NCBI GenBank assembly: GCA_041664265.1 | Contig: JBAYLD010000004.1 | Coordinates: forward strand, 33,470 to 97,469 | Length of the DNA stretch: 64,000 bases | Direction of reading: 5' to 3' | Origin: Minisyncoccota bacterium | GTDB lineage: Bacteria > Patescibacteriota > Minisyncoccia > Phycocordibacterales > Phycocordibacteraceae | Part shown: positions 1-64,000 of the stretch, piece after piece | Position numbering within the stretch: position 1 is the first letter of the stretch | Layout of the letters: every line of letters starts with the position of its first letter | Notes under the pieces: generated by a model | Databases searched by the model: none | Seen by the model: the letters and a program-made list of their open reading frames with translations, nothing else | Told to the model about the DNA's origin: nothing | Made by a program: the position numbers and the translations under genes

Positions 1-8032: not shown

Positions 8033-10909
8033 TTACGGTGTGGTGGTGTGACGCGTGTCCATCCCCGCGAGAGGCACGGTGACATAGAAGGTTGTACCGT
8101 TTTGCTCCGCAGAATCTCTTGAGGCACCGAACGCTCGCGGCGACGGCGACTCGCACCATATCCGTCCGTGGTATTGGTCGACGGCCGCCTTTGCTATATA
8201 GAGCCCCAGACCGGTGCCCTTCACCTTGTCGTCAGTTTGGACCCGGAACAGTTTTTCGAATATTTTTTTCTGCTGATCTTTTGGTATGCCGTTGCCGGTG
8301 TCGGATACCGCGATCAGGGCGTCGCGCCCCTTCTTCTTGATCTCGATGAGGAGGGTACCTCGATCGGGGCTGTATTTTATAGCATTGGAGATCAGGTTCT
8401 CAAGAATAATCTCCATGAGCCGCCGGTCGATCTCAATGTCGGGGATATCCTCGTAGAGCTTTTTGACCCGGATTTCTTTTTCTTTCAGGGCAATACCCAC
8501 ATCTTCTAGCATCTTGTCCGAGAACTTTGTCAGGTTCACCGGCTCGAGGTTGATAACCAGCGTCCCCATCTGGATCCTCGAGATGTTCAACAAGGTCTCG
8601 ATGATGTCGGTCATATCCTTGATTCCTTTAAAGGCTATTTTCAGGTACTTCTTCTGTTCTCTAGTCAGCAGATCGTTCACATGGTGGAGTAGCATGTCGA
8701 TAGAGAGGCTAATACTCGTCAGGGGCGTCCGCAGCTGGTGGGAGGCGAAGGAGATGAATTCATTTTTTGCCTTATCAACTTCTCGCTCATGCGTGATATC
8801 TCTCCATGCGACAACCGCTCCCATGACTTCGCCATCGACGACAAAGGGCGCGGCGCTGATCGAGAGAGGGACCTTGCGCCTATCCTTTTTATTGACGAGG
8901 TGGAATGTGGTGGCGGTCGATATCGGCAAGGTCTTCTGCACTTCTGGATCGAGCGCGAGATAGATGGGCCGCTTCTCTTTTGGCACCCGCTGCCCCCGGT
9001 CATCGAAAAACGGAATCGATTCATCCAAATCCCGATGCAGGATTTCTTTTGCATCCATCCCGCACAATTTTTCGAGTGCGCTGTTTATGTATATTATTTT
9101 TCCCGACATGTCGGTCACGAGGATACCGTCAGCGATACTCAAGAGGAGCGCATCATCGCGCGCCTTCCCCTCGGCCATGCGATCTGCATATTCTTGTACC
9201 TGGTGTTCGGATTCTTTTTGTTTGCTGATGTCCCTGACGATCGAGGTATAAAACCGTTCCCGTCCGAACTTCCACGAAGACGAAGACACCTCCATCGGGA
9301 ATTCTTCGCCGTTCTTCCGCAGGCCGCGCATCTCGAGCGGCCCGCTCTCTTTGGCCAGCGGGGCGTCTTTCCCAGCCGCTTGGTTTTCTACCCCCAGGAC
9401 GAACGGCTTGCCTAGAACCTCCTTTTCGTCATACCCAAAAATGCGTTTCGCACTTTTATTCCAATATACGACGCGCCCCGCGCTATCGAACGTAATGAGC
9501 GCGTTTCGTATCGAGTCCGCCACCGAACGGAATTTTTGCTCATTTTCCTTCAACTCGCTCAGGGCTCGCTGGTTCTGGAGGGCGAGCGAAGCCATGTGCC
9601 CGAACGCGCTCGCGATCCGCTTGTCGTCCTCGGTAAAGCCGCCCGGCTTGCTCACGAATGCGAAAAATCCTGCAGGGAGGCCGTTGAGCAGTATCGGCAC
9701 GAGGAGGGCGCTCTGTATGACAATGCGGTTCCGGAACGGGTTGGCGCCCTGGTTCTCTAGGGTGAAGAAGAAATCGTTGTCGAGCACCGTTTTCCCTGTC
9801 CTGCACATTTTTTTCATGGCGCTTTTCATGGGGGCGGATTGTGTCACGTCGGCAACGCATTTCTGCAGCAAGGAATCGCAATACACGATTTCTGCCTGCT
9901 CATCTTCTCTGCCCTGCAAAACGGCGTAGCAGGATTCTGCGCCGATAGTTTTTTTGCACGCGTCGGCTATCGCTTCTGCCGAGTCTTTAAACTCGGTGTG
10001 CTTCAGAGCTTCTTGCGCGCTTCGGGAGAGGGAAGCCGTCTCTGATTCGTGCATCTCAGAATCTTCGAGAGCCTCCTGCAGATCCTCTTCTTTCTCCTTA
10101 ACGCTTTGGAGCAGTTGCTTATACGGATCCTTGAAGCTGATCGTCGCTACCGCCTGATAGAAGAAATAAAAAGAGACAACGCCCAGGGAATTCCCGATCA
10201 GATTAGAGAGATCATTCGCGCCCGCATACCACACGAAGAAGGCGGCCGAGGCGATACCGGTCGCCACCGATGAACACAAGAGATAGAATATTTTCTTCTC
10301 AAAGGCGGGGCGTCTCCATATCAAGAGCAGCAGCGAGAGAAGAAGTGCGAGGGAGACGGTGATGCCGCTCGCCCGGGTAAACGCGGTCTGCCCAACACCT
10401 TCGATATAGGAGACCGGAAATGCGTTCCAATAAAATATCGAGAACAACAAGAGGAACGTGGCGATCGCATAGGCGAGCAAGACCATGTCCACTTTTATCC
10501 TTTTGCCGATGAAGAACGGGGCCGCAACAAACGCGCTCGCCTGGAGATATTGCGTGGCGACCCAGAGCTGGGTCGCCACGTTGGTCTCGGTACTTTCGGA
10601 AGAGACGTTCATGCCTCCATAGGACAACAAATGGAGCAAGCTGGTGAAGGCGGTCGCGATAACTGAAATGCCGATAAACAGCACGTACTCGTTATTCAAA
10701 TAATCTCGGGCATTCAGAGTGATGACGAAGATGAGCACCATCAGCACGATACCGGAGAGCTCGGTCAAGTTGTGGAGCGAGAGGCGGTTATCAAGGCCGA
10801 CCAAGTAGAGCACCGCGAGCGCCAGCGCGCCGACGGCGGTATAGCGGTAGATGTCCGCAGGTATCGCTCTGGCTTGGAGAAGCACCTGTTCTCGGATGCT
10901 CAATAGCAT
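8033..10909 (-). CDS. Sensor histidine kinase with multiple TM, PAS and GAF domains
   Basis: H-box SHQLRTPL, HATPase GTGLGLYIAK, roughly 8 N-terminal TM helices and PAS repeats. Confidence 0.85.
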   Translation of the reverse strand: MLLSIREQVLLQARAIPADIYRYTAVGALALAVLYLVGLDNRLSLHNLTELSGIVLMVLIFVITLNARDYLNNEYVLFIGISVIATAFTSLLHLLSYGGMNVSSESTETNVATQLWVATQYLQASAFVAAPFFIGKRIKVDMVLLAYAIATFLLLFSIFYWNAFPVSYIEGVGQTAFTRASGITVSLALLLSLLLLIWRRPAFEKKIFYLLCSSVATGIASAAFFVWYAGANDLSNLIGNSLGVVSFYFFYQAVATISFKDPYKQLLQSVKEKEEDLQEALEDSEMHESETASLSRSAQEALKHTEFKDSAEAIADACKKTIGAESCYAVLQGREDEQAEIVYCDSLLQKCVADVTQSAPMKSAMKKMCRTGKTVLDNDFFFTLENQGANPFRNRIVIQSALLVPILLNGLPAGFFAFVSKPGGFTEDDKRIASAFGHMASLALQNQRALSELKENEQKFRSVADSIRNALITFDSAGRVVYWNKSAKRIFGYDEKEVLGKPFVLGVENQAAGKDAPLAKESGPLEMRGLRKNGEEFPMEVSSSSWKFGRERFYTSIVRDISKQKESEHQVQEYADRMAEGKARDDALLLSIADGILVTDMSGKIIYINSALEKLCGMDAKEILHRDLDESIPFFDDRGQRVPKEKRPIYLALDPEVQKTLPISTATTFHLVNKKDRRKVPLSISAAPFVVDGEVMGAVVAWRDITHEREVDKAKNEFISFASHQLRTPLTSISLSIDMLLHHVNDLLTREQKKYLKIAFKGIKDMTDIIETLLNISRIQMGTLVINLEPVNLTKFSDKMLEDVGIALKEKEIRVKKLYEDIPDIEIDRRLMEIILENLISNAIKYSPDRGTLLIEIKKKGRDALIAVSDTGNGIPKDQQKKIFEKLFRVQTDDKVKGTGLGLYIAKAAVDQYHGRIWCESPSPRAFGASRDSAEQNGTTFYVTVPLAGMDTRHTTTP

Positions 10910-11055
10910 GTCGTCATTATGGATTCTCTGCAGGGAAACAGCAAATTATTTTAGCACCCATTTCTTAATGAAAGGTTAATAAGAGTTCCTCTATTATCTG
11001 CCCAGTCAGTTGTGCGGGCGATTAAGATTAAAAATAAACATTAGAATCAACTATT

Positions 11056-14000
11056 ATGAAAAAGATATATATAACCACGCTCTCGATTGTGACGGCGCTA
11101 TCGCTGTCGCTCTCGCTCGTGCCTGCGGGCATCGCCCACGCGGCGTTGCAAGCAGTTTCCAGAGATGCTCTTGGGGCCGTATCAGTAAGCACGGCTACTG
11201 GATTCCCGGTCTGGTATCAAGACGTCACCGGAACTGCCTTGCAGCAGTGTCTCGGCCTTAACGCCGATGGAACGGGCGCGGCAGATCCGAAATGTATTTT
11301 GCCTACCGCGAATCCTATTCCGGACATTAACGCCAATCCAGCAGGGTTCCCCGACGAATCGTTCTATTCTTTCGCCGAGGCACCCTTGACCATTAACGGG
11401 AATGCCGGACGTTTCCGCTTGCTTACAGAAGCGGCTTTCGTGAATCTTATTCCCGTTAACGGCGAGCAGCTCACTTTTACTCGAGCTAGCTTGTTTACAA
11501 GTCAGCAAGGAGCATTCCCGGCGAACTCAACCTTCCATGTTGAATACCCATTCGGCGCATTCGACTTTTCGACTGATGCGCTCGGGGACTTTGTCTCCAT
11601 TCCTGGCTCAGGTCCATTCGGTGCAAACGCTAAAGAAATGCGCGCAGAAGACGGTCCTGGTGCTGCGGGTGACTTCGTGACACTCTTAGCGGGAGCCAAC
11701 ACGGGTATCACGACCTTCCTCAGATCAACGACAGCCCCTGTGGGTTATCTTGGTGACGCGGTTACCGAGACTCCGGTGACCGGTGGTACGAATGGCAATA
11801 TTGTCACCATCACTCAAACAGCTGGCGTCGGACCGTTCGTAGTTACGGGCGGTACCAATTGGGTAGTCGCCGGAAAGATCGCGGTGATAGATACCATCGC
11901 TCCGGTGATTACTGCAGCTCCGATGTCCGCAGCGCTCGGCACCGCGAACGCGGTTGCCAGCGTCGGCATTACCGACAACTTGTTTGTCGGCAGTGCAACT
12001 ATCGATCTCGGTGCATTGAGCAACAACTTCTCTGCCACCTTGAACGGCGCACAAGAAGTGCCCGCGACAGTTTCAGGAGCAACAGGATCAGGAACGTTTA
12101 CCATCGACACGGCAGCCAATACCTTGTCGTTCAACATCACGTCAAACGTAACGGGTGTTACGGGTATGCACATCCACGGTTCTGATATTCCTCCAAACGG
12201 AGCGGCAGGCCAAAATGCCGCAATCGCTTTTGACCTCGGCACGGCACTTCCAGCAGTAGGGACGTGGACCTATCCGGAAGCGATGGAGGCCGAGATCTTG
12301 GCGGGCAGGACGTATGTCAACATTCACACGACCTTGTTCCCCAACGGAATAATCCGCGGGCAGATCCTGCCTACGACAGATATCCAGCCTCTCACATTGA
12401 CCGCTGGCGTTAACACCAACGGTACCTGGGGTGTCGTTCTTCCTGCCTTAAACAGGTTGGGCACATTCAACTTGCCTATTGCCGTATCTGATGGCAGCAA
12501 CACGGCAACAAGCAATCTGGTTCTGACCGTCAACACGCTCGCGAGCGTGAGTGTCGCTCCGGCGACCGCGACGATTGTCGGCGCGGGAACCCAGCAGCTC
12601 ACGGCTTCGCCTTTGGACAACAACGGCACAGCCTTTGTCGGTGCGACCGTCACCTGGGCTTCAAACAACACTGCAGTCGCCACGGTTGACGCGAACGGTC
12701 TCGTGACCGGTGTCTTGAGCCAGACTCCCGGCACCGCGACCATCACCGCCACGGCAGTGAGCGGCGCGACAAGCGTTACCGGTTCGTCGGTCATATCGGT
12801 GTCTCCAGGGCTTCCGGTCTTGACGGGAGTCGCTGTGACCCCGAGTCCGGCTTCGATAGTGGTGAACGCGGCGGCCCCAGCGGGTACGACCTTACAGCTC
12901 TCGGCAGCCCCGGTAGACCAGTTCGGCGTGCCGTTTGTCGGCACGACGGTTACGTGGGCATCGAGCGACTCGCTCGTCGCCACTGTTGACGCGAACGGAT
13001 TGGTCACCTCGGTTATCCCGGGCGTCGCAACTATCACCGCGACCGCTTCAGACGGGGCACTTGTCCCGACGGTAGTCACCGGGACCTCAGTGGTAACGAT
13101 CACCACAGCACCGCAGGTGTTTACCTCGGTGAGCGTTACTCCGGCGACCGCAACGATAACCTCTGGCACGCAACAATTGACGGCCACAGGGATTGATCAG
13201 TTCGGTGGACCAATGGCGACACAGCCAGCGTTCACCTGGGCTTCGAGCAATCCTGCAGTCGCGACAGTTGATGCGACGGGCCTGGTTACTGCGGTTGGAG
13301 CTGGTTCCGCTACGATTACCGCAACCAGCGGTGCGTTGAACGGCACCTCGGTCATTACCGTTACAGCAGTCACGACCACGGACACGATTACTCCCGCGAC
13401 AGCTTCAGTTGTTCTTAACGCGACCACGCAGTTATCTGCTTCAACCCTCGATCAATTCGGCGCGGTTATTACTCCTGCTCCGGCGATTGTCTGGACATCG
13501 AGCAATCCGCTCGTTGCCACGGTTGATGCTAACGGCTTGGTCACGGGCGTTGCGCTCGGCACTGCTAATATCAACGCGGCCTCAGGCGCGCTCATCAGCG
13601 CCTCGGCGACAGTCACCGTCGTGGCCGTCCCGCAGGTGTTGACCAGCGTTGCGGTTACGCCGGCTACGGCCTCGATCATTACCGGCGCGACTCAGCAGTT
13701 CACTGCATCGGCGTTGGATCAATTCGGCTCGCCGATGATCCCTCAGCCGGTGTTCACCTGGACGTCGAGCGATGCAGCAATCGCGACGGTCAATGCCTCT
13801 GGCATGGCAACGGGTGTGATCCCGGGCGCGGTGACTATCACCGCGACCAACGGCGCATTCTCTGGGACGGCAGCTCTTACTGTCACGTTGTCTCCGGCAG
13901 TCCTCACGAGCGTTTCGGTCACTCCTGCCACGGCCTCGGTCTTGGTCGGTGCGACACAACAGCTCACAGCGGCACTCTTGGATCAGCGGAACGATCCGTT

Positions 14001-15180
14001 CACGAGCGTTGCGTCGACTACCTGGGTTTCGAGCAATCCGCTCATCGCCACGGTTGACGCGAACGGCTTGGTAACGGGTGTTGCCGTCGGTACGGCCACC
14101 ATCACGGCGACGAATGGCGCGGTGAGTGGTCAAGTGGCAGTGACGGTTCCTTCGGTGCTTCTCGCAGCGGAGATCCAGGCTACGATCGGTGGCGGCGGTG
14201 GCGGCATCTTCACGCTCCCCGCACTCACGCCGGCAACATCGACTCCTTCGGTGACGCTTGCTCTTCCGCTTAAGATCGATATGCCTTCTTCGGATGGAAC
14301 CAGCACCAGCACGGTGTCCATGCCTTCAGGCACGGTGATCACCAAGGTGGACGGCACCAATCTTGACGCCACGACGCTGTCGGCGAGCGCTGCCGCGGCG
14401 GCCTCCTTGTCGAACTTGGGCGATGTCGTCGTCAACGGTTCGGTCCAGTGGGGCATCCCGAATATCGGTTTGCAATTCAGCCAGCCGATCAGCTTGAGCA
14501 TCTTTGTCGGTACCGGCCTAAACGGCCAGGTGGTTGACATACGGCGCTCGGTAGACGGCACGTCCGACTGGACGAGCGACGGCATCGTGACGGCCACGTC
14601 AACGGTCGCCAACGGCTTCGCCAACTTCCAGGCGACGAAGGCTTCGTTCTTCGCAGCAACGACTCCGGCGCCCGCACCAGCCCCAGCTAGCTCGGGCGGC
14701 GGTGGACGTCGCGGCGGCGGAGGTTCGATCTCGTTTGCCTCCCCGACAGCTTCTTCTCCTATCGCGCAGGCAACTCCGACAGCCCCCGCACAAGGCCAGG
14801 TGCTCGGTGCAGCAGTCTTCATCTTCACCAAGAACCTCTCGGTTGGTATGCACGAAGCAGAGGTGACCGAGCTCCAGAAGTTCCTCATCGATAACGGCTT
14901 CTCGATTCCTGCAGGCGCGACCGGCTTCTTCGGCGCGCAGACAAAAGCGGCGGTCATCAAGTTCCAAAAGGATCACGGTGTGATCCAGACCGGATTCTTC
15001 GGCCCCTTGACTCGGGGTGAGGCCAATCGCGGCAGGGGATCTGGCTCATCGGGTTCGTCCGGCTCCGGGCGGAGCTCCGGCCTGAGCTCTGCACAAGTCG
15101 ATTCCATCATCGCGGTGCTCCAATCCTTCGGTGCGGATCAATCGACGGTCACCCAGGTTCGCCTGGCGCTCGGGAAATAA
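11056..15180 (+). CDS. Giant secreted surface protein. It has a signal peptide, a CHRD domain, about 8 tandem Big_2 Ig-like repeats, a PG_binding_1 domain and a C-terminal tail motif.
   Basis: Repeating unit of the form VSVTPATATI..GTQQLTA..LDQFG..WASSN.AVATVDANGLVT. The CHRD-like block reads LNGAQEVP...HIHGSDIP...YVNIHT..FPNGIIRGQI. PG-binding motif LSVGMHEAEVTELQKFL. Confidence 0.85.
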   Translation: MKKIYITTLSIVTALSLSLSLVPAGIAHAALQAVSRDALGAVSVSTATGFPVWYQDVTGTALQQCLGLNADGTGAADPKCILPTANPIPDINANPAGFPDESFYSFAEAPLTINGNAGRFRLLTEAAFVNLIPVNGEQLTFTRASLFTSQQGAFPANSTFHVEYPFGAFDFSTDALGDFVSIPGSGPFGANAKEMRAEDGPGAAGDFVTLLAGANTGITTFLRSTTAPVGYLGDAVTETPVTGGTNGNIVTITQTAGVGPFVVTGGTNWVVAGKIAVIDTIAPVITAAPMSAALGTANAVASVGITDNLFVGSATIDLGALSNNFSATLNGAQEVPATVSGATGSGTFTIDTAANTLSFNITSNVTGVTGMHIHGSDIPPNGAAGQNAAIAFDLGTALPAVGTWTYPEAMEAEILAGRTYVNIHTTLFPNGIIRGQILPTTDIQPLTLTAGVNTNGTWGVVLPALNRLGTFNLPIAVSDGSNTATSNLVLTVNTLASVSVAPATATIVGAGTQQLTASPLDNNGTAFVGATVTWASNNTAVATVDANGLVTGVLSQTPGTATITATAVSGATSVTGSSVISVSPGLPVLTGVAVTPSPASIVVNAAAPAGTTLQLSAAPVDQFGVPFVGTTVTWASSDSLVATVDANGLVTSVIPGVATITATASDGALVPTVVTGTSVVTITTAPQVFTSVSVTPATATITSGTQQLTATGIDQFGGPMATQPAFTWASSNPAVATVDATGLVTAVGAGSATITATSGALNGTSVITVTAVTTTDTITPATASVVLNATTQLSASTLDQFGAVITPAPAIVWTSSNPLVATVDANGLVTGVALGTANINAASGALISASATVTVVAVPQVLTSVAVTPATASIITGATQQFTASALDQFGSPMIPQPVFTWTSSDAAIATVNASGMATGVIPGAVTITATNGAFSGTAALTVTLSPAVLTSVSVTPATASVLVGATQQLTAALLDQRNDPFTSVASTTWVSSNPLIATVDANGLVTGVAVGTATITATNGAVSGQVAVTVPSVLLAAEIQATIGGGGGGIFTLPALTPATSTPSVTLALPLKIDMPSSDGTSTSTVSMPSGTVITKVDGTNLDATTLSASAAAAASLSNLGDVVVNGSVQWGIPNIGLQFSQPISLSIFVGTGLNGQVVDIRRSVDGTSDWTSDGIVTATSTVANGFANFQATKASFFAATTPAPAPAPASSGGGGRRGGGGSISFASPTASSPIAQATPTAPAQGQVLGAAVFIFTKNLSVGMHEAEVTELQKFLIDNGFSIPAGATGFFGAQTKAAVIKFQKDHGVIQTGFFGPLTRGEANRGRGSGSSGSSGSGRSSGLSSAQVDSIIAVLQSFGADQSTVTQVRLALGK

Positions 15181-15200
15181 AATAAAAAAACACATCCCGT

Positions 15201-15232
15201 ACGAACAACCCCGCTTCAGGCGGGGTTGTTCG
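15201..15232 (+). terminator. Rho-independent-type hairpin acgaacaaccccgc-ttcag-gcggggttgttcgt
   Basis: A 13-14 bp GC-rich stem lies 20 nt after the stop of the giant gene. Confidence 0.6.
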
Positions 15233-15250
15233 TGATATCGTTATGAGTAC

Positions 15251-16228
15251 ATGCGCAAGCCGATCCTGCATCATCTCCACGACTACTTCTTCCCGCATCC
15301 GCGCAACAATCACTGTCCGCATCTCTTCAGTACCGCATCCCTCGCGGTGCTCGCGATCGCGATTGTCATCTTTGAAGCAGGGTATCTGGTGCAGACAAAG
15401 ATCGTCTTCTTAAGGACCGACTTCCTCGCGTCAGTCTTGCCGGGGGCGCTCGTCGCGCTTACCAACCAAGATCGCGCGACGCTCGGCGTGGCGGGCGTTG
15501 CCGAGGATCCGCTCTTGAATAAGGCGGCCGCGGCGGCCGCGGCCGACATGGCGGCCAATGGATACTTCGCGCATGTCTCGCCTGGGGGTAAGGAGCCATG
15601 GTACTGGCTCGACTCCGTGGGCTATCGGTATTCCTATGCGGGGCAGAATCTCGCCGTGAACTTCACCGACTCTGAGAATGTCGAGACGGCGTGGATGGCG
15701 TCGCCGACGCATCGCGCGAACATCGAGAAGCCGCAGTATACGCGGGTTGGTATCGGCACGGCACATGGCGTGTACGAGGGGAGAGAGACGACTTTTGTCG
15801 TCGCCTTTTTCGCGACTCCCGCGTCAGCAGAGGCACACGTTGCCTCTGTGGAGGTTAAACCTCCACAAAATATCTCCACGAACGTGAGGGACGTTAGTCG
15901 TCCCTTAGCGACTACGTCCGTCCAGGTGCTCGGTACTGAGATCGTAGATACTGACGCAGGAAGTGCGGCAGTAGATGCTGACTCGGTGCCGCCAAAGGCG
16001 CCGCCGAGCCGGCTCGCTCGTATGCTCGCGTCGCCCTCTACAATGCTTCAGGTGATACTCACCGCCCTTTTTGCTCTCGTTGCGGTTTCGTTTATCGTCG
16101 TTATGTTTGTGCGGGGGAAGGATCACCACCCGCGCGTGGCTCTCGGCGCGGCGCTCCTCTGTCTGCTCATCTCTGGCGCGCTTATCGTGAGCGCCTTGGC
16201 CGCCGGACCCGTGTTACTCCTCGTTTAA
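15251..16228 (+). CDS. CAP/SCP/PR1-like (YkwD-type) domain protein with N- and C-terminal TM segments
   Basis: YAGQNLA..W..SPTHRANI...YTRVGIG signature of CAP domains. Confidence 0.65.
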   Translation: MRKPILHHLHDYFFPHPRNNHCPHLFSTASLAVLAIAIVIFEAGYLVQTKIVFLRTDFLASVLPGALVALTNQDRATLGVAGVAEDPLLNKAAAAAAADMAANGYFAHVSPGGKEPWYWLDSVGYRYSYAGQNLAVNFTDSENVETAWMASPTHRANIEKPQYTRVGIGTAHGVYEGRETTFVVAFFATPASAEAHVASVEVKPPQNISTNVRDVSRPLATTSVQVLGTEIVDTDAGSAAVDADSVPPKAPPSRLARMLASPSTMLQVILTALFALVAVSFIVVMFVRGKDHHPRVALGAALLCLLISGALIVSALAAGPVLLLV

Positions 16229-16238
16229 AACGCCCATG

Positions 16239-16294
16239 TTAGGACATCCGATGTCCTAAATTCAAAATGCATGTTGGGACATCGGATGTCCGAA
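16239..16294. repeat. Tandem direct repeat made of two hairpins: ttaggacat-ccg-atgtcctaa and ttgggacat-cgg-atgtccgaa. The same element recurs at 46916..46960.
   Basis: Each unit is CATGTTRGGACATCSGATGTCC. The second hairpin is close to the reverse complement of the first. Confidence 0.8.
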
Positions 16295-16297
16295 ATG

Positions 16298-16390
16298 CTA
16301 GAACCCGCCGGTAACGAGGCCAGGCAAGAGCGTCCCGATTAGGGCGAGGGCGAGCAGCACGACGACGATGATGGCAAATGCGCGTTTCAT
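16298..16390 (-). CDS. Possible 30-aa hydrophobic micro-protein MKRAFAIIVVVLLALALIGTLLPGLVTGGF
   Basis: ATG at 16390 to TAG at 16298. It forms a single TM helix. It is below the ORF-track size cut-off and is flanked by hairpins. Confidence 0.25.
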   Translation of the reverse strand: MKRAFAIIVVVLLALALIGTLLPGLVTGGF

Positions 16391-16433
16391 CGCCCGATCA
16401 TACCAAATCATTTTTGCTCCCACAATGCGTTTC

Positions 16434-16458
16434 TTGATGGACACTCCGTGTCCATCAA
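16434..16458. repeat. Hairpin ttgatggacac-tcc-gtgtccatcaa (11-bp stem) upstream of the lipase-like gene. It has the same GGACA..TGTCC core as the 16239 element.
   Basis: Perfect inverted repeat read directly from the sequence. Confidence 0.6.
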
Positions 16459-16515
16459 ATTAATGAAGTGTTCATAAAGCATTTGTTGCGCTTGCAGGGG
16501 CGGTATAGTGGAGCC

Positions 16516-19311
16516 ATGCGCGCTCAAAACGCCGCGTTATTTTTTATCATCATCGCGCTCACGGTGAGCGCGCCGCTCGGCGCGTTCGCTACTCCATCGA
16601 TCATCTCTCAATATTCAGGCGTAACCCAGCCATATCTGGAGCGGATGAATATACATGTTGGAGTTGCTGATCATCGCTACTTCGTGGCGACGGGGACGGT
16701 ATCCAGCATCGCACTGACGCTGGCAACTTACAAAACCACGTTCACCGGCACAGAGACATTCCAACTTCGGCTCTATAATCAGTATTATAGCCAATGGATT
16801 GATTGCGAAACGCCCGTTAAGACCATCGACGAGTGGGGAATGACGCACCTGCCGAGAGATCCGTATGCTCCCCTGGTAATGTTTGGCCCTTTTACCGGCA
16901 CACAGTGCGATGTTACCGGCACCTTTACTCCTGGGGGTGGTCCGAATTCAGGAGTCGTCTGGCCGATTCTCGACGGTAAAACCAACTACACTGATTTTCC
17001 CGGGCGCATGGGTAATAATCTCCGTTCGAATTTTACCGTGTACGGAGCTGATATCCCTGAACCCGACCCTTGTGCGACGCCGGGCGTCTGCGCTTCAAAC
17101 GTGTTGTTCTTGCCCGGCATACAGGGCAGCCGGCTGTATGAAGGGACCGGGTGCGGGAAGAGCGCCGAAGAGAAATTGTGGGAGCCGCTTGGGGATTCGC
17201 TCTTGAGCATCTTGCGCGGGGCGGGGGACGCGAAGATGCGCGGATTATTTCTGGATGATGCGGGAGAGAGCGTGTGCAGCGATGTATACACAAAAGAAGG
17301 TGATGTGATCGGCTCGGTGCGCGGTGACCCTATCTACCAATCATTTATTGACGCGATGGACGAGCTCGCCGCCGGCGGCGATATCACCGACTGGGAGCCG
17401 GTCGCCTATGACTGGCGGCTTTCGCTCGATGCCTTGTTAGACAAAGGCGCAGCGCGGGAAGGGAACCTCTATTATGCGGGGGGAGACACCGGCGCGACGA
17501 GCACGCCCTATATCGAGCAGACTCTCCGCGCGCTTGCCGCGAGCTCCAAGACGGGGAAGGTGACCATCGTGGCGCACTCTAACGGCGGCCTCGTCGCCAA
17601 GGCTCTGCTGAAGAGGCTCGGCGATGGCACAGCCTCACTGCTGGTGGACAAGGTGATCATGGTGGGCGCGCCGCAGAGCGGCGCGCCCGAGGCGTTTGGC
17701 GCGGCTCTTGTCGGGCACAACGCGGGCATTTATAAGTTCGGCTTCCCGATCGTCTCCAACGCCGTAGCGCAGGAGTTCGCCAAGAATGCGCCGATGACGT
17801 ACCACCTGCTCCCGTCAGATAGGTATCTGGCGAGCGTCGCGAGCGATGCAGATCACCCCGTCGCCCGCTTTAGGGGCGACGCCTACGCCGGAGAGATCGC
17901 GGCATACGGCGCCACCATAGGCGACACCACCGAGCTTGGCGACTTCATGCGCGCGTCCTCGCTCAACGCGTCGCTCATCGATTATGCCAACACGGCGCAC
18001 GCCGCGCTCGACGCTTGGGCGGCACCCGAGGGTATCGAGGTGAGCCAGATAGCGGGGTGGGGAGCCGACACGATCGCGGGGATAGACTTCTATACGCCGC
18101 CGCCCGTGAACGCGCTCACCGCTCTCGAGCCGATGCGCCGATATCGGCCGATCTTCACCGAGGACGGTGACGGCACGGTCCCTGTCCCGAGTGCGCTCAT
18201 GATGTCGGAGGGCGAAAATGTGAAGAGGTATTGGGTGGATCTTCATGCTTACAATCTCGAAACGAACTCTGGTCGAGAGCACAAAGATTTATTCGAAATC
18301 CCTTCATTGCAAGATTTTATTAAAAACATCATCACCAACAGCACCAGCACACTCCCGGCTTATGTCTCTACCAACCAGCCATCGTCAACAACCGAAGATA
18401 AGAAGCTCACCTTCTTCCTCCATTCGCCGCTCACGCTCCAGCTCACCGATGCATCGGGTAGGGTGACCGGCCTCGCCGAGGATGGCTCGATGACCCAAGA
18501 TATCCCCGATTCGACCTATGGCGAGTTTGGCGAGGTGAAGTATGTCACCGTCCCTCAGGGCAGCGACTACGAGCTCATCCTCCATGGCCAAGCGAGCGGC
18601 ACCTTCGCGCTTGAGATGCAGGAGAGCTCGGGCAGCGTCGTCACCGCCTCGAGCGCCATCGAGAACGTCCCGACGACCGCGAGCACGCTCGCCTCGCTCA
18701 CCATCTCGGGCGGGCTCGACACAGTCTCACCACTTACGGTTGATGCAGACGGCGATGGTGCGAGCGTCATCACTCTCACGCCGAGAGTGGGCGAGACGAT
18801 AATCTATGCTCCACTCGAAGATCCCGAGCCTGTCGAAGAGTCGGTGTCAGAATCCGAGCCAGAATTGCCACCTACGCCAGAGCCAGAACCCGCTCCTTCG
18901 ATAGATCCAGAACCTGTGGCTGCGCCCGTCGAGCCAAGGAGTTCGTCAGGGGGCGGGGGAGGCGGGAGGAGGAGGGTCTCGATCCCCGATGTTGTTGCGG
19001 CACCGGTGGTGGTCACTGAAGAAGCAGTCGCGACGACCACCACACAATCAGCCGCTATCGCTACCAGCACCCCCGAGATTGCAGCCGCTCCGCGCGTCGC
19101 CCAAAGAAGAGAGAAGTCGCCAAGGCCTGTCGCGATAAACACGCAGAAGTCGAGGGAGGAGGAGCCTGCAGTACAAAAAGCGGATACAGATATCCCACAG
19201 ACCGCGGCGGCATATGATGCCGCTTCTCAACAACCGATGGTTAAGAGGTGGGGCGCGGCAGTTTATAATGGTTTCTACGGATTCTGGGTCGCGCTCAAAA
19301 AATTCTTTTAA
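16516..19311 (+). CDS. Secreted alpha/beta-hydrolase of the LCAT/PGAP1-like lipase family, with a Pro-rich linker and a C-terminal GGGGGGRRR module
   Basis: Signal peptide MRAQNAALFFIIIALTVSAPLGAFA. Nucleophile elbow VAHSNGG (GxSxG). The tail reads PEPEPAPS...SSSGGGGGGRRR. Confidence 0.6.
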   Translation: MRAQNAALFFIIIALTVSAPLGAFATPSIISQYSGVTQPYLERMNIHVGVADHRYFVATGTVSSIALTLATYKTTFTGTETFQLRLYNQYYSQWIDCETPVKTIDEWGMTHLPRDPYAPLVMFGPFTGTQCDVTGTFTPGGGPNSGVVWPILDGKTNYTDFPGRMGNNLRSNFTVYGADIPEPDPCATPGVCASNVLFLPGIQGSRLYEGTGCGKSAEEKLWEPLGDSLLSILRGAGDAKMRGLFLDDAGESVCSDVYTKEGDVIGSVRGDPIYQSFIDAMDELAAGGDITDWEPVAYDWRLSLDALLDKGAAREGNLYYAGGDTGATSTPYIEQTLRALAASSKTGKVTIVAHSNGGLVAKALLKRLGDGTASLLVDKVIMVGAPQSGAPEAFGAALVGHNAGIYKFGFPIVSNAVAQEFAKNAPMTYHLLPSDRYLASVASDADHPVARFRGDAYAGEIAAYGATIGDTTELGDFMRASSLNASLIDYANTAHAALDAWAAPEGIEVSQIAGWGADTIAGIDFYTPPPVNALTALEPMRRYRPIFTEDGDGTVPVPSALMMSEGENVKRYWVDLHAYNLETNSGREHKDLFEIPSLQDFIKNIITNSTSTLPAYVSTNQPSSTTEDKKLTFFLHSPLTLQLTDASGRVTGLAEDGSMTQDIPDSTYGEFGEVKYVTVPQGSDYELILHGQASGTFALEMQESSGSVVTASSAIENVPTTASTLASLTISGGLDTVSPLTVDADGDGASVITLTPRVGETIIYAPLEDPEPVEESVSESEPELPPTPEPEPAPSIDPEPVAAPVEPRSSSGGGGGGRRRVSIPDVVAAPVVVTEEAVATTTTQSAAIATSTPEIAAAPRVAQRREKSPRPVAINTQKSREEEPAVQKADTDIPQTAAAYDAASQQPMVKRWGAAVYNGFYGFWVALKKFF

Positions 19312-19317
19312 TCCACT

Positions 19318-19737
19318 ATGAAAAATAAAATCACCCAACTCATTCCGGCGATTCTCGCTTTGGTTGTTATCGGTTTCCGATATTTTAGTCTCTGGTGCAT
19401 TTTTACCACTCGTGTTTGTTACAGTACTGTAATAGATCATGTAGCTCTCTCGGTAACGCAACCACTCTATAATTTCTCTCTCTTTTTCCTCCCAATCGCC
19501 CTCATCCTCATATTCATCCCGCGACACCTGTTCAACTCCTGGCTCAAGTTCGCCGCGTGGACTCTACCTATCTTACTCATACTTGTCGCGACACAGCCGG
19601 TCGTTAGTTCTTTTCTCTCAACAAATCGCGATGACGCCGCCCGCCTCGCGGGCCAAGTCTTCGCTGGCGCGAGCCTCCTCCTCATCATCTACAAATGGAT
19701 TACCTCGGCTAACCCTTCGAAGCCTCGTGCGAAGTGA
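19318..19737 (+). CDS. Hypothetical multi-pass membrane protein
   Basis: Three to four hydrophobic helices and intact ORF context. No family assigned. Confidence 0.4.
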   Translation: MKNKITQLIPAILALVVIGFRYFSLWCIFTTRVCYSTVIDHVALSVTQPLYNFSLFFLPIALILIFIPRHLFNSWLKFAAWTLPILLILVATQPVVSSFLSTNRDDAARLAGQVFAGASLLLIIYKWITSANPSKPRAK

Positions 19738-19830
19738 ACGGGGCAGTCAGACTTCCCCAAACGAGGTACACTATAGCAGTATGCGGTCTTCATTATGTCT
19801 TCATGATAGGCACGATAGACTTGTGATCAC

Positions 19831-20283
19831 ATGATAAAGATACTCATCGTGCTTCTGGCGATATTCTCTCTGACCTTGGTCGACACAGCTGTCGCGAAGG
19901 ATACGCACGGCGCGAACGGTCAGCCTATACGAGAATATGAGACGGAATTTGTGAACGGGCAGAAGGTCATAAAGGAGAGGATCTCTGGCGGAGAATGGCG
20001 AGTTATCTCGAGTACGCCAACCGGAGGAGGTGCGGTAGCGCCGGCGGCGGCCGGGGGCGCTGTCGCGCCCTCTGTCGCGCCGCCGAGAGAATCGCCGGAT
20101 GCTTCGCAGCCGACAGCCCAATCAACGAGCAACGAGAATGAGACCGGGCAGGGGAGCGGTCCGTCTCTCGCTGCTCTCGATGGGAGAGCTCTGAACAAAA
20201 ATATAGGGTTTGGCATCATGGGCGCGTTGGCACTCGTCGTCGTTATTGTAATAGGGACTTTTAAAAAATACGTTCTTAGGTAG
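19831..20283 (+). CDS. Hypothetical exported protein with a signal peptide and a C-terminal TM anchor
   Basis: Signal MIKILIVLLAIFSLTLVDTAVA, a low-complexity linker and a C-terminal helix. Confidence 0.4.
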   Translation: MIKILIVLLAIFSLTLVDTAVAKDTHGANGQPIREYETEFVNGQKVIKERISGGEWRVISSTPTGGGAVAPAAAGGAVAPSVAPPRESPDASQPTAQSTSNENETGQGSGPSLAALDGRALNKNIGFGIMGALALVVVIVIGTFKKYVLR

Positions 20284-20328
20284 TCGAACTCTTGGGCGAG
20301 AGCGCAGGGCAGGGTACACTATATAGGT

Positions 20329-21105
20329 ATGAGCATCATCTTCTTCGACACCGAGACCACCGGCAACGGCGACAAAGATCGCCTCTGCCAGCTCGCTATC
20401 AAAGAGCGATATGTTGACGAGCCGCTGGTCAATGCGACCTATAAGCCGCCGGTGCCGATCTCGATCGAGTCGATGGCGATCCACCATATCACCGAGCGGA
20501 TGGTGGCGGGGCGGTCGGCGTTTAAGGACGCGCCAGAATACGAGAGCGTGAAGGATCTTTTTGAGAACAGCGAGACGATTGCGGTCGCGCACAACGCGAC
20601 CTTCGACATCGCGATGCTCGCGCGCGAGGGCATCACGCCCAAGCAGACCATCTGCACCTACAAGGTCGCCTACGCGCTCGACCCGAGCGACACCCTGCCC
20701 AATTATCGGCTCCAATATTTGCGCTACCTGCTTGATCTCGACGTCGAGGCCGAGGCGCACGACGCTTGGGGTGACGTGCTGGTGCTCGAAGCGCTCTTTG
20801 AGCGGCTTGTGGCGAAGATGAAGGAGCGCCACGGGACCGAAGAAGCCGCGCTCGCCGCTATGCTCGCGATCTCGGCGCAGCCCTTGCTCTTTACCACGCT
20901 GCGTTTCGGCAAATATAGCGGGAAGCGCCTGGAGGACATCGCGAAGACCGATCGGAGCTACCTCGAATGGCTCCTAGCCGAGAAGAAAAAATCTCCGGCA
21001 GGAGAGGAGGATTGGATCTATACGCTGGAGTATTACTTAAAGCCGCAGTCGTCAGACGCCCCGCCGATTACCGCATCGGAGCATGAATCCCGTAGTAGAA
21101 TTTAG
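20329..21105 (+). CDS. DnaQ-like DEDDh 3'-5' exonuclease fused to an ExoX-C-like domain
   Basis: Exo I FFDTETTG, Exo II AHNATFD, Exo III HDAWGD. The C-terminal domain carries FGKYSGKRLEDIAKTDRSYLEWL (DUF3820-like). Confidence 0.75.
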   Translation: MSIIFFDTETTGNGDKDRLCQLAIKERYVDEPLVNATYKPPVPISIESMAIHHITERMVAGRSAFKDAPEYESVKDLFENSETIAVAHNATFDIAMLAREGITPKQTICTYKVAYALDPSDTLPNYRLQYLRYLLDLDVEAEAHDAWGDVLVLEALFERLVAKMKERHGTEEAALAAMLAISAQPLLFTTLRFGKYSGKRLEDIAKTDRSYLEWLLAEKKKSPAGEEDWIYTLEYYLKPQSSDAPPITASEHESRSRI

Positions 21106-21113
21106 GTTTGGTT

Positions 21114-21410
21114 ATGTTCTACAACTACGTACTACAGAGTAAGAAAAATAATGAATTCTATATTGGGTATACTACCGACCTAAAAAGGAGGTTAGCAGAA
21201 CATAACCGAGGGTTAAATCCTTCGACCAAGCGATATATGCCGTGGCAAATCATCTACTACGAGGCTTGTCTAAACGATGCAGATGCTAAAAGGCGAGAAG
21301 GGTATATGAAAACGACCCAAGGTGGTAGATTATTGAAGAGAAGATTGAAAGAGTTCTTATATGAATCGAGGTCGAAGGATTTAACAAACCTAAATTTCAC
21401 TACAGGATGA
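21114..21410 (+). CDS. GIY-YIG nuclease family protein (UPF0213-like). AT-rich.
   Basis: YVLQSKKNNEFYIGYTTDLKRRLAEHN matches the GIY-YIG core. A local GC drop is visible. Confidence 0.7.
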   Translation: MFYNYVLQSKKNNEFYIGYTTDLKRRLAEHNRGLNPSTKRYMPWQIIYYEACLNDADAKRREGYMKTTQGGRLLKRRLKEFLYESRSKDLTNLNFTTG

Positions 21411-21805
21411 ACACCTACGACACCTATCAAACATTGATCAAACCCTCGTGGGCGCCGCCCGCATGGATCTTCGGCCCGGTGTGGACTCTGCTCTATGTGA
21501 TCATCGCGATCACTTTCGGCATGATCTTTTATCGGGCGTTCATCAAGAAGGATTTGCCCAAGCTGGTCGCCCTGCCGTTCATCCTCAACCTCGTCTTCAA
21601 CTTCTCCTTTACCTACTTCCAATTTACCCTCCAGAACTACGCCCTCGCGTCGCTCGATATCCTGCTCGTCCTCGGCACTCTCATCTGGGGGATGTCTAGC
21701 GTCTGGCGCCGCGCCCGCTGGATCGCACTCGCCAACATCCCGTATCTGGTGTGGGTAAGTTTTGCAACAGTTTTGCAACTGACGGTGACGTATCTGAATT
21801 GGTAG
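21407..21805 (+). CDS. tspO: TspO/MBR family membrane protein, shorter than usual
   Basis: KPSWAPPAWIFGPVWTLLY signature. Confidence 0.7.
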   Translation: MNTYDTYQTLIKPSWAPPAWIFGPVWTLLYVIIAITFGMIFYRAFIKKDLPKLVALPFILNLVFNFSFTYFQFTLQNYALASLDILLVLGTLIWGMSSVWRRARWIALANIPYLVWVSFATVLQLTVTYLNW

Positions 21806-21833
21806 CTTAATTATCTTGCTATAGTATTTCGTA

Positions 21834-22493
21834 ATGGGACTGGCTATAAAGAATCTCCCCACGCACGAGCGTCCGCGCGAGAAGCTTATCGCGAAGGGTG
21901 TGGGGAACCTTACTGATAAAGAGCTGCTCGCCATCCTTTTGCGCACTGGTAGAACAGGGAGGAGTGCGATCGATATCGCCGAGAGCATTCTCGCGAAATA
22001 TCCAAAGAAGGAGATTCTGAACATTTCGTTTGCCGATTTAAAAAAGATGAATGGCATCGGCGCAGACAAAGCATGCACACTTCTCGCAGCGTTTGAGTTC
22101 ACAAAGCGTGTACTCGATGTGCAGAAAGGCGGTCGGCCAATCATTGAGAACACCGAACAGGCACTCGCACAGCTTCACGACATCCGCAATCATAAAAAAG
22201 AACACTTCGTCGCGCTTTACCTCAACGCGCGTAACGAGCTCATTCATCGAGAAGATATTTCTGTCGGCACGGTAAACGCAAGTATCGTGCATCCACGGGA
22301 AGTGTTTGCCCCTGCGCTCGAACACAACGCCACTGCGGTGATCGTCGCCCACAACCATCCCTCCGGCTCGGCCGAACCTTCTCCAGAAGATCATGAAGTT
22401 ACTACGCGTCTCAGGGAAGCAGGGAAGCTACTCGGTATTTCGTTCGTTAATCATCTGATTGTCACAAAAGATAGCAATTCAGCCGTATTTTAG
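21834..22493 (+). CDS. radC: RadC-like JAB/MPN domain protein
   Basis: HHH-like N-terminus and JAMM motif HNHPSG..P.S..D. Confidence 0.85.
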   Translation: MGLAIKNLPTHERPREKLIAKGVGNLTDKELLAILLRTGRTGRSAIDIAESILAKYPKKEILNISFADLKKMNGIGADKACTLLAAFEFTKRVLDVQKGGRPIIENTEQALAQLHDIRNHKKEHFVALYLNARNELIHREDISVGTVNASIVHPREVFAPALEHNATAVIVAHNHPSGSAEPSPEDHEVTTRLREAGKLLGISFVNHLIVTKDSNSAVF

Positions 22494-22556
22494 GTCATAA
22501 AAGTTATACACCTATTGGGTTAACAAATATTGCGTTCTGTGCTAGGATAGGATACC

Positions 22557-22877
22557 ATGGAAGTGGACTGGAGAAACGAGAGTGACCGCACGCGAGTTGA
22601 AAAACTTGCGCGCAAGAATCGGGTCACGGAGCGACGAATGCAACGTCTCGTGGCCGCGAAGAACTTCCTCGATCTCCAGCTTCCAGCCAATGGTCGCGCC
22701 CATTTTTTAAAAAGAGAGTACGAAGGGTACTTTGCTCTCGATCTGGAAAGTAAGACTCGGGCACATCGTCTCATCTGCAAACCGGCGGGCGATTTTGAAA
22801 AGAAGGGAGGACAATACGTCAAAGAGAGTATTACCAAGATAGAGATTATAAAAATAGAAGAGGATTACCACGACTAA
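22557..22877 (+). CDS. higB: HigB-like toxin of the RelE/ParE superfamily
   Basis: C-terminal ...IEEDYHD and LKREYEGYFAL resemble HigB. It lies immediately upstream of a HigA-like HTH gene, in the usual toxin-first order. Confidence 0.6.
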   Translation: MEVDWRNESDRTRVEKLARKNRVTERRMQRLVAAKNFLDLQLPANGRAHFLKREYEGYFALDLESKTRAHRLICKPAGDFEKKGGQYVKESITKIEIIKIEEDYHD

Positions 22878-22878
22878 C

Positions 22879-24024
22879 ATGATTCACCGTAGCACCAAAA
22901 GTACCGGCTGGCAGCCCACTGCACTCGTTCACCCCGGCGAGCACCTTCTCGATTTCCTAGAGGAGAGTGGTATTTCGCAGGCTGAGCTTGCGGCACGAAC
23001 GGGTATTTCAAAAAAAGCCATCAATGAGATCGTAAACGGTAAGAGTCCCATTACGCAAAACACCGCCTTTAAACTGAGCAAGATTCTCTCGGTGTCTCCA
23101 GAATTCTGGATAAACCTACAGAGTAATTATGATCTGGCGCTTGCACAGAACGCAGAGTGTCAAAGGCTCGAGGGCGAGGCGGTCGCACATGCGCAAGATT
23201 TTAAGGAAACATATCAGGAACTTGAGAGGCGCGGCTTTGTGCCGGCATGCAGATGGGCAAAGAAAAACATTCTTGAGATTACGCGGAATCTCCAGCACTT
23301 TTTCGCCGTTGATTCTCTAGCGTATATTGCCGAAGACACTATGGAGTTTGCCTTTCGCAAATACAACCGAAAGAACGTAAATCAGTACACGCTCGCCGCC
23401 TGGGTACAACTCGGGAAGATCCAGGCCAAGCTCGTCGAGGCGAAGTCTTTTGATAGGGAGAAATTGAAATCGGAGTTACCGAAAATTAAGTCTTTGTCTC
23501 GCAAGGACTGGAAGGAATACGCGCCTGAGCTGGAGAAATTACTCGCGGACTGTGGCGTAGTGCTTGTTCTCGCACCTCGATTTACGCATGTGCCGGTACA
23601 GGGCGCGACGCACTGGATAGAGAGCGAGAGAGTTCTCGTGATGCTTAACACAGAGCATCAGTATGAAGACCGTTTCTGGTTCAGCTTATTTCACGAACTT
23701 GGGCATGTGCTTCTGCACGGTAAGAAAGATGTGTATGTCGACTTCGATAAAGACGGCGAAAAGACGGAAGAAGAAAAAGAGGCAGACGCATTCGCACAAA
23801 AGTGGCTTATTCAGGATCTAGACGAATTCTATGCCCTACTTAAGAAAACGGCGGATCTGGAAGGTTCTGTCAAGAAGATCGCAGATATAAATGGTGTTTC
23901 AGAAGCAGTCGTCGCTGGGCGCATTACGCACGATCATGCTACGACGCAGAGAATCTACGCGCTTATGAGCCCTTTCCAAAAAGAGAGAATCGAATACTCA
24001 AATATTACCTTCAATAACGCATAA
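22879..24024 (+). CDS. HigA-like XRE-family HTH fused to an ImmA/IrrE (COG2856) Zn-metallopeptidase domain
   Basis: N-terminal HPGEHLLDFLEESGISQAELAARTGISKKAINEIVNGKSPIT...PEFWINLQ matches the HigA HTH. The C-terminal HEXXH motif reads FHELGHVLLH. Confidence 0.7.
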   Translation: MIHRSTKSTGWQPTALVHPGEHLLDFLEESGISQAELAARTGISKKAINEIVNGKSPITQNTAFKLSKILSVSPEFWINLQSNYDLALAQNAECQRLEGEAVAHAQDFKETYQELERRGFVPACRWAKKNILEITRNLQHFFAVDSLAYIAEDTMEFAFRKYNRKNVNQYTLAAWVQLGKIQAKLVEAKSFDREKLKSELPKIKSLSRKDWKEYAPELEKLLADCGVVLVLAPRFTHVPVQGATHWIESERVLVMLNTEHQYEDRFWFSLFHELGHVLLHGKKDVYVDFDKDGEKTEEEKEADAFAQKWLIQDLDEFYALLKKTADLEGSVKKIADINGVSEAVVAGRITHDHATTQRIYALMSPFQKERIEYSNITFNNA

Positions 24025-24028
24025 ACGT

Positions 24029-24220
24029 ATGGACACCTGCAAAAAGTGCGGAAGTAAGAATGTGATGGGAGTCGAGTACAGTTGGGACAGTCCGGAGCAT
24101 TATGACGGTGTGAGCGAGGTGGAGTGCCGCGACTGTGATGCCCGCTTTGGCCGTTGGAGCGGCAAAGAGCTGACAGAAGGCGAGGCAGAAAAAGCATCTG
24201 CACGCTTTGCGGTACAATAA
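24029..24220 (+). CDS. Small Zn-ribbon protein (CKKC...CRDC)
   Basis: Four Cys in a C-x2-C...C-x2-C arrangement. It is tightly packed between the HTH-ImmA gene and hsdR. Confidence 0.4.
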   Translation: MDTCKKCGSKNVMGVEYSWDSPEHYDGVSEVECRDCDARFGRWSGKELTEGEAEKASARFAVQ

Positions 24221-24271
24221 TCTTCATGAAGCACGAACTTTTTGAGCAGGTGAAGAAGGTGTTGGAGAAGG

Positions 24272-26641
24272 ATGAAAGATATGACTGACCCAAACCTCTC
24301 AGAGCGCGATATCTGCACGAAGTACATCACTCCGGCACTCGTGGCGGCAGGGTGGAATATCCAGACTCAAGTCAGAGAAGAATTGAGCTTCACGGCCGGA
24401 CGCATCAATATACGCGGTAAGACCATTTCGCGCGGAGAAAAGAAACGTGCCGACTATGTCCTGTACTATAAAAACAATCTCCCGATCGCTCTTATCGAAG
24501 CGAAAGATGCGAATCACTCGGTTGGTGACGGGATGCAGCAAGCGCTTGCGTATGCTGAAGCACTCGATATCTCGTTTGTCTTCAGCTCAAACGGTGCGGG
24601 GTTTCTGGAGCACGATCGATTGAAAACAGGAGGGGATATTGAACAGGAAATTGCTTTGGAGGCATTTCCGAGCCCGGGTGCCCTTTTTGAACGGTATCAA
24701 CACGGAAAGAATCTGGACGAAGAGGAACGCGATATCCTGCTACAGGAGTATTTCCAAGATGGATCCGGTCGTGGCCCGCGCTACTATCAGATCAATGCCA
24801 TAAATCGCGTGGTAGAAGCGGTCGCAAAGGGCCAGAACCGCATCATGCTCGTCATGGCGACGGGGACCGGCAAGACCTACACCGCATTTCAAATCATTTG
24901 GCGGCTCTGGAAGGCAAAAAAGAAACAGCGCATATTGTTTCTTGTTGATCGAACAGCGCTTGCAGACCAAACAAAGAACAGCGATTTTCGACATTTCGGC
25001 AATGCCATAACGAAGATTGATGGTCCGAAAGTTGATCCGGCCTACGAGGTGTATATCGCGCTCTATCAGGGGCTCATGGGTGGCGAGGAGACAGAGAAAT
25101 TTAAGCAATTTTCACCGGATTTTTTCGATCTGGTCGTAGTGGATGAGTGTCATCGCGGTGTCGCGAGAGATGATGCACTCTGGCGCTCAATCCTCGACTA
25201 CTATGCGAGCGCCACGCATATCGGCCTTACGGCAACTCCTAAGGCAGCTGACGATGCGAATAATTTTGAATATTTCGGCGCGCCTATCTACACCTACTCC
25301 CTCAAGCAGGGGATTGAAGACGGCTTCCTTGCGCCGTATAAAGTCATCCGATACATTTTAGATAAAGACGAATGGCGGCCCGATAGTATGGTGCGCGACA
25401 CGAGTGGCAACCAGATCGAAGATCGCATTTATACCACCGCAGACTACGACACGAAGCTCGTTATAGATGCGCGTGCCAAGCTCGTTGCCGCGAAAATCGT
25501 TGAGTTCATGCGCGAAACCGATCCGATGCAGAAAGCTATCGTTTTTTGTGTCGATCAGGCTCACGCTGAGCGGATGCGCGAAGCGCTCGTCAACGCGAGT
25601 GGGGAATATGCGGCCCAAAATAGCCGCTATGTCGTGCGCATCACCGGTGATGATACCTACGGCAAGCTTGAAATAGATAACTTCACGAATCCCGAATCTC
25701 CGTATCCAGTCATCGCCACTACGTCAAAGTTGCTCTCTACTGGCGTCGATACCCAGACAGTAAAGCTCATCGTGCTTGATGCCCCGATGAACTCTATGAC
25801 CGAATTTAAACAAGTCATCGGCCGAGGCACGCGCATCAACGAGCAGTACGGTAAGTACTACTTCACCATCATGGACTTCCGTAACGTCACACGGCTTTTC
25901 GCCGATAAAGACTTCGACGGTGAGCCGGTCGAGAGTTACGAACGCAAAGTTGAGGAGACACTGCCGATCAAGCGCATTATCGAAGAAGAAACCGTCTCTG
26001 AACGTGAGATCATCGAGCATAATCCGCAAGAAGAAATCCTTATTGATGGAACCGAAGAGAATCCGAAGCCGAAGAAGATACATATCGCTGATGGGGTTAC
26101 CTTCGACGTGATCCATAAGCTGGTGCAGTATATTGATCCAGCGACTGGTAAACTCATCACCGCGTCGCTCCAGGACTACAGTAAGAAGGCTGTCTGTGGT
26201 ATGTATGCTTCGCTTGAAGACTTCCTCAACCGATGGAACGCTACCGAGCGCAAAGAAGTGATTATCAGTGAGCTCGCCGAGCGTGGCGTTATCTTTGATG
26301 AGCTTCGCGCAGAGGTAGGGCAGGAGTGCGACGTGTTCGACCTCATCACACAGGTCGCTTTTGGCAAGAAGCCGCTCACACGGAGTGAGCGGCTGAAGAA
26401 CGTGAGGCAGAGCGACTACTTCGCCAAATATGAGGGTCAGGCACGCGAGATTATTAATCACCTCTTAGAGAAGTATGCCGAGTATGGCATTACTGCCATA
26501 GACGACATCGGTGACTTGCAGGTCTCGCCCTTTAGTGATTATGGCGCGCCGGTTGAGATCGTGGATGGTATCTTCGGCGGTCGCGAGCAATATTTACAAG
26601 TTGTTCGCGAGATCGAGCGGCAGTTGTATAGTGCTTCGTAG
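24272..26641 (+). CDS. hsdR: Type I restriction enzyme R subunit
   Basis: HsdR N-terminal nuclease region, helicase motif I VMATGTGKT and motif II VVDECHRG. Confidence 0.9.
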   Translation: MKDMTDPNLSERDICTKYITPALVAAGWNIQTQVREELSFTAGRINIRGKTISRGEKKRADYVLYYKNNLPIALIEAKDANHSVGDGMQQALAYAEALDISFVFSSNGAGFLEHDRLKTGGDIEQEIALEAFPSPGALFERYQHGKNLDEEERDILLQEYFQDGSGRGPRYYQINAINRVVEAVAKGQNRIMLVMATGTGKTYTAFQIIWRLWKAKKKQRILFLVDRTALADQTKNSDFRHFGNAITKIDGPKVDPAYEVYIALYQGLMGGEETEKFKQFSPDFFDLVVVDECHRGVARDDALWRSILDYYASATHIGLTATPKAADDANNFEYFGAPIYTYSLKQGIEDGFLAPYKVIRYILDKDEWRPDSMVRDTSGNQIEDRIYTTADYDTKLVIDARAKLVAAKIVEFMRETDPMQKAIVFCVDQAHAERMREALVNASGEYAAQNSRYVVRITGDDTYGKLEIDNFTNPESPYPVIATTSKLLSTGVDTQTVKLIVLDAPMNSMTEFKQVIGRGTRINEQYGKYYFTIMDFRNVTRLFADKDFDGEPVESYERKVEETLPIKRIIEEETVSEREIIEHNPQEEILIDGTEENPKPKKIHIADGVTFDVIHKLVQYIDPATGKLITASLQDYSKKAVCGMYASLEDFLNRWNATERKEVIISELAERGVIFDELRAEVGQECDVFDLITQVAFGKKPLTRSERLKNVRQSDYFAKYEGQAREIINHLLEKYAEYGITAIDDIGDLQVSPFSDYGAPVEIVDGIFGGREQYLQVVREIERQLYSAS

Positions 26642-26644
26642 GCC

Positions 26645-28087
26645 ATGGTTGACATTCAGAACATCATCAAGGCGATTCAGGACATCATGCGCAAGGATGC
26701 GGGGGTCGACGGTGATGCCCAACGTCTGTCACAACTCGTCTGGATGCTCTTCCTCAAGATTTTCGATGACCGAGAAAAGAATCAAGAATACATAGACCCC
26801 ACGTATCGCTCGCCGATACCCGAGAAGCTTCGCTGGCGGAGCTGGGCAGCTGATTCAGAGGGCATGACGGGCGAAGAGCTCCATTCTTTTATCGACAAAG
26901 AGCTTTTCCCGGCGCTCAAGAATATCCCACTGGGCAATGTTGAATCATCGGCTGGCATCGTGCGGGGTGTTTTTACCGACTCTTATAACTATATGAAGAA
27001 CGGTACGCTCATTCGGCAGGTCGTGAACAAGATTCAAGAGATCAATTTCAATAAGAAAAACGATCGGCATCAATTCGGCGATTTGTACGAGAAATTGCTT
27101 AAAGATCTCCAGAGTGCCGGGAACGCGGGCGAGTTCTACACGCCGCGCCCGCTCACGAAATTTGTGGTGGAGATGATGGCTCCCATGCTTGGTGAAAGTG
27201 TCCTTGACCCTGCTTGCGGCACCGGCGGCTTTCTCATAAACGTGCTCGAATACGTTCGAGCACACGAGGTCAAGACGGCCGCAAATGAGAAGAAACTTGA
27301 AGCATCGGTACACGGGGTGGAGCTGAAGCCGCTCCCGCACCTCCTCGCGACTACCAACTTCATGCTGCACGATGTGGAAATTCCTTCTACGGTGCGACGT
27401 GATGATATGCTCGCCAAGCCACTGACACAATATGGTCCCAGTGATCGTGTAGATATCATCGTGGCAAATCCACCATTCGGTGGGATGGTGCAGGATGGCA
27501 CTCAAGCTAACTTCCCGAGTGAGTTACGAACTAAAGACACCGCGTTACTCTTTCTCCAGCTGTTCATTCATCTCTTGAAGCCACAAGGCCGAGCTGGAAT
27601 CGTATTGCCCGATGGCGTTCTCTTTGGTGAGGGCGTTGCGAGCAAGATAAAAGAGAAGCTTCTGACCGAATGCAATGTGCATACGATCGTGCGACTCCCG
27701 CAGGGTGTTTTCAGTCCCTACGCGGGCGTGAACACGAACCTAGTCTTCTTCGAGAAGGGAACTCCCACAAAAGAAATTTGGTACTACGCGATGCCGCTCC
27801 CAGAAGGCTTGCGACAATACAGCAAGGGCACGCCGATTAAAGATTCTGAATTTGAACCCGTGAAGAAATGGTGGGGTGGGGTAGAGCGCAAGGGGCGCAA
27901 GGCGAGCGAGTACACATGGAAAGTCTCCATCGATGATATCCGTGCTCGCAACTACAACCTCGACTTCAAGAACCCCAACGCCCCCGCCGCCACCGAACAT
28001 AAAACTCCGAAAGAACTTCTGGTCGATATTGAAAGTAAGGAAAAACAAATCTCCGCGCTGTTGGGGGAGATGAAAAAGGAGATATGA
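26645..28087 (+). CDS. hsdM: Type I restriction-modification N6-adenine methyltransferase subunit
   Basis: VLDPACGTGGFL and NPPFGG motifs. Confidence 0.9.
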   Translation: MVDIQNIIKAIQDIMRKDAGVDGDAQRLSQLVWMLFLKIFDDREKNQEYIDPTYRSPIPEKLRWRSWAADSEGMTGEELHSFIDKELFPALKNIPLGNVESSAGIVRGVFTDSYNYMKNGTLIRQVVNKIQEINFNKKNDRHQFGDLYEKLLKDLQSAGNAGEFYTPRPLTKFVVEMMAPMLGESVLDPACGTGGFLINVLEYVRAHEVKTAANEKKLEASVHGVELKPLPHLLATTNFMLHDVEIPSTVRRDDMLAKPLTQYGPSDRVDIIVANPPFGGMVQDGTQANFPSELRTKDTALLFLQLFIHLLKPQGRAGIVLPDGVLFGEGVASKIKEKLLTECNVHTIVRLPQGVFSPYAGVNTNLVFFEKGTPTKEIWYYAMPLPEGLRQYSKGTPIKDSEFEPVKKWWGGVERKGRKASEYTWKVSIDDIRARNYNLDFKNPNAPAATEHKTPKELLVDIESKEKQISALLGEMKKEI

Positions 28088-28779
28088 AAAAATCATTTAA
28101 GACAAAATTCAATATTTTCTTACGGAAAGAACCGAACAGAGCTTCTGAAGGCGTCTTGATTCCTGCCGGAACAAAAATTGAAGGTCTAGAAACGGTTAAA
28201 GGGGAGAGTGTAGAAGATATAGACAATTGGTACAAAAACGAAAATGGATTGTATTTTTGGGCCGGTGGTGTAGAAGAAATTACATCAGAAAGCCCGAGCT
28301 TTATTTGGCCAGTTGAGTCAATTTACAAAAAAATAACAACTCCCTTCTCAGAAAAATGGATTCTCAATTTGAAGAAAAAACACACAGGTGTAGATATTGC
28401 CGTGCCAGTTGGTAAAGAAGTTTACGTAGTCGCAGACTGTGTTGTTAGAAAAATTGGCTGGCTCGATCAGAAAAAAACGATGGCTCAATATGTGACGGTT
28501 GAGCATGATTCCAGTGGATACTGCTCTGCTTATTTGCATATTGATCCTGCGGTAAAAAAGGATGACAAACTAAAAGCAAAAGATATCGTTGGGCATACGG
28601 CCCAATTGATAGACATGGGTTCTCACCTGCATTTCAATTTTTGGAAAGGGACATATAACGACTTACTTTGTCGTGGGGCACTCCCGTCTTTAGAATTTGC
28701 AGGAACAATACATCCCGTGAGTGACCCTGCTTTCCCTTCAAATTTTGTGGATCCCATGTCAGTCTTGTATCTCGATTAA
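28084..28779 (+). CDS. M23 (LytM/lysostaphin-type) metallopeptidase with an SH3b-like N-terminal domain. No signal peptide. AT-rich.
   Basis: HTGVDIA (HxxxD) and GSHLHF (HxH) motifs. The ATGA overlap with the hsdM stop indicates translational coupling. Confidence 0.65.
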   Translation: MKKSFKTKFNIFLRKEPNRASEGVLIPAGTKIEGLETVKGESVEDIDNWYKNENGLYFWAGGVEEITSESPSFIWPVESIYKKITTPFSEKWILNLKKKHTGVDIAVPVGKEVYVVADCVVRKIGWLDQKKTMAQYVTVEHDSSGYCSAYLHIDPAVKKDDKLKAKDIVGHTAQLIDMGSHLHFNFWKGTYNDLLCRGALPSLEFAGTIHPVSDPAFPSNFVDPMSVLYLD

Positions 28780-28783
28780 GGGT

Positions 28784-29536
28784 ATGACCTGCCTAACAAA
28801 AAAATCAAAAGAGATAAGTTCTCTTGATTTAAGTAATCAGAAGGGAATGATGGACTTTTTACGAGCACCAACGGTAAAGATCGCAGAATTTATTACCGGC
28901 GTTCTTGTTTCAGAACAAAAGGATTGGAAATTTTCGGCAGGCAAACTTGTACAAGCTGCTATAAAAGGAAATCTACTTACTCAACTAGGGCGAGAAATAG
29001 AAAAATATCGCAATGAAGGTAGGATTAAAGAGGATTATTTCGCGACTCATAAAAATCAAGCCTCGCTCTATGAGTTATTGAAGTTTTTAGACGAAGAAGT
29101 ACCGGACGAAGAACTTTTTAAAGCAATTAAATCTATTTTCTTTGCAGGTATAAGTGTCGATTCAGATGCGCAAAACGAGGCTTTAGCATATGAATTTTTG
29201 CAAACTGCAAAAAAATTGAATGGAACAGAGATTCTGATTCTAAAAGCCAATTTTGATATTGTGCGAGGTCACCCAATAGCCGAAGTACAAAAACGTATGG
29301 AAGACACAAGTAATAACCACAATAGAGGACGCTGGCGCAAATTTATTTCGATTCAGATGGGTTACAGCGATTTTGATGCCGTAGTACGTAAATATGAGGC
29401 TCATCTTGAAGAGTTGTGTCTGATTACACCTCGCAATGAAGATAACCGATTTGTCAATGATTATGAACCTTCTCAAAAATTCCGACTTACTGAAATTGGA
29501 TTTAAATTTTGTGAGTTTATGACCAAATATGAATAG
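28784..29536 (+). CDS. Hypothetical protein, possibly HEPN-like. AT-rich.
   Basis: Contains RKYEAH (Rx4H). Its end overlaps the hsdS start (ATGAATAG). No confident family assignment. Confidence 0.45.
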   Translation: MTCLTKKSKEISSLDLSNQKGMMDFLRAPTVKIAEFITGVLVSEQKDWKFSAGKLVQAAIKGNLLTQLGREIEKYRNEGRIKEDYFATHKNQASLYELLKFLDEEVPDEELFKAIKSIFFAGISVDSDAQNEALAYEFLQTAKKLNGTEILILKANFDIVRGHPIAEVQKRMEDTSNNHNRGRWRKFISIQMGYSDFDAVVRKYEAHLEELCLITPRNEDNRFVNDYEPSQKFRLTEIGFKFCEFMTKYE

Positions 29537-30656
29537 TGTGCGAACAAAAAAACTAGGGGAGGTTTTGGAGAAGATTCCGAAGATTGTCGGTGTGCTTACA
29601 AAAGATTATCTAGACGAGGGAATGTTTCCAATCGTAGACCAAGGGCAATCGTTTATTGCCGGTTATACCAATGATATTGCAAGTGTTTACTGTGGAGAAT
29701 TGCCAGTAGTTATTTTTGGCGACCATACACGGGCAATGAAGTTCATCGATTTTCCGTTTGCTATTGGTGCGGATGGAACAAAGATTCTGAAACCGACAAG
29801 CGAATTTGATGCAAAATTCTTTTATTATTTTTTACTGTCGATAAATATTCCAGCCAGAGGTTACGCGAGGCACTACTCGTTACTTAGAGAGTTTAAAATC
29901 CCATTGCCGACGGTGGGGGAGCAGAAGAAAATTGTGGCGAGGATAGAAAAGCAGTTTGCGAAGATTGATGAGGCCGCATGCCTGCGTGCAGAATCGCTTG
30001 CTTCGACTGAACAAATTTTTCCTGCTATCCTCCACGAAATTTTTTCCTCTGCCGAATCAAAAGAGTGGGGATTAGTGAGCATCACCAACGAGGCTTTCTT
30101 TCAAGAAGGCCCGGGCATCCGTTCATATGAGTATGAAGACGACGGCTATCCAATGATTAATGTTCGTTGCGTTCAGGATGGGCGTATCAATCTCACGGGC
30201 GGTAAGGCAGCGTCGCGCGAATTGGCGGAGGGAAAGTGGAAACATTTTCAAGTGCAGGTGGGGGATATTCTCTTCACCACATCTGGCACCATAGGCCGTG
30301 TTGCGGTCGTTCAGGAGTATGACCTGCCACTCCTTATGAATACGAGCGTCGTTCGTTTTCGCACGCTTGACGAAAGTCGGCTAGCAAATGATTTCTTGTA
30401 TTGGGTTCTTCGGTCGCCTGATTTTGTAAACGGGCTCAAAGTGCAAAGTACGGGTTCAGCTCAGCAAAACGTCGGGCCGTCGCACATTAAGAAAATGCAA
30501 ATTCCCCTGCCACCCCTCGCTGAGCAGAAGGAGATTGTGAAGAAGCTCGATGCCTTGTCTGAGAAGGTTCGGGCGCTGCAGGAGCTTCAATCCGCCCAAG
30601 CCACCGACCTGAAGGCTCTCAAGCAGTCCATTTTGCATGAGGCGTTTTCTGGATAA
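29529..30656 (+). CDS. hsdS: Type I restriction-modification specificity subunit
   Basis: Two target-recognition domains separated by conserved LP(T/P)(V/L)(G/A)EQKKIV repeats. Confidence 0.85.
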   Translation: MNSVRTKKLGEVLEKIPKIVGVLTKDYLDEGMFPIVDQGQSFIAGYTNDIASVYCGELPVVIFGDHTRAMKFIDFPFAIGADGTKILKPTSEFDAKFFYYFLLSINIPARGYARHYSLLREFKIPLPTVGEQKKIVARIEKQFAKIDEAACLRAESLASTEQIFPAILHEIFSSAESKEWGLVSITNEAFFQEGPGIRSYEYEDDGYPMINVRCVQDGRINLTGGKAASRELAEGKWKHFQVQVGDILFTTSGTIGRVAVVQEYDLPLLMNTSVVRFRTLDESRLANDFLYWVLRSPDFVNGLKVQSTGSAQQNVGPSHIKKMQIPLPPLAEQKEIVKKLDALSEKVRALQELQSAQATDLKALKQSILHEAFSG

Positions 30657-30660
30657 GCCC

Positions 30661-30680
30661 TTAAGGTGTCACCTTACGGG
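30661..30680. repeat. PAL-A copy: taaggtgtcaccttacgg
   Basis: GGTGTCACC core with CCTTACGG arms. Confidence 0.75.
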
Positions 30681-30779
30681 CTTAAGAAGGGCTATATTGG
30701 GTTGGATAAATTGCCGTATTTTGTACTCCTCACCTCGTAGCCATTGACTAGATTGAGTATCCGATCAAGGATCGGTTAT

Positions 30780-31208
30780 ATGGACATAAGTCGAGAACTT
30801 GCGATCGAAATCCTAAAATACCTAGATGAACACTCGGGCTTCTATTTTCCGTTTTTAGTCATGTGCAAGGAATATTCTGATGAGGATAATAACTTCGTCG
30901 AGATCGAGCCGGATGAATGGCGGATGATTAAAGAGGATGACAAATATCAGACTTTCCAGCTCTGGGAGAATCTTCAAAACCTAGACAAAGAAACGCTCGA
31001 CCTTATGTCGCGGGGATTTATCCAGAAGATCACGAACATTTCACTAGAATTTCACATCGCTACGTTGGCAAAAAGTTATCGAAATGAGTGGAAGAAGCAT
31101 CTGCCAGAAAACGAGAAAATAGGGGCTTATGGTTTCAATGAATTCATCGGTGGTAAGGCAGAAGGATACGAAGATTGTCTTGATTTGATCAAATCTTACA
31201 TAAATTAA
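30780..31208 (+). CDS. Hypothetical protein, AT-rich cassette gene
   Basis: Intact ORF bounded by PAL repeats. No family recognised. Confidence 0.4.
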   Translation: MDISRELAIEILKYLDEHSGFYFPFLVMCKEYSDEDNNFVEIEPDEWRMIKEDDKYQTFQLWENLQNLDKETLDLMSRGFIQKITNISLEFHIATLAKSYRNEWKKHLPENEKIGAYGFNEFIGGKAEGYEDCLDLIKSYIN

Positions 31209-31211
31209 CCT

Positions 31212-31260
31212 CCGTAAGGTGACACCTTGGATACTTTGGGTACATAGGGCTCGATGTAGC
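31212..31260. repeat. Partial PAL-A copy (ccgtaaggtgacacctt) plus a degenerate PAL-B copy (ggtacatagggctcgatgtagc)
   Basis: Sequence match to the two repeat families. Confidence 0.65.
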
Positions 31261-31325
31261 AAGGGTAGATTCTGGGAATATGTTAGAACCTTTCGTTCTT
31301 TGGTATACAAGAGTATGCTGATTTT

Positions 31326-32222
31326 ATGGCGGATAGTGAAAAAACTAAGTCGTTGACGGCAGACGATTTTAAAAAGAAGTTCAATCTTGAAAACATAAGC
31401 TTCCCGGAGCCATTGGCGTTTTCCAACGCTATCGGTATTGGAGTTAAGAAGGTATACCCAACAGGTTTTGCATCTGTGTATGGGGTTGAGATAGCACGAC
31501 ACAAACCTCAACCGACCTCTAGAAAAAGTTTATTTGCACACGTTGCGTATGGAAAAGATACACCGGAAGGGGTTATCTTAATGTCGGACAAAAAATTGTC
31601 CGATCCGATTGACTTAAACTTTGACGATGAGTTCTCGTTCGATTTACAAACGGATAAGTTTTATTACAAAGATCAGGAAATTCGGCCAGAGGAGATTTTC
31701 ACTATTATTGACAAGGCTCACAAAAAACCCTCGCAGCCAATTACTGGGTTTCCCTTAAGATGCAAACTTTGGTTTTGGAGAAAATTCCTCACAGGCGTCA
31801 TAAAATATCTCGATATTTTCTTAATAGGACTGCTGTGGGTAATTTCTGGAGAGCGAATCAAGGGAGGTATTTGGAGGCGCATCATCAACATACACTCAGA
31901 TAAGCGATACCAAATAGAAGGGAAAGACGGTTTATTTGAGGAGGCAAGAACAATGGAATTTTTTGGATATAAGGCAAAACGATGGTCCGTCGTTTTCTAT
32001 TGTGTTCTGCACCTGACCATTTTCTCTATTTTCTTCTGGAAGAAGGTTTCGTATTCATTTATTGATCAAGTGTTCAGTAGCAATTTTCTTGCTCTTTGTT
32101 ATGTTGTAGTTTCATTTGCGACCACCGAATCGTTGGTGCCCAGGCTACTAAAATCAGCAATAAATGAACTGACTCCGAGGATGTTTAGCAATATCTCGGA
32201 TAAGAAACTTGCAATAAGCTAA
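31326..32222 (+). CDS. Hypothetical protein with a C-terminal multi-TM region. AT-rich.
   Basis: Intact ORF with an N-terminal soluble part and C-terminal hydrophobic helices. Confidence 0.4.
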   Translation: MADSEKTKSLTADDFKKKFNLENISFPEPLAFSNAIGIGVKKVYPTGFASVYGVEIARHKPQPTSRKSLFAHVAYGKDTPEGVILMSDKKLSDPIDLNFDDEFSFDLQTDKFYYKDQEIRPEEIFTIIDKAHKKPSQPITGFPLRCKLWFWRKFLTGVIKYLDIFLIGLLWVISGERIKGGIWRRIINIHSDKRYQIEGKDGLFEEARTMEFFGYKAKRWSVVFYCVLHLTIFSIFFWKKVSYSFIDQVFSSNFLALCYVVVSFATTESLVPRLLKSAINELTPRMFSNISDKKLAIS

Positions 32223-32224
32223 CT

Positions 32225-32260
32225 GGGTACATGGATACATAGGTAGTCCTATGTAGGCAA
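32225..32260. repeat. Degenerate PAL-B copy: gggtacatggatacataggtagtcctatgtaggcaa
   Basis: Shares the ACATAGG..CCTATGT stem. Confidence 0.55.
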
Positions 32261-32428
32261 AGGTTTTTGCGAGGCGGTGATACAATAGTCGCATGCACCT
32301 AAGCTACCTAATGGGCGGAAAAGATATTTCAGATTCTGACTTGGAGAAGTTGAGGATTGAGATAGTTGAGGGCGATGCTGATGGGGACCGGAAATTGAAG
32401 ATTCCTGATGATAAGCGCGCCGATGTGG

Positions 32429-32474
32429 TTACATAGGGCTGCCCTATGTAAGCCCGTAAGGTGTCACCTTACGG
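32429..32474. repeat. PAL-B (ttacatagggctgccctatgtaa) followed by PAL-A (ccgtaaggtgtcaccttacgg)
   Basis: Both are perfect palindromes. The downstream aagtgataagat box precedes the next ATG. Confidence 0.85.
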
Positions 32475-32492
32475 AAGTGATAAGATGCCGGT

Positions 32493-32738
32493 ATGAAAAA
32501 GGTTTTTGCGGAGGCGGGGATGGGGAACGGGACATTTTTCTCGACTGAGTTCGAAGAGGGAGAGAGCGAATATCGAGTCCTAAAATTTATTCGACCTGAC
32601 AAAGTAGACGGATATTATTTACGCTTTTGGCTGTTCAAAACTGTTTTCGTCTTGTCTACCAATCACGGGTTTGAGATGAAGAAAAAAGATAGAAACAGGC
32701 TAAAGATCTTGTTCGGTATCGGCGGGGAGAACCCGTAG
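32493..32738 (+). CDS. Hypothetical small protein (81 aa)
   Basis: An ORF whose 5' region is duplicated in degenerate form at 32256..32290. Confidence 0.35.
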   Translation: MKKVFAEAGMGNGTFFSTEFEEGESEYRVLKFIRPDKVDGYYLRFWLFKTVFVLSTNHGFEMKKKDRNRLKILFGIGGENP

Positions 32739-32739
32739 G

Positions 32740-32838
32740 TACATAGGGCTGCCCTATGTAGGCAAGTTGTTTAGTGAGCACGGGTAGTAAATCCGTAAGG
32801 TGTCACCTTACGCAGAGCCGTAAGGAAACACCTTACGG
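32740..32838. repeat. PAL-B (tacatagggctgccctatgta) + PAL-A (ccgtaaggtgtcaccttacg) + variant PAL-A (ccgtaaggaaacaccttacgg)
   Basis: Three palindromes lie in about 100 bp. The aagtgataaaat box precedes the next ATG. Confidence 0.85.
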
Positions 32839-32858
32839 AAGTGATAAAATAGAGCGAT

Positions 32859-33098
32859 ATGAAGACAAACAAATGCGAGAGTTGTTTGATGCCGTTTGTG
32901 CAAGACCCAGGGGTGCGGGAGTCAGATAAATATTGCAGTTATTGTTACGGAGACGGGAAGCTCCGATATGAAGGCGATCTGAAGGGATTTCAGGAGGTTG
33001 CCTATAAGGAGATGACGGGGCATGGGATGAATAAATGGAAAGCGAAATTCTTCACCTGGCTGATTCGTTTCGCCCCGAGGTGGCAAGGTCGGGGTTAG
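32859..33098 (+). CDS. Putative zinc-ribbon domain protein (CESC...CSYC)
   Basis: Two CxxC pairs near the N-terminus. Confidence 0.5.
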   Translation: MKTNKCESCLMPFVQDPGVRESDKYCSYCYGDGKLRYEGDLKGFQEVAYKEMTGHGMNKWKAKFFTWLIRFAPRWQGRG

Positions 33099-33103
33099 TA
33101 AAT

Positions 33104-33142
33104 CCGCAAGGTGACACCTCGCGGCGAGGTGTCACCTTGCGG
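33104..33142. repeat. PAL-A2: a 39-bp perfect palindrome ccgcaaggtgacacctcgc-g-gcgaggtgtcaccttgcgg
   Basis: The reverse complement of the left 19 nt equals the right 19 nt exactly. Confidence 0.9.
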
Positions 33143-33196
33143 ACACAGACACAGAGCCATGGGTTCAAATGTTTTTTGTTTCATACCTTGAAATAG

Positions 33197-33227
33197 ACGA
33201 TTAACTCAACGGGTTGAGTTAATCGTC
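33197..33227. terminator. Hairpin gacgattaactcaac-ggg-ttgagttaatcgtc with a 14-bp stem. It overlaps the sppA stop.
   Basis: Perfect 14-bp inverted repeat. Confidence 0.55.
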
Positions 33228-34090
33228 TACGGCCAACAAACATCCGGCGTTTCGCCCATATCCGCTTCGAGCTTCTGCCACACTTCTGCTTTGGTCCCTA
33301 TTTGATCAACAAGGCCATTCTGGAGAGCCATCGCGCCGAGCATAGTGGAGCCGTCCGCAAGCGCAGTCACTTTTTCAAGCGAAAGGTCGCGATTTGCCGC
33401 TACTGCGTTGATAAAATTCTGCAGGACGATATCGAGGTCGCGTTGTATCAGCGAACGCTCGTCGTCGGTGAGCGGTCGATCCGGCGTGCCGGTGTCCTTG
33501 TACTTGCCCGTCGACAGTTGATTGAAAGTCAAACCATCTTTCGCGTTCTTTTTCACATTGTCGAGATACGACATCGTGACCCCGATGCTCCCGACATCTG
33601 AATTCTCAGAAGCGATGACAGTGTCGGCCGCGCTCGCAATCCAATACGCGGCTGAATAAGCATTCTCGCGCACCCATGCGATCGAGGGTTTGCCGAAGTT
33701 CTTCACCGCGCTCGCTATTTCGTCGGCGGCAACAGGAGAGCCGCCGCCCGAGTCGATTTCAAGAACAACTGCCTTAATCTGTGGATTGTTCGCTGCCTCT
33801 TCAAGAGCCCATATAACATCTTCAGAAGAAGTGACGGTATCGCAGTAACTATCGCTCGTGTCGGAAGAATCATTGACGTCGGGTTCGTAGGTGAGCAGGC
33901 ATCCGCGGATCTCGATACCAAGCACATTGCAATTCTCATCATAGTCAGAGGACTCATAAGAAGAATCAGTAGCGCTTGAATTTGGATTAAGGTATGAACC
34001 CGCAGTAACGCCGGCAAGGGTACCAAGAGCGATCAGAATAAATATAGAGACGAATTCTTTTATCTTGCCGTACATGTTCTTGTCAAACAT
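33227..34090 (-). CDS. sppA: Signal peptide peptidase SppA (S49 family, 36K type)
   Basis: VVLEIDSGGGSPVAADEI and the ClpP/crotonase-like fold, with an N-terminal TM helix. Confidence 0.8.
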   Translation of the reverse strand: MFDKNMYGKIKEFVSIFILIALGTLAGVTAGSYLNPNSSATDSSYESSDYDENCNVLGIEIRGCLLTYEPDVNDSSDTSDSYCDTVTSSEDVIWALEEAANNPQIKAVVLEIDSGGGSPVAADEIASAVKNFGKPSIAWVRENAYSAAYWIASAADTVIASENSDVGSIGVTMSYLDNVKKNAKDGLTFNQLSTGKYKDTGTPDRPLTDDERSLIQRDLDIVLQNFINAVAANRDLSLEKVTALADGSTMLGAMALQNGLVDQIGTKAEVWQKLEADMGETPDVCWP

Positions 34091-34129
34091 TGCTTCGAGT
34101 ATAGCACCCGTGTTTGGGTTAAAATGGTA

Positions 34130-34150
34130 CCGTAAGGTGACACCTTACGG
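34130..34150. repeat. PAL-A perfect copy: ccgtaaggtgacaccttacgg
   Basis: Identical to the copy inside prmC. Confidence 0.85.
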
Positions 34151-34180
34151 AGTTGACAGGAGGTGTATACTTAATCGCAT

Positions 34181-34372
34181 ATGAAAAAGCTTTATCGATC
34201 ACGCGAGAATAAGATTATCGCCGGGGTGGCGGGCGGCTTCGCCGAATACTTCGACATTGACCCGATTATCATGCGGCTCTTCTTCTTCGCGCTGCTCTTC
34301 TCCGGTGCGTTCATCTTCGCCTATATTGCCGCGTGGATCTTTGTCCCGCTCGCCCTCGACGAACAAAAGTGA
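34181..34372 (+). CDS. PspC-domain protein
   Basis: LYRSRENKIIAGVAGGFAEYFDIDPIIMRLFFF... matches the PspC signature. Confidence 0.7.
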   Translation: MKKLYRSRENKIIAGVAGGFAEYFDIDPIIMRLFFFALLFSGAFIFAYIAAWIFVPLALDEQK

Positions 34373-34439
34373 GGAGATACTGAGCTCAGCAGAGCGAACG
34401 TGCGGTATCATACGAGTATTAGCCGGTAACAATATATTT

Positions 34440-34709
34440 ATGAATCAACGTATGAGCCCCGCGAAAACCTCAGCCACCTTTGCAGTTTTGATTGGCGGCA
34501 TTCATGTCATGTGGTCTGCCTTTGTCGCGCTTGGGTGGGCGCAGCCGTCTATGGACTTCATATTCCGGCTGCACATGGTTAGCCTCGATTTTGTCGTGCA
34601 GCCGTTTGATGCCGCTACGGCGCTCATACTTGTCGCCATCACTGCGATCATTGGTGCGCTCTTTGGCTACTGCATGGCGATTATCTGGAACCGCCTTCAT
34701 CGCGCCTAG
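34440..34709 (+). CDS. Hypothetical small membrane protein
   Basis: Two or three hydrophobic helices. ATG at 34440. Confidence 0.35.
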   Translation: MNQRMSPAKTSATFAVLIGGIHVMWSAFVALGWAQPSMDFIFRLHMVSLDFVVQPFDAATALILVAITAIIGALFGYCMAIIWNRLHRA

Positions 34710-34727
34710 TCGGCTCACCGCGGCGGT

Positions 34728-35924
34728 ATGAAGAACTACGCGATAGCTATCGGAGCACTGGTGTTGGTGGGTGTCGGGGCGTGGTGGTTGACGCAAGTGC
34801 GCGAGGCGCGCGTGCCGAGCGGAGGGCAGACAGGCCCCCTCTCTCTCGATGCGCGCATCGGACAAGAAGTGAGCGGCCTTGACGTGCGCATTGTCCCGAT
34901 TGAAGTGCTTGAGGATAGTCGATGTCCGATTGATGTGCAGTGCATCCAGGCGGGGACCGTGCGCATCCGCGCGCGGCTCATCAGCGGTTTGGGCGAAGCG
35001 AATCAAGAGTTCAGGCTTGGCCAGCCGATAACCACCGAAACAGAGGTCGTCACGCTCACCGACGTCCTCCCGCAGCCGAAGGCAGGAATAGAAATAAAGG
35101 AGAGCGACTATCTCTTCACGTTTGCAATTACCAAACGGCCGCAGAGTATCGTGCCGGATTATGAGAACGCAACATATGTCATCGAAGGGCAGCCGATACA
35201 GCTCGTGAATGGCCGCGCCGAGACGCCAACCGCGCCCGGTTCGGCAACGAAGGTGGTCACGACCACCTTCGGCCCGGCCGCCATCGGCGACTTAAATGGC
35301 GACGGGCACGCCGATGCGGCGATCCTGCTCACACAAGATGCGGGAGGGAGCGGGACATTCTTCTATGTCGGTGCCGTCTTGAATCCGGTGGACAGCCGTT
35401 CGGTAGAAAATGCTTATTTGCTCGGCGATCGCATCGCTCCGCAGAATATCGAGATACGCGAGGGCGTCATCATCGCCAACTATGCGGAGCGTGCGCCGGG
35501 CTCTCCGATGACCGCGCGACCTTCGGTGGGAGTGAGTAAGTATCTCAAGCTCGAGGGCTCACGCCTCGTCGAGATCTCTGGCGGAGACAGCGGAGGTGGC
35601 AGTATTCTCCCGTATAACTCCGGCGTGCGCGGCACGGTCTCGCTCGGACCGACCTGTCCGGTCGAGCGCATCCCACCCGACCCTGCTTGTGCCGACAAAC
35701 CTTACGCGACGGCGATCGCGGTGTACCGCACAGGACTCAAGACCCCATTCGTACTGGGGAATTCAGACGCAAGCGGCGCCTTCAAGATCTCACTCCCGCC
35801 CGGAGCCTACACGCTCTCGGCGACGGGAGGCGCGACGCTCCCGCGTTGTAACCCTGTAGAGTTTGTTGTCGCCCCAGGTGCGTATACGGTAGCAAGCATC
35901 TCTTGTGACACCGGGATTCGCTAA
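34728..35924 (+). CDS. Hypothetical exported protein with an N-terminal anchor
   Basis: N-terminal TM/signal segment and a large Gly/Thr-rich extracytoplasmic region. Confidence 0.45.
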   Translation: MKNYAIAIGALVLVGVGAWWLTQVREARVPSGGQTGPLSLDARIGQEVSGLDVRIVPIEVLEDSRCPIDVQCIQAGTVRIRARLISGLGEANQEFRLGQPITTETEVVTLTDVLPQPKAGIEIKESDYLFTFAITKRPQSIVPDYENATYVIEGQPIQLVNGRAETPTAPGSATKVVTTTFGPAAIGDLNGDGHADAAILLTQDAGGSGTFFYVGAVLNPVDSRSVENAYLLGDRIAPQNIEIREGVIIANYAERAPGSPMTARPSVGVSKYLKLEGSRLVEISGGDSGGGSILPYNSGVRGTVSLGPTCPVERIPPDPACADKPYATAIAVYRTGLKTPFVLGNSDASGAFKISLPPGAYTLSATGGATLPRCNPVEFVVAPGAYTVASISCDTGIR

Positions 35925-35953
35925 TACGCGTTTTAGTTAACCAAAATAAAAAT

Positions 35954-36229
35954 ATGATTGACCCAAAACAAGTAGATCTGAACCAACTGCCGAAGAAGCT
36001 CTGCGACGGGGCGATCGGCGGCTATGCCAAGGAGATATTCTCCTTTGTGCTCACGTCGGGGAATAATCTCGACTCGTTCGCGGCGACGCCGCAGACGATG
36101 AAGAGCATCGCGCTCTGGATGCAGGAGCAGATCGCTGGTTATGAGAAGCAGTACGGCACAATCGACATGACCCCGCCCGAGATCCAGAGCCCCCTTCAGG
36201 CGGCCGACTTGGGGAAGTCGGGTACATAA
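35954..36229 (+). CDS. Hypothetical small protein
   Basis: An ORF followed by the taaatcc + PAL-A2 junction that is also seen after other cassette genes. Confidence 0.35.
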   Translation: MIDPKQVDLNQLPKKLCDGAIGGYAKEIFSFVLTSGNNLDSFAATPQTMKSIALWMQEQIAGYEKQYGTIDMTPPEIQSPLQAADLGKSGT

Positions 36230-36240
36230 ATCCATAAACG

Positions 36241-36298
36241 CCGTAAGGTGACACCTCGCAGCGAGGAGTCACCTTACGGCGAAGGAGTCACCTTACGG
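36241..36298. repeat. PAL-A2 variant (ccgtaaggtgacacctcgc-a-gcgaggagtcaccttacgg) plus an extra partial arm (cgaaggagtcaccttacgg)
   Basis: One mismatch relative to a perfect 39-bp palindrome. Confidence 0.8.
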
Positions 36299-36367
36299 TA
36301 GCAGTAGACCTGTTGACAACCGAGATGGGCGGGTGCTTCGTGCTTCATACTATAAAAAATAATATAT

Positions 36368-37570
36368 ATGAATAACACAACGCGTCTCCTTATCTCCATT
36401 TCTTTTTTCATGCTCGCGTTCGGCACTTCTGCTTCTCGCGTGTTTGCAGTCAGCGAGAACATCACGCAACTCAACTTCACCACCGCGCCGCAAACGATTG
36501 ATGCGAATGCGACTTCGACGGTCATCACCATCCAGACGCAGAATGCGACCAGCTCGTTAGAAAAGGTGAGCGGGACGACCACGCTCAACCTCACCTCCAC
36601 CTCAGCAACGGGAGAATTCTCATCCAACAGTACGAATTGGATCGCGGTGGCAACCCTCACGATGAGTACCAATTCGGCCAACAGGAGCTTCTATTATCGC
36701 GACACAACGGCGGGCACGCATACCCTGACGGTGACCGCGAGCGTCGGTGGCGTGGCGCGGGAGTGGACTCCCGCCACACAAGCGATCGTCATCACTGGCA
36801 CAAGAGTGGCTCCGACGATTTCTGTAGCGAGTTCGTCTGTCTTGTATACCGGCTCCGCACAGTCGGCGATAGTCTCGGGATCGGTGCCCGGCGTGGTGAG
36901 CAATATCGCCTATAATGCCTCAACTACGACGCCGATCGACGCTGGCACCTATGCGGTCACCGCAGACTTCGCTCCGGATGATAGTGCGAATTATGACGCC
37001 CTCACCAGTGCTCCGGCGGGCGATTTTGTGATTGGCAGGGCGGCACTCACCGTCACTCCTGATAACCACACCAAGACCGAGGGCGAGATCTTCTCGGCGT
37101 TTACCGGTGTGATCGATGGCATCAAGGGCAGCGATGCTCTCGCTGCGCGCTATGCGAGCGGCGGCGCGTCAGCCGACGCGCCGGTCGGCAGCTATGAGAT
37201 CACCGCAACGCTTGATGACCCTGATTCGAGGCTAGGGAATTATGATCTCGTGTACCGCGTCGGGACGCTCGAGGTGTCTGCGCCCGCCGCGCCTGCCCCA
37301 GAAGCTCTCCCGCCTGCCGCCCCGCCGGCGGAGCCGGCCGTGTCGAGTCCGCCTCCTCCCGCTAGTAGAGGCGGCGGGCGCAGGAGAAGCCCGGTTGTCG
37401 TAGTGCCGGTGACTCCGGCTGTCGCGGCGTCGCCCGCACAAGGGCAGGTGCTCGGCGCATCAGTCGGCCCGCTCACGCGCGCACAGGCGGGTTCGCTGGT
37501 CGAATTTCTTCGATCTTTTGGTGTTGATCAATCGATTATCGACCGAGTCCGAGAAGTTACCCACATCTGA
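36368..37570 (+). CDS. Secreted MBG-domain (Ig-like) protein with a C-terminal GGGRRR...AQGQVLGA...SFGVDQS module
   Basis: Signal peptide, YTGSAQ...YNASTTTPIDAGTYAVTADF MBG-like repeats, and a tail shared with the 11056 and 16516 proteins. Confidence 0.6.
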   Translation: MNNTTRLLISISFFMLAFGTSASRVFAVSENITQLNFTTAPQTIDANATSTVITIQTQNATSSLEKVSGTTTLNLTSTSATGEFSSNSTNWIAVATLTMSTNSANRSFYYRDTTAGTHTLTVTASVGGVAREWTPATQAIVITGTRVAPTISVASSSVLYTGSAQSAIVSGSVPGVVSNIAYNASTTTPIDAGTYAVTADFAPDDSANYDALTSAPAGDFVIGRAALTVTPDNHTKTEGEIFSAFTGVIDGIKGSDALAARYASGGASADAPVGSYEITATLDDPDSRLGNYDLVYRVGTLEVSAPAAPAPEALPPAAPPAEPAVSSPPPPASRGGGRRRSPVVVVPVTPAVAASPAQGQVLGASVGPLTRAQAGSLVEFLRSFGVDQSIIDRVREVTHI

Positions 37571-37624
37571 TTCGCCTCGCGAGGGAGGTGCTACACTATA
37601 GTTATTACCAACTAGTCATACGTT

Positions 37625-37999
37625 ATGGATATTTCACTGGTTGCCGCAAAAATCTTGGGAACATATCTGGTTGTCAGCGGTCTCTTCCTCATCTTCCGCG
37701 GGAAGACGGTCCCGCGCTTGTTGAAGGATTTCTTCGATCATCCGGCCATCGTGTATCTCACGGGCGTTATCCTCATCTTCTTGTCATCGCTCCTGCTCGT
37801 ACAAAATAATGTTTGGGACGGCAGTTGGCGCACGGTCATCACCATCTTCTCGTGGCTGGTCCTCTTGAAGGGCGTGTCCTACATTCTCTTCCCTGACGCG
37901 CTCCACAAGATGGTGAGCAAGAAGATCCTTAACGCCCCCTTTAATGTCTATGGCCTGATCGCACTCGCCGGTGGCCTCTTCCTCTTCTATCTCGGTTAA
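37625..37999 (+). CDS. Hypothetical 4-TM membrane protein
   Basis: Four hydrophobic helices in a clean ORF. Confidence 0.45.
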   Translation: MDISLVAAKILGTYLVVSGLFLIFRGKTVPRLLKDFFDHPAIVYLTGVILIFLSSLLLVQNNVWDGSWRTVITIFSWLVLLKGVSYILFPDALHKMVSKKILNAPFNVYGLIALAGGLFLFYLG

Positions 38000-38067
38000 G
38001 GCGAGGTCATACCAAGGTGTAACTTTGTACAAAAAAACGGTATACTGGCGGGTATAATTAATCCGCT

Positions 38068-38505
38068 ATGAAAAAGTATGCACTAGCCGCCAGTATCGGG
38101 ATCGTGGTGGCGGTCGCTGCGGCGTTCTGGGCGATCAACGTGCGCGAAGCCAAGGCGCCGGTCGCGATCCCCGCATCAAAAGACGATCTCATCGTTGTGG
38201 ATACGCCGTTGCCGGGCGCGATCGTAGCCAGCCCGCTCACGATCTCTGGCCGCGCGCGCGGCACGTGGTACTTTGAAGCATCGTTCCCGGTAAGGATGCT
38301 TGATGCCAAGGGGAATGAGCTCGGCGTGCTGCCCGCACAGGCGCAGGGCGAGTGGATGACGACCGAGTATGTGCCGTTTATCGTCGACCTCGCCTTCGCC
38401 ACCTCTACGACCGCGACCGGGACGCTCGTACTTGAAAAAGATAATCCATCGGGCCTGCCCGAGCATGCAAATGAACTGCGCATCCCCATCCGATTTCAGC
38501 CCTAA
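38068..38505 (+). CDS. Gmad2 Ig-like domain protein, exported
   Basis: Signal/TM segment and PLTISGRARGTWYFEASFPVRMLDAKG, typical of Gmad2. Confidence 0.6.
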   Translation: MKKYALAASIGIVVAVAAAFWAINVREAKAPVAIPASKDDLIVVDTPLPGAIVASPLTISGRARGTWYFEASFPVRMLDAKGNELGVLPAQAQGEWMTTEYVPFIVDLAFATSTTATGTLVLEKDNPSGLPEHANELRIPIRFQP

Positions 38506-38583
38506 GGATTTCTTCAAGAAATTTTAATGAAGTAATGTGCACAATGCGTGAGTGAACTTACTCGTCACTCACTACAAAAAGAT

Positions 38584-39009
38584 ATGAAAATGTCGACTGT
38601 CGTTTGGTTTGTCGTGATCATCGGGCTTGTGCTTCTCGGTATCTGGTACTTCATGCCGCGGCCGGCGAGCGCGAATCCGGTGCTCACTGTTGCGAACGAT
38701 GCCACCTTGGGCGACTTCCTCGTCGCGTCAAACGGCATGACCTTGTATCTCTACACAAACGATACGAAGGATGTTACCAACTGTTATGACCTCTGTGCGG
38801 TCAATTGGCCGCCGTATGTGCGTACGACTGCTGAGCCGCTTGTCGGAGGCGCGGGCATGGCGGGCACTATAGCGACCACGGCGCGCACCGATGGGACGGA
38901 GCAGATTACCTACAACGGTATCCCGCTCTACTTCTGGAAGAACGACCTGAAGCCGGGCGACACGACGGGTCAAAATGTTGGCGGTGTATGGTTCGTTGTG
39001 CACCCATAG
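38584..39009 (+). CDS. Lipoprotein_15 / COG4315-type secreted repeat protein
   Basis: Two tandem Y.(Y/F)..D motifs (MTLYLYTNDTKD and IPLYFWKNDLKPGD). Confidence 0.55.
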   Translation: MKMSTVVWFVVIIGLVLLGIWYFMPRPASANPVLTVANDATLGDFLVASNGMTLYLYTNDTKDVTNCYDLCAVNWPPYVRTTAEPLVGGAGMAGTIATTARTDGTEQITYNGIPLYFWKNDLKPGDTTGQNVGGVWFVVHP

Positions 39010-39036
39010 GCAGAAGGGAGCGTCTGGTAGTAGAGT

Positions 39037-40806
39037 GTGTGGATGACACAAGGCGAGGCGCTCACCATATTGAAGACGGGTGCGAACGTATTCCTCACCG
39101 GCGAGCCCGGAAGCGGCAAGACGCACACGATAAATGAGTTTGTTGCGTGGTTGCGATCATCAGGCATCGAGCCTTCGGTGACCGCAGCGACGGGGATCGC
39201 GGCGACGCACGTGAGCGGCATGACGCTCCACTCTTGGAGCGGCATCGGCATCAGCGAGTCGCTCTCGCGGGCTGATGTAGATCGCATCGCGAGCAGGGAG
39301 CATATCGCGAAGCGCTTAACGAAAGCCAAAGTGTTGATTATCGAGGAGATCTCCATGCTGTCGGCGGCGACGTTTGAGATGGCAGACAAGGTGTGCCGCG
39401 AAGTGCGACGCAGCGACCAGCCCTTTGGTGGGCTGACGGTGATTCTCGTAGGGGACTTCTTCCAGCTCCCGCCCGTGTCGCGTCGAGGCGATGTTGAATT
39501 CGCCTATGCGTCAAAACTTTGGCGCGAATTGAATCCGATCACCTGTTACCTCACCGAACAATATCGGCAGGATGATGCGGCGTTTCTCGATGTGCTCTCG
39601 GCGATACGGTCGGGCACGGTTGAAGAGTTGCACTATGAGCATCTCACTTCGCGACAGGTCGCCAAGGATCCGTTAACAGCCGAATGCCAAGGTCGGACCT
39701 TGGAGAACTCAATACCCAAACTGTTTTCGCACAATGCGGATGTCGATCGCATCAATGCCGCTGAGCTCGCCAAGCTCCCGGGTAAAGCGAGAAGCTTCTC
39801 TATGAGCTCGAAGGGTAAGGACTCGATGGTTGAAGGCCTGAAGCGCGGCTGCCTCTCGCCAGAAATCTTGGAGTTGAAGGAGGGCGCGGCGGTCATGTTC
39901 ACCAAGAATTCGCCGCAGGGGAAGTTTGTGAATGGCACGCTTGGCGTTGTCATCGATTGGAGCTTCGATGGTGCGCCGGTTATCGAAATTCGCAGCCCTT
40001 CGACTGGTTCGACAAGCTCACCGCAAGCAAGCTCAGGGCATCGTCTCCGCGTAACCGCAGAGACTATGGAGTGGCAGCTCGAAGAACAGGGCAAGGTGAA
40101 GGCGAGCATCACACAATATCCGCTCCGGCTCGCCTATGCGATGACGGTGCACAAGAGCCAGGGCATGAGCATGGACGCGGCGATTATGGATCTCTCAAAG
40201 GCGTTTGAATATGGACAAGGATATGTCGCGCTCTCGCGCGTGCGGCGGCTCTCGGGCGTGTATCTCACCGGTCTCAACGCGCGTGCGCTTGAGGTGCATC
40301 CGGAGATCCTGAAAAAAGATAAGGACTTCCGCGCCGCCTCAGAGGCGGCGCGCGATGCATTCGCCGAAATGCCTGAAGCAGAAGTAGAAGGGATGCAGAA
40401 GAAGTTTGTGAAGGCGATGGGCGGAGCATTTATGGACCCACGCACGAAACACGAGGGGATTAAGGGACTTCGTAAGTCCCTATCTGATAGGGACTTACGA
40501 AGTCCAAACATTCCGGGAAGATTAGCCGAGACGCTCCAAGCCGCGCGAGACGCGAAGAGTTTGAAACAGGTAGCAAAAGAGCGCGGACTCACCGCGAGCA
40601 CTATCGTGAAGCATCTGGAAGAGTTGGCGGAGATGGGGAAGCTCGCCCGAGCCGACTTCGCACACCTCGTGCCGATGGATATCATCGGCGAGATCCACGA
40701 GGCGCTCGCAGAGAACAAAGACGGCCGCCTCTCGCCAATCTTCCACGCTCTCAAAGGCCGTCACTCGTTTGAAACCATCCGCCTCGTCCGCCTCATGCGC
40801 GATTAG
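39037..40806 (+). CDS. PIF1/RecD-like SF1B DNA helicase with a C-terminal HTH-like domain
   Basis: Walker A GEPGSGKT, and the linker-tail context. The helicase body is followed by a helix-rich tail. Confidence 0.8.
   Translation: MWMTQGEALTILKTGANVFLTGEPGSGKTHTINEFVAWLRSSGIEPSVTAATGIAATHVSGMTLHSWSGIGISESLSRADVDRIASREHIAKRLTKAKVLIIEEISMLSAATFEMADKVCREVRRSDQPFGGLTVILVGDFFQLPPVSRRGDVEFAYASKLWRELNPITCYLTEQYRQDDAAFLDVLSAIRSGTVEELHYEHLTSRQVAKDPLTAECQGRTLENSIPKLFSHNADVDRINAAELAKLPGKARSFSMSSKGKDSMVEGLKRGCLSPEILELKEGAAVMFTKNSPQGKFVNGTLGVVIDWSFDGAPVIEIRSPSTGSTSSPQASSGHRLRVTAETMEWQLEEQGKVKASITQYPLRLAYAMTVHKSQGMSMDAAIMDLSKAFEYGQGYVALSRVRRLSGVYLTGLNARALEVHPEILKKDKDFRAASEAARDAFAEMPEAEVEGMQKKFVKAMGGAFMDPRTKHEGIKGLRKSLSDRDLRSPNIPGRLAETLQAARDAKSLKQVAKERGLTASTIVKHLEELAEMGKLARADFAHLVPMDIIGEIHEALAENKDGRLSPIFHALKGRHSFETIRLVRLMRD
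40465..40505. repeat. 41-bp perfect palindrome ggacttcgtaagtccctatc-t-gatagggacttacgaagtcc, in-frame inside the helicase coding sequence
   Basis: Encodes KGLRKSLSDRDLRS between the helicase core and the C-terminal domain. Confidence 0.85.
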
Positions 40807-40815
40807 CAGTCACGT

Positions 40816-41582
40816 GGGGTTTCCGAAATCCTTCAATTCTTCATGAAGAATTATTCAAGATCAATCTTTTCTGGGTTATCGAGTTCTGAATCTTTAAGGA
40901 AGTCAATAAGTTCCTTGCCATAATTGCCGAAGACCTCGCTGAAGAAAGACTTTGTGAGTATGGAAGGAAAGTTTCTTCGGCCGGTATAATCGAGCAGGCT
41001 ACTCCAGCGGTATGTAGAAAGATGTTCCAAAGCTTTATTCATGTCCGCAATGCCACCTTTGTTACGGATGCGCCAGTCCTGGGCACCCTCAAGATAATCA
41101 AGCGGGTTTAGATGCAAATAGTGGAGGATATATAGAAAGTGCGGTTCATGTTCAATCAATATCCTTTTCGTGTGCCCTTGGAATAGAGTCCCTTTTCGCT
41201 CGTAGCGTTCGTTAAAGTAATTCGCATAACCGACATTAATTTTTCTGAGGAACAAACTGACACCACCCTCGACGCGCTCAGAGAGCAGGAGATGGTAATG
41301 ATTTTTCATCAGAGTCCATCCGTGAATGTCCACCAATAGCTCGCGCTCTTTTCTAAATGAAGGGTTTCCGAAACCCTTCATTCCCGATGGGTCAAAGAGG
41401 CGAGACATGTTCTCGGCAGGGGCGGTGTCATTGAATTCGTAGAGATTGTGCACAAAGCGCGCATAATCTTGAGAATCAAGAAATAATTTTCTCCCGTCGA
41501 CGCCCTTATTTAATACATGCCACAGCTCCACCCCCTCATGATACATGAAGGGTTTACGAAACCCTTCAATTCCTCATGAAGG
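40816..41582 (-). mobile_element. REPIN-like unit: a RAYT gene flanked by direct copies of a roughly 30-bp element carrying the PAL-C hairpin GAAGGGTTTCSKAAACCCTTC. A third copy sits inside the coding sequence.
   Basis: Copies at 40816..40850 (degenerate), 41356..41382 (perfect 12-bp stem with a ccg loop) and 41547..41582. Confidence 0.6.
40851..41546 (-). CDS. REP-associated tyrosine transposase (RAYT; IS200/IS605 TnpA-like Y1 HUH transposase)
   Basis: HUH motif HYHLLL, LFQGHTKRILIEHE and HYLHLNPL match the RayT and IS200 TnpA layout. The gene is flanked by palindromes. Confidence 0.7.
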   Translation of the reverse strand: MYHEGVELWHVLNKGVDGRKLFLDSQDYARFVHNLYEFNDTAPAENMSRLFDPSGMKGFGNPSFRKERELLVDIHGWTLMKNHYHLLLSERVEGGVSLFLRKINVGYANYFNERYERKGTLFQGHTKRILIEHEPHFLYILHYLHLNPLDYLEGAQDWRIRNKGGIADMNKALEHLSTYRWSSLLDYTGRRNFPSILTKSFFSEVFGNYGKELIDFLKDSELDNPEKIDLE

Positions 41583-41677
41583 TGTGGAAAATGATGGATA
41601 TCGTAGGTCCATCATCTAAGAATATAAAAAAAGAAGGACCCCGTACCAATAATCGGTACGAGGTCAAGGCTTCAGAT

Positions 41678-42262
41678 TCAACTTTTGCACACTGCAGCGG
41701 GGAAGTTTCCGTCAAATTCCTCATCGAGCCATGTAATGCTTGCACCCCAAGACTCGTTATCGCTGTGCCAAAGGAGACCACGAACACATAAATCTCCTCT
41801 TTTTACATTGCGATAGGTTGTGCCCCAGAAGCACACATACTTACCTTTCCATTCATCAGGGATGAGATGCGGGTGATCAAGTAAATAATCAAGAACGTTT
41901 GCGTTAAGGATCGTTTTCCCCGTACCCTTGAGCTCCCATTTGAGTGTTACCCCATCCAGGGATTTGCCGTTCTTTTGCCCATCGGCATAGAAGAGCTCAA
42001 CCTTGGACGGATCCCAGACAAATGAATCATCACTCCGGTGTTCTTCGACTACATGGCCTTGAGGAGCAGAGAAGTTGAGAGCGTTACAGTCTACAGCGTG
42101 ATCAGCACCTGCGATAGACGCATATCCGAGTACAACTTCACGAACCTTGGCGAGGATGTCTCCTTCACAAAGTTTCTTGATTTCCTTGTTCGTCCAGTTT
42201 CCACGTCGAAACGCGGCCTTCAATTCTCCCGCTTGGTCAACATCGAGCATTAAGTTACTCAT
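41678..42262 (-). CDS. Hypothetical protein
   Basis: ATG at 42262 is preceded by an AGGAGA ribosome-binding site. No family recognised. Confidence 0.45.
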   Translation of the reverse strand: MSNLMLDVDQAGELKAAFRRGNWTNKEIKKLCEGDILAKVREVVLGYASIAGADHAVDCNALNFSAPQGHVVEEHRSDDSFVWDPSKVELFYADGQKNGKSLDGVTLKWELKGTGKTILNANVLDYLLDHPHLIPDEWKGKYVCFWGTTYRNVKRGDLCVRGLLWHSDNESWGASITWLDEEFDGNFPAAVCKS

Positions 42263-42526
42263 CGTTGTTCTCCTTTCTGCGACGGTGTTCATTACAGAAC
42301 GATGTCGCTATGCGCTGGCGGGTTCCACTGGATTTAGTGGTTTGCCACAGCAGGGAATGGCCCAGACGAGCCGCTTTCTGCTATGGCAAACGCAAGTTGA
42401 ATCTGTCAAAGAACTTACTGCTATTATACACGAAACTTATATACTGTCAAGCGTTTTGACAAGGTGCAGGGTGTTGAGTATGAAAATATGGCTTAAAATA
42501 TGGACTTTTGAGCACAAATATCAAGG

Positions 42527-43279
42527 TTAAACCTTGATATTTAAGAGTGATTCGATAAGTTGGGCGGTTTCGGTGGGGGAAGTGACGCTTTGGGCCGTTG
42601 CGCCAGTTTTAAATACGGCCTCGTCGTTGCCACCGCCTACGAGCTCGTCGCCCACATAGACCGCGTCAGCTTCAGCGATGCCGAGACGCTTCGTGAGTTG
42701 CCGAATGCCATATGCCTTGTCGATGTCGCGCTTGGTCACATCGATAGTCGTCGAACCGCCCATGCCGACTGAATATTCCGGTAGCTTCGCGGCGATATTG
42801 GCTTGGAGCGCGTGGCGCTTTGAATGATCGGGATCCCACGCTTTCTTTTCAATAATCGGCGCTTCTTGGCCAAGCGCAGACAGCGTCACTTGGCCGCCGC
42901 GATATTCGATGCGATCGCCCCACGCCGATTCGGCGAAATTGATAAGGCCGGTTTCCTCTGCTGCTGCGCGCATTGCCGCCTCGATAGCATGAGCTTCTTT
43001 CTCTGAAAGGCGCTCTTCATAAATCTTGTTCCAGTCACTATTCTGATATTCGTAGAGAGCAGCGCCGGAGGTGGGCAACAAATAAAGGTTCGAGAAGTGT
43101 GTATCGCTCGGGAGGTGGGCGACCAACTGCTTTAAGAGCTGCGGCAGGGCGCCGCCCGAGACGACCGCGATTTTCGTAGCGACAAGGAGCTTCGCGACGA
43201 GTGCCGCCATCTCGCTGGTGAGGGGCTGCTTGCTCTCGGTGAGCGTGCCATCTAAATCAAAGATTATAAGTTTATTCAT
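42527..43279 (-). CDS. HAD-IIB family hydrolase, phosphomannomutase/Cof-like
   Basis: IIFDLDGTLT motif I and VGDELVGGGND motif IV. Confidence 0.7.
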   Translation of the reverse strand: MNKLIIFDLDGTLTESKQPLTSEMAALVAKLLVATKIAVVSGGALPQLLKQLVAHLPSDTHFSNLYLLPTSGAALYEYQNSDWNKIYEERLSEKEAHAIEAAMRAAAEETGLINFAESAWGDRIEYRGGQVTLSALGQEAPIIEKKAWDPDHSKRHALQANIAAKLPEYSVGMGGSTTIDVTKRDIDKAYGIRQLTKRLGIAEADAVYVGDELVGGGNDEAVFKTGATAQSVTSPTETAQLIESLLNIKV

Positions 43280-43399
43280 AGGCGTGTCGCGAGCGAGAGC
43301 CTGTATCTCGAAGGGTACGCGATTTTTTTGCTAAAAAATCGCTCAGTCCTCGTCTCGTCAGCCTGTGGAGCCCCTTCTCGACACATACGCTCGCTCGCT

Positions 43400-45334
43400 T
43401 CATGTCAGTGCATCGATTATGTGCTTGAGCGACGCGGTCGCGACGCCAAGCACCTTGTCGGCGGCACCGTAATAGAGATAGAGCGTGTCGCCTCGGGTAA
43501 CCGCACCGCAGGAGAAGACGACGTTTGCGATCGTGCCCTCGCGCTCATACTGTTCAAGGGGCTCAAAGATGTGGTCGGCAGTGCGTGCGAGCACGGAGGT
43601 GCCTGAAGGGTCTAAAAGTACGGCACCGAGGCGATACTTTGCGTGATGAGAGACGCCGTGATAAATCATTAGCCATTTGCCGTCCGCAACTTTAATCGGC
43701 GGCGCCGCGCCGCCGACCTTCACACCGTCCCACATGCCGCGGCGCGGCGCGATGATCTCTATGCAGCGACTCACGCGCTTGCCGGATGAGAGGTCGGGTA
43801 AGAGATCGGCGCAGATCTGGCCGTTCACGCGGTGATAGAGCAGATAGTTCCCGTCGATCTTCTCTGGCAGGAGCGCGAGATCCTTATCATCGACACCGTC
43901 GGGCGTGAGGAGGAGTGGCACACTCCACTTCTCCCATCGACGCGCAAGAAAGTCGGGAACGCTGATCGAGGAGATCGCTCCCGCCGGCGGATGCACGCCG
44001 TCATAGGCGGTGTAGGTCATGTGGAGAGAGTCGCCGATGCGCACGATACGCGGATCCTCGCAGCCGGAGTTACCGGTCGAGCTGCCTTTTTTCATTTCAA
44101 AATCAACACGCGGTATGTAGATCGGCTCCGGCAAACGCTCATCGATCGTGAGGCCGTCCTTCGAGATCGCGAGCCCGATGGTCGACGTGTTCGCGGCGTC
44201 CATCGCGCGATAGAGGATGTAGACCGAACCATCGAGATCGATCGTAGCGGCGTTCATCACTTCGCTGCTTTCGAATCCGCCTCCTCGCGGAGCGAGGATA
44301 GGGTTATGTGGAGAACGGGTGAAGGTGCGTGCCGGTCGCGTGGGGTCGAGTGCACGCAGGAGATCGTGCAGCTTCACGCTCGCCTTGGCGCAAACGGTGT
44401 CGGCCGCGCCATACCAAATATCGAGCATGCCGTCTTCGCCAATGGTCGCGCTCGTAGGGAAGACGATGTCGGGCACCACGCCGTACGCCTCATATATTTC
44501 TTCAGGCACCAGGAGAGACTCGGTGCGGTGGATAATCTTTGTCGGGTCATCACGATCTAAGAGCGCTGCTTCAACGGAGAATATCCGGTCGTCGCCGCTA
44601 AAATAATTTTCAATATACGAATAGAAGATGAGCCAACCGCGGTCGGTGAGGACCGGGACGCTGCCGACTTCAACATGGTCGTTGTCGCTGCGCTTAAACG
44701 GGAGCTTGTGCGACTGCCAATCTGCATACCATGCTGCCCAGAACGCGGGGGACCAGAAGTCCTCAATGTGGTCGGCGAGGACTAAGCATATCTCGGCGGG
44801 GGGGTCATCGGTATGGACGGTGAGCAGGGCCGCAACCTTCCCGCCCACACGCTCGGGGAAGATCGCAAACGCTTTTGCGTTAAACGGCGTCGCGAGATGT
44901 CGGTCGGTAAAGTTCTCTCCATCCCGTGCGACGGCGATGCCGACTTTAATATTGTCTTTTGAGAAAGGGAACCCGCCGAGTGCGGTATAGGTGAGGTACG
45001 TCACGCCCTCAAAGACTGTTGCACGCGGGTCTTCACAGCCGAAGGCCTCCCATGGTTCTTTAGGAGCAATCACTTGCCTCTGCAGGTTGAAGTGGATCCC
45101 GTCTTCAGAAAATGCTTCGCCGATGGTTGATTGTCCGGCATAGGGCGCAATAAGTGCTGCGGGGTGCGAGAGTGCGCGATAATACATTCGCCAACCACCC
45201 TTCTCGCGCTTGCCTCCCGTGGTTTCAACGAAGGAGGGGATGACTGAAGGATTGAAGGTCGCGAGCGCTTCCCAAGGGTGTTCGCGGTTGGGTGAGAGAA
45301 TGGGATTATGAGGCTCTCGGCGGATGACAAACAT
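43400..45334 (-). CDS. Tandem double GH130 (DUF377) beta-mannoside phosphorylase-like protein
   Basis: Two copies of the FNP...GCEDPR...Y..YHR...YGAAD module in one 644-aa protein. Confidence 0.75.
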   Translation of the reverse strand: MFVIRREPHNPILSPNREHPWEALATFNPSVIPSFVETTGGKREKGGWRMYYRALSHPAALIAPYAGQSTIGEAFSEDGIHFNLQRQVIAPKEPWEAFGCEDPRATVFEGVTYLTYTALGGFPFSKDNIKVGIAVARDGENFTDRHLATPFNAKAFAIFPERVGGKVAALLTVHTDDPPAEICLVLADHIEDFWSPAFWAAWYADWQSHKLPFKRSDNDHVEVGSVPVLTDRGWLIFYSYIENYFSGDDRIFSVEAALLDRDDPTKIIHRTESLLVPEEIYEAYGVVPDIVFPTSATIGEDGMLDIWYGAADTVCAKASVKLHDLLRALDPTRPARTFTRSPHNPILAPRGGGFESSEVMNAATIDLDGSVYILYRAMDAANTSTIGLAISKDGLTIDERLPEPIYIPRVDFEMKKGSSTGNSGCEDPRIVRIGDSLHMTYTAYDGVHPPAGAISSISVPDFLARRWEKWSVPLLLTPDGVDDKDLALLPEKIDGNYLLYHRVNGQICADLLPDLSSGKRVSRCIEIIAPRRGMWDGVKVGGAAPPIKVADGKWLMIYHGVSHHAKYRLGAVLLDPSGTSVLARTADHIFEPLEQYEREGTIANVVFSCGAVTRGDTLYLYYGAADKVLGVATASLKHIIDALT

Positions 45335-45337
45335 ATA

Positions 45338-46489
45338 TTAGGTTGTTTGTGCCGGTATGGTCACCAGAGAAGTTTGGCTCCCCTCAATCAAGGCATCGAG
45401 GAAGGCGTCCAAGGGCGCGGTCGCGACGCAGACGACCTTGTCGGCGCCGCCGTAGTAGATGAAAAGGGTGCCGTTTTGTACCGTCGCGCCGCAAGCGTAG
45501 ACAACGCCCGGTTTGCCCTCATTCTCGTAACGTTCGTCCGGGGAGATGATGGGAGCAGCAGAACGGTGAAGTACGTGTGTCGGATCGTTGAGATCGAGCA
45601 GCATCGCGCCGAGCTTGTAGCGATTTGGTTCGCAGCTATCAACCGCGTGATAGAAGAGGAGCCAGCCGTGTGGAGTCTTGATGGGTGGCGGTCCCGCACC
45701 GCGAACAAACGTGTCCCAACAATGTTCTCTTACCGGGAGACTGCCACGCGCGCCGACCCAACTGTCGATCAGAGGTTCTTCAGTGCCGATGTCTTCAATT
45801 GAGTCGCGATAGGCAATGTCTATTTTCGGCGTGATGCTGTGCAGGATAGCGAATCTCCCGTTTATTTTTTCTGGGAACAGGACCCAATTTTTGTGTACCT
45901 GCTTCGGCTGGGAGAGGAGATAGGGCCCGTCCCACTTCTCAAACCGGTGCGCGACCAAATCGTCCTCCGCAATTGAGATAGCGGCGACGCGTATGAAGTC
46001 CCATCCGTCAAATATATTGAACGTGATATAGACTCGTCCGTCGAGAAGCACCATGCGCGGATCCTCGCATCCGCCCCAACTGCCGCCCGAGGGATATAAG
46101 ACGGGAGAATAGCGGCGGATGCCGTTTGAAGAGGCACGCGGATTTTGCGCAACGAAGGCGGGATAGGGCCAGAGCGTATCAAAGACGATGCCGTCGGCGC
46201 TGCTCGCATAGCCAAGCCGCGAGATGCCGTCAGTGCCGATGGCGCGATAGATGAGGTGCGTGCGGCCATTGATAATCGCAGCCGCCGGATTCAAGACCGC
46301 CTCGGCAGTCCACGGGTGTTTGCCCGGTTTTAGGATCGGGTTACCGAGGTGTTTGTCGAGTACGAGGTGTCGTAGGAGCGTCGCGACTTTTTCACGCAGC
46401 GGCCGAGAGAATGCAATGCCGAGAATCGCTCCGACGACAAAGAGAGAAAAGAGCAGTGCGACGATATTCACAAAAAATAAGAAGCTCAT
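45338..46489 (-). CDS. GH130 (DUF377) family protein, membrane-anchored
   Basis: N-terminal TM helix, then GCEDPRMV, LLFYHAV and YYGGADKV. Confidence 0.75.
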   Translation of the reverse strand: MSFLFFVNIVALLFSLFVVGAILGIAFSRPLREKVATLLRHLVLDKHLGNPILKPGKHPWTAEAVLNPAAAIINGRTHLIYRAIGTDGISRLGYASSADGIVFDTLWPYPAFVAQNPRASSNGIRRYSPVLYPSGGSWGGCEDPRMVLLDGRVYITFNIFDGWDFIRVAAISIAEDDLVAHRFEKWDGPYLLSQPKQVHKNWVLFPEKINGRFAILHSITPKIDIAYRDSIEDIGTEEPLIDSWVGARGSLPVREHCWDTFVRGAGPPPIKTPHGWLLFYHAVDSCEPNRYKLGAMLLDLNDPTHVLHRSAAPIISPDERYENEGKPGVVYACGATVQNGTLFIYYGGADKVVCVATAPLDAFLDALIEGSQTSLVTIPAQTT

Positions 46490-46544
46490 AGCTTTAATAA
46501 CAATAGCATTCGCATGGCGGTTTGAAGCGTGGTATATTCAGCAC

Positions 46545-46919
46545 ATGTTGGTAAATGTCTGTATCGCGAAGCTGCACCGCGCGACGGTGACCGACGCCGA
46601 TCTCAATTATGTCGGCTCGATCACGATCGACGAAACGCTCCTCGAAGCGGCAGGGCTCGTGCCCGGGCAGATGGTGCAGATTACAAATGTGAGTAACGCC
46701 GTCCTCTGGCGCACCTATATCGTGAAGGGCGACAAGGGGAAGGGCGAGATCGTCTTAAACGGCCCGCCGGCGCGCCTCTTCCAAAAGGGCGACAAGGTCA
46801 TCATCCTCGGCGAGGGTTGGGTCGAGGCGGCGGAGGCTGCGAAGATGAGCCCCACGGTCGTCTTCATGGATGACCAGAATCAGATTACTGAGGTAAAAAA
46901 AGGCTGGCGCCCAAGTTAG
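46545..46919 (+). CDS. panD: Aspartate 1-decarboxylase
   Basis: MLVNVCIAKLHRATVTDADLNYVGSITIDE is strongly PanD-like (pyruvoyl Gly-Ser site). Confidence 0.8.
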   Translation: MLVNVCIAKLHRATVTDADLNYVGSITIDETLLEAAGLVPGQMVQITNVSNAVLWRTYIVKGDKGKGEIVLNGPPARLFQKGDKVIILGEGWVEAAEAAKMSPTVVFMDDQNQITEVKKGWRPS

Positions 46920-46960
46920 GACATCCGATGTCCTAATTGCACGTGGACATCGGATGTCCA
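46916..46960. repeat. Second locus of the tandem-hairpin element: ttaggacat-ccg-atgtcctaa followed by tggacat-cgg-atgtcca. The first hairpin overlaps the panD stop.
   Basis: The first hairpin is identical to the copy at 16239..16259. Confidence 0.8.
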
Positions 46961-47069
46961 AATGCAGGTTGCAAAAGTAGGATTAGAGCGTACGCTTCTC
47001 TCCGGAAGCCCTTCTTAGGTGTAAGGGCGATTTTGATTTTTAACTCACTAAAAGAAGGAGGAAGAGAGA

Positions 47070-48122
47070 ATGGATAGATATTATCTGCAACGTTGGACGA
47101 AATGGCCGTTACCGGTCATACCAGTTCCGGAGAAACTAAACCCTTTCAAAGCGGATAAGGTGGATCTCTCGATCGTGCTCACCTGTCACTTGCCGTATGA
47201 AAACATCAAGTTTTTCACGGTTTTAGGTATGCTGCTGGGAGCCCAGGCCGTAGGAGCGCTCAAAGGAGTGCATACGCTCGTAGAGGCTACCTCTGGCAAC
47301 ACAGGCGTAGTGCTCGCGGCGATGGCAAAGTCCTTCGAAATATCGAAGGTGAAGCTGGTCGTTGCACCCGATCTACCGGATGGGAAGCGGTACCCCTTTC
47401 TTCTCGCGGGAGCCGAGACCATCCCTCCGGAAGAAGGGTTAAGCCCTATCGGCACGGCGCGCAAGCTGGGAGGCGGCGGGTGGCGAGAGGAGGATTGGCA
47501 TGCCGACAACGGCATCTTAAATCTCGACCAGTACGCAAACCCGTACGGCACTGAGCCGCATCGAGACTTCATGGCTTCAAAGATTCTGGATCAGGTCGCG
47601 TACCCGCCGACGGTCTTTGTGGCCGGAGTCGGGACGGGCGGAACTCTCGTGGGGGTGAGCAAACATCTCCGCGACAGGAGAGAAAACATTACCATCGTCG
47701 GGGTGCTTCTGAAAAAAGGGGATGAAATCCCGGGTGTGCGTGATTTGGCTCGCATGAAAGAGATTACGCTCCCGTGGCATGAGTCGCTGGATGAGTTTGT
47801 CGAGGTCGAGTCGCGGCCGTCCTACCTCGCGGCACTCTGGTTTAACTGGGTCATGAGTATAACGCCCGGACCCAGCTCCGGCTTCGCCTACCTCGGCGCG
47901 TTGAAGTATCTCGCCTTGCAGAAAATGAACGGGAAGCTCGACTCCCTTCGTGATGATCGAGGAAGAGTCCACGCTGTGATTCTGTTCCCGGACGGAAATC
48001 GCCCCTACGGAGACCGCTTCATGGCGAACCTTCCTTCGGATTATCTGAAGGCGTCTACGGCGCCCATGCCGTGGTGTTTCCCTGGGCATGAACTCATGCC
48101 GGCACCTTTAGGTATTCTCTGA
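47070..48122 (+). CDS. Divergent fold-type II PLP-dependent enzyme, cysteine synthase / Trp-synthase-beta-like
   Basis: TSGNTGVVLA and GVGTGGTLVG glycine-rich loops. The canonical N-terminal Lys motif is unclear. Confidence 0.55.
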   Translation: MDRYYLQRWTKWPLPVIPVPEKLNPFKADKVDLSIVLTCHLPYENIKFFTVLGMLLGAQAVGALKGVHTLVEATSGNTGVVLAAMAKSFEISKVKLVVAPDLPDGKRYPFLLAGAETIPPEEGLSPIGTARKLGGGGWREEDWHADNGILNLDQYANPYGTEPHRDFMASKILDQVAYPPTVFVAGVGTGGTLVGVSKHLRDRRENITIVGVLLKKGDEIPGVRDLARMKEITLPWHESLDEFVEVESRPSYLAALWFNWVMSITPGPSSGFAYLGALKYLALQKMNGKLDSLRDDRGRVHAVILFPDGNRPYGDRFMANLPSDYLKASTAPMPWCFPGHELMPAPLGIL

Positions 48123-48142
48123 ATTGAAGAATCTTCTCAATC

Positions 48143-48176
48143 CCCGGCCGCTAGCGGCCGGGGATTTGCTCTTTTT
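48143..48176 (+). terminator. Rho-independent terminator ccccggccgc-ta-gcggccgggg followed by atttgctcttttt
   Basis: A 10-bp GC stem followed by a T-rich tract. Confidence 0.75.
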
Positions 48177-48256
48177 CACCCTATTGACATGGGAATGTCA
48201 ATATGCTAGGATACAAATAACGAGGTAGCTATTGGCTATTTCGACAACTACATTCA

Positions 48257-48826
48257 ATGCTAAACATAGGAGCCTTAATGGGCTTTTTCCTTTTTTCAGG
48301 CGCCACCATGGCAGTGCCCGCATCAGCGAGCGCGCCAGAGGTGCCTCCCTTACCTACGCATAAGGTAACGCTCACGGCCTATAACGCTGTGCCGGAGCAG
48401 ACCGACAGCGACCCATTGGTGACTGCCTCGGGCGCCTATTCAAATCCTGAAATCGTCGCGGCTCGCTCGCAGGATCTCGCGAAGGATCTCCCCTTCGGTA
48501 CCATCATCGAGATTGATGGCCCTGCAACATCAGGGAACTCGTGCGGCTTCGGCATTGTCGAACCGATTATCGGCTATCGCATCATCGCGGATACCATGAA
48601 CGCGCGGTACACCGATCGCATTGACGTTCTCTTTGATACCGAGTCAAACTACACGCTCGCCAATGGCAAGGTGAAGAATGCGGGTATGGTGCTTGGCATC
48701 TGTAACGGCGCCACCGTTCGCGTGGTTGGCTTTGTCGATATTAAAAATCCGAAACGCCTCCCGAAGACACAAGCTGAGCTTGTCGCGCTCGTCCGTGGAG
48801 CGAGCAAGACGATCGCGCTCAAGTGA
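48257..48826 (+). CDS. Secreted 3D-domain (MltA/YocH-like) protein
   Basis: Signal peptide. KVTLTAYNAVPEQTDSDPLVTASGA...GTIIEI matches the 3D domain. Confidence 0.6.
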   Translation: MLNIGALMGFFLFSGATMAVPASASAPEVPPLPTHKVTLTAYNAVPEQTDSDPLVTASGAYSNPEIVAARSQDLAKDLPFGTIIEIDGPATSGNSCGFGIVEPIIGYRIIADTMNARYTDRIDVLFDTESNYTLANGKVKNAGMVLGICNGATVRVVGFVDIKNPKRLPKTQAELVALVRGASKTIALK

Positions 48827-48840
48827 TAGACTAGAGGCGT

Positions 48841-49521
48841 ATGAAGCGTCTCACCCTGAAGGAGTCGGGACTGACCAAAAAAGAATACGAGGTATTGAAA
48901 CGTCTCTCAACCCCGATCAAGATACAAGACTTCCTCGACACGCTCGCGTTCAATTGGGAGAAGGGAGGCGATACACATCGATCGCCACGCTATGTGTTAA
49001 AAGAGAAGAAGGCACACTGCATCGAAGGCGCGCTCTTCGCCGCCGCTGCGCTCTGGGTGCATGGCGAGCCGCCGCTTCTTATGAATCTCTCGCCGCGTTA
49101 TGGTCGCGGTGACTTCGATCATGTGGTCGCGCTCTATAAGCGCGGGGGGATGTGGGGCGCAGTGAGCAAGACGAACCACGCGTGCTTGCGCTTCCGCGAC
49201 CCGATCTATCGCACGCCGCGCGAGCTCGCGCTCTCCTATTTCCACGAGTGGTTCATCAACGAAACAGCCGAGAAGGTGCTCGAGCAATATTCAAAGCCGC
49301 TTGATTTGCGCCGCATCGGCGTCCCGTCGGGGGCAGGCCGATTCGGCACTGATTGGCTCACCACCGAAAAAGACTTATGGGAGATCGCCGATGCGCTCGA
49401 CGAGCAGCCCTATTACCAACTCGTGCCAAAAGGGAATTGGAAATATGTACGCAAAGCCGACCCTATGGAGCTCAAGGCCGGTACTCTCATCGAGTGGCCT
49501 CGCTCTCACCCTCGCGCCTGA
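48841..49521 (+). CDS. Hypothetical protein, possibly a papain-like or C39-like cysteine peptidase
   Basis: A Cys...His...Asp pattern (KAHCIEGALFAAAAL...GDFDHVVALY). Weak. Confidence 0.35.
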   Translation: MKRLTLKESGLTKKEYEVLKRLSTPIKIQDFLDTLAFNWEKGGDTHRSPRYVLKEKKAHCIEGALFAAAALWVHGEPPLLMNLSPRYGRGDFDHVVALYKRGGMWGAVSKTNHACLRFRDPIYRTPRELALSYFHEWFINETAEKVLEQYSKPLDLRRIGVPSGAGRFGTDWLTTEKDLWEIADALDEQPYYQLVPKGNWKYVRKADPMELKAGTLIEWPRSHPRA

Positions 49522-49591
49522 AATGTCCAATAAAAATATCAAGGTCTCGCCTTGATAAACATGTCGGGACGTTTAACGTCCCGACATGGGC

Positions 49592-50305
49592 TTATACTTT
49601 GCGGATGATGAGGAAGGGGGTCATCTCGCTGTCTTGGCCGGCGGGGTTGTCGATGAAGAGCTCCTGGATAAACTTCTCGCTGATGGCTCGCGTTGACTTG
49701 CCGAGCGAGAAGGCACCGCGATAGTTGGCGTCGATAATGACCGCTTCGACGCCGAAGCGTTCTTTAATCTGTCGCGCGACGCCGTTTGGATCCGCGGGCG
49801 CCTTCTTCGCATATTCTTGATAAGGTTCAATCGTCCACGACATCGGGCAGTCGATCGACTTGGCCTGCTTGCCGACCAGATAATAGAATGCGCCCTTGAT
49901 GCCGAGCGGGCGCGTGAGAGCGGCGACAGCTGCCGCAAAGAGCGTACGCAGATAGCCCGCCTCCTCGATGAGGAGCTGCATCGCCGGCGCGGTGCCGTGC
50001 CCAAGACCGCGAAATTGCGGCGTCCCAACATGGTTCTTTACTCGCTTCGCGAGGAATCGCGCGAGCCGCGAGGTCACGACCTCGTCGCTGCGGATAATGC
50101 GGCTCTGCGCCACGCAGACAACCTTTTCGCTCACAAAGAGCATATCGCCCGGCGCAAGATGCGGGGCGGCATATTCTTCAAGGAGCGCGAGCAGATCATC
50201 GCCGCTCTCGATAAGTCGCGTCTTGATCGGGAGTCGTAGATAGCGCTCGCCCGCAGCAACGCCCTCAAGCTTCTTCCCGGTGTTTGGTTCTATAGTTGTA
50301 GACAT
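49592..50305 (-). CDS. CofE-like (F420-0:gamma-glutamyl ligase family) protein
   Basis: COG1478-like motifs such as LFVSEKVVCVAQSR. ATG at 50305. Confidence 0.45.
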   Translation of the reverse strand: MSTTIEPNTGKKLEGVAAGERYLRLPIKTRLIESGDDLLALLEEYAAPHLAPGDMLFVSEKVVCVAQSRIIRSDEVVTSRLARFLAKRVKNHVGTPQFRGLGHGTAPAMQLLIEEAGYLRTLFAAAVAALTRPLGIKGAFYYLVGKQAKSIDCPMSWTIEPYQEYAKKAPADPNGVARQIKERFGVEAVIIDANYRGAFSLGKSTRAISEKFIQELFIDNPAGQDSEMTPFLIIRKV

Positions 50306-50333
50306 GTTCACATAACTATACCAGCTCTGTATA

Positions 50334-50367
50334 CAAGGAGACACCTCGCGGCGAGGAGTCACCTTGT
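50334..50367. repeat. PAL-A2 variant: caaggagacacctcgc-g-gcgaggagtcaccttg
   Basis: Shares the ACACCTCGCGGCGAGG centre with the 33104 and 36241 copies. It sits in a divergent intergenic region. Confidence 0.65.
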
Positions 50368-50384
50368 GCTACACTATTTCGCAT

Positions 50385-50774
50385 ATGAAAGGATACATAA
50401 CGAACATAGAACAGGCGACGAAGGAGAATACCGATTATCGACGCGTGCTCTACACAGCGAAGCATCATCAGCTGGTGTTGATGAGCCTCGCCGCCGGTGA
50501 GGAGATCGGCGAAGAGGTACATGAGCTCGACCAGTTTTTCAGATTTGAAGCAGGAGAAGGGAAGGTAGTTATTGATGGCGTAGAGCACACGGTGAAGGAT
50601 GGCGATGCGGTGATAGTGCCGGAAGGGGCGCGACATAATGTCGTCAACATCGGGAGCGGGACGCTCAAACTCTACACCATCTACGCTCCGCCTAATCATA
50701 AAGACGGCACTGTGCATGCAACGAAGGCGGACGAAAGCGAAGAGCACTTCGACGGCACAACGACTGAGAGCTAG
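50385..50774 (+). CDS. Cupin-domain protein
   Basis: Cupin motifs, including G(X)5HXH-like EEVHELDQFF. Confidence 0.65.
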   Translation: MKGYITNIEQATKENTDYRRVLYTAKHHQLVLMSLAAGEEIGEEVHELDQFFRFEAGEGKVVIDGVEHTVKDGDAVIVPEGARHNVVNIGSGTLKLYTIYAPPNHKDGTVHATKADESEEHFDGTTTES

Positions 50775-50784
50775 AAGAGAACGT

Positions 50785-51189
50785 ATGGCTAAAAAAAAGA
50801 AACCGGCGTATCCGGAGGGTGTCGTAGTAAAAAAATCGAGCGCGGGTCTCGGGCTCTTCGCCACGCGCCCGTATAAGAAGGGCGAACGCATCATCGAATA
50901 TTTTGGCCGCATCATCGCGCCCGAAGAGGAGTACACGAGCCGGAGCAAGTATCTCTTTGAGGTGAATAGCAAGAAGACGATCGATGGCACGACACGCGAA
51001 AATATCGCGCGCTATATCAACCACTCCTGTCGTCCCAACTGCGAACCGAATATCATAAAAGGGCGCGTCTTCATCGACACGATGAAAAATATCAAAGCAG
51101 GAGAAGAGTTTACGTATGATTATGGCAAGGAATATTTTGACGAGCACATCAAGCCCTTCGGTTGCCGTTGCAGCAAATGCAATAAATAA
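50785..51189 (+). CDS. SET-domain protein, putative protein lysine methyltransferase
   Basis: NHSCRPNC, the EEFTYDYG (ELTYDY-like) motif and a post-SET CRCSKC. Confidence 0.75.
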   Translation: MAKKKKPAYPEGVVVKKSSAGLGLFATRPYKKGERIIEYFGRIIAPEEEYTSRSKYLFEVNSKKTIDGTTRENIARYINHSCRPNCEPNIIKGRVFIDTMKNIKAGEEFTYDYGKEYFDEHIKPFGCRCSKCNK

Positions 51190-51190
51190 C

Positions 51191-51225
51191 AAAACGCCCC
51201 GCTTTTAGCGGGGCGTTTTGTCTGA
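51191..51225. terminator. Bidirectional Rho-independent terminator aaaacgccccgc-tttta-gcggggcgtttt
   Basis: A perfect 12-bp stem with A/T tracts on both sides, between convergent genes. Confidence 0.8.
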
Positions 51226-51231
51226 TCTAAT

Positions 51232-51441
51232 TTAGATCTTGTTGACGTTGACGGCGTTCGGACCCTTTTCGCTGTCGCCGACCTCGAATGAGACCTTGTC
51301 TCCCTCGCGAAGCTCGTCGAACGAAATGTTCTTGAGCTCGTTCGCGTGGAAGAAGAGATCCTTCTCGCGGCCTTCAACCTTGATGAAGCCGAAGTACTTC
51401 TCCGCAACTTTCTTTGCGACGATTCCTGTTTCTTCTTGCAT
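51232..51441 (-). CDS. cspA: Cold-shock protein
   Basis: KYFGFIKVEG..DLFFH RNP motifs. Confidence 0.9.
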   Translation of the reverse strand: MQEETGIVAKKVAEKYFGFIKVEGREKDLFFHANELKNISFDELREGDKVSFEVGDSEKGPNAVNVNKI

Positions 51442-51563
51442 ATACGATAGATAGAATGTGTGGCTAAAATATCAAATCAGTAGCCGAAGAGAGAAGCTCG
51501 ATCCCGACTTCTATTGGATCCAGCGCTGGTTGATAGCTCTATGATACCATAGATATCATTCGT

Positions 51564-52232
51564 ATGGAACAGCCAGCATTGTTCACCGTGAAGCACCTCT
51601 TTGGCCCGGAGTGGCTGCGCTCCCTCGTCAACGCGGGCATCTTGCTTGGCCTCGCGTTCATTGTCGAGCATTTCGCCGTCGTGTATGCGTTTGAATATGT
51701 GGCGCGCCCGACCACCACCCACGTCGGGGACCTCTTCTTGGATAATCTCCCTATCGTTGATTTGAATTTTATCATCATCGAGATAGCGCTCCTCGCTATC
51801 GTCGTCGGGACGGCGTTTGTCGTGTTCTTCCGTCCTCGGTATATCCTCTTTACGCTCAAGTCCCTCGCACTCTTTATAGCGATTCGGGCGCTCTTCATGT
51901 CGCTCACGCATGTGGGCATACATCCGGGCAATATCGCGCCGGGGTCAGGAGTATTTGATTCCGTGTATTCCTACTTCAATTTCCAAACAGGACTATTCTT
52001 CTCGGGGCATACGGGTATGCCGTTCCTTATGGCGCTTATCTTCTGGCGGACACCGCGTACGCGGAACATTTTCTTGCTGCTATCCTTTATTTTTGCGATT
52101 GCCGTACTGCTCGCGCACATCCATTATTCGATAGACGTGCTCGCAGCGCCTTTTATCGCGTATGGCATATTCAAGATCGCGCACTATCTCTTCTTGCGGG
52201 ATTACAAGCTTATTGAGGCAGGGCATGTTTAA
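51564..52232 (+). CDS. PAP2-superfamily membrane protein
   Basis: FSGHT and HYSIDV motifs across six TM helices. Confidence 0.6.
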   Translation: MEQPALFTVKHLFGPEWLRSLVNAGILLGLAFIVEHFAVVYAFEYVARPTTTHVGDLFLDNLPIVDLNFIIIEIALLAIVVGTAFVVFFRPRYILFTLKSLALFIAIRALFMSLTHVGIHPGNIAPGSGVFDSVYSYFNFQTGLFFSGHTGMPFLMALIFWRTPRTRNIFLLLSFIFAIAVLLAHIHYSIDVLAAPFIAYGIFKIAHYLFLRDYKLIEAGHV

Positions 52233-53352
52233 CCGGCGTATATATCTCGATGTGGCGGCTGGCATGAACGGGCCTTCGCCTCGCCGAAGCTGGCTCCGGC
52301 CACGCGAAGGCGGGAATCCCTCATCGCCACACACCGAAGGCCGCCGGGCGCGGCACCTGCTCGAAGATGCGCGTACGGCTATCGCGCGGCTTGTCGAGGT
52401 GCAGCCAGACGATGTTATCTTCACCAGTGGCGCGACGGAGGCGAATGCACTCGCTATTCTCGGCAGCGCTACGGCGGGAAGTCATGTCTTGTATTTGCCG
52501 AGCGCGCACTCCTCGATCGTTGAGAATATTAAACTGCTCGCGCAGAGGGGCGTGAAGGTGGAAGCGTTGCCCATTCAAAACGGGCGTGTCGACTGCGTGA
52601 AGTTGAAGAAGCTTTTGCGGCCAGAGACAAAATTGGTAAGTGTCGAAGCTGTCTGCGGAGAAACAGGGGTAGTCTGGAATATCAGAGGAATACGAGAAGC
52701 GATTGGCTTAAAAATTTTATTGCATGTGGATGCGAGCCAGGCGCCGCTGACAGAAAAGTTAACGCGCGCGCATTTTAGCGCCGACCTGCTCACCCTTGAT
52801 GGGTCGAAGGTCGGCGTACGCGGCATCGGCGCCTTGATCGCGCATCGCACGATTCCCTTGGTTCCTTTGTACGCTGGGGGCGGCCAGGAGCGCGGACTCC
52901 GCCCGGGGACCGAGGTGCCCGAGCTCGCAGAGAAGTTCGCGGCCGCGCTCCGCGCCGCCGCGCGCGGCCGCGACGCATTTCGCGCTTCTGCAACGCGAGA
53001 ACGAGAGCGGCTCGTCTCGTTCATCAAAAACACACTTCCCGACGTATATGTTACTGAGGGTTCGCCAGCCGGCGGACAGGCCCCAAACATCCTCAACCTC
53101 TCATTCCCCGGCCGAGACACCGATTACCTCGTTGCGCTCTTAGACGAGGCAGGGTTTGCGGTCTCGACCCGAAGCGCCTGCGAGTCAGACTCGCAAGAAG
53201 GATCGCGGGCCGTTTTTGTCCTCACGGGGGACCATGCGCGGGCGCTCTCGACGTTGCGTATCTCTTGGGGACCAGGTACCCGATCGCGCGCATTGGCCCG
53301 ATTCGCAAAGGCGCTTGCGCGGGCTATCACCTTTATTGACACCAAGAGCTAG
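52225..53352 (+). CDS. Cysteine desulfurase (class V aminotransferase, NifS/IscS-like)
   Basis: IYLDVAAG at the N-terminus and the PLP-Lys context TLDGSKVGVRGIGALI. There is an 8-nt overlap with the upstream gene. Confidence 0.8.
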   Translation: MFNRRIYLDVAAGMNGPSPRRSWLRPREGGNPSSPHTEGRRARHLLEDARTAIARLVEVQPDDVIFTSGATEANALAILGSATAGSHVLYLPSAHSSIVENIKLLAQRGVKVEALPIQNGRVDCVKLKKLLRPETKLVSVEAVCGETGVVWNIRGIREAIGLKILLHVDASQAPLTEKLTRAHFSADLLTLDGSKVGVRGIGALIAHRTIPLVPLYAGGGQERGLRPGTEVPELAEKFAAALRAAARGRDAFRASATRERERLVSFIKNTLPDVYVTEGSPAGGQAPNILNLSFPGRDTDYLVALLDEAGFAVSTRSACESDSQEGSRAVFVLTGDHARALSTLRISWGPGTRSRALARFAKALARAITFIDTKS

Positions 53353-53370
53353 CGGTAGCATTATAGTCAT

Positions 53371-54141
53371 ATGGATATCGAAGAACTCTCTAAATCCCAG
53401 CTCATATTGCTCACGATTTTAGTGAACTTCGTCACGTCAGTCGCGACGGGCATCTTGACGGTCTCCCTACTCGACGAAGCTCCGCCCTTCGTTACTCAGA
53501 CAGTGAATCGTGTGGTCGAACGCACTATTGAAACGGTCGCGGCCGCCGCGCCGGCCGCGATCATCGCCGCGCCGGCGCCATCAAATCAAGATCTGGTGAC
53601 GGCGGCTATCGGCGCGGACGCGGCACGCACCGTTGCTATCTATGCCGCAAAAACCGGCACCTCAACACCGGCGATAGCGATTGGCACGTATATCCCGAAG
53701 GCGCGCATTATCGCGACTGCAGCGCAGGATGCACTCCCAAAGGAGGCCCTGATCGAATTCACAAACGGCTCTTTCATCCCCGCATCGCGCGCGCGGGAGG
53801 GGAGCGGCATCGCGATCTATGGCTTCGCGGACGACGCAGTTTTACCCAAGATGACTTCGCCGGTCCTTGTCACCGAAGGGGATTTGAAGCTCGGCGAGAC
53901 CGTACTCGCTCTCTCTGCCGACGGTTTTGCCGCCACTGGCATCGTCGCGCGCGTGAGCGCGAAGGGTATCCACACCACCTTGCCTGACATAGGCACCGGC
54001 AGCGCCGTGGTCAATTTGTCGGGCAATCTCGTCGGCATTGATGCCGGTTCGGCACCCGGATTGCTTATCAGTGCGCACATCATAACCGAGCTTCTCACCG
54101 CGACCTCGACGACAGCCACGACAACTCCCAAGAAACCATAG
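53371..54141 (+). CDS. Hypothetical membrane-anchored protein
   Basis: N-terminal TM helix and an Ala-rich extracytoplasmic region. Confidence 0.35.
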   Translation: MDIEELSKSQLILLTILVNFVTSVATGILTVSLLDEAPPFVTQTVNRVVERTIETVAAAAPAAIIAAPAPSNQDLVTAAIGADAARTVAIYAAKTGTSTPAIAIGTYIPKARIIATAAQDALPKEALIEFTNGSFIPASRAREGSGIAIYGFADDAVLPKMTSPVLVTEGDLKLGETVLALSADGFAATGIVARVSAKGIHTTLPDIGTGSAVVNLSGNLVGIDAGSAPGLLISAHIITELLTATSTTATTTPKKP

Positions 54142-54195
54142 CAATCATGACGTAGTTTCTACTCCCTATACCCTACCAACTACAACCTATTTTAT

Positions 54196-56883
54196 ATGCC
54201 TCCCTTTAACAATTTCACCACCAAAGCAAAAGAAGCCGTACGCCGAGCGCACGAGCTCGCGATCGAACGCGGCCAGAACCACGTCTCACCACTCCATTTG
54301 CTCGCCGCGCTTGTGCTCCAAGAGGAGTCCCTCGTCTTCTCGATGCTTGATCGGATGGAAGTCGATACCGTCATGCTCGCGGATGCCGTGCTTGAGCATC
54401 TTGAGGCGCCCGAGAGCGCATCGGTGCTCTCGCCCTCGTACCAGATTTATCTCACGCCCGATCTCGCTCAAGCGCTTGAAGCATCGGGGAAGATTGCGGC
54501 GCGCATGAATGATGCATTTGTAGGCACCGAACATCTCTTCCTCTCGGTTATCGAACATCCGGGCGGAGCCGCAGACATACTCGCGCGCTTCTCGATAAGC
54601 CAGCAGGCGGCGCTCGCTGTCCTCAAAGAATTGAAGAATTCGAAGGAGGGTCAGATTGCAGAACCGAAGCAGTTCCGCGCGCTCTCCAAATATGCGCGCA
54701 ACCTCACCAAGCTCGCCGCCGAGAACAAGCTTGATCCGGTCATTGGACGCGACAGCGAGATCAACCGCGTCATCCAGATCCTCGCGCGCCGTACCAAGAA
54801 TAACCCGGTGCTTATCGGCGAAGCGGGCGTCGGGAAGACGGCCATCGCTGAAGGGCTCGCGGCGCGTATGGCGACCAACGATGTCCCCGAATCGCTTCGC
54901 GGCAAAGAGCTCCTCTCGCTCGATCTCGGGCTCATGATCGCCGGCACCAAATATCGCGGCGAGTTCGAAGAGCGTATGAAAAATGTTATGAAGGAGGTCG
55001 AACGTGCAGAAGGGAAGGTGATCCTCTTCGTCGACGAGCTCCACACGCTCGTAGGCGCCGGCGGCGCCGAGGGCTCGCTTGACGCATCGAACATGTTGAA
55101 GCCCGCCCTCTCGCGCGGCGAGATCCGTGTCATCGGCGCGACGACACTGAAGGAGTATCAGAAGTATATCGAGAAAGATGCCGCGCTCACGCGCCGCTTC
55201 CAATCGGTTTTTGTGCAAGAACCATCCGTCGAAGACGGCATCGCGATCTTGCGCGGGCTGCGCGATAAATATGAGCTCTTCCACGGGGTGCGCATCACCG
55301 ACGGCGCTATCGTCGCCGCGGTCGAGCTCTCCTCGCGCTACATCTCTGATCGCTTCTTGCCGGACAAGGCGATCGATCTTATCGACGAAGCGGCATCAGG
55401 TCTGCGTATCGCGCTTGAGAACAAGCCGCCCTTGCTGGAGGAGACCGACCGCAAGATCCGCCGCCTCGAGATCGAGCGCCAAGCGCTCCAAAAAGACTTA
55501 GAGGGAGAACACAGCAAAGAGATCAAGGAGCGCATCAAGGATATCGATGCCGAGGTTGCCGATTTGAAGGAGAAGACAAGCGAGCTCGAGCTCAAGTGGA
55601 AGAACGAGAAGGATATATTGACCGGCATCCGCGCCCACAAGACCGAGCTCGAGGCGCTCAAGATCCAGGCGGACAATGCCGAAGCCGCCGCTGATCTCGG
55701 CACCGTCGCCGAGATCCGGTATGGCAAGATCCCGCATATCCAAAAAGATCTAGAAGCGAAGCTGAAGCGCCTGAAGATGCTCCAGAAGTCGCGCCGCGTT
55801 TTGAATGAAGAAGTAACCGAGCAGGATATCGCCGCGGTCGTCAGCCGCTGGACGGGCATCCCAGTGGTGCGCATGCTCGAAGAAGAAGCCACGAAGCTCT
55901 CGCGCATGGAGGAGTCGCTGAAGAGTAGTATTATCGGTCAGGATACTGCGGTCAAGAAGGTGACGGACGCGGTCAAGCGCTCGCGCGTGGGCATCAGCGA
56001 CCCGAATCGCCCGATCGGCTCATTCCTCTTCTTGGGGCCCACCGGCGTGGGCAAGACCGAGCTCTCGAAGAAGCTCGCGGAGTTTATGTTCAACGACACC
56101 GATGCCTTGGTGCGCATCGACATGAGCGAGTTCATGGAGAAGCACTCGGTCGCGAAGCTTATCGGCGCGCCGCCGGGCTATGTCGGCTATGAGGAATCGG
56201 GCACCCTGACTGAGCGCATCCGGCATCGCCCCTATGCGGTGGTGCTCTTCGACGAAATCGAGAAGGCGCATCCCGAGGTGTTTAATATCTTGCTTCAAGT
56301 GCTCGATTCGGGCCATCTTACTGACGGCAAGGGGCGCAAGGTTAATTTCAAGAACACCATCATCGTGCTCACCAGCAACATCGGTGGAGAGTTCATCGAC
56401 CGTCTCGCGCACATCGGCTTCGGCACCGCGGGCGCGACCGAGGCGTCGCAGTATGAAGAGACGAAAGTGCGCGTGATGGATGCGCTCAAAGAGCACTTCC
56501 GTCCGGAGTTCTTAAATCGTCTCGACGATATCATCATCTTCGACGTGCTCGCGAAGGAGGCGCTCGCGAAGATCGTCGATACGCAAGTCGAGGAGGTGAC
56601 GAAGCGCTTGGCTCAGAAGCGCATCGCGCTCGCGTTCGCTCCCGAGGTGCGCTCGTGGCTGGCCGAGAAGGGCTACAATCCACAATATGGCGCGCGCCCC
56701 TTGCGCCGCACGATCCAGGACAAGATCCTCACGCCGCTCGCTTCGCTCATGGTTGACCAGGGGGTGACAGAGGGCGGAACAGTGACGGTCTCGATCAGGT
56801 CTGCCGAGCCGCATTTTGAGGTGAAGAAGAAGCAGGTGCGTGTCCGTCGAAGTCAGACATCGACAGCTGCTGTGGATGTCTGA
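54196..56883 (+). CDS. clpB: AAA+ chaperone ClpB
   Basis: Clp_N domain, two Walker A boxes (GEAGVGKT and GPTGVGKT) and a long coiled-coil M-domain. Confidence 0.9.
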
Positions 56884-56931
56884 CTTCCACGAGTCGTTGC
56901 TTAAATCGGGTGTTTCTGCTAAATTAGCGTT

Positions 56932-57087
56932 ATGTCACAAGATCGCCTGTTGAAGCTCAAGTCCACGAAGTCCAAGCACGTTATGTGGACGAGGAAGAAT
57001 AAAAAGAAGGTCGAGCGCAAGATAGAGCTCACCAAGTTCGACCCCACGCTTAGGAAGCGCGTCCTCTACAAAGAGACGAAGAAATAA
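56932..57087 (+). CDS. rpmG: 50S ribosomal protein L33
   Basis: A 51-aa basic protein (KLKSTKSKHVMWTRKNKKK...KFDPTLRKRVLYKETKK) that matches L33. Confidence 0.75.
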   Translation: MSQDRLLKLKSTKSKHVMWTRKNKKKVERKIELTKFDPTLRKRVLYKETKK

Positions 57088-57133
57088 CCCGCCAAAAACA
57101 AAACCGCCTTCGGGCGGTTTTGTTTTTGGCGGG
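57088..57133. terminator. Long perfect hairpin cccgccaaaaacaaaaccgcc-ttcg-ggcggttttgtttttggcggg
   Basis: A 21-bp stem between rpmG and the convergent tRNA. Confidence 0.7.
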
Positions 57134-57200
57134 CCCACCAGGAATCGGACCTGGACTGTCGCTTTTGGAGAGCGATGTACTACCACTATACGATGGACCC
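57127..57200 (-). tRNA. tRNA-Trp (anticodon CCA)
   Basis: Cloverleaf with acceptor GGGTCCA/TGGGCCC, anticodon stem TCGCT/AGCGA, loop CUCCAAA, T-stem CCAGG/CCTGG and an encoded 3' CCA. Confidence 0.75.
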
Positions 57201-57276
57201 TTGCGGTAACGATACCAGATGCAGGGCGGTGGGGAAAGCGGCATAGAGGGAGCCGAGGGAGAGGTATGATGGGGGT

Positions 57277-58329
57277 ATGCGTTCACGCGTTCTTTTATTT
57301 ACACTCCTACTCACGGTCGTCTTGTTCGCGTTGCCGCACGCTGTGTTTGCAAAGATACCGTTCTTTGGGCCGATCATCCCCGAGGCGCAGAGCGTTTGCC
57401 CTGCGAGCTGGGGTTTGGTTATCACAGTCATCAACAATCTCATTGAGTTTCTTATCACGATCGCGATCGTGTTCGTCGCGCCAGTCATGATCGCCTATGC
57501 CGGATTCCTGTACGTCGTGAATCCGATGAACCCGAGCGGTATGAGCAATGCGAGAAGTATCTTGAAGAATACTGTCATCGGCATCGTCGTCGCGCTCTCG
57601 GCTTGGCTCATTGTGGCCGCGGTTATGGCGGTGTTCTATAATCCGAAGGCAGTTGGGAAAACATGGTCAGAGCTCATCACTTCAGGGGGCATTGATCCCT
57701 GCCTCAAACAAGCAGGATCGATCACGGAGCTCAGGCAAGTAAGCGTTCCGGGTGTTGCCGGCATCACTGTGACCACTCCGGGTACGACTTCTTTGACACC
57801 GGCGCAGATCCGAGCAAAAGCGAGTGCCGCCAAAGCGTTTAAGACTCAAGTGTGCGCTGCAGCCTCAACGCAGGGTATCCCTACCCAATGCAGCCAACTT
57901 CTCGGTATTCTTGGTGTAGAATCAGGAGGGATCCCGACATCGGTAAGCCCCGAAGGAGCTATCGGACTTATGCAACTCATTCCGACCACGGCGGCAAGCA
58001 ACGGTGTGTCCGCTTGTGTCGGGTCTTCAGATATAAGCCCCTCGGCTGCCTGTATCGCCGCACTGAAGAATTCAGATACGAATATCAAAGCTGGTGTGAC
58101 AAACTACGCGAAACTTTTTAAGAAGTTTAGTGGGAACCAGACATACGCGACGGCCGCGTACAATGCCGGTGATGGGACAGGATTAAAACCCGATGGTAAA
58201 AAACAAGCTTTTGCAAAAAGCAGTGATTGTCCTGGCATGTTCGCTTGGGAATGCCCTATTAACCCTGGTGGATTCGTTGAAACGCAAAAATACGTTCTGG
58301 ATGTGGCCGCCGTGGCGCAACAACTCTGA
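57277..58329 (+). CDS. Lytic transglycosylase (SLT domain) fused to an N-terminal VirB2/TrbC-pilin-like double-TM region
   Basis: Signal peptide, two long hydrophobic helices, and an SLT core (GVESGG...GLMQL...AAYNAG). Confidence 0.65.
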   Translation: MRSRVLLFTLLLTVVLFALPHAVFAKIPFFGPIIPEAQSVCPASWGLVITVINNLIEFLITIAIVFVAPVMIAYAGFLYVVNPMNPSGMSNARSILKNTVIGIVVALSAWLIVAAVMAVFYNPKAVGKTWSELITSGGIDPCLKQAGSITELRQVSVPGVAGITVTTPGTTSLTPAQIRAKASAAKAFKTQVCAAASTQGIPTQCSQLLGILGVESGGIPTSVSPEGAIGLMQLIPTTAASNGVSACVGSSDISPSAACIAALKNSDTNIKAGVTNYAKLFKKFSGNQTYATAAYNAGDGTGLKPDGKKQAFAKSSDCPGMFAWECPINPGGFVETQKYVLDVAAVAQQL

Positions 58330-58341
58330 AGATAATCAGTT

Positions 58342-59184
58342 TTATTCTTGGTCGAGGACTTTAAGTTTGCGCAGCCACGCCTTTTGGCGGCGGGCATACT
58401 GCCAGAGCTTAGCGGAGAGGATAGGGAGAAGAGCTTCTTCAATTTGGCCAACACCTGGTGTTGGCCATTTTTGCAAATATTCGCCGATGATGCGATATTC
58501 GAGCCCGAGCTCGTTCAGGCGCGCGTCGCCTACTTGATTGCGCACTCGACGCACTTCGTCAACCAATCCCCGCCCTAATGCTTGCTTTAGGCGGGCATCG
58601 ATTCTTGTGCGCAATTCTTCTTTTGGCGGGTCAATCACAATCCATTGCACAATATAGGGACTTACGATGTCCCTAGATGGGACAGAGCCAAGGGAGGAGA
58701 TGATCTCGAGCGCGCGGATGAGGCGGCGGCGGTTCTTGGGGTCGAGCTCGACGGCACGACGGGGGTCCGCGGAGCGGACGCGCACATGAAGCTCTTCATT
58801 TGAGAGCCCTTCAATTTCGGCTCGGAATGTTTGATTCGCGGCAATTTCGGGAACGGGACGGAGCAACGCGTCAAAATAGAAGTGCGTGCCGCCCACAAGG
58901 ATCGGCAACTTCCCTCGAGCAGAAATATCTTTGATCAATCGTGTTGCATCAGCGACAAAGTCGCCAGCAGAATATGTTTCGTGCGGGTCACGAATATCGA
59001 TAAGGTGATGCAGCACGCCGCGCATCTCTTCTTTCGTGATCTTTTCTGTGCCGATATCTAGGCCGCGATACACCTGCCGCGAATCAACCGAGATCACTTC
59101 ACCGTTTCGCGCAAGCGCTTCTTCAACCGCTCGCGCAGACTTGCCCGAGGCAGTCGGCCCCGCGATGCATAAAATTTTAGTCAT
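58342..59184 (-). CDS. miaA: tRNA dimethylallyltransferase
   Basis: GPTASGKS P-loop and DSRQVYRGLDIGT. Confidence 0.85.
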   Translation of the reverse strand: MTKILCIAGPTASGKSARAVEEALARNGEVISVDSRQVYRGLDIGTEKITKEEMRGVLHHLIDIRDPHETYSAGDFVADATRLIKDISARGKLPILVGGTHFYFDALLRPVPEIAANQTFRAEIEGLSNEELHVRVRSADPRRAVELDPKNRRRLIRALEIISSLGSVPSRDIVSPYIVQWIVIDPPKEELRTRIDARLKQALGRGLVDEVRRVRNQVGDARLNELGLEYRIIGEYLQKWPTPGVGQIEEALLPILSAKLWQYARRQKAWLRKLKVLDQE

Positions 59185-59235
59185 CAAGGGCGATGGTAGC
59201 ATTTTTGAATCCATCGTGCCCCAGCACGAAAACGC

Positions 59236-59320
59236 TGGTGCTGGAGGTGGGAATCGAACCCACAACCCTTGCGGGACACGATTTTGAGTCGTGCGCGTAT
59301 ACCAGTTCCGCCACTCCAGC
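59236..59320 (-). tRNA. tRNA-Leu (anticodon CAA), type II
   Basis: 85 nt. Acceptor GCTGGAG/CTCCAGC, anticodon stem CACGA/TCGTG, loop CUCAAAA, a long variable arm and an encoded CCA. Confidence 0.75.
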
Positions 59321-59437
59321 GTTTCGTACGGGGTAAATCTACCAATTTTTACCCCTGCACCAATGTCCTCATTCGGTGCGGGGCCGCCATCTCGGCTGCC
59401 TGTGGATTGCAGGATACCATATGTTAAAATATTTTAC

Positions 59438-60430
59438 ATGCATGAAGAGGCAGGCTACGTCCCGACCAAGTACGATTCGGTTTTTTGGATTGACGTGGAG
59501 CGTATTGCGCCGAACCCCTATCAGCCGCGCCGGGAATTCAGCGAGGAGGGCTTGACGTCGCTCGCAGAGAGCATTCGCCAATACGGCGTCTTACAGCCCT
59601 TGGTCGTGAGCCGTGTTGATGTCGAGAAGCCGGAGGGCGGTCTCGAGAGCCACTATGAGCTCATCGCGGGCGAGCGGCGCCTGCGTGCCTCAAGGCTTGC
59701 CGGCCTCAAGCAAGTGCCGGTAGTGATCCGTCACGGCGATACCAATCTCACCAAGCTCGAACTCGCCATTATCGAGAATCTCCAGCGCGAAGACCTTAAC
59801 GCGATCGATCGCGCCAAGGCACTCAAGAAGCTCATCGAAGAATTCGGCATCTCGCATGCCGAGTGTGCGGCGAAGATCGGCAAGAGCCGCGAGTATGTCT
59901 CCAATTCGCTTCGCCTTCTTTCTCTGCCTGAGCACATGCAGAGCGCCATCGTTGGGAAGGAGATCAGCGAGGGTCATGCGCGCGCACTTCTCGGGCTCGC
60001 CAATCGCCCTGAAGAGCTCGAGACGACCTTTAAAGAAATACTATTAAAACGCTTGCCGGTCCGCGCGGTTGAACGCATCGTGCGCTCTATCGCACAAGAG
60101 CGCGTGCGCAAGTACCACCGCAAGACGCCCGAAATGATTGAGATTGAAAAGTCGCTTACCGAGACCTTGGGTACACGCGTCATCATCGAGACCAACAACG
60201 CCGAGGAGGGCGGTCGTCTGTTGATCGACTTCTTTTCGCCCGATGATCTCTCGGCTATTGTAGAATCGCTGGCGTTGCGTCCTGCCGAAGCCAAGCAGGC
60301 GAACGAGGGAGAAGGAGGCGATCTGACATCTGGCGAAGCAATCGTCGAACCGCCCGATCCGATCGCGCCTCCTGCGCCCGAAGAAGCTGATGATGACGGG
60401 CTGTATTCAGTGTCCGGCTTTACGGTGTAA
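59438..60430 (+). CDS. parB: ParB/Spo0J partition protein
   Basis: LIAGERRLRASRLAGL box and HTH. Confidence 0.85.
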   Translation: MHEEAGYVPTKYDSVFWIDVERIAPNPYQPRREFSEEGLTSLAESIRQYGVLQPLVVSRVDVEKPEGGLESHYELIAGERRLRASRLAGLKQVPVVIRHGDTNLTKLELAIIENLQREDLNAIDRAKALKKLIEEFGISHAECAAKIGKSREYVSNSLRLLSLPEHMQSAIVGKEISEGHARALLGLANRPEELETTFKEILLKRLPVRAVERIVRSIAQERVRKYHRKTPEMIEIEKSLTETLGTRVIIETNNAEEGGRLLIDFFSPDDLSAIVESLALRPAEAKQANEGEGGDLTSGEAIVEPPDPIAPPAPEEADDDGLYSVSGFTV

Positions 60431-62023
60431 CGGGATCTTCCTCTTTTTTCGCGATGGCTTAGCCGGTTCGGTCATGCCGAGCGCTGTGCGGATATGTCGG
60501 CGCGCGAGAGAGGTGCGGGCGATCTCGAGCCACTTTGACGAAGGATGAGCAGATTCGCGCCGCATTATTTCGACGACTTCTCCGTTGCCGAGCGCCGTAT
60601 CAAATGAGACGAGCTTCCCGTTGACCTTGGCGCCTTGGAGATGGTTCCCGAGGTCGCTGTGTATCGCGTAGGCGAAGTCGATAGGCGTTGACGCAACCGG
60701 GAGGTCTATAACATCGCCGCTCGGAGTAAAGACGAACACACGGTGCGAAAAGAAGTCTTCTTTGAGTCCCTCGACGAATTCTTCAGACTCTGCGACACCA
60801 GCGTGCGCCCCGGCAAGTTCGGCGAGCCACGGGGGAATCTTTCCGCCAGAAGGTGCGCTCCCGACGGGCATCTCTCCGCTTCTGTTTTTTGAAACCTTCA
60901 TGAGCGAGGGGATAAGCGAGCGAATCCAGGGGAAGGAGAGTGCCGAAAACCTGCTTTTCTGGACATTCTTATCAAGTTTCTGGATGCCTTTCCCCAACTG
61001 TTTGTACGACATGTGGGAGGCGATACCGAACTCCGCGCGCTGATGCATCTCTTCGGTGCGGATCTGGATCTCGACGATGCCCGCCCCCGGCGTCACGACG
61101 GTCGTATGGAGCGATTGATAGCCGTTAGGCTTCGGGAAGGCGATGTAGTCTTTAAACTCTCCCGGTAGAGGCTTGTAGAGCGCGTGGACGATCCCGAGCG
61201 TCGCGTAACAATCCTCGATTTTCGGCACGACGATGCGCAATGCCGCGATGTCGTGGACGAGGCTGATGTCATCATGCTTTCGCTTCAATTTTTCATTCAG
61301 GCTCCATAAACCTTTCATGCGGATGTCGGTCCGGAACTTCGTGAGGCCTTTTTTTGCCAGCTCTTTTTTGATTTCCTTCTGCACATTGGCGAGGCCGACT
61401 TCGGTCTCTTGTGTCTTCAATTTACGCACTTCGGCAGCATGCGCGGCAGCGTCAGGGTCTACATAAGGGAAGGCGAGATCCTCAAGGAGGCTCTTCATCT
61501 TACCCATCCCAAGGCGATCGGCAATCGGCGCATAGATCTCGAGCGTCTCAAGCGCGATGCGGCGGCGTTTGGGCTCCGGCACATATTCGAGCGTCTGCAT
61601 GTTGTGCTTGCGGTCGGCAAGCTTGACGATGAGTACGCGGATATCGCTCGCGGTCGCGACCAAGAGGCGGCGCAGCGACTCGGCATGACGCTCGGCACCG
61701 TGATATTTATGTTTGCCGAGCTTCGTAACGCCGTCGACGATGAAGGTAACTTCCTTGCCGAATTCTTTTTCAATTTCCTCACGCGAGATGCAGCCGTCCT
61801 CGACCGCATCGTGAAGCAGCCCGGCGGCAATCGTCGTCGCGTCCATCTCATATTCAGCGAGTATCTTCGCGGTTGCCGCGGGGTGGATAAAATAGGGTTC
61901 GCCCGAGTGGCGCAGGCGGCCTTCGTGCTCCCGCTTAGAAACTTCGTACGCCTTCTCGATAAGGGCGATGTCCTCCTTCGAGGGATTCGACATCTCGCCA
62001 ATAATCTCCTTGACGGTCGTCAT
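60407..62023 (-). CDS. RelA/SpoT-family (p)ppGpp synthetase/hydrolase, short form
   Basis: HD motif LLHDAVEDG and the RelA_SpoT nucleotidyltransferase region. Confidence 0.85.
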   Translation of the reverse strand: MTTVKEIIGEMSNPSKEDIALIEKAYEVSKREHEGRLRHSGEPYFIHPAATAKILAEYEMDATTIAAGLLHDAVEDGCISREEIEKEFGKEVTFIVDGVTKLGKHKYHGAERHAESLRRLLVATASDIRVLIVKLADRKHNMQTLEYVPEPKRRRIALETLEIYAPIADRLGMGKMKSLLEDLAFPYVDPDAAAHAAEVRKLKTQETEVGLANVQKEIKKELAKKGLTKFRTDIRMKGLWSLNEKLKRKHDDISLVHDIAALRIVVPKIEDCYATLGIVHALYKPLPGEFKDYIAFPKPNGYQSLHTTVVTPGAGIVEIQIRTEEMHQRAEFGIASHMSYKQLGKGIQKLDKNVQKSRFSALSFPWIRSLIPSLMKVSKNRSGEMPVGSAPSGGKIPPWLAELAGAHAGVAESEEFVEGLKEDFFSHRVFVFTPSGDVIDLPVASTPIDFAYAIHSDLGNHLQGAKVNGKLVSFDTALGNGEVVEIMRRESAHPSSKWLEIARTSLARRHIRTALGMTEPAKPSRKKRKIPLHRKAGH

Positions 62024-62041
62024 AGGTGATTACTATACACC

Positions 62042-64000
62042 TTATTTTAGGTATTCGGCTGCTTCGGCTGGGGTGAGGGAGTCGGCGGAGACGTCAGTGG
62101 GGAGGTAGATACGGCGGAGGCCTTTTTTCAAAAAGAGCCCCTGCTTTGATTTGTAGAGCGAGAGCATCTTGCCAGTGCGTGGGTGCTTGCCGATCTCCTT
62201 CACGAGCTCAATCCCTTTTGCTTGTTGTTTTGGTGTAGCGATGAGCGCGAGCGCCTCATCAAGCGTGATGGTGTAAGGGTCGCCAACTTTTGCCTTGAGC
62301 GAGCGGAACTCGCCATCACTGCCGACATACGGGCCGAAGCGCCCGGTTGAGGCGAACACCGGCTTGCCGGTGGAGGGGTGCATCCCGAGCTCTCGCGGCA
62401 ACGAGAGATATTTGAGTGCATCGGCGAGTGTCACCTGCGCCAGGTCGGTCCCCGCCGGGATACTCGCGCGCTTGGCAGCAGTCTTCGGCCGACCCTTACC
62501 GCGCTTTGTTGGCTTCTTTTTCTTTCCTTCTTTTTCTTTTGTGTCTTCACTGCCTCTTGCTCCTGCCTCCTGCTTGTTTTCTTCTAGTGCCATCTCGACA
62601 TACGGCCCAAACCTTCCCGTCTTTATATAAATAGGCGCGCCCGTTTCCGGATGCATACCGATAGGCTCATCGCCCTTAAGCTCCGCACCCTCTTCAGTGC
62701 GCGCACCAAGGCAGTCCGGATACTTCTTGCAGCTCATAAAGACGCCGCCACGGCCGAGCTTGAACTCCATCGAACTCCCACAGAGCGGGCAGGGGAATTC
62801 TTCTGCGGCATCGCCAAGTGATGTTGCTTTTGGGAGCTTCTCTTTGGCCTGCACCGCTTTTTCAAATGGGCCATAAAATGCAGAAAGCGTCTCGGTATAG
62901 CCGCGCTCTCCGCGTGCGATTTCGTCGAGCTCGTTCTCCATCTCTGCGGTGAACGTGTCGCTCACATAGGTGGGGAAATGTTCTTCAAGCCAGCCGGAGA
63001 CGACCATGCCGGTGGCGGTTGGCTTGAGCGCTCGCGCGAGTTTCTCGACATAGCCGCGATCTTGGATCGTCTTCATGATCGAGGCATAGGTTGAGGGGCG
63101 CCCGATACCGCGCTTCTCGAGCTCCTTGATAAGCCCCGCTTCGGTGTAGCGATTGGGGGGTTCGGTCTGCTTCTCATCGGCACCGAGAGAGAGAAGCGTG
63201 AGCGGGTCGCCACTGGCCAACTTCGGCAATTCGACATCTTCGCCGCGCGCTTTCGTATCGAGCGCGAGCCAGCCGGGGAAGATGATGCGTGAACCGTTCG
63301 CAGTGAAGAGGGGAATGCTTGCCTCGCCGGAGCTGTGCGGAGGCGGGTCGGCTTTTGCCGAGATAGATGTGCGCATAACGCGTGCGGGCGCCATCTGCGA
63401 GGCGAGTGCACGAGTGCGAATGAGCTCATAGAGCTGTGTTTCGTCTGGCGTAGCGCCCGCGCGCGCCTGGTGTGAGTCGGTAGGGCGTACGGCCTCGTGT
63501 GCTTCTTGGGCGTTCTTACTTTTCGTTTTGTATACTCGCACCTGGAGGTATTCTTTCCCGAATTGCTTCTCAACGACGCCCGCCATCTTCGCGACCGCTT
63601 CTTTAGAGAGGTTTACTGAATCGGTGCGCATGTAGGTGATGTGGCCGGCCTCATACAACTTTTGCGCAGCGCGCATGGTGCGTGAGGGAGCGAAGCCGAG
63701 TCGTGTCGAAGCGGCCTGTTGGAGCGTTGAGGTGGTGAAGGGCGGCCGCGGATTGCGATCTTCAGCCTTCTCGCTCACATCGGCGACGCTCCATTTTGCT
63801 GCGCGGCCTTCTCGCACGATCCGCTCCGCTTCTTCTTTTGTCTTTGGCTGTTCGGTACAGGTGGTAGCTAGATCTCCTGTTTTCGATTTAAATAAAGCGG
63901 AAAGCACAAAATAAGTAGCCGGTATAAAGGCTTTAATTTCGCGCTCGCGTTCGGCGAGAATCCGGAGCGCGGGCGACTGCACGCGCCCAGCCGAGAGTCC
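62042..64000 (-). CDS. topA: DNA topoisomerase I, N-terminus beyond the window
   Basis: TopA domain II-IV motifs, C-terminal Zn-ribbon CPLCGSSMEF...CKKYPDC and a lysine-rich tail. The frame is open to the window edge. Confidence 0.85.
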   Translation of the reverse strand, partial: GLSAGRVQSPALRILAEREREIKAFIPATYFVLSALFKSKTGDLATTCTEQPKTKEEAERIVREGRAAKWSVADVSEKAEDRNPRPPFTTSTLQQAASTRLGFAPSRTMRAAQKLYEAGHITYMRTDSVNLSKEAVAKMAGVVEKQFGKEYLQVRVYKTKSKNAQEAHEAVRPTDSHQARAGATPDETQLYELIRTRALASQMAPARVMRTSISAKADPPPHSSGEASIPLFTANGSRIIFPGWLALDTKARGEDVELPKLASGDPLTLLSLGADEKQTEPPNRYTEAGLIKELEKRGIGRPSTYASIMKTIQDRGYVEKLARALKPTATGMVVSGWLEEHFPTYVSDTFTAEMENELDEIARGERGYTETLSAFYGPFEKAVQAKEKLPKATSLGDAAEEFPCPLCGSSMEFKLGRGGVFMSCKKYPDCLGARTEEGAELKGDEPIGMHPETGAPIYIKTGRFGPYVEMALEENKQEAGARGSEDTKEKEGKKKKPTKRGKGRPKTAAKRASIPAGTDLAQVTLADALKYLSLPRELGMHPSTGKPVFASTGRFGPYVGSDGEFRSLKAKVGDPYTITLDEALALIATPKQQAKGIELVKEIGKHPRTGKMLSLYKSKQGLFLKKGLRRIYLPTDVSADSLTPAEAAEYLK

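What the first reader, a model, noticed from the sequence alone, without database searches (positions are those of the whole stretch)
14680..15180. Three large secreted proteins share a C-terminal module (Pro/Ala-rich linker, G4-6RR(R), PAQGQVLGA, and a SFG(A/V)DQS tail), which is a candidate envelope-sorting or anchoring signal
The 1374-aa Big_2/CHRD protein ends in ...SSGGGGRRGGGG...PTAPAQGQVLGAAV, then a PG_binding_1 domain, then ...VLQSFGADQSTVTQVRLALGK.

The MBG protein (36368..37570) ends in ...ASRGGGRRR...ASPAQGQVLGASV...FLRSFGVDQSIIDRVREVTHI.

The lipase-like protein (16516..19311) has ...RSSSGGGGGGRRRVS after its PEPEP linker.

This conserved order does not match LPXTG, PEP-CTERM or GlyGly-CTERM signals. 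It may mark a lineage-specific processing site (Gly-run followed by Arg-run) and a wall-binding tail.
Basis: seen in the sequence. Interest (0 to 1): 0.55.

Follow-up and report, generated by a model that had tools for sequence, protein, structure and literature searches.

The report
Patescibacterial C-terminal wall-anchor cassette
The shared tails are real: they are a modular C-terminal cassette (glycine hinge, GQVLGA motif, peptidoglycan-binding domain, small helical hairpin) that many candidate-phyla-radiation bacteria use to hold varied surface proteins at the cell wall, and a CAP-domain membrane protein gene usually follows the cassette gene.

Summary
p1 (11056..15180) and p3 (36368..37570) share a Gly/Arg run, PAQGQVLGA and a 33-aa C-terminal element. 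p2 (16468..19311) shares only the Pro-rich linker and G6R3.

This is not low-complexity coincidence. A tail profile built without p3 finds p3 at 36.9 bits. The cassette [G-run, spacer, G(Q/R)VLGA, PG_binding_1, LQSFGAD tail] recurs at the extreme C-terminus of proteins of 128-2070 aa, almost only in Patescibacteria.

It is modular. The tail can precede or follow PG_binding_1, or be replaced by a Q/L-rich helix. The Arg run is a minority variant (≥2 Arg within 8 aa of the G-run in 5 of 63).

It is not an LPXTG, PEP-CTERM or GlyGly-CTERM type signal. In related loci that have a sortase, the same VxG motif sits just before a canonical LPXTG signal, so it is a juxta-anchor motif and not the sorting signal.

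New here: a CAP-domain membrane protein gene (window 15251..16228) lies directly downstream of the cassette gene in 48 of 67 loci. Its linker carries its own conserved VLG motif.

The most likely function is non-covalent wall anchoring through PG_binding_1, with the helical tails giving oligomerisation. I rate it a new variant of a known kind, of moderate interest.

The parts
11056..15180 (+). p1: 1374-aa secreted surface protein (signal peptide, CHRD, 6x Big_2) carrying the full C-terminal cassette
   Evidence: ORF. Pfam Big_2, CHRD and PG_binding_1. N-terminal MKKIYITTLSIVTALSLSLSLVPAGIAHA reads as a Sec signal peptide (by inspection).
14695..14724 (+). p1 Gly/Arg run GGGGRRGGGG (hinge), preceded by a TPAPAPAPASS linker and followed by SISF
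   Evidence: G-runs followed by (S/A)I(S/A)F and NPLPGA recur in homologs. AF2 pLDDT is below 50 here.
14785..14811 (+). p1 juxta-anchor motif PAQGQVLGA
   Evidence: V, L and G are invariant in 26 cassette sequences. Gly at -2 occurs in 62 of 65 although it was not part of the scan pattern.
14854..15015 (+). p1 PG_binding_1 domain (aa 1267-1320)
   Evidence: Pfam PF01471, 45.4 bits against a cutoff of 23. The AF2 model matches solved PG-binding domains 5tv7, 6tci and 3bkh at rmsd 1.6-1.8 Å over about 55 columns.
15079..15177 (+). p1 C-terminal 33-aa tail (..LSSAQVDSIIAVLQSFGADQSTVTQVRLALGK), a predicted helix-turn-helix hairpin
   Evidence: Tail HMM 57.6 bits. AF2 gives helices 137-149 and 154-163 of the model at pLDDT about 90. 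No Pfam hit at E<=10.
15251..16228 (+). CAP/SCP-domain membrane protein: N-terminal TM, CAP domain, variable linker, C-terminal hydrophobic (likely TM) region. It is the conserved downstream partner gene of the cassette gene.
   Evidence: Pfam PF00188, 47.1 bits against a cutoff of 21.1. Orthologous cluster present in 48 of 67 loci, mostly 4-130 nt downstream on the same strand.
15926..15937 (+). VLGT motif (SVQVLGTEIV) in the CAP protein's linker
   Evidence: VLG columns are the only columns conserved at >=70% in the linker of 48 CAP proteins. Logo.
16468..19311 (+). p2: LCAT/lipase-like secreted protein. It shares only the PEPEP linker and G6R3 run and has a different C-terminus.
   Evidence: Pfam LCAT. 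No tail or PGB1 HMM hit. Homologs in L002 and L005 lack the extension.
18949..18975 (+). p2 Gly/Arg run GGGGGGRRR
36368..37570 (+). p3: 400-aa secreted MBG-domain protein with G/R run, QGQVLGA and tail but no PG_binding_1
   Evidence: ORF. Pfam MBG_2 and MBG_3. PGB1 HMM gives only 1.3 bits.
37370..37387 (+). p3 Gly/Arg run GGGRRR
   Evidence: It aligns with SSRRRGGGGGRR of P0005 and SSSRRRGGGS of P0225.
37433..37459 (+). p3 juxta-anchor motif PAQGQVLGA
37472..37567 (+). p3 C-terminal tail (LTRAQAGSLVEFLRSFGVDQSIIDRVREVTHI), of the 'VLGAS-xx-LTxxQ' tail-first subtype
   Evidence: Tail HMM 36.9 bits. Alignment with tail-first proteins. AF2 gives helices 60-72 and 77-86 at pLDDT 91-95.

Best explanation
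The tails are instances of a modular C-terminal display and anchoring cassette that is widespread in Patescibacteria (Paceibacterota/Parcubacteria, Kaiserbacteria-like organisms). A Sec-secreted passenger of almost any kind is followed, in order, by:
1. a disordered stalk made of Pro/Thr/Ala-rich spacers and a poly-Gly hinge, which in some lineages, including this one, is decorated with Arg;
2. a short conserved juxta-anchor motif, G(Q/R/S)VLGA(S/A)(T);
3. one or more anchor modules.

In p1 the anchor is a PG_binding_1 domain, which would bind peptidoglycan non-covalently. It is followed by a 33-residue helix-turn-helix hairpin (LTxxQxxxIxxLLQSFGADxxxIxxVxxAL). p3 has only the hairpin. p2 has only the stalk, followed by a different hydrophobic C-terminus.

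**Inferred mechanism.**
- PG_binding_1 holds the protein in the wall.
- The hairpin, or the alternative Q/L-rich amphipathic helix found in other species, oligomerises. This gives multivalent wall binding, and lets a PGB1-less protein such as p3 ride on PGB1-bearing partners.
- The Gly/Pro stalk spans the wall and displays the passenger.

**Shown:** the anatomy, recurrence, C-terminal position, modularity, lineage restriction, the PGB1 fold and the predicted hairpin.

**Inferred:** peptidoglycan binding, oligomerisation, and any role of the VLG motif and of the neighbouring CAP protein.
For: **Recurrence.**
- 25 of the top 150 50%-identity representatives carry the full cassette at the extreme C-terminus of proteins of 128-2003 aa.
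- 425 clusters match the cassette profile at E<=1e-5. The named ones are Patescibacteria, Minisyncoccota and Kaiserbacteria.
- 66 genome loci were found, nearly all in Patescibacteria MAGs.
- In 70 ORFs, PGB1 ends a median of 39 aa before the stop codon, and VLG directly precedes it in 65.

**Stalk-to-motif link.** Of 102 ORFs with G{4,}, 63 have VLG[ASTVE] within 90 aa downstream. Shuffling gives an expectation of 2.2.

**Modularity.**
- 13 proteins have the order VLGA, tail, (VLGA), PGB1.
- After PGB1: 17 LQSFGAD tails, 27 or more Q/L amphipathic helices, and 17 with nothing.
- VLGA also precedes coiled-coil-only tails, TM anchors and LPXTG signals.

**Structure.**
- The PGB1 model matches solved PG-binding domains.
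- Both tails are confident helical hairpins (pLDDT about 90-95), and the stalk including VLGA is predicted disordered.

**Minimal members.** The smallest members are just signal peptide + (F)GYGGGG + spacer + cassette (P0081, P0105), so the cassette is a self-contained unit.
Against: - No experimental or direct computational evidence here for peptidoglycan binding by this PGB1 subtype, or for oligomerisation of the tails. A single-chain AF2 run cannot show oligomers.
- The very strong conservation of G-x-VLGA, and its presence in otherwise unalignable linkers (including the CAP protein's), is more than a passive stalk needs. It suggests a recognition or processing function that this explanation leaves open.
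- p2 does not fit the cassette beyond the stalk.
- The genome-locus set was selected with a VLGA-PGB1 pattern, so frequencies from it are conditional on that pattern.
Confidence: 0.65

Rival explanations
1. The G(Q/R)VLGA(S)T motif, together with the Gly hinge, is a genuine short linear recognition motif. It would be a processing, shedding or tethering site read by a dedicated envelope factor, most plausibly the co-encoded membrane-anchored CAP-domain protein, which carries its own copy of the motif in its linker. In this reading the cassette is part of a two-gene surface-display system and not just a passive anchor.
For: - A CAP gene lies immediately downstream of the cassette gene in 48 of 67 loci. 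The next most frequent neighbour family occurs in 12.
- Reciprocally, 33 of 71 CAP genes found independently in metagenomes have a PGB1-bearing ORF just upstream. Most of the rest have a G-run/VLG protein with another anchor, or a sortase plus an LPXTG protein.
- VLG is the only conserved element in the CAP linker.
- The motif variant in CAP tends to follow that of the surface protein (VLG versus VAG/VKG): odds ratio 5.2, p=0.011, not corrected for phylogeny.
- The motif sits 3-6 residues before LPXTG in sortase loci.
- AF2 predicts it to be disordered rather than part of the PGB1 fold.
Against: - No enzymatic activity is established for bacterial CAP domains (my own knowledge).
- The putative catalytic Glu in the GENLA motif is Gln in the window's protein (YAGQNLAV).
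- The co-variation test is weak and confounded by shared ancestry.
- Adjacency may reflect co-expression of envelope proteins without direct interaction.
- No cleavage data exist.
Confidence: 0.22
2. One reading: the tail is a C-terminal sorting signal of the LPXTG, PEP-CTERM or GlyGly-CTERM kind, with the Gly-run/Arg-run as the cleavage site for a dedicated sortase-like enzyme or protease.
For: - C-terminal position on diverse secreted passengers.
- Gly/Arg runs in all three window proteins.
- Arg-decorated G/S runs recur in some other lineages (SSRRRGGG, GSSRR[TV]).
Against: - No NCBIfam sorting-signal model matches.
- p1 and p3 have no hydrophobic helix plus basic tail at the C-terminus. 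It is an amphipathic hairpin.
- The tail can lie internal to PGB1.
- The Arg run is absent from most members.
- The window has no sortase or LPXTG.
- Where a sortase is present, a canonical LPXTG signal is also present downstream of the VxG motif.
Confidence: 0.06
3. The similarity is compositional chance or an artefact: low-complexity Gly/Arg/Pro runs that arise by slippage in a GC-rich genome, with no shared function.
For: - Every Arg codon is one substitution from a Gly codon, and the runs use mixed GGN/CGN/AGR codons.
- G-run lengths vary from 4 to 18 between homologs.
- p2 shares nothing else.
Against: - PAQGQVLGA is identical in p1 and p3, and the tail is detected by an independent HMM.
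- Hundreds of homologs exist with invariant VLG.
- The G-run to VLG association is about 30 times the shuffled expectation.
Confidence: 0.05

Closest known systems
Non-covalent cell-wall-binding anchor domains of monoderm bacteria (PG_binding_1/PF01471, and by function LysM, SH3b, CWB2, SLH)
   Same: A C-terminal folded wall-binding domain is attached through a flexible spacer to diverse secreted passengers. p1's domain passes the Pfam threshold, and its model superposes on solved PG_binding_1 domains.
   Different: - PG_binding_1 is classically found on peptidoglycan hydrolases, transpeptidases and MMP pro-domains (my own knowledge). Here it is the terminal anchor of adhesin-like proteins (Big_2, CHRD, fn3-like, DUF11).
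- It is always capped by G-x-VLGA, preceded by a poly-Gly hinge, and often followed by a small helical tail that no Pfam or NCBIfam model covers.
Sortase/LPXTG sorting signals
   Same: C-terminal position on surface proteins with a Pro/Gly-rich wall-spanning region upstream. In related Patescibacteria loci the same G-run + VxG stalk leads into LPXTG + TM + basic tail, next to a sortase gene.
   Different: p1, p2 and p3 have no LPXTG. p1 and p3 have no C-terminal TM helix or basic tail. The window has no sortase. Anchoring would be non-covalent.
PEP-CTERM, GlyGly-CTERM and PGF-CTERM (exosortase, rhombosortase, archaeosortase) signals
   Same: Lineage-restricted C-terminal tags found on many unrelated secreted proteins.
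   Different: Those signals consist of a motif, a TM helix and an Arg-rich cluster at the very C-terminus, and they co-occur with a dedicated sortase-like enzyme (my own knowledge). None of these features is present, and no NCBIfam model hits.
Bacterial CAP/SCP (PR-1-like, YkwD-type, PF00188) extracellular domains
   Same: The partner gene's ectodomain passes the Pfam threshold (47.1 bits), with conserved His residues and the GENLA-type motif.
   Different: Here it is an integral membrane protein with a conserved cytoplasmic N-terminal motif, a VLG-bearing linker and a C-terminal hydrophobic (likely TM) region. It is tightly linked to surface-protein genes. I found no described function or linkage of this kind.

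Membership tests
PG_binding_1 (PF01471) wall-binding domain | Sequence match above Pfam's gathering threshold | tested here: met
   p1 aa 1267-1320 scores 45.4 bits against a cutoff of 23. p3 and p2 have no hit.
PG_binding_1 (PF01471) wall-binding domain | Three-helix PG-binding fold | tested here: met
   The AF2 model of p1 aa 1209-1374 matches 5tv7_A, 6tci and 3bkh at rmsd 1.6-1.8 Å over 54-57 columns with Foldseek probability 0.99-1.00, but E-values of only 0.07-0.26. Domain pLDDT is 65-76.
PG_binding_1 (PF01471) wall-binding domain | Actual binding to peptidoglycan | not testable with these tools
   Needs a sacculus pull-down with the recombinant C-terminal fragment.
LPXTG/sortase sorting signal | LPXTG-like pentapeptide within about 35 aa of the C-terminus | tested here: not met
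   A regex scan of all window ORFs found none. The C-termini of p1, p2 and p3 were also read directly.
LPXTG/sortase sorting signal | C-terminal hydrophobic helix followed by a basic tail | tested here: not met
   p1 and p3 end in an amphipathic helix-turn-helix. p2 ends in a roughly 17-aa aromatic, hydrophobic stretch + KKFF but has no motif upstream. This is inconclusive for p2 alone.
LPXTG/sortase sorting signal | Sortase encoded in the genome or neighbourhood | tested here: inconclusive
   No TLxTC signature in the 64-kb window. The rest of the genome is not available. Related loci that have a sortase also have LPXTG proteins.
PEP-CTERM, GlyGly-CTERM, PGF-CTERM and related NCBIfam sorting signals | Match to the curated HMM (motif + TM + Arg cluster) | tested here: not met
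   An NCBIfam scan of the full proteins and isolated tails at E<=1 returned no sorting-signal model.
Patescibacterial G-run/VLGA/PGB1/tail cassette (defined here) | G(Q/R/S)VLGA motif within about 90 aa downstream of a Gly run, near the C-terminus of a secreted protein | tested here: met
   Met by p1 and p3, not by p2. Family-wide figures: 63 of 102 G-run ORFs against 2.2 expected.
Patescibacterial G-run/VLGA/PGB1/tail cassette (defined here) | 33-aa LTxxQ...LQSFGAD...V..AL tail detected by the profile | tested here: met
   p1 57.6 bits, p3 36.9 bits, p2 none.
CAP/SCP domain (PF00188), partner gene 15251..16228 | Sequence match above Pfam's gathering threshold | tested here: met
   47.1 bits against a cutoff of 21.1. 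Orthologs L002 and L080 score 58.2 and 67.1 bits.

The most novel reading that the evidence does not exclude
xVLGx(S/T), with VAG/VKG variants, is a Patescibacteria-wide short linear motif placed just N-terminal of whatever anchor a surface protein uses: PG_binding_1, coiled coil, TM helix or LPXTG. It would be read by the co-encoded membrane-anchored CAP-domain protein, which carries the same motif in cis. This would define a previously undescribed two-component surface-protein tethering or processing system and give bacterial CAP domains a function.
Probability: 0.2. Interest if true: 0.75.

Novelty: new variant of a known kind. Interest (0 to 1): 0.45.

Why it matters
Patescibacteria (CPR) are mostly uncultured, often episymbiotic bacteria whose surface proteins are thought to mediate attachment to hosts. 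How those proteins are held at the envelope is poorly described.

The cassette gives three practical things:
- a simple sequence rule (G-run, then GxVLGA, then PGB1 or a helical tail) for recognising wall-associated surface proteins in CPR genomes, independent of the passenger domain;
- a new small helical domain that is missing from Pfam and NCBIfam;
- a strongly linked CAP-domain membrane protein, which is a concrete and testable candidate partner.

If the VLG motif proves to be a recognition site, that would be a new surface-display mechanism. If not, this is an ordinary non-covalent wall anchor with lineage-specific trimmings.

Tried and rejected
1. A homolog search with the 73-aa p3 tail alone found only 17 word-sharing candidates and none scored. 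The word index is too coarse for this short, divergent query.

2. The representative search used alignment A2, whose profile unintentionally kept P0002's N-terminal fn3-like region (330 positions). Many top hits were therefore fn3 or PGB1-repeat proteins. Only hits covering profile positions about 200-330 were used.

3. I first thought p3 was a p1-type cassette with the PGB1 core deleted (VLGASV|GPLTRA junction, as MAFFT aligned it). I rejected this in favour of the 'VLGAS-xx-LTxxQ tail-first' subtype after seeing P0104, P0235, P0245 and others.

4. The tail profile against PDB sequences gave only summed hits of about 1 bit each to TALE repeats (LTPEQVVAI). These are not significant per domain.

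5. Pfam at E<=10 on isolated tails gave nothing meaningful.

6. Literature searches for the motif strings, Patescibacteria surface anchoring, and bacterial CAP proteins found nothing relevant.

Docking of the VLG motif into the CAP domain could therefore not be examined.

8. The co-variation of CAP and surface-protein motif variants is only suggestive and is not phylogeny-corrected.
Full report

Pfam gives the following:
- p1: Big_2 x6, CHRD and PG_binding_1.
- p2: an LCAT-like alpha/beta hydrolase.
- p3: MBG_2 and MBG_3.

A six-frame regex scan finds G{3,}R{2,} in real ORFs only at 14695-14712, 18949-18975 and 37370-37387. It finds QVLGA only in p1 and p3, and SFG(A/V)DQS only in p1 and p3. 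PAQGQVLGA is identical in p1 (14785-14811) and p3 (37433-37459).

p2 shares only the Pro-rich linker and the G6R3 run. After that it has about 150 aa of low-complexity sequence and ends in WGAAVYNGFYGFWVALKKFF. Its homologs in two related genomes lack this whole extension. The observation therefore holds for two proteins and only in part for the third.

**2. Is it more than low complexity?**

Yes. Homologs of p1's last 206 aa include proteins from Parcubacteria that share GQVLGA + PG_binding_1 + ...LQSF(G/N)xDQxT..RV+.AL.

An exhaustive profile search of 1.84 billion representatives returned 34,019 proteins at E<=0.001; most of these match only the PG_binding_1 or fn3-like parts of the profile. 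Among the best 150 were 25 proteins of 128-2003 aa that carry the complete cassette at their extreme C-terminus. Their alignment has invariant V, L and G in the motif and a well-conserved 33-aa tail.

A tail HMM built from that alignment, which does not contain p3, detects p3 aa 369-395 at 36.9 bits and p1 at 57.6 bits. It finds nothing in p2.

A second database search with the cassette profile gave 425 clusters at E<=1e-5. The few that carry names are Patescibacteria group, Minisyncoccota and Candidatus Kaiserbacteria.

A scan of one genome per species found 66 loci. Almost all are in Patescibacteria MAGs: Paceibacterota, Kaiser-, Adler-, Nomura-, Taylor-, Wolfe-, Yonath- and Uhrbacteria. A few carry odd bin labels. 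Flanking genes of the window are syntenic with several of these loci, so the window is from a Paceibacterota/Kaiserbacteria-like organism.

**3. Anatomy of the cassette.**

Across the loci, the VLGA-capped PG_binding_1 sits at the C-terminal end of stop-to-stop ORFs of 103-2070 aa, with a median of 39 residues after the domain.

Upstream there is almost always a poly-Gly run of 4-18 residues. It is often followed by (S/A)I(S/A)F...NPLPGA or GP(L/F)S(V/I)G(F/Y)VN, then a Thr/Pro/Ala spacer, then G(Q/R/S)VLGA.

In 1,651 gene-like ORFs, 102 contain G{4,}. In 63 of these a VLG[ASTVE] follows within 90 aa, against 2.2 expected from shuffles. The median distance from the G-run to VLG is 30 aa, and from VLG to the C-terminus 117 aa.

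The smallest family members are just a signal peptide, (F)GYGGGG, a spacer and the cassette (P0081, P0105; also L022, L024, L049, L053, L065, L066).

What follows PG_binding_1 varies:
- the LQSFGAD tail in 17 ORFs;
- a Q/L/A-rich amphipathic helix (e.g. MSDEQRSLLIQSLQAQLAVL) in 27, plus several borderline cases;
- nothing, or a Ser/Thr tract, in the rest.

Thirteen proteins have the reverse order: VLGA, tail, (VLGA), PG_binding_1. p3 matches that tail-first subtype closely (VLGAS-xx-LTxAQ...LRSFGxDQSxIDxV) but stops right after the tail.

The 'conserved order' is thus really a set of interchangeable modules, each typically introduced by VLGA.

**4. The Arg run.**

Arg next to the Gly run is not a general feature. 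R lies within 8 aa of the G-run in 9 of 63 cases, and two or more R in 5 of 63.

It is nevertheless recurrent in scattered lineages:
- SSRRRGGGGGRR (P0005)
- SSSRRRGGGS (P0225)
- RRTG11R (P0087)
- GSSRR[TV]-type runs in L023, L030, L047, L056, L065 and L067

All Arg codons are one substitution from Gly codons, and the window's runs use mixed codons. I read the Arg run as a lineage-specific decoration of the hinge. It may add positive charge for contact with anionic wall polymers or the membrane, but that is inference. Nothing here tests whether it is a cleavage site.

**5. Structure.**

AF2 on p1 aa 1209-1374 with 24 sequences gave the following:
- a moderately confident PG_binding_1 (pLDDT 65-76);
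- a confident C-terminal helix-turn-helix (model residues 137-149 and 154-163, pLDDT about 90);
- a disordered stalk that includes the G/R run and VLGA (pLDDT below 50).

Foldseek against the PDB matched only PG-binding domains: 5tv7, SleB N-terminal domain 6tci, phiKZ gp144 3bkh, and L,D-transpeptidases, at rmsd about 1.6-2 Å over about 55 columns.

AF2 on p3's last 89 aa gave the same hairpin (helices 60-72 and 77-86, pLDDT 91-95), with everything upstream disordered.

The tail has no Pfam match even at E<=10, no NCBIfam match, and only spurious summed TALE-repeat hits in PDB sequences. A 27-residue amphipathic hairpin is unlikely to be stable alone. Together with the alternative coiled-coil-like tails, this suggests an oligomerisation or docking role (inference).

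**6. Is it a sorting signal?**

Tested features of LPXTG and of PEP-CTERM/GlyGly-CTERM-type signals are not met:
- no curated model hits;
- no LPXTG and no sortase signature in the window;
- no terminal TM helix plus basic tail in p1 or p3.

Related loci are informative. In L080, L098 and L109 the surface proteins end with a G-run, then QGEV(K/L/A)G(A/V/E)(S/T)T, then 0-4 further residues, then LP(A/E)TG, then a TM helix and basic residues. A Pfam-confirmed sortase gene follows. In other loci VLG precedes C-terminal TM helices, or coiled coils with no PGB1.

The VxG motif is therefore a juxta-anchor element shared by proteins with different anchoring mechanisms. It is not itself the anchor or the sorting signal.

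**7. The co-occurring gene.**

All-against-all clustering of neighbouring ORFs showed one outstanding family. A roughly 330-aa CAP/SCP-domain membrane protein (window 15251..16228; PF00188, 47.1 bits) lies on the same strand, typically 4-130 nt downstream of the cassette gene, in 48 of 67 loci. The next most frequent neighbour family occurs in 12.

The reciprocal test scanned metagenomes with the CAP alignment. Of 71 CAP genes with enough upstream sequence, 33 have a PGB1-bearing ORF ending just upstream. For the other 38, the upstream gene is as follows (plus Pfam):
- about 8 have a G-run/QVLG protein with a divergent Cys-containing PGB1-like module (Pfam 19.7-21.8 bits, below the cutoff);
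- about 5 have G-run/VLGA plus a coiled coil;
- about 5 have VLG plus TM helices;
- 5 have a sortase gene, three of them with LPXTG surface proteins upstream of it (L080, L098, L109).

The CAP proteins have a conserved N-terminal cytoplasmic motif (HHLHDYFFPHxRNNYRPHLF), a TM helix, the CAP domain, a variable linker and a C-terminal hydrophobic (likely TM) region.

In that otherwise unalignable linker, the only columns conserved at >=70% spell VLG. The window has SVQVLGTEIV. The logo is x(Q/R/S/K)VLG(A/T/S)(E/Q)T.

Where the surface protein uses VAG/VKG variants, as in the sortase loci, the CAP linker tends to as well. The 2x2 table is 35/22/4/13, odds ratio 5.2, p=0.011, and is not corrected for phylogeny.

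This is the most unexpected result. It is the basis for the 'novel case': that VLG is a recognition motif linked to the CAP protein. I could not test this.

**8. Verdict.**

The finding is real and generalises. It is best filed as a lineage-specific, modular variant of a known strategy: non-covalent C-terminal wall anchoring through a peptidoglycan-binding domain on a flexible stalk.

It has three undescribed features:
- the invariant GxVLGA juxta-anchor motif;
- a new 33-aa helical tail;
- a tightly linked CAP-domain membrane protein.

The 'sorting signal with a Gly/Arg processing site' reading is not. Interest is moderate (0.45). It would rise substantially if the VLG/CAP link proved functional.

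Noticed in passing
window 15251..16228 (+); orthologs e.g. L002:10487-11494, L080:7971-9002: A CAP/SCP-domain membrane protein gene sits directly downstream of the cassette gene in 48 of 67 loci. Its variable linker holds a conserved VLG motif. It also has a strongly conserved cytoplasmic N-terminal motif, HHLHDYFFPHxRNNYRPHLF (P15, N19 and P23 nearly invariant).
   Followed up: partly
L080:4686-9002, L098:3-2046, L109:1413-5388, L115:3-2558: In some Patescibacteria the same locus reads surface protein(s) with G-run + VxG motif + LPXTG signal, then sortase (PF04203), then CAP membrane protein. The CAP gene is thus linked to surface-protein loci whatever the anchor type.
   Followed up: partly
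L072, L077, L088, L106, L122, L127, L139, L147 (C-termini of ORFs upstream of CAP): A divergent, Cys-containing PG_binding_1-like C-terminal module (..YLNDYL.FG.KN...V..LQ.FLN...YVYKTTRRWIN..CP.L.LP.P.LP). It scores just below Pfam's PG_binding_1 cutoff (19.7-21.8 against 23) and is also preceded by a G-run and QVLG.
   Followed up: partly
P0175-P0185, P0188, P0195, P0197 (database proteins): Many database 'proteins' start exactly at VLGA/MLGA (a GTG start). They sit on short contigs and so look like truncated gene calls. Assemblies may break in the low-complexity stalk, which would make public annotations under-report the passengers.
   Followed up: no
window 16468..19311 (p2), last ~20 aa at 19249..19308: The lipase/LCAT-like protein carries a species-specific C-terminal extension (PEPEP linker, G6R3, about 150 aa low complexity, then WGAAVYNGFYGFWVALKKFF) that is absent from its homologs in L002 and L005. 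It may be a different kind of C-terminal anchor.
   Followed up: partly
window 24272..30656 (+): A complete type I restriction-modification system (HsdR, HsdM, and an HsdS-like Methylase_S). It is preceded at 22879..24024 by an HTH + IrrE/M78 peptidase regulator gene.
   Followed up: no
window 8033..10909 (-) and 7320..8027 (+): A large multi-TM PAS/histidine kinase (by reading the sequence, not scanned against Pfam) and an OmpR-type response regulator lie immediately upstream of p1, divergently oriented. They could regulate the surface-protein locus. L007 has the same kinase next to its cassette genes.
   Followed up: no
window 33227..34090 (-): An S49 (SppA-type) signal peptide peptidase gene lies about 2 kb upstream of the p3 locus. 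It is probably general secretion housekeeping and not a dedicated processing enzyme.
   Followed up: no

Follow-up and report, generated by a model that had tools for sequence, protein, structure and literature searches.

Paired palindromic repeats in a Patescibacteria genome are probably REP/REPIN-like doublets of a RAYT-type system

The closest described relatives of the repeat reported here are the REP/BIME/REPIN elements of E. coli and Pseudomonas with their RAYT enzymes (TnpA-REP; PDB 4ER8; PMC3116915, PMC2817692). These are short palindromic units, found mostly as inverted pairs with a short spacer, in many copies per genome and preferentially at gene 3' ends. A single Y1/HUH gene is bracketed by the same repeat, which is known as the REPtron architecture, and folding of the doublet into a single long hairpin is possible. 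Di Nocera et al. 2013 (PMC3733652) described intragenic REPs, many of which lie in genes for replication and repair (uvrA and polA among them), and treated two families of Rickettsia palindromic elements (RPEs) as equivalent to CGTC-type REPs. We found no report of a REP/RAYT system in Patescibacteria in the literature searched, and a text search of the literature matched no paper to the 13-mer core of the repeat or to its encoded peptides.

All of the REP/BIME/REPIN features named above recur in the repeat family studied here. The differences are that its units, which have a three-base loop, are shorter palindromes, near-perfect and odd-centred, that they carry no conserved GTAG tag, that half of the copies among the listed pairs are intragenic, and that the same 13-nt core recurs across phyla beside enzymes that are only ~25% identical. 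The transposases, at ~205–235 aa, also score far below the RAYT equivalog cut-off. With the intragenic REPs and RPEs (PMC3733652), the family shares in-frame palindromic insertion, copies overlapping gene ends, and UvrA and PolA as targets (here UvrA, PolA, RecG, and DnaE), although the intragenic fraction of ~50% of listed pairs is much higher. Unlike the present family, RPEs are 100–150 bp long and occur in Rickettsia only, and CGTC-type REPs are not linked to transposase genes (PMC3733652). A likeness to the TIRYT/TIRtron, compared by description, lies in a Y1 transposase longer than a classical RAYT and in flanking repeats that are self-complementary and occur in dimers (PMC3733652). IS200/IS605 elements and their miniature derivatives (PATEs) have in common with it a Y1/HUH enzyme and the recognition of single-stranded hairpins, which is inferred here. 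The ends of IS200/IS605 are two different subterminal hairpins on one strand of an element carrying its own gene, whereas the present repeats are dispersed without a gene and paired in inverted orientation.

The window, the whole 64,000-nt stretch that was analysed from contig JBAYLD010000004.1 of a Minisyncoccota bacterium, contains two doublets and a single variant hairpin, none of which is assigned to a strand:

16239..16259, no strand: element 1, unit 1, TTAGGACATCCGATGTCCTAA; a perfect 10+1+10 palindrome with a C centre.
16274..16294, no strand: element 1, unit 2, TTGGGACATCGGATGTCCGAA, with a G centre; its core is the exact reverse complement of the unit 1 core.
46916..46936, no strand: element 2, unit 1, TTAGGACATCCGATGTCCTAA; the TAG stop of panD lies inside it (46917-46919).
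46943..46962, no strand: element 2, unit 2, GTGGACATCGGATGTCCAAA, with a G centre.
16434..16458, no strand: single variant hairpin TTGATGGACACTCCGTGTCCATCAA, GGACAC-TCC-GTGTCC; a REP-like singlet between a small ORF and an LCAT-like gene.

The initial annotation had described an identical first hairpin at both loci, a second hairpin approximating its reverse complement, and a third with a GGACA...TGTCC stem, and all three descriptions were borne out. The same 21-mer opens both elements and includes the 15-mer GGACATCCGATGTCC (16242-16256 and 46919-46933), its G-centred complement GGACATCGGATGTCC follows at 16277-16291 and 46945-46959, and the third hairpin is the singlet listed above. The unit sequence of this GGACATC family is GGACATCSGATGTCC. 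Four exact core units are present in the window, and six core matches were found at up to two mismatches against 0.19 expected by chance, a number reached in 0 of 100 shuffles. The element 1 region was base-for-base identical in an independent assembly from another sample, and it is therefore not an assembly artefact. At the gathering threshold, Rfam 15 matched two tRNAs in the window and neither element; at E ≤ 1, it gave no match in 16150-16520.

Both elements had been said to overlap stop codons, which is true of panD only. The panD ORF (46251..46919; Pfam Asp_decarbox) ends with its TAG inside unit 1 of element 2, and the next gene begins 111 nt downstream of that element. The CAP-domain gene (15251..16228) stops at 16226-16228, and element 1 begins 10 nt further downstream. 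A small minus-strand ORF does abut element 1, with its stop 3 nt from the element end; it has 48 aa from a GTG (16298..16444) or 37 aa as called in the source record (16298..16411). The predicted 37-aa product is hydrophobic (MIWYDRAMKRAFAIIVVVLLALALIGTLLPGLVTGGF) and without a Pfam match. The two-hairpin structure that had been proposed is one of two possible folds, but the RNA reaches its minimum energy as a single long hairpin formed by pairing between units 1 and 2 (−33 and −36.6 kcal/mol; z = −5.5 and −5.2). Flank complementarity extended equally within and between units, by 1.6 pairs each, compared to 0.53 in the shuffled control, and so favoured neither the two small hairpins nor the single long one.

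When one genome per species was scanned for pairs of 13-nt cores lying 7–37 nt apart, at least 114 doublet loci were identified, and several genomes had many copies. The prospect that only two copies exist, as parts of a segmental duplication, is thereby removed, and the family is multi-copy. Among the matches listed, nearly all carriers were Patescibacteria of many classes, including Saccharibacteria, Moran-, Kaiser-, Jorgensen-, Portnoy-, Falkow-, and Adlerbacteria, and Paceibacterota. The remaining listed carriers were Lewinella/Neolewinella, cultured strains included, and a few Actinomycetota, Bdellovibrionales, and Gammaproteobacteria MAGs, the taxon labels being those of the deposited MAGs. 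One Falkowbacteria MAG (L005) and one Raymondbacteria MAG (L090) had identical sequence around the doublet and a RAYT-like gene. This is probably binning overlap, so the non-CPR labels of some matches call for caution.

Each unit is a hairpin with a 6–10 bp stem and the core GGACAT-CSG-ATGTCC, and the two units are inverted. Among the 121 pairs listed, the centres were C...G in 81, G...C in 33, and C...C or G...G in 7, and the spacers measured 7–36 nt, with clusters at 12–13, 21, and 26 nt. The cores were exact reverse complements in 114 of these pairs (94%), and solo units were rare (8 of 249 units within the retrieved loci), in a set for which retrieval with the exact pair pattern inflates apparent conservation and pairing. 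Flanks and spacers were lineage-specific and common to the copies of one genome, the pattern expected of copy-and-paste spread; Moranbacteria, for example, had a 21-nt spacer tcgcgaccataacagccgaaa with outer repeats taggacttacgcgtttgc, and Lewinella copies had TGACA...TGTCA flanks. The flank consensus over 248 units was TTNG-core-CNAA (T-T-N-G / C-N-A-A). No conserved GTAG or CGTC tetranucleotide was present at the hairpin foot over these units, GTAG occurring in a subset only. Read directly, the core sequence is free of stop codons in all six frames.

The repeat also flanks transposase genes. In a Lewinella locus (L085), a 180-aa ORF bracketed on both sides by GACATC doublets matched Pfam Y1_Tnp, and its sole NCBIfam match was the REP-associated tyrosine transposase (NF047646). 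Loci L005, L081, and L111 contain homologues, and so does the window (40851-41546, minus strand). The GGACATC core was present on both flanks of the RAYT-like genes of L122, L126, and L085 and on one flank in L081 and L005, with the L122 flanks reading AAAGCTAGGACATCCGATGTCCTAGCTTT ... AAAGCTAGGACATCGGATGTCCTAGCTTT. At L122, the RAYT-like gene and its doublet are apparently in tandem (1740-2718), as a second copy of the doublet, promoter region, and gene start stands at the contig end with one mismatch.

Invariant in the alignment of the RAYT-like proteins were the HUH motif NH(Y/F)HLL and the tyrosine motif Y(I/L/V)-x-x-N, also written Y-x-x-x-N(P), which was kept in all five proteins. A profile of these five had a single match in the PDB, E. 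coli TnpA-REP (4ER8; E = 3.8e-6), and a metagenome scan with it recovered more than 493 relatives. The same 13-nt odd-centred palindrome stood both upstream and downstream in 23 of the 61 RAYT-like loci with enough flank, and the commonest centre of these flanking palindromes was TCCGA/TCGGA. Although NF047646 was the sole NCBIfam match, scores of 27–48 bits did not reach its equivalog cut-off of 80 bits; Pfam Y1_Tnp scores ranged from 22.2 to 39.3 bits against a cut-off of 23, the window protein being just under at 22.2. The Lewinella RAYT with the same core is only ~25% identical to those of CPR, so the identity of the core across phyla is not explained by a close common enzyme. Sister families show compensatory stem changes (GGACAT/ATGTCC, GGACTT/AAGTCC, and GGGTTT/AAACCC), which point to a folded single strand and not to duplex reading.

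The window holds a RAYT-like gene of its own, together with further units of the GGACATC family and of sister families:

40851..41546, minus strand: RAYT-like Y1/HUH gene, 231 aa, with motifs HYHLLL (HUH) and YLHLNP (Tyr).
41547..41567, no strand: 5' flank hairpin of the RAYT-like gene, GAAGGGTTTACGAAACCCTTC; with CAATTCCTCATGAAG, it repeats the 3' flank.
40816..40852, no strand: 3' flank of the RAYT-like gene, with the palindrome AATTCTTCATGAAGAATT preceded by an imperfect GGGGTTTCCGAAATCC hairpin.
41359..41379, no strand: in-frame unit GAAGGGTTTCCGAAACCCTTC inside the RAYT-like gene; peptide MKGFGNPSF.
40465..40505, no strand: sister-family doublet GGACTTCGTAAGTCC-ctatctgatag-GGACTTACGAAGTCC, in frame in a PIF1-like helicase ORF (39037..40806); peptide KGLRKSLSDRDLRSP.
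6480..6500, no strand: degenerate single unit GTGGGACTTCCGATGTCCCAC with one core mismatch; it reads in frame (VGHRKSH) within a methyltransferase-like ORF on the minus strand.
58655..58675, no strand: TAGGGACTTACGATGTCCCTA, a degenerate single unit read in frame within miaA (58342..59265, minus strand).

Judged from its sequence, the window gene is a candidate for the mobilising enzyme class, and its own flanks belong to a sister hairpin family and not to GGACATC: it is bracketed by GGGTTTMCGAAAYCC hairpins followed by CAATTCYTCATGAAG. A second Y1_Tnp gene (203 aa; L199 7186-7797) lies on the same contig, ~1.5–2.1 kb upstream of the window start, and is flanked by three TGTGGAAGTCGGACTTCCACA hairpins; in the metagenome loci L123 and L131, too, RAYT-like genes have the TGTGGAAGTCGGACTTCCACA core on their flanks. 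In the ~94 kb of the source genome examined, neither RAYT-like gene had GGACATC flanks, and GGGTTTMCGAAACCC and GGAAGTCGGACTTCC were present instead. Beyond the window, the contig contains three more GGACATC units in frame, a single unit in dnaX (VGHPMSH) and a pair in dus (GHRMSSFEIGHPMS).

Odd-centred palindromes were abundant in the window overall, 31 against ~4 expected, a set that includes the helicase doublet, the two degenerate single units, and a separate abundant family, CCGTAAGGTGWCACCTTACGG. The window holds more of a second palindrome family, CCGTAAGGTG(A/T)CACCTTACGG, than of the GGACATC family; it consists of singles and inverted doublets, mostly just 3' of genes, and none was found in 194 loci from other genomes. 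Its sites are:

3395-3435, 6115-6137, 30662-30676, 32454-32474, 32792-32839, 33103-33143, 34130-34150, and 36239-36298: units of the CCGTAAGGTG family.

The odd-centred palindrome (T)TACATAGGGCTGCCCTATGTA(A) occurs at 32429-32451 and 32740-32760, ~300 nt apart, each copy adjoining a CCGTAAGGTG-family unit. A near-perfect 47-nt palindrome, CGTCGAAGTCAGACATCGACAGC-T-GCTGTGGATGTCTGACTTCCACG (56845-56891), overlaps the clpB stop (ORF 54196..56883).

The surroundings of the listed pairs were examined with simple gene calls that follow a crude longest-ORF rule. By this rule, 61 of the 121 pairs are intragenic, and for 43 of these the ORF is 300 aa or longer. Among the 60 outside ORFs, 28 overlap a stop or sit within 30 nt after one, and pairs between divergent genes are as numerous as those between convergent genes (nine each). 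In-frame host genes encode RecG, DnaE, UvrA (at two different sites), PolA, LeuRS, ValRS, GluRS, GatB, and TsaD, and the insert peptides are RTSDV, GHPMS/GHRMS, and DIGCP/DIRCP. The opposite strand at L031 1128-1190 and L004 1577-1657 encodes a near-identical peptide (SRHRMSGNSPTSDVG; DIGCPTSDVGHPMS), a tblastn reverse-strand self-match that arises because the insert is palindromic. The doublet-bearing DnaE of L004 (862-3726) also holds a large insert that looks like an intein from its sequence and ends in ...VHNSHAASY.

Filled and empty sites could be compared at several loci. The UvrA of L100 is 18 aa longer than that of L019 by a clean extra segment, and the DnaE of L004 likewise carries additional sequence compared with that of L048. 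In L034, which is syntenic with the window and ~74% identical to it, a doublet lies between two convergent genes where the window is empty (~60400); at this level of identity, the alignment resolved neither a target-site duplication nor an exact boundary. In L110, MiaA takes both its last residues, LGHPMS, and its stop codon from the doublet, as panD takes its stop from element 2, and at this miaA end the window and L110 are too diverged for a clean empty-site comparison. The TsaD loop between PGGP and PRPM was followed through 120 orthologues (P0001-P0120) fetched regardless of the motif. The loop was found short, with intact copies, or with decayed copies, some of them half-deleted GGACATC inserts, and some orthologues had doublets belonging to different hairpin families, GFVNPS...GFTKP (GGGTTTCGTAAACCC...GGGTTTACGAAACCC) for example. 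On these sequences, the loop is a repeated insertion hot spot, and its short forms (…RELGSPTSKF…) look like remnants. Conservation of the core in place at TsaD was considered and rejected, as the unbiased orthologues show all stages of decay.

The location of both window copies at gene 3' ends, the 28 listed extragenic pairs at or just after stops, and the very stable RNA fold (z about −5) would suit a reading in which the doublets serve first of all to mark transcript ends, as bidirectional terminators or as stabilising 3' hairpins kept by selection. REPs in E. coli do stabilise upstream mRNA. We nevertheless regard this reading as unlikely. Neither stem is followed by a T-run (the tails are gaaatgct and aaatgcag), and a terminator scan called neither element, although ordinary bidirectional terminators with A-tract, stem, and T-tract occur elsewhere in the window (6681-6712, 51189-51221, and 57088-57133). 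Half of the family is intragenic, much of it in long ORFs, convergent intergenic regions are not favoured over divergent ones, and a terminator role leaves the flanking of transposase genes unexplained. Bidirectional termination, one of the functions put forward in the initial annotation, was therefore set aside as the primary nature of the element.

Two further readings had been put forward, a binding-site pair and a MITE. An operator pair for a dimeric DNA-binding regulator would account for units that are near-perfect 15–21 bp palindromes and come in pairs, and element 2 does sit 111 nt upstream of the next gene. We consider it highly improbable, however, given that unit spacing varies from 7 to 36 nt and that copies occupy many unrelated positions inside coding sequence, in frame in unrelated essential genes, as well as 3' ends; in addition, sister families show compensatory stem changes and the motif decays freely at the TsaD site. 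A classical MITE, understood as a deletion derivative of a DDE-type IS with terminal inverted repeats and target-site duplications, would likewise be short, non-autonomous, an inverted repeat over its whole length, multi-copy, and polymorphic for presence and absence. Yet no DDE transposase gene was seen beside any copy among the neighbours met in the course of the other comparisons, the genes that the repeat does flank are Y1/HUH, both arms form hairpins of their own in the manner of REPs, a target-site duplication was not visible in the filled/empty alignment of ~74% identical genomes, and a scan of 2.9 million viral contigs gave 0 matches. A classical MITE is thus very unlikely; what survives of that proposal is a non-autonomous mobile element, and the DDE-type origin finds no support in any neighbouring gene.

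Other candidates were discarded. A CsrA-type GGA hairpin site was considered for ACAUCGGAUGU, which resembles the CsrA SELEX ligand, but one of the two units lacks GGA in its loop, and a spread through coding sequence is out of keeping with such a site. DNA uptake sequences were considered because the pairs are inverted, stand at gene ends, and favour repair genes, and were rejected on density, which is far too low at 2 pairs per 64 kb. The flanks do not fit the RYYYAAC/GTTRRRY of an integron attC site, and the null result in viral contigs speaks against a phage-borne element.

The remaining suggestion of the initial annotation, another REP class, agrees with the multiple copies, the inverted dimers, the filled and empty sites, and the RAYT-like genes flanked by the same doublet. 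The window elements are probably REP/REPIN-like doublets: two inverted REP-like units in REPIN/BIME geometry, non-autonomous and, as we infer, copied by a RAYT of the Y1/HUH type. Their transposition is deduced from the architecture and the presence/absence polymorphism. By analogy with the biochemistry of E. coli TnpA-REP and IS200/IS605, the units would fold on single-stranded DNA, and the RAYT would recognise the hairpin, for which the T-CSG-A centre is the part common to the sister families. The enzyme would then cut beside the hairpin and reinsert the doublet elsewhere. Since the core is without a stop in all six frames, insertions would be tolerated in protein surface loops, where they are read as GHPMS, RTSDV, or DIGCP. 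They would be tolerated as well at the 3' ends of genes, with the TTAG/CTAA flanks able to provide a stop, as in panD. The two window copies most likely represent passive insertion at the ends of genes. Their RNA would, according to the predicted folds, adopt a very stable 3' hairpin, which may have a secondary effect on mRNA decay or translation termination.

REP/REPIN-like doublets of a RAYT-type system are a kind of element already known, and they are new to this lineage. Earlier work had described both REPs lying inside repair genes and the REPtron architecture (PMC3733652), and no new category is opened. For annotation, the finding accounts for odd palindromes and for the peptide insertions GHPMS, RTSDV, and DIGCP in essential genes and at gene ends of CPR/Patescibacteria, and it ties them to a specific enzyme family. 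We tentatively raise a broader view, which we hold to be possible but rather doubtful, in which the doublet is part of a Patescibacteria-wide REPIN-like system with a divergent RAYT-like clade, routine in-frame coding insertion (about half of the copies), and different repeat families that enter the same loops on the surface of essential proteins (TsaD, RecG, and LeuRS) time and again. If true, such a system would be a major source of protein insertions in reduced genomes, and the same core beside ~25%-identical Bacteroidota enzymes would mean either inter-phylum repeat transfer or strong enzyme-imposed convergence on T-CSG-A hairpins. The cultured Neolewinella strains that carry the same core offer a tractable organism for studying mobilisation and RNA-level effects. 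The repeat is a short, selfish palindromic repeat found in many ultra-small CPR bacteria, and REP/RAYT-type systems thrive in gene-dense genomes of ~1 Mb, where they are pushed into coding sequence.

Follow-up and report, generated by a model that had tools for sequence, protein, structure and literature searches.

Gene A and gene B, two adjacent genes in the 64-kb stretch of DNA from an uncultured CPR bacterium (Paceibacterota) that we analysed (the window), probably form a self-contained, mobile two-gene module of the toxin-antitoxin type. The module would belong to the class in which a RelE toxin is paired with a fused Xre-COG2856 protein, and would represent a lineage sister to the A-B core found in PD-λ-2, an abortive-infection anti-phage defence of E. 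coli ECOR42 (Vassallo et al., 2022, PMC9519451). Together with a small zinc-ribbon gene, they make up a set of three co-directional genes at 22557-24220, directly 5' of hsdR (Table 1). The zinc-ribbon gene and the type I RM operon are neighbours of the module, not components of it.

All three ORFs are genuine genes rather than products of chance, since conserved homologues of each exist elsewhere: A has 17 homologous clusters, B has more than 811 and the zinc-ribbon protein has at least 96. The intergenic gaps are 1 nt between A and B, 4 nt between B and the zinc-ribbon gene, and 51 nt between the latter and hsdR. A search for structured RNAs and tRNAs as possible marks of an integration site found none.

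Table 1. Features of the A-B locus and its surroundings; positions refer to the window.
Feature	Position (nt)	Strand	Description and basis
Operator-like motif ATACACCTATTGGGTTAACAA	22506-22526		Imperfect dyad ACCTA-T-TGGGT centred on 22515; overlaps the -35-like box
Promoter-like site	22520-22548	+	TTAACA, 17 nt, TAGGAT, upstream TG; consensus scan
Gene A	22557-22877	+	106 aa; C-terminus ...IEEDYHD; HigB-like, RelE/ParE superfamily
Gene B	22879-24024	+	381 aa; HPGEHLLDFLEESGISQAELAARTGISKKAINEIVNGKSPIT near N-terminus; FHELGHVLLH = residues 271-280
HigA-type HTH of B	22927-23151	+	Residues ~17-91; TIGR02607
M78 ImmA/IrrE metallopeptidase of B	23626-23925	+	Residues 250-349; Pfam region
HELGH zinc-binding/catalytic motif of B	23692-23706	+	H272, E273, H276; read from sequence
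E299-x-E301-A-D-x-F-A motif of B	23773-23796	+	Read from sequence
Zinc-ribbon gene	24029-24220	+	63 aa; CKKC...CRDC (CxxC...CxxC)
Type I RM operon (context only)	24272-30656	+	Pfam scans, GC profile
hsdR	24272-26641	+	Pfam scan
hsdM	26645-28087	+	Pfam scan
Low-GC insert between hsdM and hsdS	28084-28779; 28721-29536	+	M23-peptidase-like; ORF without assignment; Pfam scans, GC profile
hsdS	29529-30656	+	Pfam scan

Domain content of genes A and B

The product of gene A is a divergent, HigB-like branch of PF05015 within the RelE/ParE superfamily. Direct searches gave little: no Pfam, NCBIfam or PADLOC model matched it at E<=1 (the gathering score of PF05015 was not reached), PDB sequences searched with phmmer and with a profile (hmmsearch) returned nothing relevant, and the PHROGs yielded only a weak match, to a 'toxin of TA system' (E 0.004). 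Alignment of the A profile with Proteus vulgaris HigB in hhalign gave a probability of 6%, a value not usable alone as evidence. Homology was instead reached through intermediates: a search of 1.84 billion proteins with the A1 profile returned 90 representatives at E<=1e-3, and 45 of the 76 hits that were scanned matched PF05015 (best E 1.2e-9). At the level of fold, the AF2 model (pLDDT 88.8) predicts a compact α/β protein with an N-terminal strand, two helices and an antiparallel sheet (topology β-α-α-β-β-β-β), as in the RelE/ParE superfamily. The first-pass annotation of this DNA, made from the sequence and its ORFs, had called the 106-aa protein HigB-like, and the call is borne out by the modelled RelE fold, by the transitive link to PF05015 and by the aligned catalytic residues; profile comparison with the HigB and RelE families thus came out negative for direct models and hhalign, and positive for transitive homology and residue alignment. 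The toxin of this lineage escapes the family models now in use.

When A is aligned with P. vulgaris HigB, its residues H49, R71 and D103-Y104-H105 fall on H54, R73 and D90-Y91-H92, which we take to have an active-site role in HigB; the HigB variants listed in the PDB are ΔH92 and Y91A. These are the putative active-site residues of A, and within its close family H49, R71 and H105 do not vary, and Y104 hardly does. A differs from P. vulgaris HigB in carrying an insertion of ~16 residues ahead of the last strand, and in escaping direct detection by PF05015.

Gene B, encoded directly 3' of A, combines two domains joined by a long linker helix. The N-terminal one scores above the curated cut-off of the NCBIfam HigA antitoxin model (TIGR02607, 78.9 bits vs 47.7) and the C-terminal one above the gathering cut-off of Peptidase_M78 (PF06114, 44.7 bits vs 22, residues 250-349). 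Searched against the PDB, the B profile matched VapI, P. aeruginosa HigA, GraA and P. vulgaris HigA (E 1e-13 to 1e-20) as well as CapP (7t5t, 2.8e-5), and in PADLOC the peptidase domain matched capP (3.5e-9). H272, E273, H276 and E299 are unchanged throughout 35 diverse B homologues, and HELGH together with E301, A302, D303, F305 and A306 is invariant in the six A-linked orthologues. The domain score and the HExxH and ExEAxxFA motifs place B, as judged from its sequence, in the M78 (ImmA/IrrE, COG2856) family. We hence consider it a genuine fusion of a HigA HTH to an M78 peptidase with seemingly intact motifs, in agreement with what had been proposed for the 381-aa protein at first reading, and its HEXXH lies inside the M78 domain.

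Pairing, operator-like motif and the RM operon

The A-B pair always travels together. B lies directly downstream of A in all six CPR contexts of A, and a HigB-like gene lies directly upstream of B in 74 of the 77 sampled loci, from many phyla. Relatives of B turned up in no fewer than 592 species genomes and, in addition, on 56 plasmids. The pair has also been repeatedly inserted in or beside RM and other defence loci: CPR A-B loci have restriction systems of types I, II and IV as neighbours, and hsdM or hsdR occurs within 5 kb of B in 15 of 80 loci. These counts now quantify two properties of the class, the obligate pairing and the frequent embedding in type I RM operons. Relative to RM genes, the pair is found in other genomes upstream, inside the RM operon or downstream, and in some loci, such as L001-L006, it stands without any RM.

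The operator-like motif ahead of A is conserved upstream of the pair in six loci between which A is only 50-75% identical, and locus L012 has it as a perfect palindrome, TTAACCTAtTAGGTTAA. An automatic repeat search of 22440-22620 returned no inverted repeat; the imperfect dyad was recognised only through comparison across loci. Of the operator palindrome looked for in 22494..22556, what is present is hence a conserved imperfect dyad, which is perfect in L012. The promoter-like site that the motif overlaps is the sole match in 21700-24500, in a scan whose number of matches was not above shuffle expectation, and it owes its weight to being conserved across loci.

The first-pass annotation had gone further and suggested that B is a repressor that cleaves itself in response to damage or phage and so governs the downstream type I RM operon. 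Several features of the locus are compatible with this: all genes from A through hsdS are co-directional, B-type pairs often reside inside type I RM operons, and no terminator-like site was found on the + strand between the genes up to hsdR, so that, given the small gaps, read-through from the promoter of A into hsdR is possible. However, the motif occurs only once in the window, upstream of A, with no second copy near hsdR, and apart from the promoter of the pair these 64 kb showed no evident target of regulation. The idea that B controls the RM operon lacks support, the operator-like motif being absent from the rest of the window. It also fits poorly with the variable arrangement of the pair and the RM genes, with the loci that lack RM altogether, and with sister loci in which a Fic gene takes the same slot before the same RM genes. 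This last observation is better accounted for by interchangeable inserted cassettes than by a dedicated RM regulator, and we now regard such regulation as unlikely.

The zinc-ribbon gene and the Fic slot

The homologues of the zinc-ribbon protein all come from CPR sources. The protein bears a weak similarity to Lar: the restriction-alleviation family PF14354 scores 24.5 bits on the 63-aa sequence, below its cut-off of 28.6, and gives sub-threshold matches in 34 of 46 members of the protein's own family, more than any other zinc-ribbon family.

We considered whether this protein could be the third component of a three-gene system, with a role like that of PD-λ-2C in E. coli. The gap of only 4 nt after B and the recurrence of the order RadC, A, B, zinc ribbon in locus L015 would suit such a system, and defence by PD-λ-2 does require its third gene, PD-λ-2C, a Beta_protein (PF14350) of ~358 aa (PMC9519451). 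Yet the zinc-ribbon gene is present in none of 80 B loci and is missing from four of the six CPR contexts of A-B, the gene that usually precedes it is Fic (directly so in 55 of 73 CPR loci, and in 22 of 25 when only long contigs are counted), and PD-λ-2C is an unrelated protein. We rejected it as a PD-λ-2C analogue on these grounds, and a three-gene system of this kind is very improbable; the earlier grouping of the zinc-ribbon ORF in one unit with A and B falls with it. At the present locus A-B sits where Fic would be, in an apparent exchange at the same position.

This exchange can be read in another manner, to which we give little credence. CPR type I RM loci might have a fixed docking position, often flanked by RadC on the 5' side and by the Lar-like zinc ribbon followed by hsdR/hsdM on the 3' side, into which alternative toxin cassettes would plug (usually a SoFic-like Fic, here HigB-like/HigA::M78), with the zinc-ribbon protein as a possible common adaptor linking the cassette to whatever state the restriction enzyme is in. 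Such an arrangement would recall PrrC, which EcoprrI keeps latent. If it were true, the A-B pair would stand guard over the RM system instead of being an independent toxin-antitoxin module. The tight pairing of Fic and zinc ribbon in CPR genomes, and its swap for A-B, may merit a look of their own.

Proposed mechanism and comparison with known systems

Taking A-B as a self-contained toxin-antitoxin-type module, we infer the following scheme. The HigA domain of B would bind the dyad and autorepress the A-B operon, and B would also keep A inactive. A trigger, for example phage infection or DNA damage, would activate the peptidase domain, which would then cleave B itself or a partner. Cleavage would break the complex, and the freed A would cleave ribosome-bound mRNA, leading to growth arrest or abortive infection. 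The scheme draws on an experimental precedent, the defence conferred by PD-λ-2, and on the model of Makarova, Wolf and Koonin (2009), who proposed that the protease inactivates the repressor/antitoxin by cleaving the repressor (PMC2701414).

The assignment of roles within this scheme may be wrong. In PD-λ-2, the sole relative with an experimental test, overexpressed PD-λ-2B was toxic by itself and co-expression of PD-λ-2A rescued it (PMC9519451); because it is there the fusion that is toxic and the HigB-like protein that rescues, we cannot simply assume that A is the toxin and B the antitoxin. With polarity reversed in this way, B would be a growth-inhibiting effector, acting by host-target proteolysis or transcriptional interference, and A would be its inhibitor and not an RNase toxin. 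We deem this reversal possible, if rather doubtful. It is favoured by the full-length match of B to the PADLOC model PD-Lambda-2_B (7.1e-34, residues 23-357 of 381, profile positions 64-381 of 402) and by the invariant active site of its peptidase. Against it, A is of the PF05015 type, another HigB family than that of PD-λ-2A, and the HigB catalytic residues are all invariant across the A family, which would be unexpected in a mere inhibitor; moreover, the PD-λ-2 result rests on overexpression. The identity of the toxic partner and the substrate of the peptidase are questions that concern the whole class, in which the toxicity of the PD-λ-2 fusion came as unexpected.

PD-λ-2 and A-B are alike in having a HigB-like first gene followed by a gene for a HigA-HTH::M78 peptidase. 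They differ in the first gene, PD-λ-2A being a member of PF09907 (HigB_toxin; HHpred probability 99.8%) and A belonging to the PF05015-type branch, with no match to PD-Lambda-2_A; PF05015-type partners from other phyla likewise lack a match to that model. They differ in the third gene too: none of the flanking ORFs that we scanned carries PF14350, the gene after B being the zinc-ribbon one, without any PADLOC match, and no Beta_protein was found among the sampled downstream genes of other B loci. A-B is therefore not PD-λ-2 itself, since A is not PF09907 and the third gene, for a Beta_protein, is absent.

Canonical HigB-HigA systems, such as that of Proteus vulgaris/Rts1 (PF05015 plus TIGR02607) and GraT-GraA, have a HigA of ~100 aa in which the peptidase domain is absent, whereas in B the two are fused. 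ImmR/ImmA, CapH/CapP and DdrO/IrrE resemble A-B in combining an Xre HTH with an M78 metallopeptidase. In those systems, however, the repressor is one protein and the protease another, and what they regulate is a mobile element, a CBASS operon or a repair regulon; in B the HTH and the peptidase form one polypeptide with a RelE-type toxin as partner, and within the window the operator-like motif stands only at the promoter of the pair.

The closest counterpart is the class of operons with RelE and a fused Xre-COG2856 protein that was described on plasmids, prophages and islands by Makarova, Wolf and Koonin in 2009 (PMC2701414). Gene order and domain content are alike (a RelE-superfamily gene, then an Xre HTH::COG2856/M78 HEXXH gene), and one of the plasmids cited in that work, Microscilla pSD15, was among our tblastn matches. 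The fusion with a RelE toxin as partner had initially been taken for a novelty; it is not new, having been described in 2009 with the same hypothesis and put to the test with PD-λ-2 in 2022, and the relatives of B are widespread. We see no essential difference between that class and A-B, which is a divergent CPR copy with a toxin too divergent for current models. A known class, RelE/HigB with HigA::M78, is thereby extended into the reduced genomes of CPR bacteria.

The HigB-like toxin and the peptidase fusion

The first-pass annotation had read three open reading frames ahead of a type I restriction-modification (RM) operon: a 106-aa HigB-like gene (A), a fusion of a HigA helix-turn-helix with an M78 (ImmA/IrrE) peptidase (B) and a small zinc-ribbon gene (Zn). 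In the window, which derives from a Candidatus Paceibacterota MAG, all three lie on the plus strand at the positions it gave, with spacings of 1 nt (A-B), 4 nt (B-Zn) and 51 nt (Zn-hsdR). GC content is 47-52% from ~21 kb onward vs 55-60% in the core genes upstream. It drops to 37-41% in the two genes separating hsdM from hsdS, against 50-52% in the flanking RM genes, which suggests that the two entered the type I operon recently.

Coordinates of the locus features (nucleotides of the window) and of the elements of the predicted B model (residues)
Feature	Position	Strand	Remarks
ExoX-like exonuclease, GIY-YIG (100 aa), TspO genes	20329-21805		upstream of RadC
RadC	21834-22493		upstream of A
Dyad motif	22506-22526		in the RadC-A spacer
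A	22557-22877	+	106 aa, C-terminus IEEDYHD
B	22879-24024	+	381 aa
Zn (CxxC...CxxC ORF)	24029-24220	+	63 aa
hsdR	24272-26641		downstream of Zn
hsdM	26645-28087		after hsdR
M23-peptidase-like gene (231 aa), unknown gene (271 aa)	28084-29536		between hsdM and hsdS
hsdS	29529-30656		beyond the two inserted genes
B, HTH	residues 19-70
B, long helix	residues 74-117
B, helical region	residues 128-224
B, three-stranded sheet	residues 227-257
B, HEXXH helix	residues 263-280
B, glutamate helix	residues 297-310

A is missed by all Pfam, NCBIfam and PADLOC models, and PDB searches with phmmer and with the family profile gave no relative. Its close family comprises just 17 clusters, derived entirely from metagenomes or MAGs and lacking any Pfam domain, with invariant positions including H49, D62, K66, R71, C74, K89 and H105. 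Searched against 1.84 billion representative proteins, the A profile gave only 90 matches at E<=1e-3; of 76 hits scanned, 45 matched PF05015 (HigB-like_toxin). Aligned through intermediates, H49, R71 and D103-Y104-H105 of A correspond to His54, Arg73 and Asp90-Tyr91-His92 of HigB (reference sequence checked against 4mct_B), and A carries a ~16-residue insertion ahead of its last strand. Direct comparison of A with HigB is weak (hhalign, 6% probability), and the assignment comes from fold, transitive homology and the conserved motif, which together identify A as a divergent PF05015-type HigB, in line with the initial reading. With its active-site motif intact, it is apparently catalytically competent.

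The two halves of B are both recognised above cut-off. Its N-terminal domain scores 78.9 bits against TIGR02607 (cut-off 47.7), and its profile matches the solved HigA-family antitoxins VapI, P. aeruginosa HigA, GraA and P. vulgaris HigA (E 1e-13 to 1e-20), so that profile comparison places it specifically in HigA. Peptidase_M78 covers residues 250-349, a C-terminal part that also matches PADLOC capP and CapP 7t5t. The HEXXH motif falls within this match; H272-E273-x-x-H276 and E299 are invariant across 35 diverse homologues, and an ExEAxxFA motif across six orthologues. The predicted model has a pLDDT of 88.4. The proposed HigA-peptidase fusion is thus borne out.

A two-gene unit and its defence-island context

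Pairing with B is obligate: a HTH_3+M78 gene (374-383 aa) directly follows A in all A-family contexts. Relatives of B form >811 clusters, frequently named 'HigA family addiction module antitoxin' at NCBI, and are encoded in at least 592 species-representative genomes of many phyla, on 56 plasmids and in a few phages. Of the sampled loci, 77 extend far enough upstream of B, and 74 of these carry a HigB-like ORF immediately 5' of it; annotated plasmid pairs combine a 'killer suppression protein' or 'RelE/ParE family toxin' with a 'HigA family addiction module antitoxin'. The genes 3' of B vary (SIR2-like, patatin, NurA, metallophosphatase, hsdS, housekeeping), with no conserved third gene among those sampled. 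The unit is therefore a widespread one of two genes. On Rhodococcus aetherivorans plasmid pRaL13f (L183, 1-1977), such a pair adjoins a divergent ThiF adenylyltransferase gene and a multiubiquitin-domain gene, with a DNA methyltransferase gene downstream.

The 63-nt RadC-A spacer holds a sigma-70-like site (TTAACA, 17 nt, TAGGAT). Overlapping its -35 box is a motif with dyad symmetry, ATACACCTATTGGGTTAACAA, retained ahead of A at six loci despite protein identities of just 50-75%; the L012 copy, TTAACCTAtTAGGTTAA, is perfectly palindromic. The operator palindrome sought in this spacer thus has a conserved candidate, placed as expected of an autoregulated HigBA-type promoter. Just ahead of A in some CPR loci, short unannotated ORFs of 46 aa (L001-L006, 4806-4946) and 88 aa (L012-L014), putative genes, sit between the flanking gene and this motif.

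Control of the downstream RM genes by B, also proposed at first, fares less well. The motif occurs once in the 64-kb window, upstream of A, so the sequence gives no evidence of the B HTH acting at hsdR; read-through into hsdR would be possible, since no terminator-like site was found on the plus strand between B and hsdR. Moreover, in CPR genomes A-B lies upstream of type I RM genes in the window and L015, within a type I operon in L012-L014 (hsdM, 88 aa, A, B, NYN, hsdS, 152 aa, hsdR), downstream of a type II system of the BanI type in L008-L011, near GmrSD and a UvrD/PD-(D/E)XK helicase in L007, and between TspO and ExoX without any RM system in L001-L006. This variable position speaks against a dedicated RM regulator. 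TspO and ExoX also occur in the window, differently arranged. Across phyla, hsdM or hsdR lies within 5 kb of B in 15 of 80 loci taken from GTDB species genomes (L022-L101), several of them embedded as hsdM, HigB, B, hsdS, hsdR (L045, L050, L053, L096). The enrichment is real and of the kind that cargo of defence islands typically shows. Other neighbours are SIR2-like (L030), patatin (L071) and NurA (L095) genes.

The zinc-ribbon gene and its slot

Zn had been grouped with A-B, an association that is not supported: none of the 80 B loci carries it, and its usual upstream neighbour is Fic. With at least 96 clusters, the Zn family is a large one, spread across CPR and tightly conserved, and its resemblance to Lar is weak but consistent (24.5 bits, cut-off 28.6; 34 of 46 members sub-threshold). 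Among 80 sampled metagenome loci with Zn, 73 have room upstream, and in 55 of these a gene for a Fic protein of ~350-400 aa lies immediately 5' of Zn, usually at 0-25 nt. Of 25 long contigs, 22 have Fic immediately upstream of Zn, but only 6 have type I RM genes nearby. Fic-Zn thus looks like a candidate two-gene module in CPR. The Fic is SoFic-like, and the pair is sometimes embedded in a type I RM operon (hsdS, Fic, Zn, hsdR).

Paired gene orders indicate that A-B occupies the slot normally held by Fic: RadC, Fic, Zn, hsdM (L122) matches RadC, A, B, Zn, hsdM (L015), and Fic, Zn, hsdR, hsdM (L150) matches RadC, A, B, Zn, hsdR, hsdM (window). Judged by neighbourhood, Zn belongs with Fic or with the slot itself, not with A-B, and the gene orders of the window, L122, L150, L119, L110 and L015 point to an apparent exchange of Fic and A-B cassettes at one position. 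In different genomes (window, L015, L023, L040, L122, L132), both cassettes are repeatedly preceded, immediately or at a short distance, by a RadC (JAB-domain) gene. The Fic-Zn pairing in CPR and its apparent swap for A-B at one position in type I RM loci are the most interesting by-product of this analysis.

Mechanism and relation to known systems

In a canonical scheme, the HigA domain of B would repress the operon and neutralise A; a trigger would switch on the peptidase, which would cut B or a partner, and A, once freed, would cleave mRNA on the ribosome and arrest growth. Novelty is not supported: Makarova 2009 (PMC2701414) described fused Xre-COG2856 proteins, whose genes often share operons with those of RelE and PIN toxins. 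The same paper hypothesised that the protease inactivates the repressor/antitoxin, essentially what the first-pass annotation proposed.

The main rival reverses the polarity, B being toxic and A protective. This is what was seen in PD-λ-2, an E. coli system of HigB-like PF09907 (A), HigA-HTH + M78 (B) and PF14350 Beta_protein (C) acting through abortive infection, where B on its own was toxic, A rescued and defence needed C (Vassallo 2022, PMC9519451); against it, the A studied here keeps all the HigB catalytic residues, which are invariant or nearly so in its family. Like PD-λ-2, the window pair has a B that matches PD-Lambda-2_B (7.1e-34); unlike it, the pair lacks a C gene, and its A hits neither the PD-Lambda-2_A model nor PF09907. 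Typical pairs of other phyla show the same combination. With A unmatched and C absent, the window pair falls in a broad PF05015-type sister lineage rather than in PD-λ-2 proper, and is a divergent new member of an already known class.

Follow-up and report, generated by a model that had tools for sequence, protein, structure and literature searches.

An intact type I restriction-modification (RM) operon in Patescibacteria has gained an AT-rich segment of about 2 kb at the junction between hsdM and hsdS. The acquired segment comprises two unrelated single-gene modules, here called X and Y, and apparently the first recognition domain of hsdS as well. X is a predicted, catalytically intact M23 peptidoglycan endopeptidase that carries a wall-binding module and has no export signal. 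Y belongs to a family of horizontally mobile, AT-rich genes that lie mostly beside restriction systems of several types, and profile comparisons relate this family weakly but consistently to Abi-alpha/DUF4393. The explanation that we prefer, with about even confidence, is that two independent defence-island cargo genes, which are not obligate partners, recombined into the junction, where they may provide a lysis-type backup.

The RM operon and its AT-rich segment

In the window (the whole 64,000-nucleotide stretch of DNA that was analysed), five plus-strand genes are tightly packed head-to-tail in the order hsdR-hsdM-X-Y-hsdS. The hsdR gene (24272-26641) encodes an intact restriction subunit of 789 aa with an EcoEI-type C-terminus (Pfam ResIII, 1.8e-42; EcoEI_R_C, 5.8e-29; PADLOC REase_I at full length), and hsdM (26645-28087) encodes an intact methyltransferase of 480 aa (Pfam N6_Mtase, 1.8e-71; HsdM_N). 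The specificity subunit encoded by hsdS (29529-30656, 375 aa) is also intact, with two target-recognition domains seen as two stretches of Pfam Methylase_S (PADLOC Specificity_I, 3.1e-64). Full-length Pfam and PADLOC matches were thus obtained for all three subunits, identifying a type I RM system. X (28084-28779, 231 aa) and Y (28784-29536, 250 aa) lie between hsdM and hsdS. The start of Y was set at the ATG at 28784 from the N-termini of its homologues; the mechanical open reading frame opens at a GTG at 28721. Upstream of the operon, also on the plus strand, a protein with an HTH domain and an M78 (ImmA/IrrE-type) domain is encoded at 22879-24024 (Pfam HTH_3 and Peptidase_M78; PADLOC PD-Lambda-2_B, 7.1e-34, and many RmrA models); it may regulate the island or act as its sensor. 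The locus is present with 100% identity on two further metagenome contigs (L001 and L002). The organism is uncultured, and X and Y are known here from sequence alone.

An earlier sequence-only reading had described all five genes as translationally coupled, which is approximately right. True overlaps occur at two of the four junctions, both as that reading had given them: the ATGA at 28084-28087 contains both the stop of hsdM and the start of X, and the hsdS start (ATG at 29529) lies inside the 3' end of Y, whose TAG stop occupies 29534-29536, resulting in an 8-nt overlap. The other two junctions are gaps, of 3 nt between hsdR and hsdM and 4 nt between X and Y. Given the tight spacing and both overlaps, X and Y are probably transcribed together with the RM genes. 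Within the operon, the counts of internal promoters and terminators were below those of shuffled sequences.

The base composition sets X and Y apart from the genes around them. Their GC contents were 0.395 and 0.361, compared with 0.510 for hsdR, 0.515 for hsdM and 0.542 for the whole window, and the difference was larger at third codon positions (0.353 and 0.283, versus 0.613 for hsdM), which bears out the proposal that both are foreign insertions in the operon. The composition profile and the per-gene GC and GC3 values delimited a low-GC block (0.35-0.43) from about 27950 to about 30000. Besides the very end of hsdM it takes in X, Y and the first target-recognition domain of hsdS, which at 0.427 is GC-poor like X and Y. 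This block was likely the unit of recombinational replacement. The genes 3' of hsdS (30744-32222) likewise have a GC content of about 0.40. Repeats flanking the insertion were short only and at chance level, and no tRNA gene was found close to the locus as an island boundary.

A related type I operon (L019) recorded how such cargo may move. Its hsdR and hsdM share 56% and 69% identity with those of the window. Next come a gene for a DUF3800 protein (PADLOC PDC-M04A, 1.2e-17), a relic of the 3' end of hsdM covering aa 415-477, a membrane protein gene and finally a homologue of X with 63% identity. The relic implies that recombination occurs at the hsdM/hsdS junction. The AT-rich segment may have arrived in the same manner, by homologous recombination through the conserved 3' end of hsdM, and the relic would then be the trace of one such event. 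This is new, direct sequence evidence for the hsdM 3' end as a recombination handle in cargo swapping.

The M23 protein X and its neighbourhoods

X matched Pfam Peptidase_M23 (PF01551) over residues 99-189 with 58.4 bits against a cutoff of 28.7. Its architecture comprises an SH3b-like β domain (about residues 1-65), the M23 catalytic domain (about 75-190) and a C-terminal tail (197-224) that is conserved and peculiar to the family. Both LytM catalytic motifs noted in the sequence-only reading, HTGVD at residues 100-104 and HLH at 181-183, match the canonical M23 motifs and align with those of the solved M23 enzymes 2gu1, LytU and ShyA. Across 17 sequences, the residues corresponding to the zinc ligands of HxxxD and HxH (H100, D104 and H183) and both catalytic histidines (H152 and H181) are invariant. 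The predicted structure (pLDDT 77, with two loops of low confidence) has the LytM-type β fold, and its top Foldseek matches were ShyA, LytM, zoocin A and lysostaphin, all with probability 1.00. Foldseek also returned the degenerate LytM domains of EnvC and DipM, but X is very improbable as a catalytically dead regulator of the EnvC/NlpD type, since EnvC and NlpD lack the ligands and histidines that are invariant here.

The SH3b-like N-terminus without a signal peptide, also pointed out in the sequence-only reading, turned out to be a feature of the whole family. No signal peptide or hydrophobic stretch was found in the first 60 residues of X or any of its 16 relatives, and the confident β domain of the X model begins already at residue 3. 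The wall-binding module is SH3_3-like in most members and is replaced by PG_binding_1 in two (P0136 and P0138). Because the catalytic and tail residues are strictly conserved among sequences of only 42-72% identity, the function of X appears to be under selection.

Restriction systems and DNA methyltransferases adjoin X repeatedly. In addition to L019, where X lies downstream of hsdM in the one other type I operon, its neighbours include a HinP1I RM system, methyltransferases of the N6_N4, D12 and LexA-S24-fused types, and DUF3800 proteins; those next to X in L010 and L019 showed no detectable mutual similarity by BLASTP. Small membrane proteins usually flank the relatives of X and are absent at this locus, so the usual partner of X may be missing here. 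Among these flanking membrane proteins only two were related to each other (L003_dn245 and L009_up237, E 2.5e-8), and no conserved partner of X emerged.

The Y family and its possible link to Abi-alpha

Y had been regarded as having no known family and as a putative HEPN ribonuclease on account of an Rx4H string, and neither view held. The string itself, RKYEAH, is present once at residues 202-207. However, both R202 and H207 vary in the homologues, no other conserved R...H pair was found in them, and the confident structural model is helical throughout, with a C-terminal part resembling a winged helix, and lacks the HEPN four-helix fold. A HEPN identity is thus ruled out by sequence conservation and predicted fold, and the locus is extremely improbable as an RM-linked RNase of the PrrC/RloC kind. 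Those anticodon nucleases combine an ABC-ATPase-like N-domain with a C-terminal nuclease domain; neither an ATPase nor a nuclease domain was detected in X or Y.

The family of Y is large, with 713 clusters at 50% identity drawn mainly from Patescibacteria and Omnitrophota records, and shows a sub-threshold but reproducible link to Abi-alpha/DUF4393 (PF14337, cutoff 29 bits). Y itself gave no match to this model at E<=1, its relatives scored 16-26 bits, and 1 of 46 members of a wider family set reached E<=0.01. In the reverse direction, the Y-family HMM placed the DUF4393 reading frame first among all those of phage phiNM1 (E 6e-4); this gene, at 8828-9685, was located from the RefSeq annotation of identical proteins. 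Another phiNM1 gene (1402-2334, 310 aa), which carries an RNxxxH motif, had no similarity to Y. Aligning the two families with hhalign gave a score of 28.9 (P 0.002, at a low probability of 13%); among the controls, 20 shuffled ones scored 9.4-19.3 and the reversed one 13.6. Searches elsewhere returned little: Y had no match to the PDB by sequence, to BFVD viral structures with its model, or to phage and plasmid records by tblastn, and the family gave nothing useful against PHROGs and no relatives in IMG/VR.

Contigs were scanned for the family with a profile of 13 closer sequences. Restriction or defence loci accounted for 8 of 11 distinct contexts, this window included, a small sample; the context counts of X and Y are raw and carry no formal background. 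The seven other such contexts hold an MmeI-type enzyme overlapping by 4 nt (L098), an MvaI/BcnI RM system (L105), a PLD-SNF2 helicase with an Eco57I-type methyltransferase (L095), a DpnI_C fragment (L097), a LexA-S24-methyltransferase fusion (L104), HNH and Mrr proteins (L106), and two methyltransferases with NOV_C (L107). The remaining three are housekeeping-like (rpoB, SecDF and an RHS region). In all ten other loci the GC content of the Y gene lay 4-11 points under that of its surroundings. No neighbour was conserved, and the small genes downstream were mutually unrelated.

Proposed role and relation to known systems

The sequence-only reading had treated X and Y as one combined system. Their pairing was limited to this lineage: Y was absent from all 13 X loci elsewhere (relatives of 42-72% identity), and X from all ten other Y contexts. 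We therefore rejected X-Y as a conserved pair. Each of them does recur separately in defence islands or RM loci. If they are independent cargo, as we prefer, Y would be a distant Abi-alpha relative that works on its own as a second line of defence, aborting infection where restriction has failed. X would be held harmless in the cytoplasm, in the way of phage endolysins and pneumococcal LytA, and would gain access to the wall only once a phage holin, Y or another Abi protein had breached the membrane. At the wall it would hasten lysis, bursting the cell ahead of the maturation of progeny phage. A joint lysis role of X and Y, as in the RM-coupled lysis module suggested in the sequence-only reading, is possible, and together at this locus they may back up the RM system by lysis.

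The cargo might instead be non-defensive, which we consider unlikely. X would then be a lysis or wall-remodelling enzyme that a mobile element left behind or that hitch-hikes with one, or else it would serve an episymbiotic way of life; Y would be a winged-helix regulator of restriction expression, and the junction merely tolerant of insertions. The endolysin-like architecture of X and its 'endolysin' matches in PHROG agree with such an origin, as do the CHAP protein, Pif1 helicase, LexA-like repressor fusions and RVT_3 found in the neighbourhoods of its relatives, but holin and phage structural genes were absent beside X in 14 loci, and X, like Y, had no relatives in IMG/VR viral contigs or in phage or plasmid records. 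The strict conservation of the catalytic and tail residues also argues against a leftover. As for Y, its C-terminal half resembles the winged helices of MarR and IdeR, whereas its occurrence beside restriction systems as unrelated as types I, II, IIG/MmeI and IV is better explained by defence-island cargo than by a cognate regulator. Neither protein matched any family in PADLOC-DB 2.0 at E<=0.1, which is consistent with a non-defensive role.

A bolder proposal, which we hold to be improbable, casts the signal-less SH3b/PG_binding-M23 family as a dedicated 'suicide lysin' in Patescibacteria. Encoded by the host and kept in the cytoplasm, this wall hydrolase would be the effector of restriction-linked abortive infection, set free by a membrane-breaching Abi-alpha-like protein such as Y or, at other loci, by a neighbouring small membrane protein. 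If this were true, peptidoglycan hydrolysis from within would be a new effector class in anti-phage defence.

We give little credence to X and Y as one dedicated two-gene defence system, in which Y would detect infection or a failure of restriction and then free or activate X to lyse the cell. The two genes are adjacent, AT-rich and probably co-transcribed, and the premature-lysis phenotype of Abi-alpha (PMC6356687) would suit a putative stored wall hydrolase. However, they do not co-occur outside this lineage, their GC3 values differ (0.35 for X and 0.28 for Y), and Y has no conserved partner anywhere. The independent-cargo explanation accommodates the separate distributions.

To our knowledge, no catalogued defence system uses an M23 wall hydrolase of this kind. 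A small family of signal-less, predicted cytoplasmic M23 wall hydrolases that recurs with restriction systems in Patescibacteria is new, as is a large family, lacking annotation, whose members of about 240 aa lie beside four types of restriction system and seem to be a remote offshoot of Abi-alpha. If the lysis interpretation were true, it would provide a testable link from the 'premature lysis' of the Abi-alpha type to a defined effector and extend the scant knowledge of how candidate phyla radiation bacteria resist phages.

Phage endolysins and pneumococcal LytA are signal-less wall hydrolases kept in the cytoplasm. Like X, they combine a catalytic domain with a wall-binding module, have no signal peptide, and need a membrane lesion for access to their substrate. 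X differs in its M23 domain, its N-terminal binding module and its conserved C-terminal tail, and differs from a phage endolysin also in having no holin or lysis cassette nearby. LytM, lysostaphin, zoocin A and ShyA/MepM are exported enzymes with the same fold and the same HxxxD / H / HxH set as X, whereas X and its 16 relatives have no signal or anchor. Lysostaphin also joins M23 to SH3b; in X the domain order is reversed.

Abi-alpha EF2833 of Enterococcus faecalis, the one member for which this phenotype is known, is a single-gene abortive-infection protein that causes premature lysis (PMC6356687). The Abi-alpha proteins (DUF4393, PF14337) of E. faecalis prophage 6 and of staphylococcal prophages are, like the Y family, single-gene, about 240-285 aa long, mobile and AT-rich. 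The two families share colinear motifs: an N-terminal W...G, FA.LI against KSIF, F.EIIKQLSP.DA..LK against YEFLQ..KKLS..EILILKA, SI.NL.RLGLI against E.NL..LGLIS, and a C-terminal LT..G..F...C. They differ in that the match of the Y family stays under the Pfam cutoff and the window Y gives none, and Abi-alpha is mostly prophage-borne, whereas the viral, phage and plasmid collections yielded no relatives of Y. The outcome proposed for X and Y has a functional analogy in AbiZ of Lactococcus, which brings lysis forward, bursting cells ahead of phage maturation, and is thought to act with the phage holin (PMC13064643). AbiZ is unrelated in sequence to X and Y and does not include a wall hydrolase.

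Defence genes lodged inside type I RM operons form a well-established pattern (PMC11411939, PMC12255303, bioRxiv 10.1101/2024.01.29.577857), so the architecture as such is already known. PrrC, RloC, TgvAB of Vibrio cholerae VPI-2 and DarTG2 of EPEC, cases of 'guilt by embedding', are likewise foreign genes placed between intact type I subunits and co-transcribed with them. The cargo described here holds no anticodon nuclease, GmrSD-like enzyme or toxin-antitoxin pair, its host belongs to the Patescibacteria, and its two genes are independent modules, not a pair, that have no PADLOC match. The junction is a recombination hotspot in the systems described earlier (PMC11411939, PMC12255303, bioRxiv 10.1101/2024.01.29.577857), and the hsdM relic in L019 points to the same behaviour here.

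Organization and composition of the operon

The hsdR (24272-26641), hsdM (26645-28087) and hsdS (29529-30656) genes, all on the + strand, are full length by both Pfam and PADLOC. X (28084-28779, 231 aa) and Y (28784-29536, 250 aa) lie between hsdM and hsdS on the same strand, confirming that the two genes are set into a type I RM operon. The hsdM stop and the X start share an ATGA, the hsdS start lies 8 nt upstream of the Y stop, and gaps of 3 and 4 nt separate hsdR from hsdM and X from Y. No promoter-like or terminator-like sites stood out when the operon sequence was scanned. A mechanical ORF call placed the start of Y at GTG 28721, but the N-termini of its homologues fit ATG 28784, which we therefore take as the true start.

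The cargo differs from the RM genes in base composition. GC3 is 0.353 in X (GC 0.395) and 0.283 in Y (GC 0.361), compared with 0.613 in hsdM (GC 0.515) and 0.592 in hsdR (GC 0.510); the GC of the whole window is 0.542. The AT-rich X-Y segment is thus of foreign origin, as the sequence-only reading had claimed in calling it an insertion. The low-GC block begins at the end of hsdM and reaches into hsdS, whose first recognition domain has GC 0.427 and GC3 0.425 and whose remainder has 0.505 and 0.546. This span suggests that the whole hsdM-hsdS junction was swapped in a single recombination event.

This reading is supported by a related locus from Hainich groundwater (L019), a second type I operon with an X relative. 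Here hsdR (56% identical to the window hsdR) and hsdM (69%) are followed by a DUF3800 protein that matches the PADLOC candidate PDC-M04A (1.2e-17), a relic of the hsdM 3' end, a 231-aa membrane protein and an X homologue (63%) cut off by the contig end. The relic (L019 4753-4947; aa 415-477) lies 3' of the intact hsdM and the DUF3800 gene and directly 5' of the membrane-protein/X cassette. It is 51% identical to the window hsdM and 82% identical to the hsdM of its own locus over 39 aa. This second, partial hsdM 3' end shows that cargo enters and leaves along with the 3' end of hsdM, the relic being a footprint of recombinational exchange.

The low-GC island spans about 22-34 kb. At its head, a 106-aa ORF without a family match (22557-22877, +) precedes an HTH-M78 (ImmA/IrrE-type) gene (22879-24024, +), whose product gave a near-full-length match to PADLOC PD-Lambda-2_B (7.1e-34) and also matched many RmrA models and the N-terminus of the HigA antitoxin; together (22557-24024, +) they could act as a sensor module or as one resembling a toxin-antitoxin pair. 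A 63-aa ORF that separates the HTH-M78 gene from hsdR (24029-24220, +) showed a sub-threshold likeness (24.5 bits, cutoff 28.6) to the restriction-alleviation protein Lar (PF14354); it would be odd for a restriction system to have a Lar-like gene right in front of hsdR. Two more AT-rich ORFs of the same island (30744-32222, +; GC 0.40) lie 3' of hsdS. They encode proteins of 154 aa and 298 aa, the C-terminal half of the latter containing several hydrophobic segments, and neither had a match in Pfam, NCBIfam, PHROG or PADLOC at E<=0.001. Two inverted copies of a 17-nt sequence, 100% complementary and each holding the small palindrome AAGGTG-n-CACCTT, are located right behind the hsdS stop (30663-30679) and right behind the stop of the ORF at 30744-31208 (31212-31228); short hairpin terminators, REP-like elements and a protein-binding site are possible readings of the pair. 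On its upstream side the island is bordered (20329-22493, +) by genes for an RNase_T/ExoX-like exonuclease, a GIY-YIG protein, a TspO/MBR membrane protein and a RadC-like JAB protein, several of them characteristic of regions with mobile or defence functions.

The X hydrolase

X matched Pfam Peptidase_M23 with 58.4 bits (cutoff 28.7), its motifs line up with those of solved M23 enzymes, and its structure model matches ShyA, LytM, zoocin A and lysostaphin. PHROGs returned 'endolysin' families, and NCBIfam gave only sub-threshold likeness to ShyC, MepM and Pgp3. The family is small (18 proteins among 5.8 billion), all metagenomic, and its named members are Patescibacteria. H100, D104, H152, H181 and H183 are invariant, as are R197-G-A-L-P201, E204, D214, F217-P218, F221 and P224 in a C-terminal tail peculiar to the family. 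A hydrophobic N-terminus was absent in every family member checked, so X is indeed an M23 peptidase that lacks an export signal. In the structure model, residues 1-65 are confidently folded as an all-beta domain; the SH3_3 matches in homologues were sub-threshold. In two family members PG_binding_1, above its cutoff, takes the place of this domain. The swapping of wall-binding modules between members argues for peptidoglycan as the substrate.

The Y family and its likeness to Abi-alpha

Y matched nothing in Pfam, NCBIfam, PHROGs or PADLOC at E<=0.001 or above any curated cutoff. Its family is large, with 199 matches in a word-indexed database and 713 clusters at 50% identity by exhaustive search, and Patescibacteria or Omnitrophota MAGs account for most of the few records that carry a name. 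The HEPN-like character proposed from the RKYEAH string could not be maintained, as the string is not conserved in homologues; only E205 and L208 are conserved in this region.

The relatives of Y point instead to Abi-alpha (DUF4393, PF14337). Pfam Abi_alpha matched 34 of 49 relatives at E<=1, the best at 9.7e-6 (26 bits, cutoff 29), and the matches taken together span the model colinearly; in a more divergent sample, the match was found in only 1 of 46. As a bona fide DUF4393 reference we used phage phiNM1 8828-9685, whose product is identical to the 'DUF4393 domain-containing protein' in RefSeq records of 80alpha, phiJB, 88 and phiPVL108. Ranked by the Y-family HMM, this ORF came first of all phiNM1 ORFs (E 6e-4). 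Alignment of the Y family with six DUF4393 sequences by hhalign scored 28.9 (P 0.002, probability only 13%), against 9.4-19.3 for 20 column-shuffled controls and 13.6 for the reversed one. Five colinear motifs are common to both families. These results make Y a probable distant branch of Abi-alpha, short of formal membership.

The same phage (L113) encodes, between its excisionase and cI repressor genes (1402-2334, -), a 310-aa protein with a conserved RNxxxH (RNIINH, RNSVSH or RNSISH in relatives), a string of the sort that HEPN nucleases typically carry. Every record seen labels the protein simply as hypothetical.

Genomic contexts and comparison with known systems

X and Y do not belong together as a pair, because Y was absent beside X relatives (42-72% identity) at all 13 other distinct loci, and X was absent in all 10 other Y contexts. 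Each family is separately associated with restriction systems. X relatives neighbour the type I system of L019, a HinP1I RM system with DUF3800 (L010), and N6_N4, D12 and LexA-S24-fused methyltransferases (L003, L004, L007, L009). Y relatives overlap an MmeI-type enzyme by 4 nt (L098), or lie directly 3' of an MvaI/BcnI RM pair (L105), 3' of a PLD-SNF2 helicase and an Eco57I-type methyltransferase (L095), 3' of a DpnI_C fragment (L097), next to a LexA-S24-methyltransferase fusion (L104), within an HNH/Mrr island (L106), or 3' of two methyltransferases and a NOV_C protein and adjoining a serine recombinase (L107-L112). No conserved neighbour was found across the Y contexts, three of which have housekeeping-like neighbourhoods (rpoB, SecDF and an RHS region). 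Y genes are everywhere 4-11 GC points lower than their surroundings, as expected of mobile accessory genes. The main rival reading, unlikely at perhaps one chance in four, is a non-defensive cargo: X would be a hydrolase of a mobile element or of the episymbiotic lifestyle, and Y a regulator of the winged-helix type. Of the sequence-only reading, the insertion, the signal-less peptidase and the defence context stood, while the HEPN assignment and the dedicated two-gene system did not.

Small single-pass membrane proteins often flank X, just two of them related to each other, and none was found at the window locus. Proteins in which a LexA DNA-binding domain and an S24 peptidase are fused to a DNA methyltransferase recur in Patescibacteria near X and Y relatives alike (L004 1043-2545, L007 1352-3187, L104 5319-6770). 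It is unusual for a methyltransferase to carry a self-cleaving repressor, and such a fusion may switch modification in response to damage or infection. RNase-like NYN-domain genes (~205 aa) occur within a few genes of Y relatives at two unrelated loci (L095 10004-10615, L107 8491-9114), perhaps by chance or perhaps as recurrent companions in such islands.

Abi-alpha is a single-gene abortive-infection protein with which infected E. faecalis lyses about 10 minutes early, by an unknown mechanism (PMC6356687; bioRxiv 10.1101/2025.10.23.684294). In a defensive cargo, Y would provide a stand-alone, Abi-alpha-like second line. X would be held in the cytoplasm, gain access to the wall only once the membrane is lesioned, and then make lysis faster; the two effects may combine at the window locus. 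The embedding itself is not new, since defence genes such as PrrC, TgvAB and DarTG2 in type I RM operons are well documented and a systematic survey listed 3,231 embedded protein families (PMC11411939, PMC12255303, bioRxiv 10.1101/2024.01.29.577857). What the window locus has in common with the PrrC, TgvAB and DarTG2 loci is this embedding; what is new is its cargo, a family of cytoplasmic M23 hydrolases that no defence catalogue contains and a large family that accompanies restriction systems and is probably a distant relative of Abi-alpha.

Follow-up and report, generated by a model that had tools for sequence, protein, structure and literature searches.

REP and REPIN repeats, together with REP-associated tyrosine transposases (RAYTs), have been described in E. 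coli and Pseudomonas (PMC5581495, PMC3733652, PMC3116915). Two palindrome families analyzed here, PAL-A and PAL-B, resemble these systems in several respects: they are short (20–40 nt) extragenic palindromes found mainly downstream of ORFs, units stand singly or pair up in inverted doublets with a longer hairpin fold, several such families share one genome, and occasional copies lie within genes. PAL-B, in addition, brackets an HUH/Y1 transposase gene. No papers on REPs in CPR bacteria were found in the open-access library searched. Unlike E. coli and Pseudomonas, the host here is an ultra-small CPR bacterium of the Paceibacterota, and the window is the whole 64-kb stretch of its DNA that was analyzed. 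A low-GC accessory island with a type I restriction system spans ~21.1–33.2 kb, and an array of palindromes and small genes forms its tail. The region is plastic defence and accessory DNA whose gene content changes fast. Palindromes far exceed chance expectation in the window, and it is likely that two REP-like hairpin families and ordinary host promoters, not integron sites, explain the gene junctions.

The palindrome PAL-A (CCGTAAGGTGWCACCTTACGG) measures 21 nt, with a single base between its 10-nt arms, and TAAAY stands in front of most copies. The window holds 11 matches at three or fewer mismatches, where none is expected. PAL-A lies at 10 loci across the 64 kb, as single units and REPIN-like doublets, and is not specific to the array: a doublet lies between convergent genes (3395–3434), one copy within a called methyltransferase ORF (6116–6136), three units 11 nt past a stop codon (36241–36299), and a PAL-A-type doublet between divergent genes (50331–50369). 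The gene spacers that hold PAL-A are of tail-to-tail, head-to-tail, and head-to-head types. Although the palindrome thus occurs away from the array, it is present in all six spacers of at least 25 nt in the array region, as against 4 of the 35 elsewhere (Fisher p = 5e-5). Of 17 gene ends examined, 15 have a PAL-A or PAL-B that starts 0–13 nt past the stop codon or contains it, and hairpin stability per junction ranges from −28 to −45 kcal/mol (z = −4 to −10). Neither palindrome carries a T-run, yet canonical A/T-flanked terminators are present elsewhere in the window, so a terminator role for PAL-A and PAL-B is putative only.

The identical PAL-A 21-mer recurs in related genomes, at seven junctions within 12.9 kb of L084 and at two loci of L087, with a more diverged triple in L002. 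In the related Paceibacterota genomes (n = 2), PAL-A almost always touches a stop codon. Judged by these copies, PAL-A is a lineage-wide repeat, and their arrangement supports its behaving as a REP/REPIN family. A RAYT gene flanked by PAL-A was found neither in the ~81 kb of this genome that was seen nor in the related loci, which counts against the favored REP-type reading, as does the lack of GTAG or CGTC tags of classical REPs, and of T-runs, in both palindromes.

PAL-B (TACATAGGGCTGCCCTATGTA) is likewise a perfect 21-nt palindrome, with two exact copies in the window (32430–32450 and 32740–32760; none expected) and two decayed ones (31241–31258 and 32236–32255). It occurs in 71 metagenome stretches. 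On groundwater contigs, at no fewer than 10 loci, PAL-B brackets on both sides a RAYT-like HUH/Y1 ORF of 218–221 aa, which scores 27.6 bits against Pfam Y1_Tnp (cut-off 23) and E = 3e-12 against NCBIfam REP_Tyr_transpos, with NHFHILV as its HUH motif and QGRYKS as its tyrosine motif. The bracketed coding sequences average 75% identity; both flanking 21-mers are conserved nonetheless, and double changes that preserve the palindrome occur in them. Solitary copies after stop codons were seen at ~50 further sites and are much commoner than transposase genes; among 69 PAL-B sites, 52 are not within an ORF, and many of these come right behind stop codons. At three or more loci (L024, L028, L031), similar sequence continues past PAL-B on one side, suggesting vertical inheritance. 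These sequence comparisons indicate that PAL-B is the repeat bracketing a clade of RAYT-like HUH/Y1 transposase genes in related groundwater bacteria.

The host genome has Y1 genes of its own. A RAYT-like gene (40851–41546, minus strand) is flanked by its own repeat, PAL-C (40817–40848 and 41550–41581; whole element 40817–41581), and a second HUH/Y1 transposase-like gene lies 1.4 kb before the window start. Besides the genes bracketed by PAL-B, two Y1 genes of the host thus carry their own palindromic repeats of similar style, PAL-C and PAL-E, and PAL-E has the same 21-nt, 10-1-10 form as PAL-A and PAL-B. In the RAYT-like protein encoded in the window itself, the catalytic tyrosine is missing, a further observation against the favored REP-type reading.

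A PAL-A copy (CCTTAAGGTGTCACCTTACGG, 30659–30679), set in an extended palindrome (30655–30685), lies 2 nt past the hsdS stop codon. The following plus-strand segment (30693–30786) comprises what remains of a DpnI-like gene (its final ~46 nt), a spacer with promoter, and an ATG; it is 84% identical to L084 5612–5705, where a different gene follows. Here it leads into a 142-aa ORF with no family match (30780–31208, plus strand). A decayed PAL-A (31212–31232) stands 3 nt past its stop codon, with a decayed PAL-B (TACATAGGGCTCGATGTA, 31241–31258) beyond it. The next gene, a 298-aa ORF (31326–32222, plus strand), has a hydrophobic C-terminal third on inspection of its translation. Its family has 36 members; those with a named source are almost all from candidate-phyla (CPR) bacteria, and the homologue in L084 adjoins other restriction genes.

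Behind this ORF, a partial left-arm copy precedes a 20-nt decayed PAL-B (32236–32255). The original prediction took the segment 32225–32440 for a decayed cassette. On the plus strand, 32259–32281 does duplicate codons 2–9 of the downstream DUF3977 gene (22 of 24 nt), and the segment does end in PAL-B; the remainder (32282–32429), on the other hand, resembles neither that gene nor the RAYT profile nor any other sequence compared. A box variant (GTGATACAAT / TGATACAAT, 32277–32286, plus strand), the third of its kind, lies 6 nt before the ATG of a putative 47-aa ORF (32293–32436, plus strand; 32278–32436 including the box), whose TAG stop falls inside the exact PAL-B at 32430–32450. An exact PAL-A (32454–32474) with TAAGCC on its left flank comes next, then a box (AAGTGATAAGAT, 32475–32486, plus strand) and the 81-aa DUF3977 gene (32493–32738, plus strand), whose named homologues come from Paceibacterota and other Patescibacteria. 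The second exact PAL-B stands 1 nt past its stop codon. Beyond it, a TAAAT tag and two PAL-A units form one long hairpin (32788–32838, ~93% identical to L087 6706–6751), followed by a box (AAGTGATAAAAT, 32839–32850, plus strand) and the 79-aa Zn_ribbon_2 gene (32859–33098, plus strand). Another TAAAT tag with a PAL-A doublet (33099–33142) contains a perfect palindrome of 39 nt with a folding energy of −38 kcal/mol (z = −10). A separate 17-bp hairpin (33194–33229) overlaps the 3′ end of the minus-strand S49 peptidase gene, including its stop codon, and a last PAL-A (34130–34150) lies between the divergent S49 and pspC genes.

One module had been expected at every boundary: stop codon, PAL-B, TAGTAAATCC, PAL-A, box, and ATG. 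The palindromes are real, but this full order occurs only at 32740–32858. The TAGTAAATCC piece is absent from 32429–32492, while 31212–31258 has PAL-A ahead of PAL-B, in reversed order, with both decayed and no box. The other junctions are incomplete, with PAL-A only at 30659, 33104, and 34130 and PAL-B only at 32236.

The box AAGTGATAARAT occurs at 32475 and 32839, at the same offset from PAL-A and 6–8 nt before ATG. Taken alone, the 12-mer has no statistical significance, since 8 of 100 shuffles contain at least two copies. The extended −10 pattern TGnTAnnnT, by contrast, stands 4–10 nt ahead of an ORF's ATG in 19 cases across the window, versus ~1.4 in shuffles. Both copies hold such an element, TGATAAGAT (32478–32486) 6 nt before the ATG at 32493 and TGATAAAAT 8 nt before the ATG at 32859, and Pfam profiles, which cover both proteins from their first residues, back these start codons. 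A 46-nt run from PAL-A through the box to ATGAA is common to 32454–32497 and 32818–32863. Extended −10 elements stand just downstream of PAL-A at 32478, 32842, 34106 (minus strand), and 50367. The box layout follows PAL-A in L084 too, and an extended −10 after PAL-B is also found upstream of RAYT-like genes. These counts support the box as the host's usual extended −10 promoter. Its proposed function as a promoter therefore stands, as part of a genome-wide pattern, but not as a cassette-specific signal. The mRNAs that start at the box are probably leaderless.

The likeness to integron cassettes that the original prediction had raised, with PAL-A and PAL-B as attC sites and an integrase beyond the window, starts from small ORFs that each have a trailing palindrome beside a variable region, and is hardly credible on the remaining evidence. 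No tyrosine recombinase appears among the window's long ORFs (>~120 aa) or in ~17 kb of flanks, so the predicted lack of an integrase holds for tyrosine recombinases, but the window does have the HUH/Y1 transposase-like gene at 40851–41546; the only recombinase nearby is of the large serine type, ~8–10 kb past the right end. The stretch 30600–34200 contains no RYYYAAC...GTTRRRY core pair, and whereas attC sites are bulged and span 57–141 nt, those here are perfect, bulge-free palindromes of 21 nt. PAL-B, moreover, flanks HUH transposase genes, PAL-A is scattered and lies in places between convergent or divergent genes, and a promoter-like box of its own belongs to each of at least three units (the 47-aa ORF, DUF3977, and the Zn-ribbon gene). 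A perfect 21-bp palindrome just upstream of four extended −10 elements could also be an operator through which a dimeric transcription factor co-regulates the array genes. This is highly improbable: PAL-A and the −10 element are separated by anything from 1 to about 24 nt, copies lie between convergent genes where no promoter is present (3395, 33104), some continue an open reading frame or provide its stop codon, and mobile repeats typically show such tandem units, nested doublets, and partial duplications. Ordinary intrinsic terminators, made alike by local duplication alone and with no tie to mobile elements, would account for strong hairpins directly behind stop codons, and relatives have other hairpins in the same position upstream of a 124-aa gene. 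Such an origin is nevertheless very unlikely given the missing T-runs, the identical 21-mers at unrelated sites in genomes whose proteins are merely 47–85% identical, and PAL-B on both sides of transposase genes, the promoter side included.

A more active role would have units of gene, 3′ hairpin, and promoter excised, inverted, and reinserted without an integrase, by HUH/Y1 transposases or by recombination between palindromes, yielding a shuffled array. Inside conserved surroundings, with LCAT and an RNase_T exonuclease on one side (L084) and a PIF1 helicase on the other (L084, L087), the two relatives hold different genes, with PAL-A at most junctions. The DpnI-like remnant begins 13 nt past PAL-A. 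In L087 the DUF3977 gene adjoins the S49 gene; here PAL-A flanks S49 at either end, and the orientation of S49 with respect to DUF3977 is the opposite of that in L087. The block of the 47-aa ORF and DUF3977 (32236–32760) is bounded by PAL-B as RAYT genes are, and at the corresponding site L084 has only TAAATCC and PAL-A after the 298-aa gene. The TAAGCC-PAL-A-AGTGATA(A)GAT module precedes different genes in the window and in L084, and toxin–antitoxin pairs keep PAL-B 9 nt past the toxin stop codon in three different contexts. Against this, no filled site was found with a matching empty one, several breakpoints of homology lie off the palindromes (e.g., ATG 30780–30786 and 34402), TspO moved without PAL-A, and no array gene adjoins PAL-B in the 71 metagenome loci. 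DUF3977, S49, and TspO are long-standing residents of the neighborhood, and the assemblies from two other samples, the only others retrieved, are 100% identical or unchanged in gene order. With PAL-A at nearly every junction, breakpoints are expected to coincide with it anyway. Mobile REP-bounded cassettes are therefore unlikely. The predicted REP-mediated shuffling fares well as to the kind of repeat, PAL-B flanking RAYT-like genes and PAL-A being REP/REPIN-like; the shuffling itself is suggested by gene differences between relatives and by some breakpoints that abut PAL-A, and a part for PAL-A and PAL-B in it is possible.

Under the favored reading of REP-like hairpins and host promoters, HUH transposases that recognize hairpins in single-stranded DNA would have spread PAL-A and PAL-B, and copies would persist directly behind, or overlapping, stop codons. 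In RNA, they may fold into strong hairpins at the 3′ end of the upstream transcript and so terminate or protect it, and the TGnTAnnnT box 6–8 nt before ATG would start the probably leaderless mRNA of the next gene. Each small unit of the tail would then end in one or two REP-type palindromes, with a host promoter opening the next, and the likeness of junctions would stem from local duplication and recombination of short units, not from site-specific cassette capture. Two observations fit a more active role in rearrangement better than passive accumulation: PAL-A is dense in the variable region of two genomes, and junction modules are conserved although the neighboring genes differ.

The palindromes depart from REP/RAYT systems in being perfect, with 10-nt arms around one central base, in having no GTAG/CGTC tag (PAL-A has TAAAY instead), in often supplying or touching a stop codon, and, for PAL-A, in having no RAYT found. 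The transposase-like proteins (218–239 aa) fall below the NCBIfam RAYT cut-off (46.6 versus 80 bits). IS200/IS605 elements and their small non-autonomous derivatives transpose through single-stranded DNA and recognize hairpins. The ~0.7-kb Y1 HUH transposase gene between hairpins recalls them, but both ends bear one and the same perfect palindrome where these elements have different left and right ends, tnpB is absent, transposase genes are far fewer than solitary palindromes, and at least three loci have similar sequence beyond PAL-B on one side. Small ORFs, each with a trailing palindromic element, and gene content varying among relatives are shared with integron cassettes, but IntI/attI, R″/R′ core motifs, and bulged imperfect structures of 57–141 nt are missing here, and the array differs further in its dispersed palindromes and in the promoter-like boxes of at least three units. 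In the pdif modules of Acinetobacter plasmids, genes are flanked by XerC/D sites, and dif-like sites are imperfect, with 11-nt arms and a 6-nt spacer. The array is similar in placing gene modules between short palindrome-like sites with no dedicated integrase, but its sites are perfect around one base, and neither Xer genes nor a plasmid context was seen in the DNA examined. Correia elements of Neisseria are intergenic repeats 100–155 bp long, with terminal inverted repeats and a TA duplication; they can supply an RNA hairpin to the gene before them and an outward-facing promoter to the gene after them. In this they resemble those PAL-A copies that carry the AGTGATA(A)RAT tail, although PAL-A is smaller, at 21 nt, or ~40–60 nt with its tail or as a doublet.

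The small-gene array between hsdS and pspC (30661–34150) is best explained by REP/RAYT-type repeats (RAYT, REP-associated tyrosine transposase) and ordinary promoters that delimit transcription units within a plastic accessory region. The two palindromes on which the original prediction was built, PAL-A (CCGTAAGGTGWCACCTTACGG) and PAL-B (TACATAGGGCTGCCCTATGTA), are genuine, with no matches expected in shuffled sequence. PAL-A occurs as 17 units at 10 loci in the 64 kb (none expected), located at 3395, 6116, 30659, 31212, 32454, 32793, 33104, 34130, 36241 and 50331, in spacers between convergent, co-directional and divergent gene pairs. It is a dispersed repeat rather than a cassette mark, and it is enriched in the array region, where six of six spacers of at least 25 nt carry it versus 4 of 35 elsewhere (p = 5e-5). 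Copies are also found in related genomes (loci L084, L087 and L002) and in a flank of the window (L080); the viral contigs searched contain neither PAL-A nor PAL-B. PAL-A forms either single 21-nt units or nested doublets that make perfect 39–41 nt hairpins. Inverted, REPIN-like doublets that fold into a longer hairpin lie at 3395, 32793, 33104, 36241 and 50331, with four more in L084, and the doublet at 33096–33150 has a predicted folding energy of -38 kcal/mol (z = -10). Rfam searches return no match at gathering thresholds; the only hit, at the PAL-A doublet, is a chance miRNA match.

Contrary to the expectation that one module recurs at each gene boundary, the junctions are not uniform. 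PAL-A stands alone between hsdS and the 142-aa ORF (30659) and between the S49 peptidase gene and pspC (34130), and a decayed PAL-B stands alone between the 298-aa and 47-aa ORFs (32236). The 142-aa/298-aa junction (31212–31258) has a decayed PAL-A followed by a decayed PAL-B and lacks the promoter-like box, while the Zn-ribbon/S49 junction (33099–33142) consists of a TAAAT tag and a PAL-A doublet. The order PAL-B, PAL-A, box and ATG is seen between the 47-aa ORF and the DUF3977 gene (32430–32492), and the full module, with PAL-B, a TAAAT tag, two PAL-A units, the box and ATG, is present only between the DUF3977 and Zn-ribbon genes (32740–32858). The box itself has two exact copies and a third variant, GTGATACAAT, 6 nt upstream of the ATG at 32293.

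The segment around the 47-aa ORF had been described as a decayed cassette. That description holds for its edges, where 22 of 24 nt (32259–32281) match DUF3977 codons 2–9 and a PAL-B closes the segment, but the remainder matches nothing: blastn and tblastx searches with 32256–32429 recover nothing but the 24 nt shared with the beginning of DUF3977. The same segment was also considered as a decayed RAYT gene, given its fitting layout of PAL-B, promoter and an ORF whose TAG stop lies inside PAL-B. This candidate is unsupported, with negative scores in all six frames against a profile of 12 RAYT sequences. Partial duplicates of the tag and left arm occur directly before complete copies of PAL-A or PAL-B, such as TAAGCCCGTAAGGTG abutting TAAGCCCGTAAGGTGACACC, at 32228–32255 in the window, at 5140–5177 and 8895–8949 in L084, and in L047, L058 and L066. 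These duplications could have arisen at the repeats through slippage or nested insertion.

The suggestion that the box is a promoter is supported by a general extended -10 pattern: TGnTAnnnT lies 4–10 nt upstream of the ATG of 19 ORFs of at least 45 aa in the window, versus about 1.4 in shuffles. The genes so preceded include S49 and those at 50305 and 50385; the box represents the host's general type of promoter and is not specific to cassettes. Separate extended -10 elements stand 6–8 nt upstream of the ATG in the 47-aa ORF, the DUF3977 gene and the Zn-ribbon gene; for 32493 and 32859, Pfam coverage from residues 5–6 supports the assigned starts. The arrangement of PAL-A followed by TGnTAnnnT precedes four genes in a related genome, and PAL-B followed by TGnTAnnnT precedes 9 of 10 RAYT-like genes. 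A scan for classical -35/-10 promoters finds nothing at the junctions, leaving the extended -10 element as the sole signal. Transcription from these boxes would probably be leaderless.

The repeats adjoin stop codons. Gene ends were inspected in the window and at two related loci: in 15 of 17, a palindrome or TAAAY tag starts 0–13 nt past the stop, supplies it, or is crossed by the reading frame over a few codons; TAA is contained within PAL-A (CCGTAAGG) and TAG within PAL-B (ACATAGGG). One PAL-A copy (6116–6136) lies inside a called methyltransferase ORF (5976–6659, minus strand), about 50 codons upstream of its stop, and ORFs in L084 and L087 also read through PAL-A (…RKVSPY…) before stopping. 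The repeats may act as 3' hairpins in RNA. A scan for the intrinsic terminator consensus finds none at PAL-A or PAL-B, in which the stem is present without a T-run. Unlike these, canonical bidirectional terminators with A-runs and T-runs bordering a G+C-rich stem occur in the same genome at 6681–6712, 15201–15233, 51189–51221 and 57088–57133.

PAL-B is linked to a RAYT-like gene. Querying metagenome contigs with PAL-B retrieved 71 stretches from groundwater and aquifer samples, and in at least 10 loci a pair of PAL-B copies 693–731 nt apart (mostly ~695–704) brackets an ORF of 218–221 aa. The encoded protein scores 27.6 bits against Pfam Y1_Tnp (cut-off 23), and its best NCBIfam match is REP_Tyr_transpos (E = 3e-12), at 46.6 bits and thus under the equivalog cut-off of 80. 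It carries the HUH motif NHFHILV and the tyrosine motif QGRYKS; PDB sequence searches with the protein and with the RAYT profile return nothing significant. The family has ~3,600 members at E ≤ 1e-20, and the few source-named ones come from Paceibacterota, Kaiserbacteria and other Patescibacteria. Coding sequences of ten bracketed genes average 75% identity (68–84% nucleotide), with the 21-mers kept on both sides, and double changes that preserve the palindrome are seen in PAL-B (e.g. TACATAGGACTGTCCTATGTA). No PAL-B-type RAYT gene is seen in the present genome.

About 50 other PAL-B sites are solitary, with unrelated flanks and host G+C of 42–59%. Overall, 52 of 69 distinct sites lie outside ORFs, many 0–16 nt past a stop codon or containing it. 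None of the 71 metagenome loci encodes a homologue of the array proteins. PAL-B lies near contig ends in 11 of 51 contigs against 6 expected, an excess too weak to use. On some contigs PAL-B is downstream of RelE/ParE toxin genes and DUF2283 genes: on groundwater contigs, PAL-B or the variant TACATAGGACTGTCCTATGTA stands 9 nt past the toxin genes and borders genes for DUF2283 and DUF4258 as well (L025 1978–2926, L051 416–1523 and L072 1960–4102). One toxin–antitoxin pair recurs with its PAL-B in three different contexts.

This lineage has at least three repeat families that each flank a Y1 gene of their own. Within the window, 40851–41546 (minus strand) encodes a RAYT-like protein (22.2 bits) that is 35% identical to the PAL-B-linked protein and flanked by a further palindrome, PAL-C. 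A PAL-C copy also lies in frame inside the gene (41356–41382, residues GMKGFGNPSF), forming an insertion in the alignment. This protein reads QGHTK where relatives have QG(R/G)Y, and its catalytic tyrosine therefore seems to have been lost. A second Y1_Tnp gene (L078 6962–7951; 239 aa), 1.4–2.4 kb upstream of window position 1, retains the tyrosine motif and is flanked by three copies of PAL-E (TGTGGAAGTCGGACTTCCACA), with 10-nt arms about one base; a related palindrome lies at 15847–15867 in the window. Together with the PAL-B-linked gene, these three Y1 genes are 31–36% identical, each with different repeats. No Y1/RAYT gene flanked by PAL-A is found in ~81 kb of this genome or in the related loci. 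The window holds further perfect palindromes built as two arms about one base. A 41-nt perfect palindrome (GGACTTCGTAAGTCCCTATCTGATAGGGACTTACGAAGTCC, 40465–40505) lies within the PIF1 helicase ORF (39037–40806), and an additional family (TTAGGACATCCGATGTCCTAA) occupies two intergenic loci with two units each (16239–16259 and ~16274–16294; 46916–46936 and 46944–46960).

The array lies in a stretch of lowered G+C, which drops from a window average of ~55–60% to 39–51% in ~21.1–33.2 kb. This stretch contains a GIY-YIG gene, TspO, RadC, and an HTH and M78 peptidase gene (22879–24024) that matches the defence-system models PADLOC PD-Lambda-2_B (7e-34) and RmrA, followed by hsdR, hsdM and hsdS (29529–30656), with an M23 peptidase gene and a 250-aa ORF interposed between hsdM and hsdS (28084–29536). 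The array genes comprise the 142-aa ORF (30780–31208), the 298-aa ORF (31326–32222), whose C-terminal third is hydrophobic, a possible 47-aa ORF (32293–32436), the DUF3977 gene (32493–32738) and a Zn_ribbon_2 gene (32859–33098). The S49 peptidase gene (33227–34090, minus strand) and pspC (34181–34372) come after the low-G+C stretch. The four small array proteins have no match in PADLOC or NCBIfam. The 298-aa protein belongs to a 36-member family without a Pfam domain, whose source-named members are almost all CPR bacteria; its neighbours are restriction genes in two genomes and a LAGLIDADG or ORF6N gene in others.

The other assemblies retrieved with the locus, from two other samples, add nothing different: the SRR18595301 contig matches the window at 100% identity across 9.2 kb, and the SRR6484324 contig agrees with it in gene order. 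In the nearest GTDB species (L002), the region around the S49 gene is not syntenic. Syntenic loci were located through homologues of the 298-aa and DUF3977 proteins. L084 (Ca. Paceibacterota GCA_041663025.1), reached via its 298-aa homologue, is bordered, like the window's locus, by the LCAT, 139-aa and RNase_T exonuclease genes at one end and by the PIF1 helicase gene at the opposite end; in between come an EcoRI-like methylase, GmrSD, DpnI, a small CxxC ORF, the 298-aa homologue, HTH-SocA, TspO and others. In a third genome (L087) the order runs from S49 through HTH, DUF3977 and MscL, onward via TspO to PIF1, and because DUF3977, S49 and TspO are present in this arrangement, they are old residents of the neighbourhood. 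Restriction systems and several small genes vary between genomes. The interval from RNase_T exonuclease to PIF1 helicase (16468–40806) is variable relative to both loci: the window has a type I system, L084 the EcoRI-like methylase, GmrSD and DpnI, and L087, on a contig that stops short of the RNase_T side, no more than a short N6_N4 methylase fragment. Patescibacteria genomic islands bearing type I restriction systems have been described (PMC12455944).

Sequence-identical PAL-A copies mark seven junctions in 12.9 kb of L084 and two in L087. Window positions 30693–30786 correspond, at 84% identity, to the final 46 nt of the L084 DpnI gene together with the spacer and the ATG, and the next gene differs. 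The string TAAGCC-PAL-A-AGTGATA(A)GAT lies upstream of DUF3977 in the window and of DpnI in L084, and the PAL-A pair at 32793–32838 has a ~93% identical copy at a different site in L087. The repeats may actively promote gene turnover. Breakpoints at the DpnI remnant and the S49 inversion adjoin PAL-A, but others have no palindrome, and since PAL-A is very frequent in the region, chance coincidence with breakpoints is expected. No clean filled-versus-empty pair of PAL-A sites was found between genomes, because the adjoining genes also differ.

Small genes separated by palindromes had suggested an integron-like array with attC-like sites. attC sites are imperfect palindromes 57–141 nt long that contain extrahelical bases and the core motifs R'' (RYYYAAC) and R' (GTTRRRY), and integron cassettes are mostly promoterless, being expressed from a common Pc promoter. 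PAL-A and PAL-B, in contrast, are perfect 21-nt palindromes, and whereas integron cassettes share Pc, three array genes have their own extended -10 elements. No RYYYAAC/GTTRRRY core pair occurs on either strand of 30600–34200. Pfam scans or precomputed annotation of window ORFs longer than ~120 aa and of ~17 kb of flanks reveal no intI or Phage_integrase-type protein, which bears out the reported lack of an integrase as regards tyrosine recombinases. With PAL-A dispersed as well, the integron reading fails on each testable feature (recombinase, core motifs, site form, promoters and repeat distribution), and this false lead is removed. A large serine recombinase gene with Resolvase, Recombinase and Zn_ribbon_recom domains lies ~8–10 kb past the right end of the window (L080 1–1128). 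One assembly places it on the same contig; the gene calls of the JGI assembly of this region (L079) show nothing at that position.

The bracketed Y1 genes also invite comparison with IS200/IS605 insertion sequences, which have several near-identical full copies per genome and distinct left-end and right-end hairpins. Here, by contrast, both ends bear the identical palindrome, and the three Y1 genes seen are only 31–36% identical. REP/RAYT-type repeats remain the best-supported explanation, in which HUH transposases would have spread the repeats. A more ambitious version holds that in these ultra-small bacteria stop-codon-abutting REP modules, each a hairpin with an outward promoter for leaderless mRNA, are portable transcription-unit boundaries, and that RAYT-like HUH transposases cut, invert and paste the gene units which such modules bracket. 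We consider this improbable; if true, the modules would form a hairpin-based counterpart of integron cassettes that works through single strands without an integrase and fuels gene turnover in a defence and accessory island.

REP/RAYT systems have been described mainly for Proteobacteria, and the open-access literature searched yielded no REP/RAYT paper on CPR/Patescibacteria. The present data point to several REP-like families in streamlined CPR genomes, three of which flank a gene for a Y1 transposase-like protein, and to a PAL-B 21-mer that stays unchanged while its transposase gene diverges. The position of repeats on or beside stop codons, ahead of apparent leaderless-mRNA promoters, likewise points to a role in marking transcription-unit boundaries. 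PAL-A and PAL-B provide two exact probes for variable regions in Paceibacterota metagenomes, and the array offers a concrete locus for testing REP-promoted gene turnover beside restriction systems. Measured against the published definitions and properties of REPs and RAYTs (PMC5581495, PMC3733652), both palindromes show the expected extragenic over-representation. One end of a classical REP bears a tetranucleotide tag, GTAG or CGTC (PMC3733652), and here PAL-A and PAL-B differ: GTAG adjoins at least one side of 35 of 68 PAL-B sites, no enrichment over the ~44% expected by chance, and PAL-A instead has its own tag, TAAAY.
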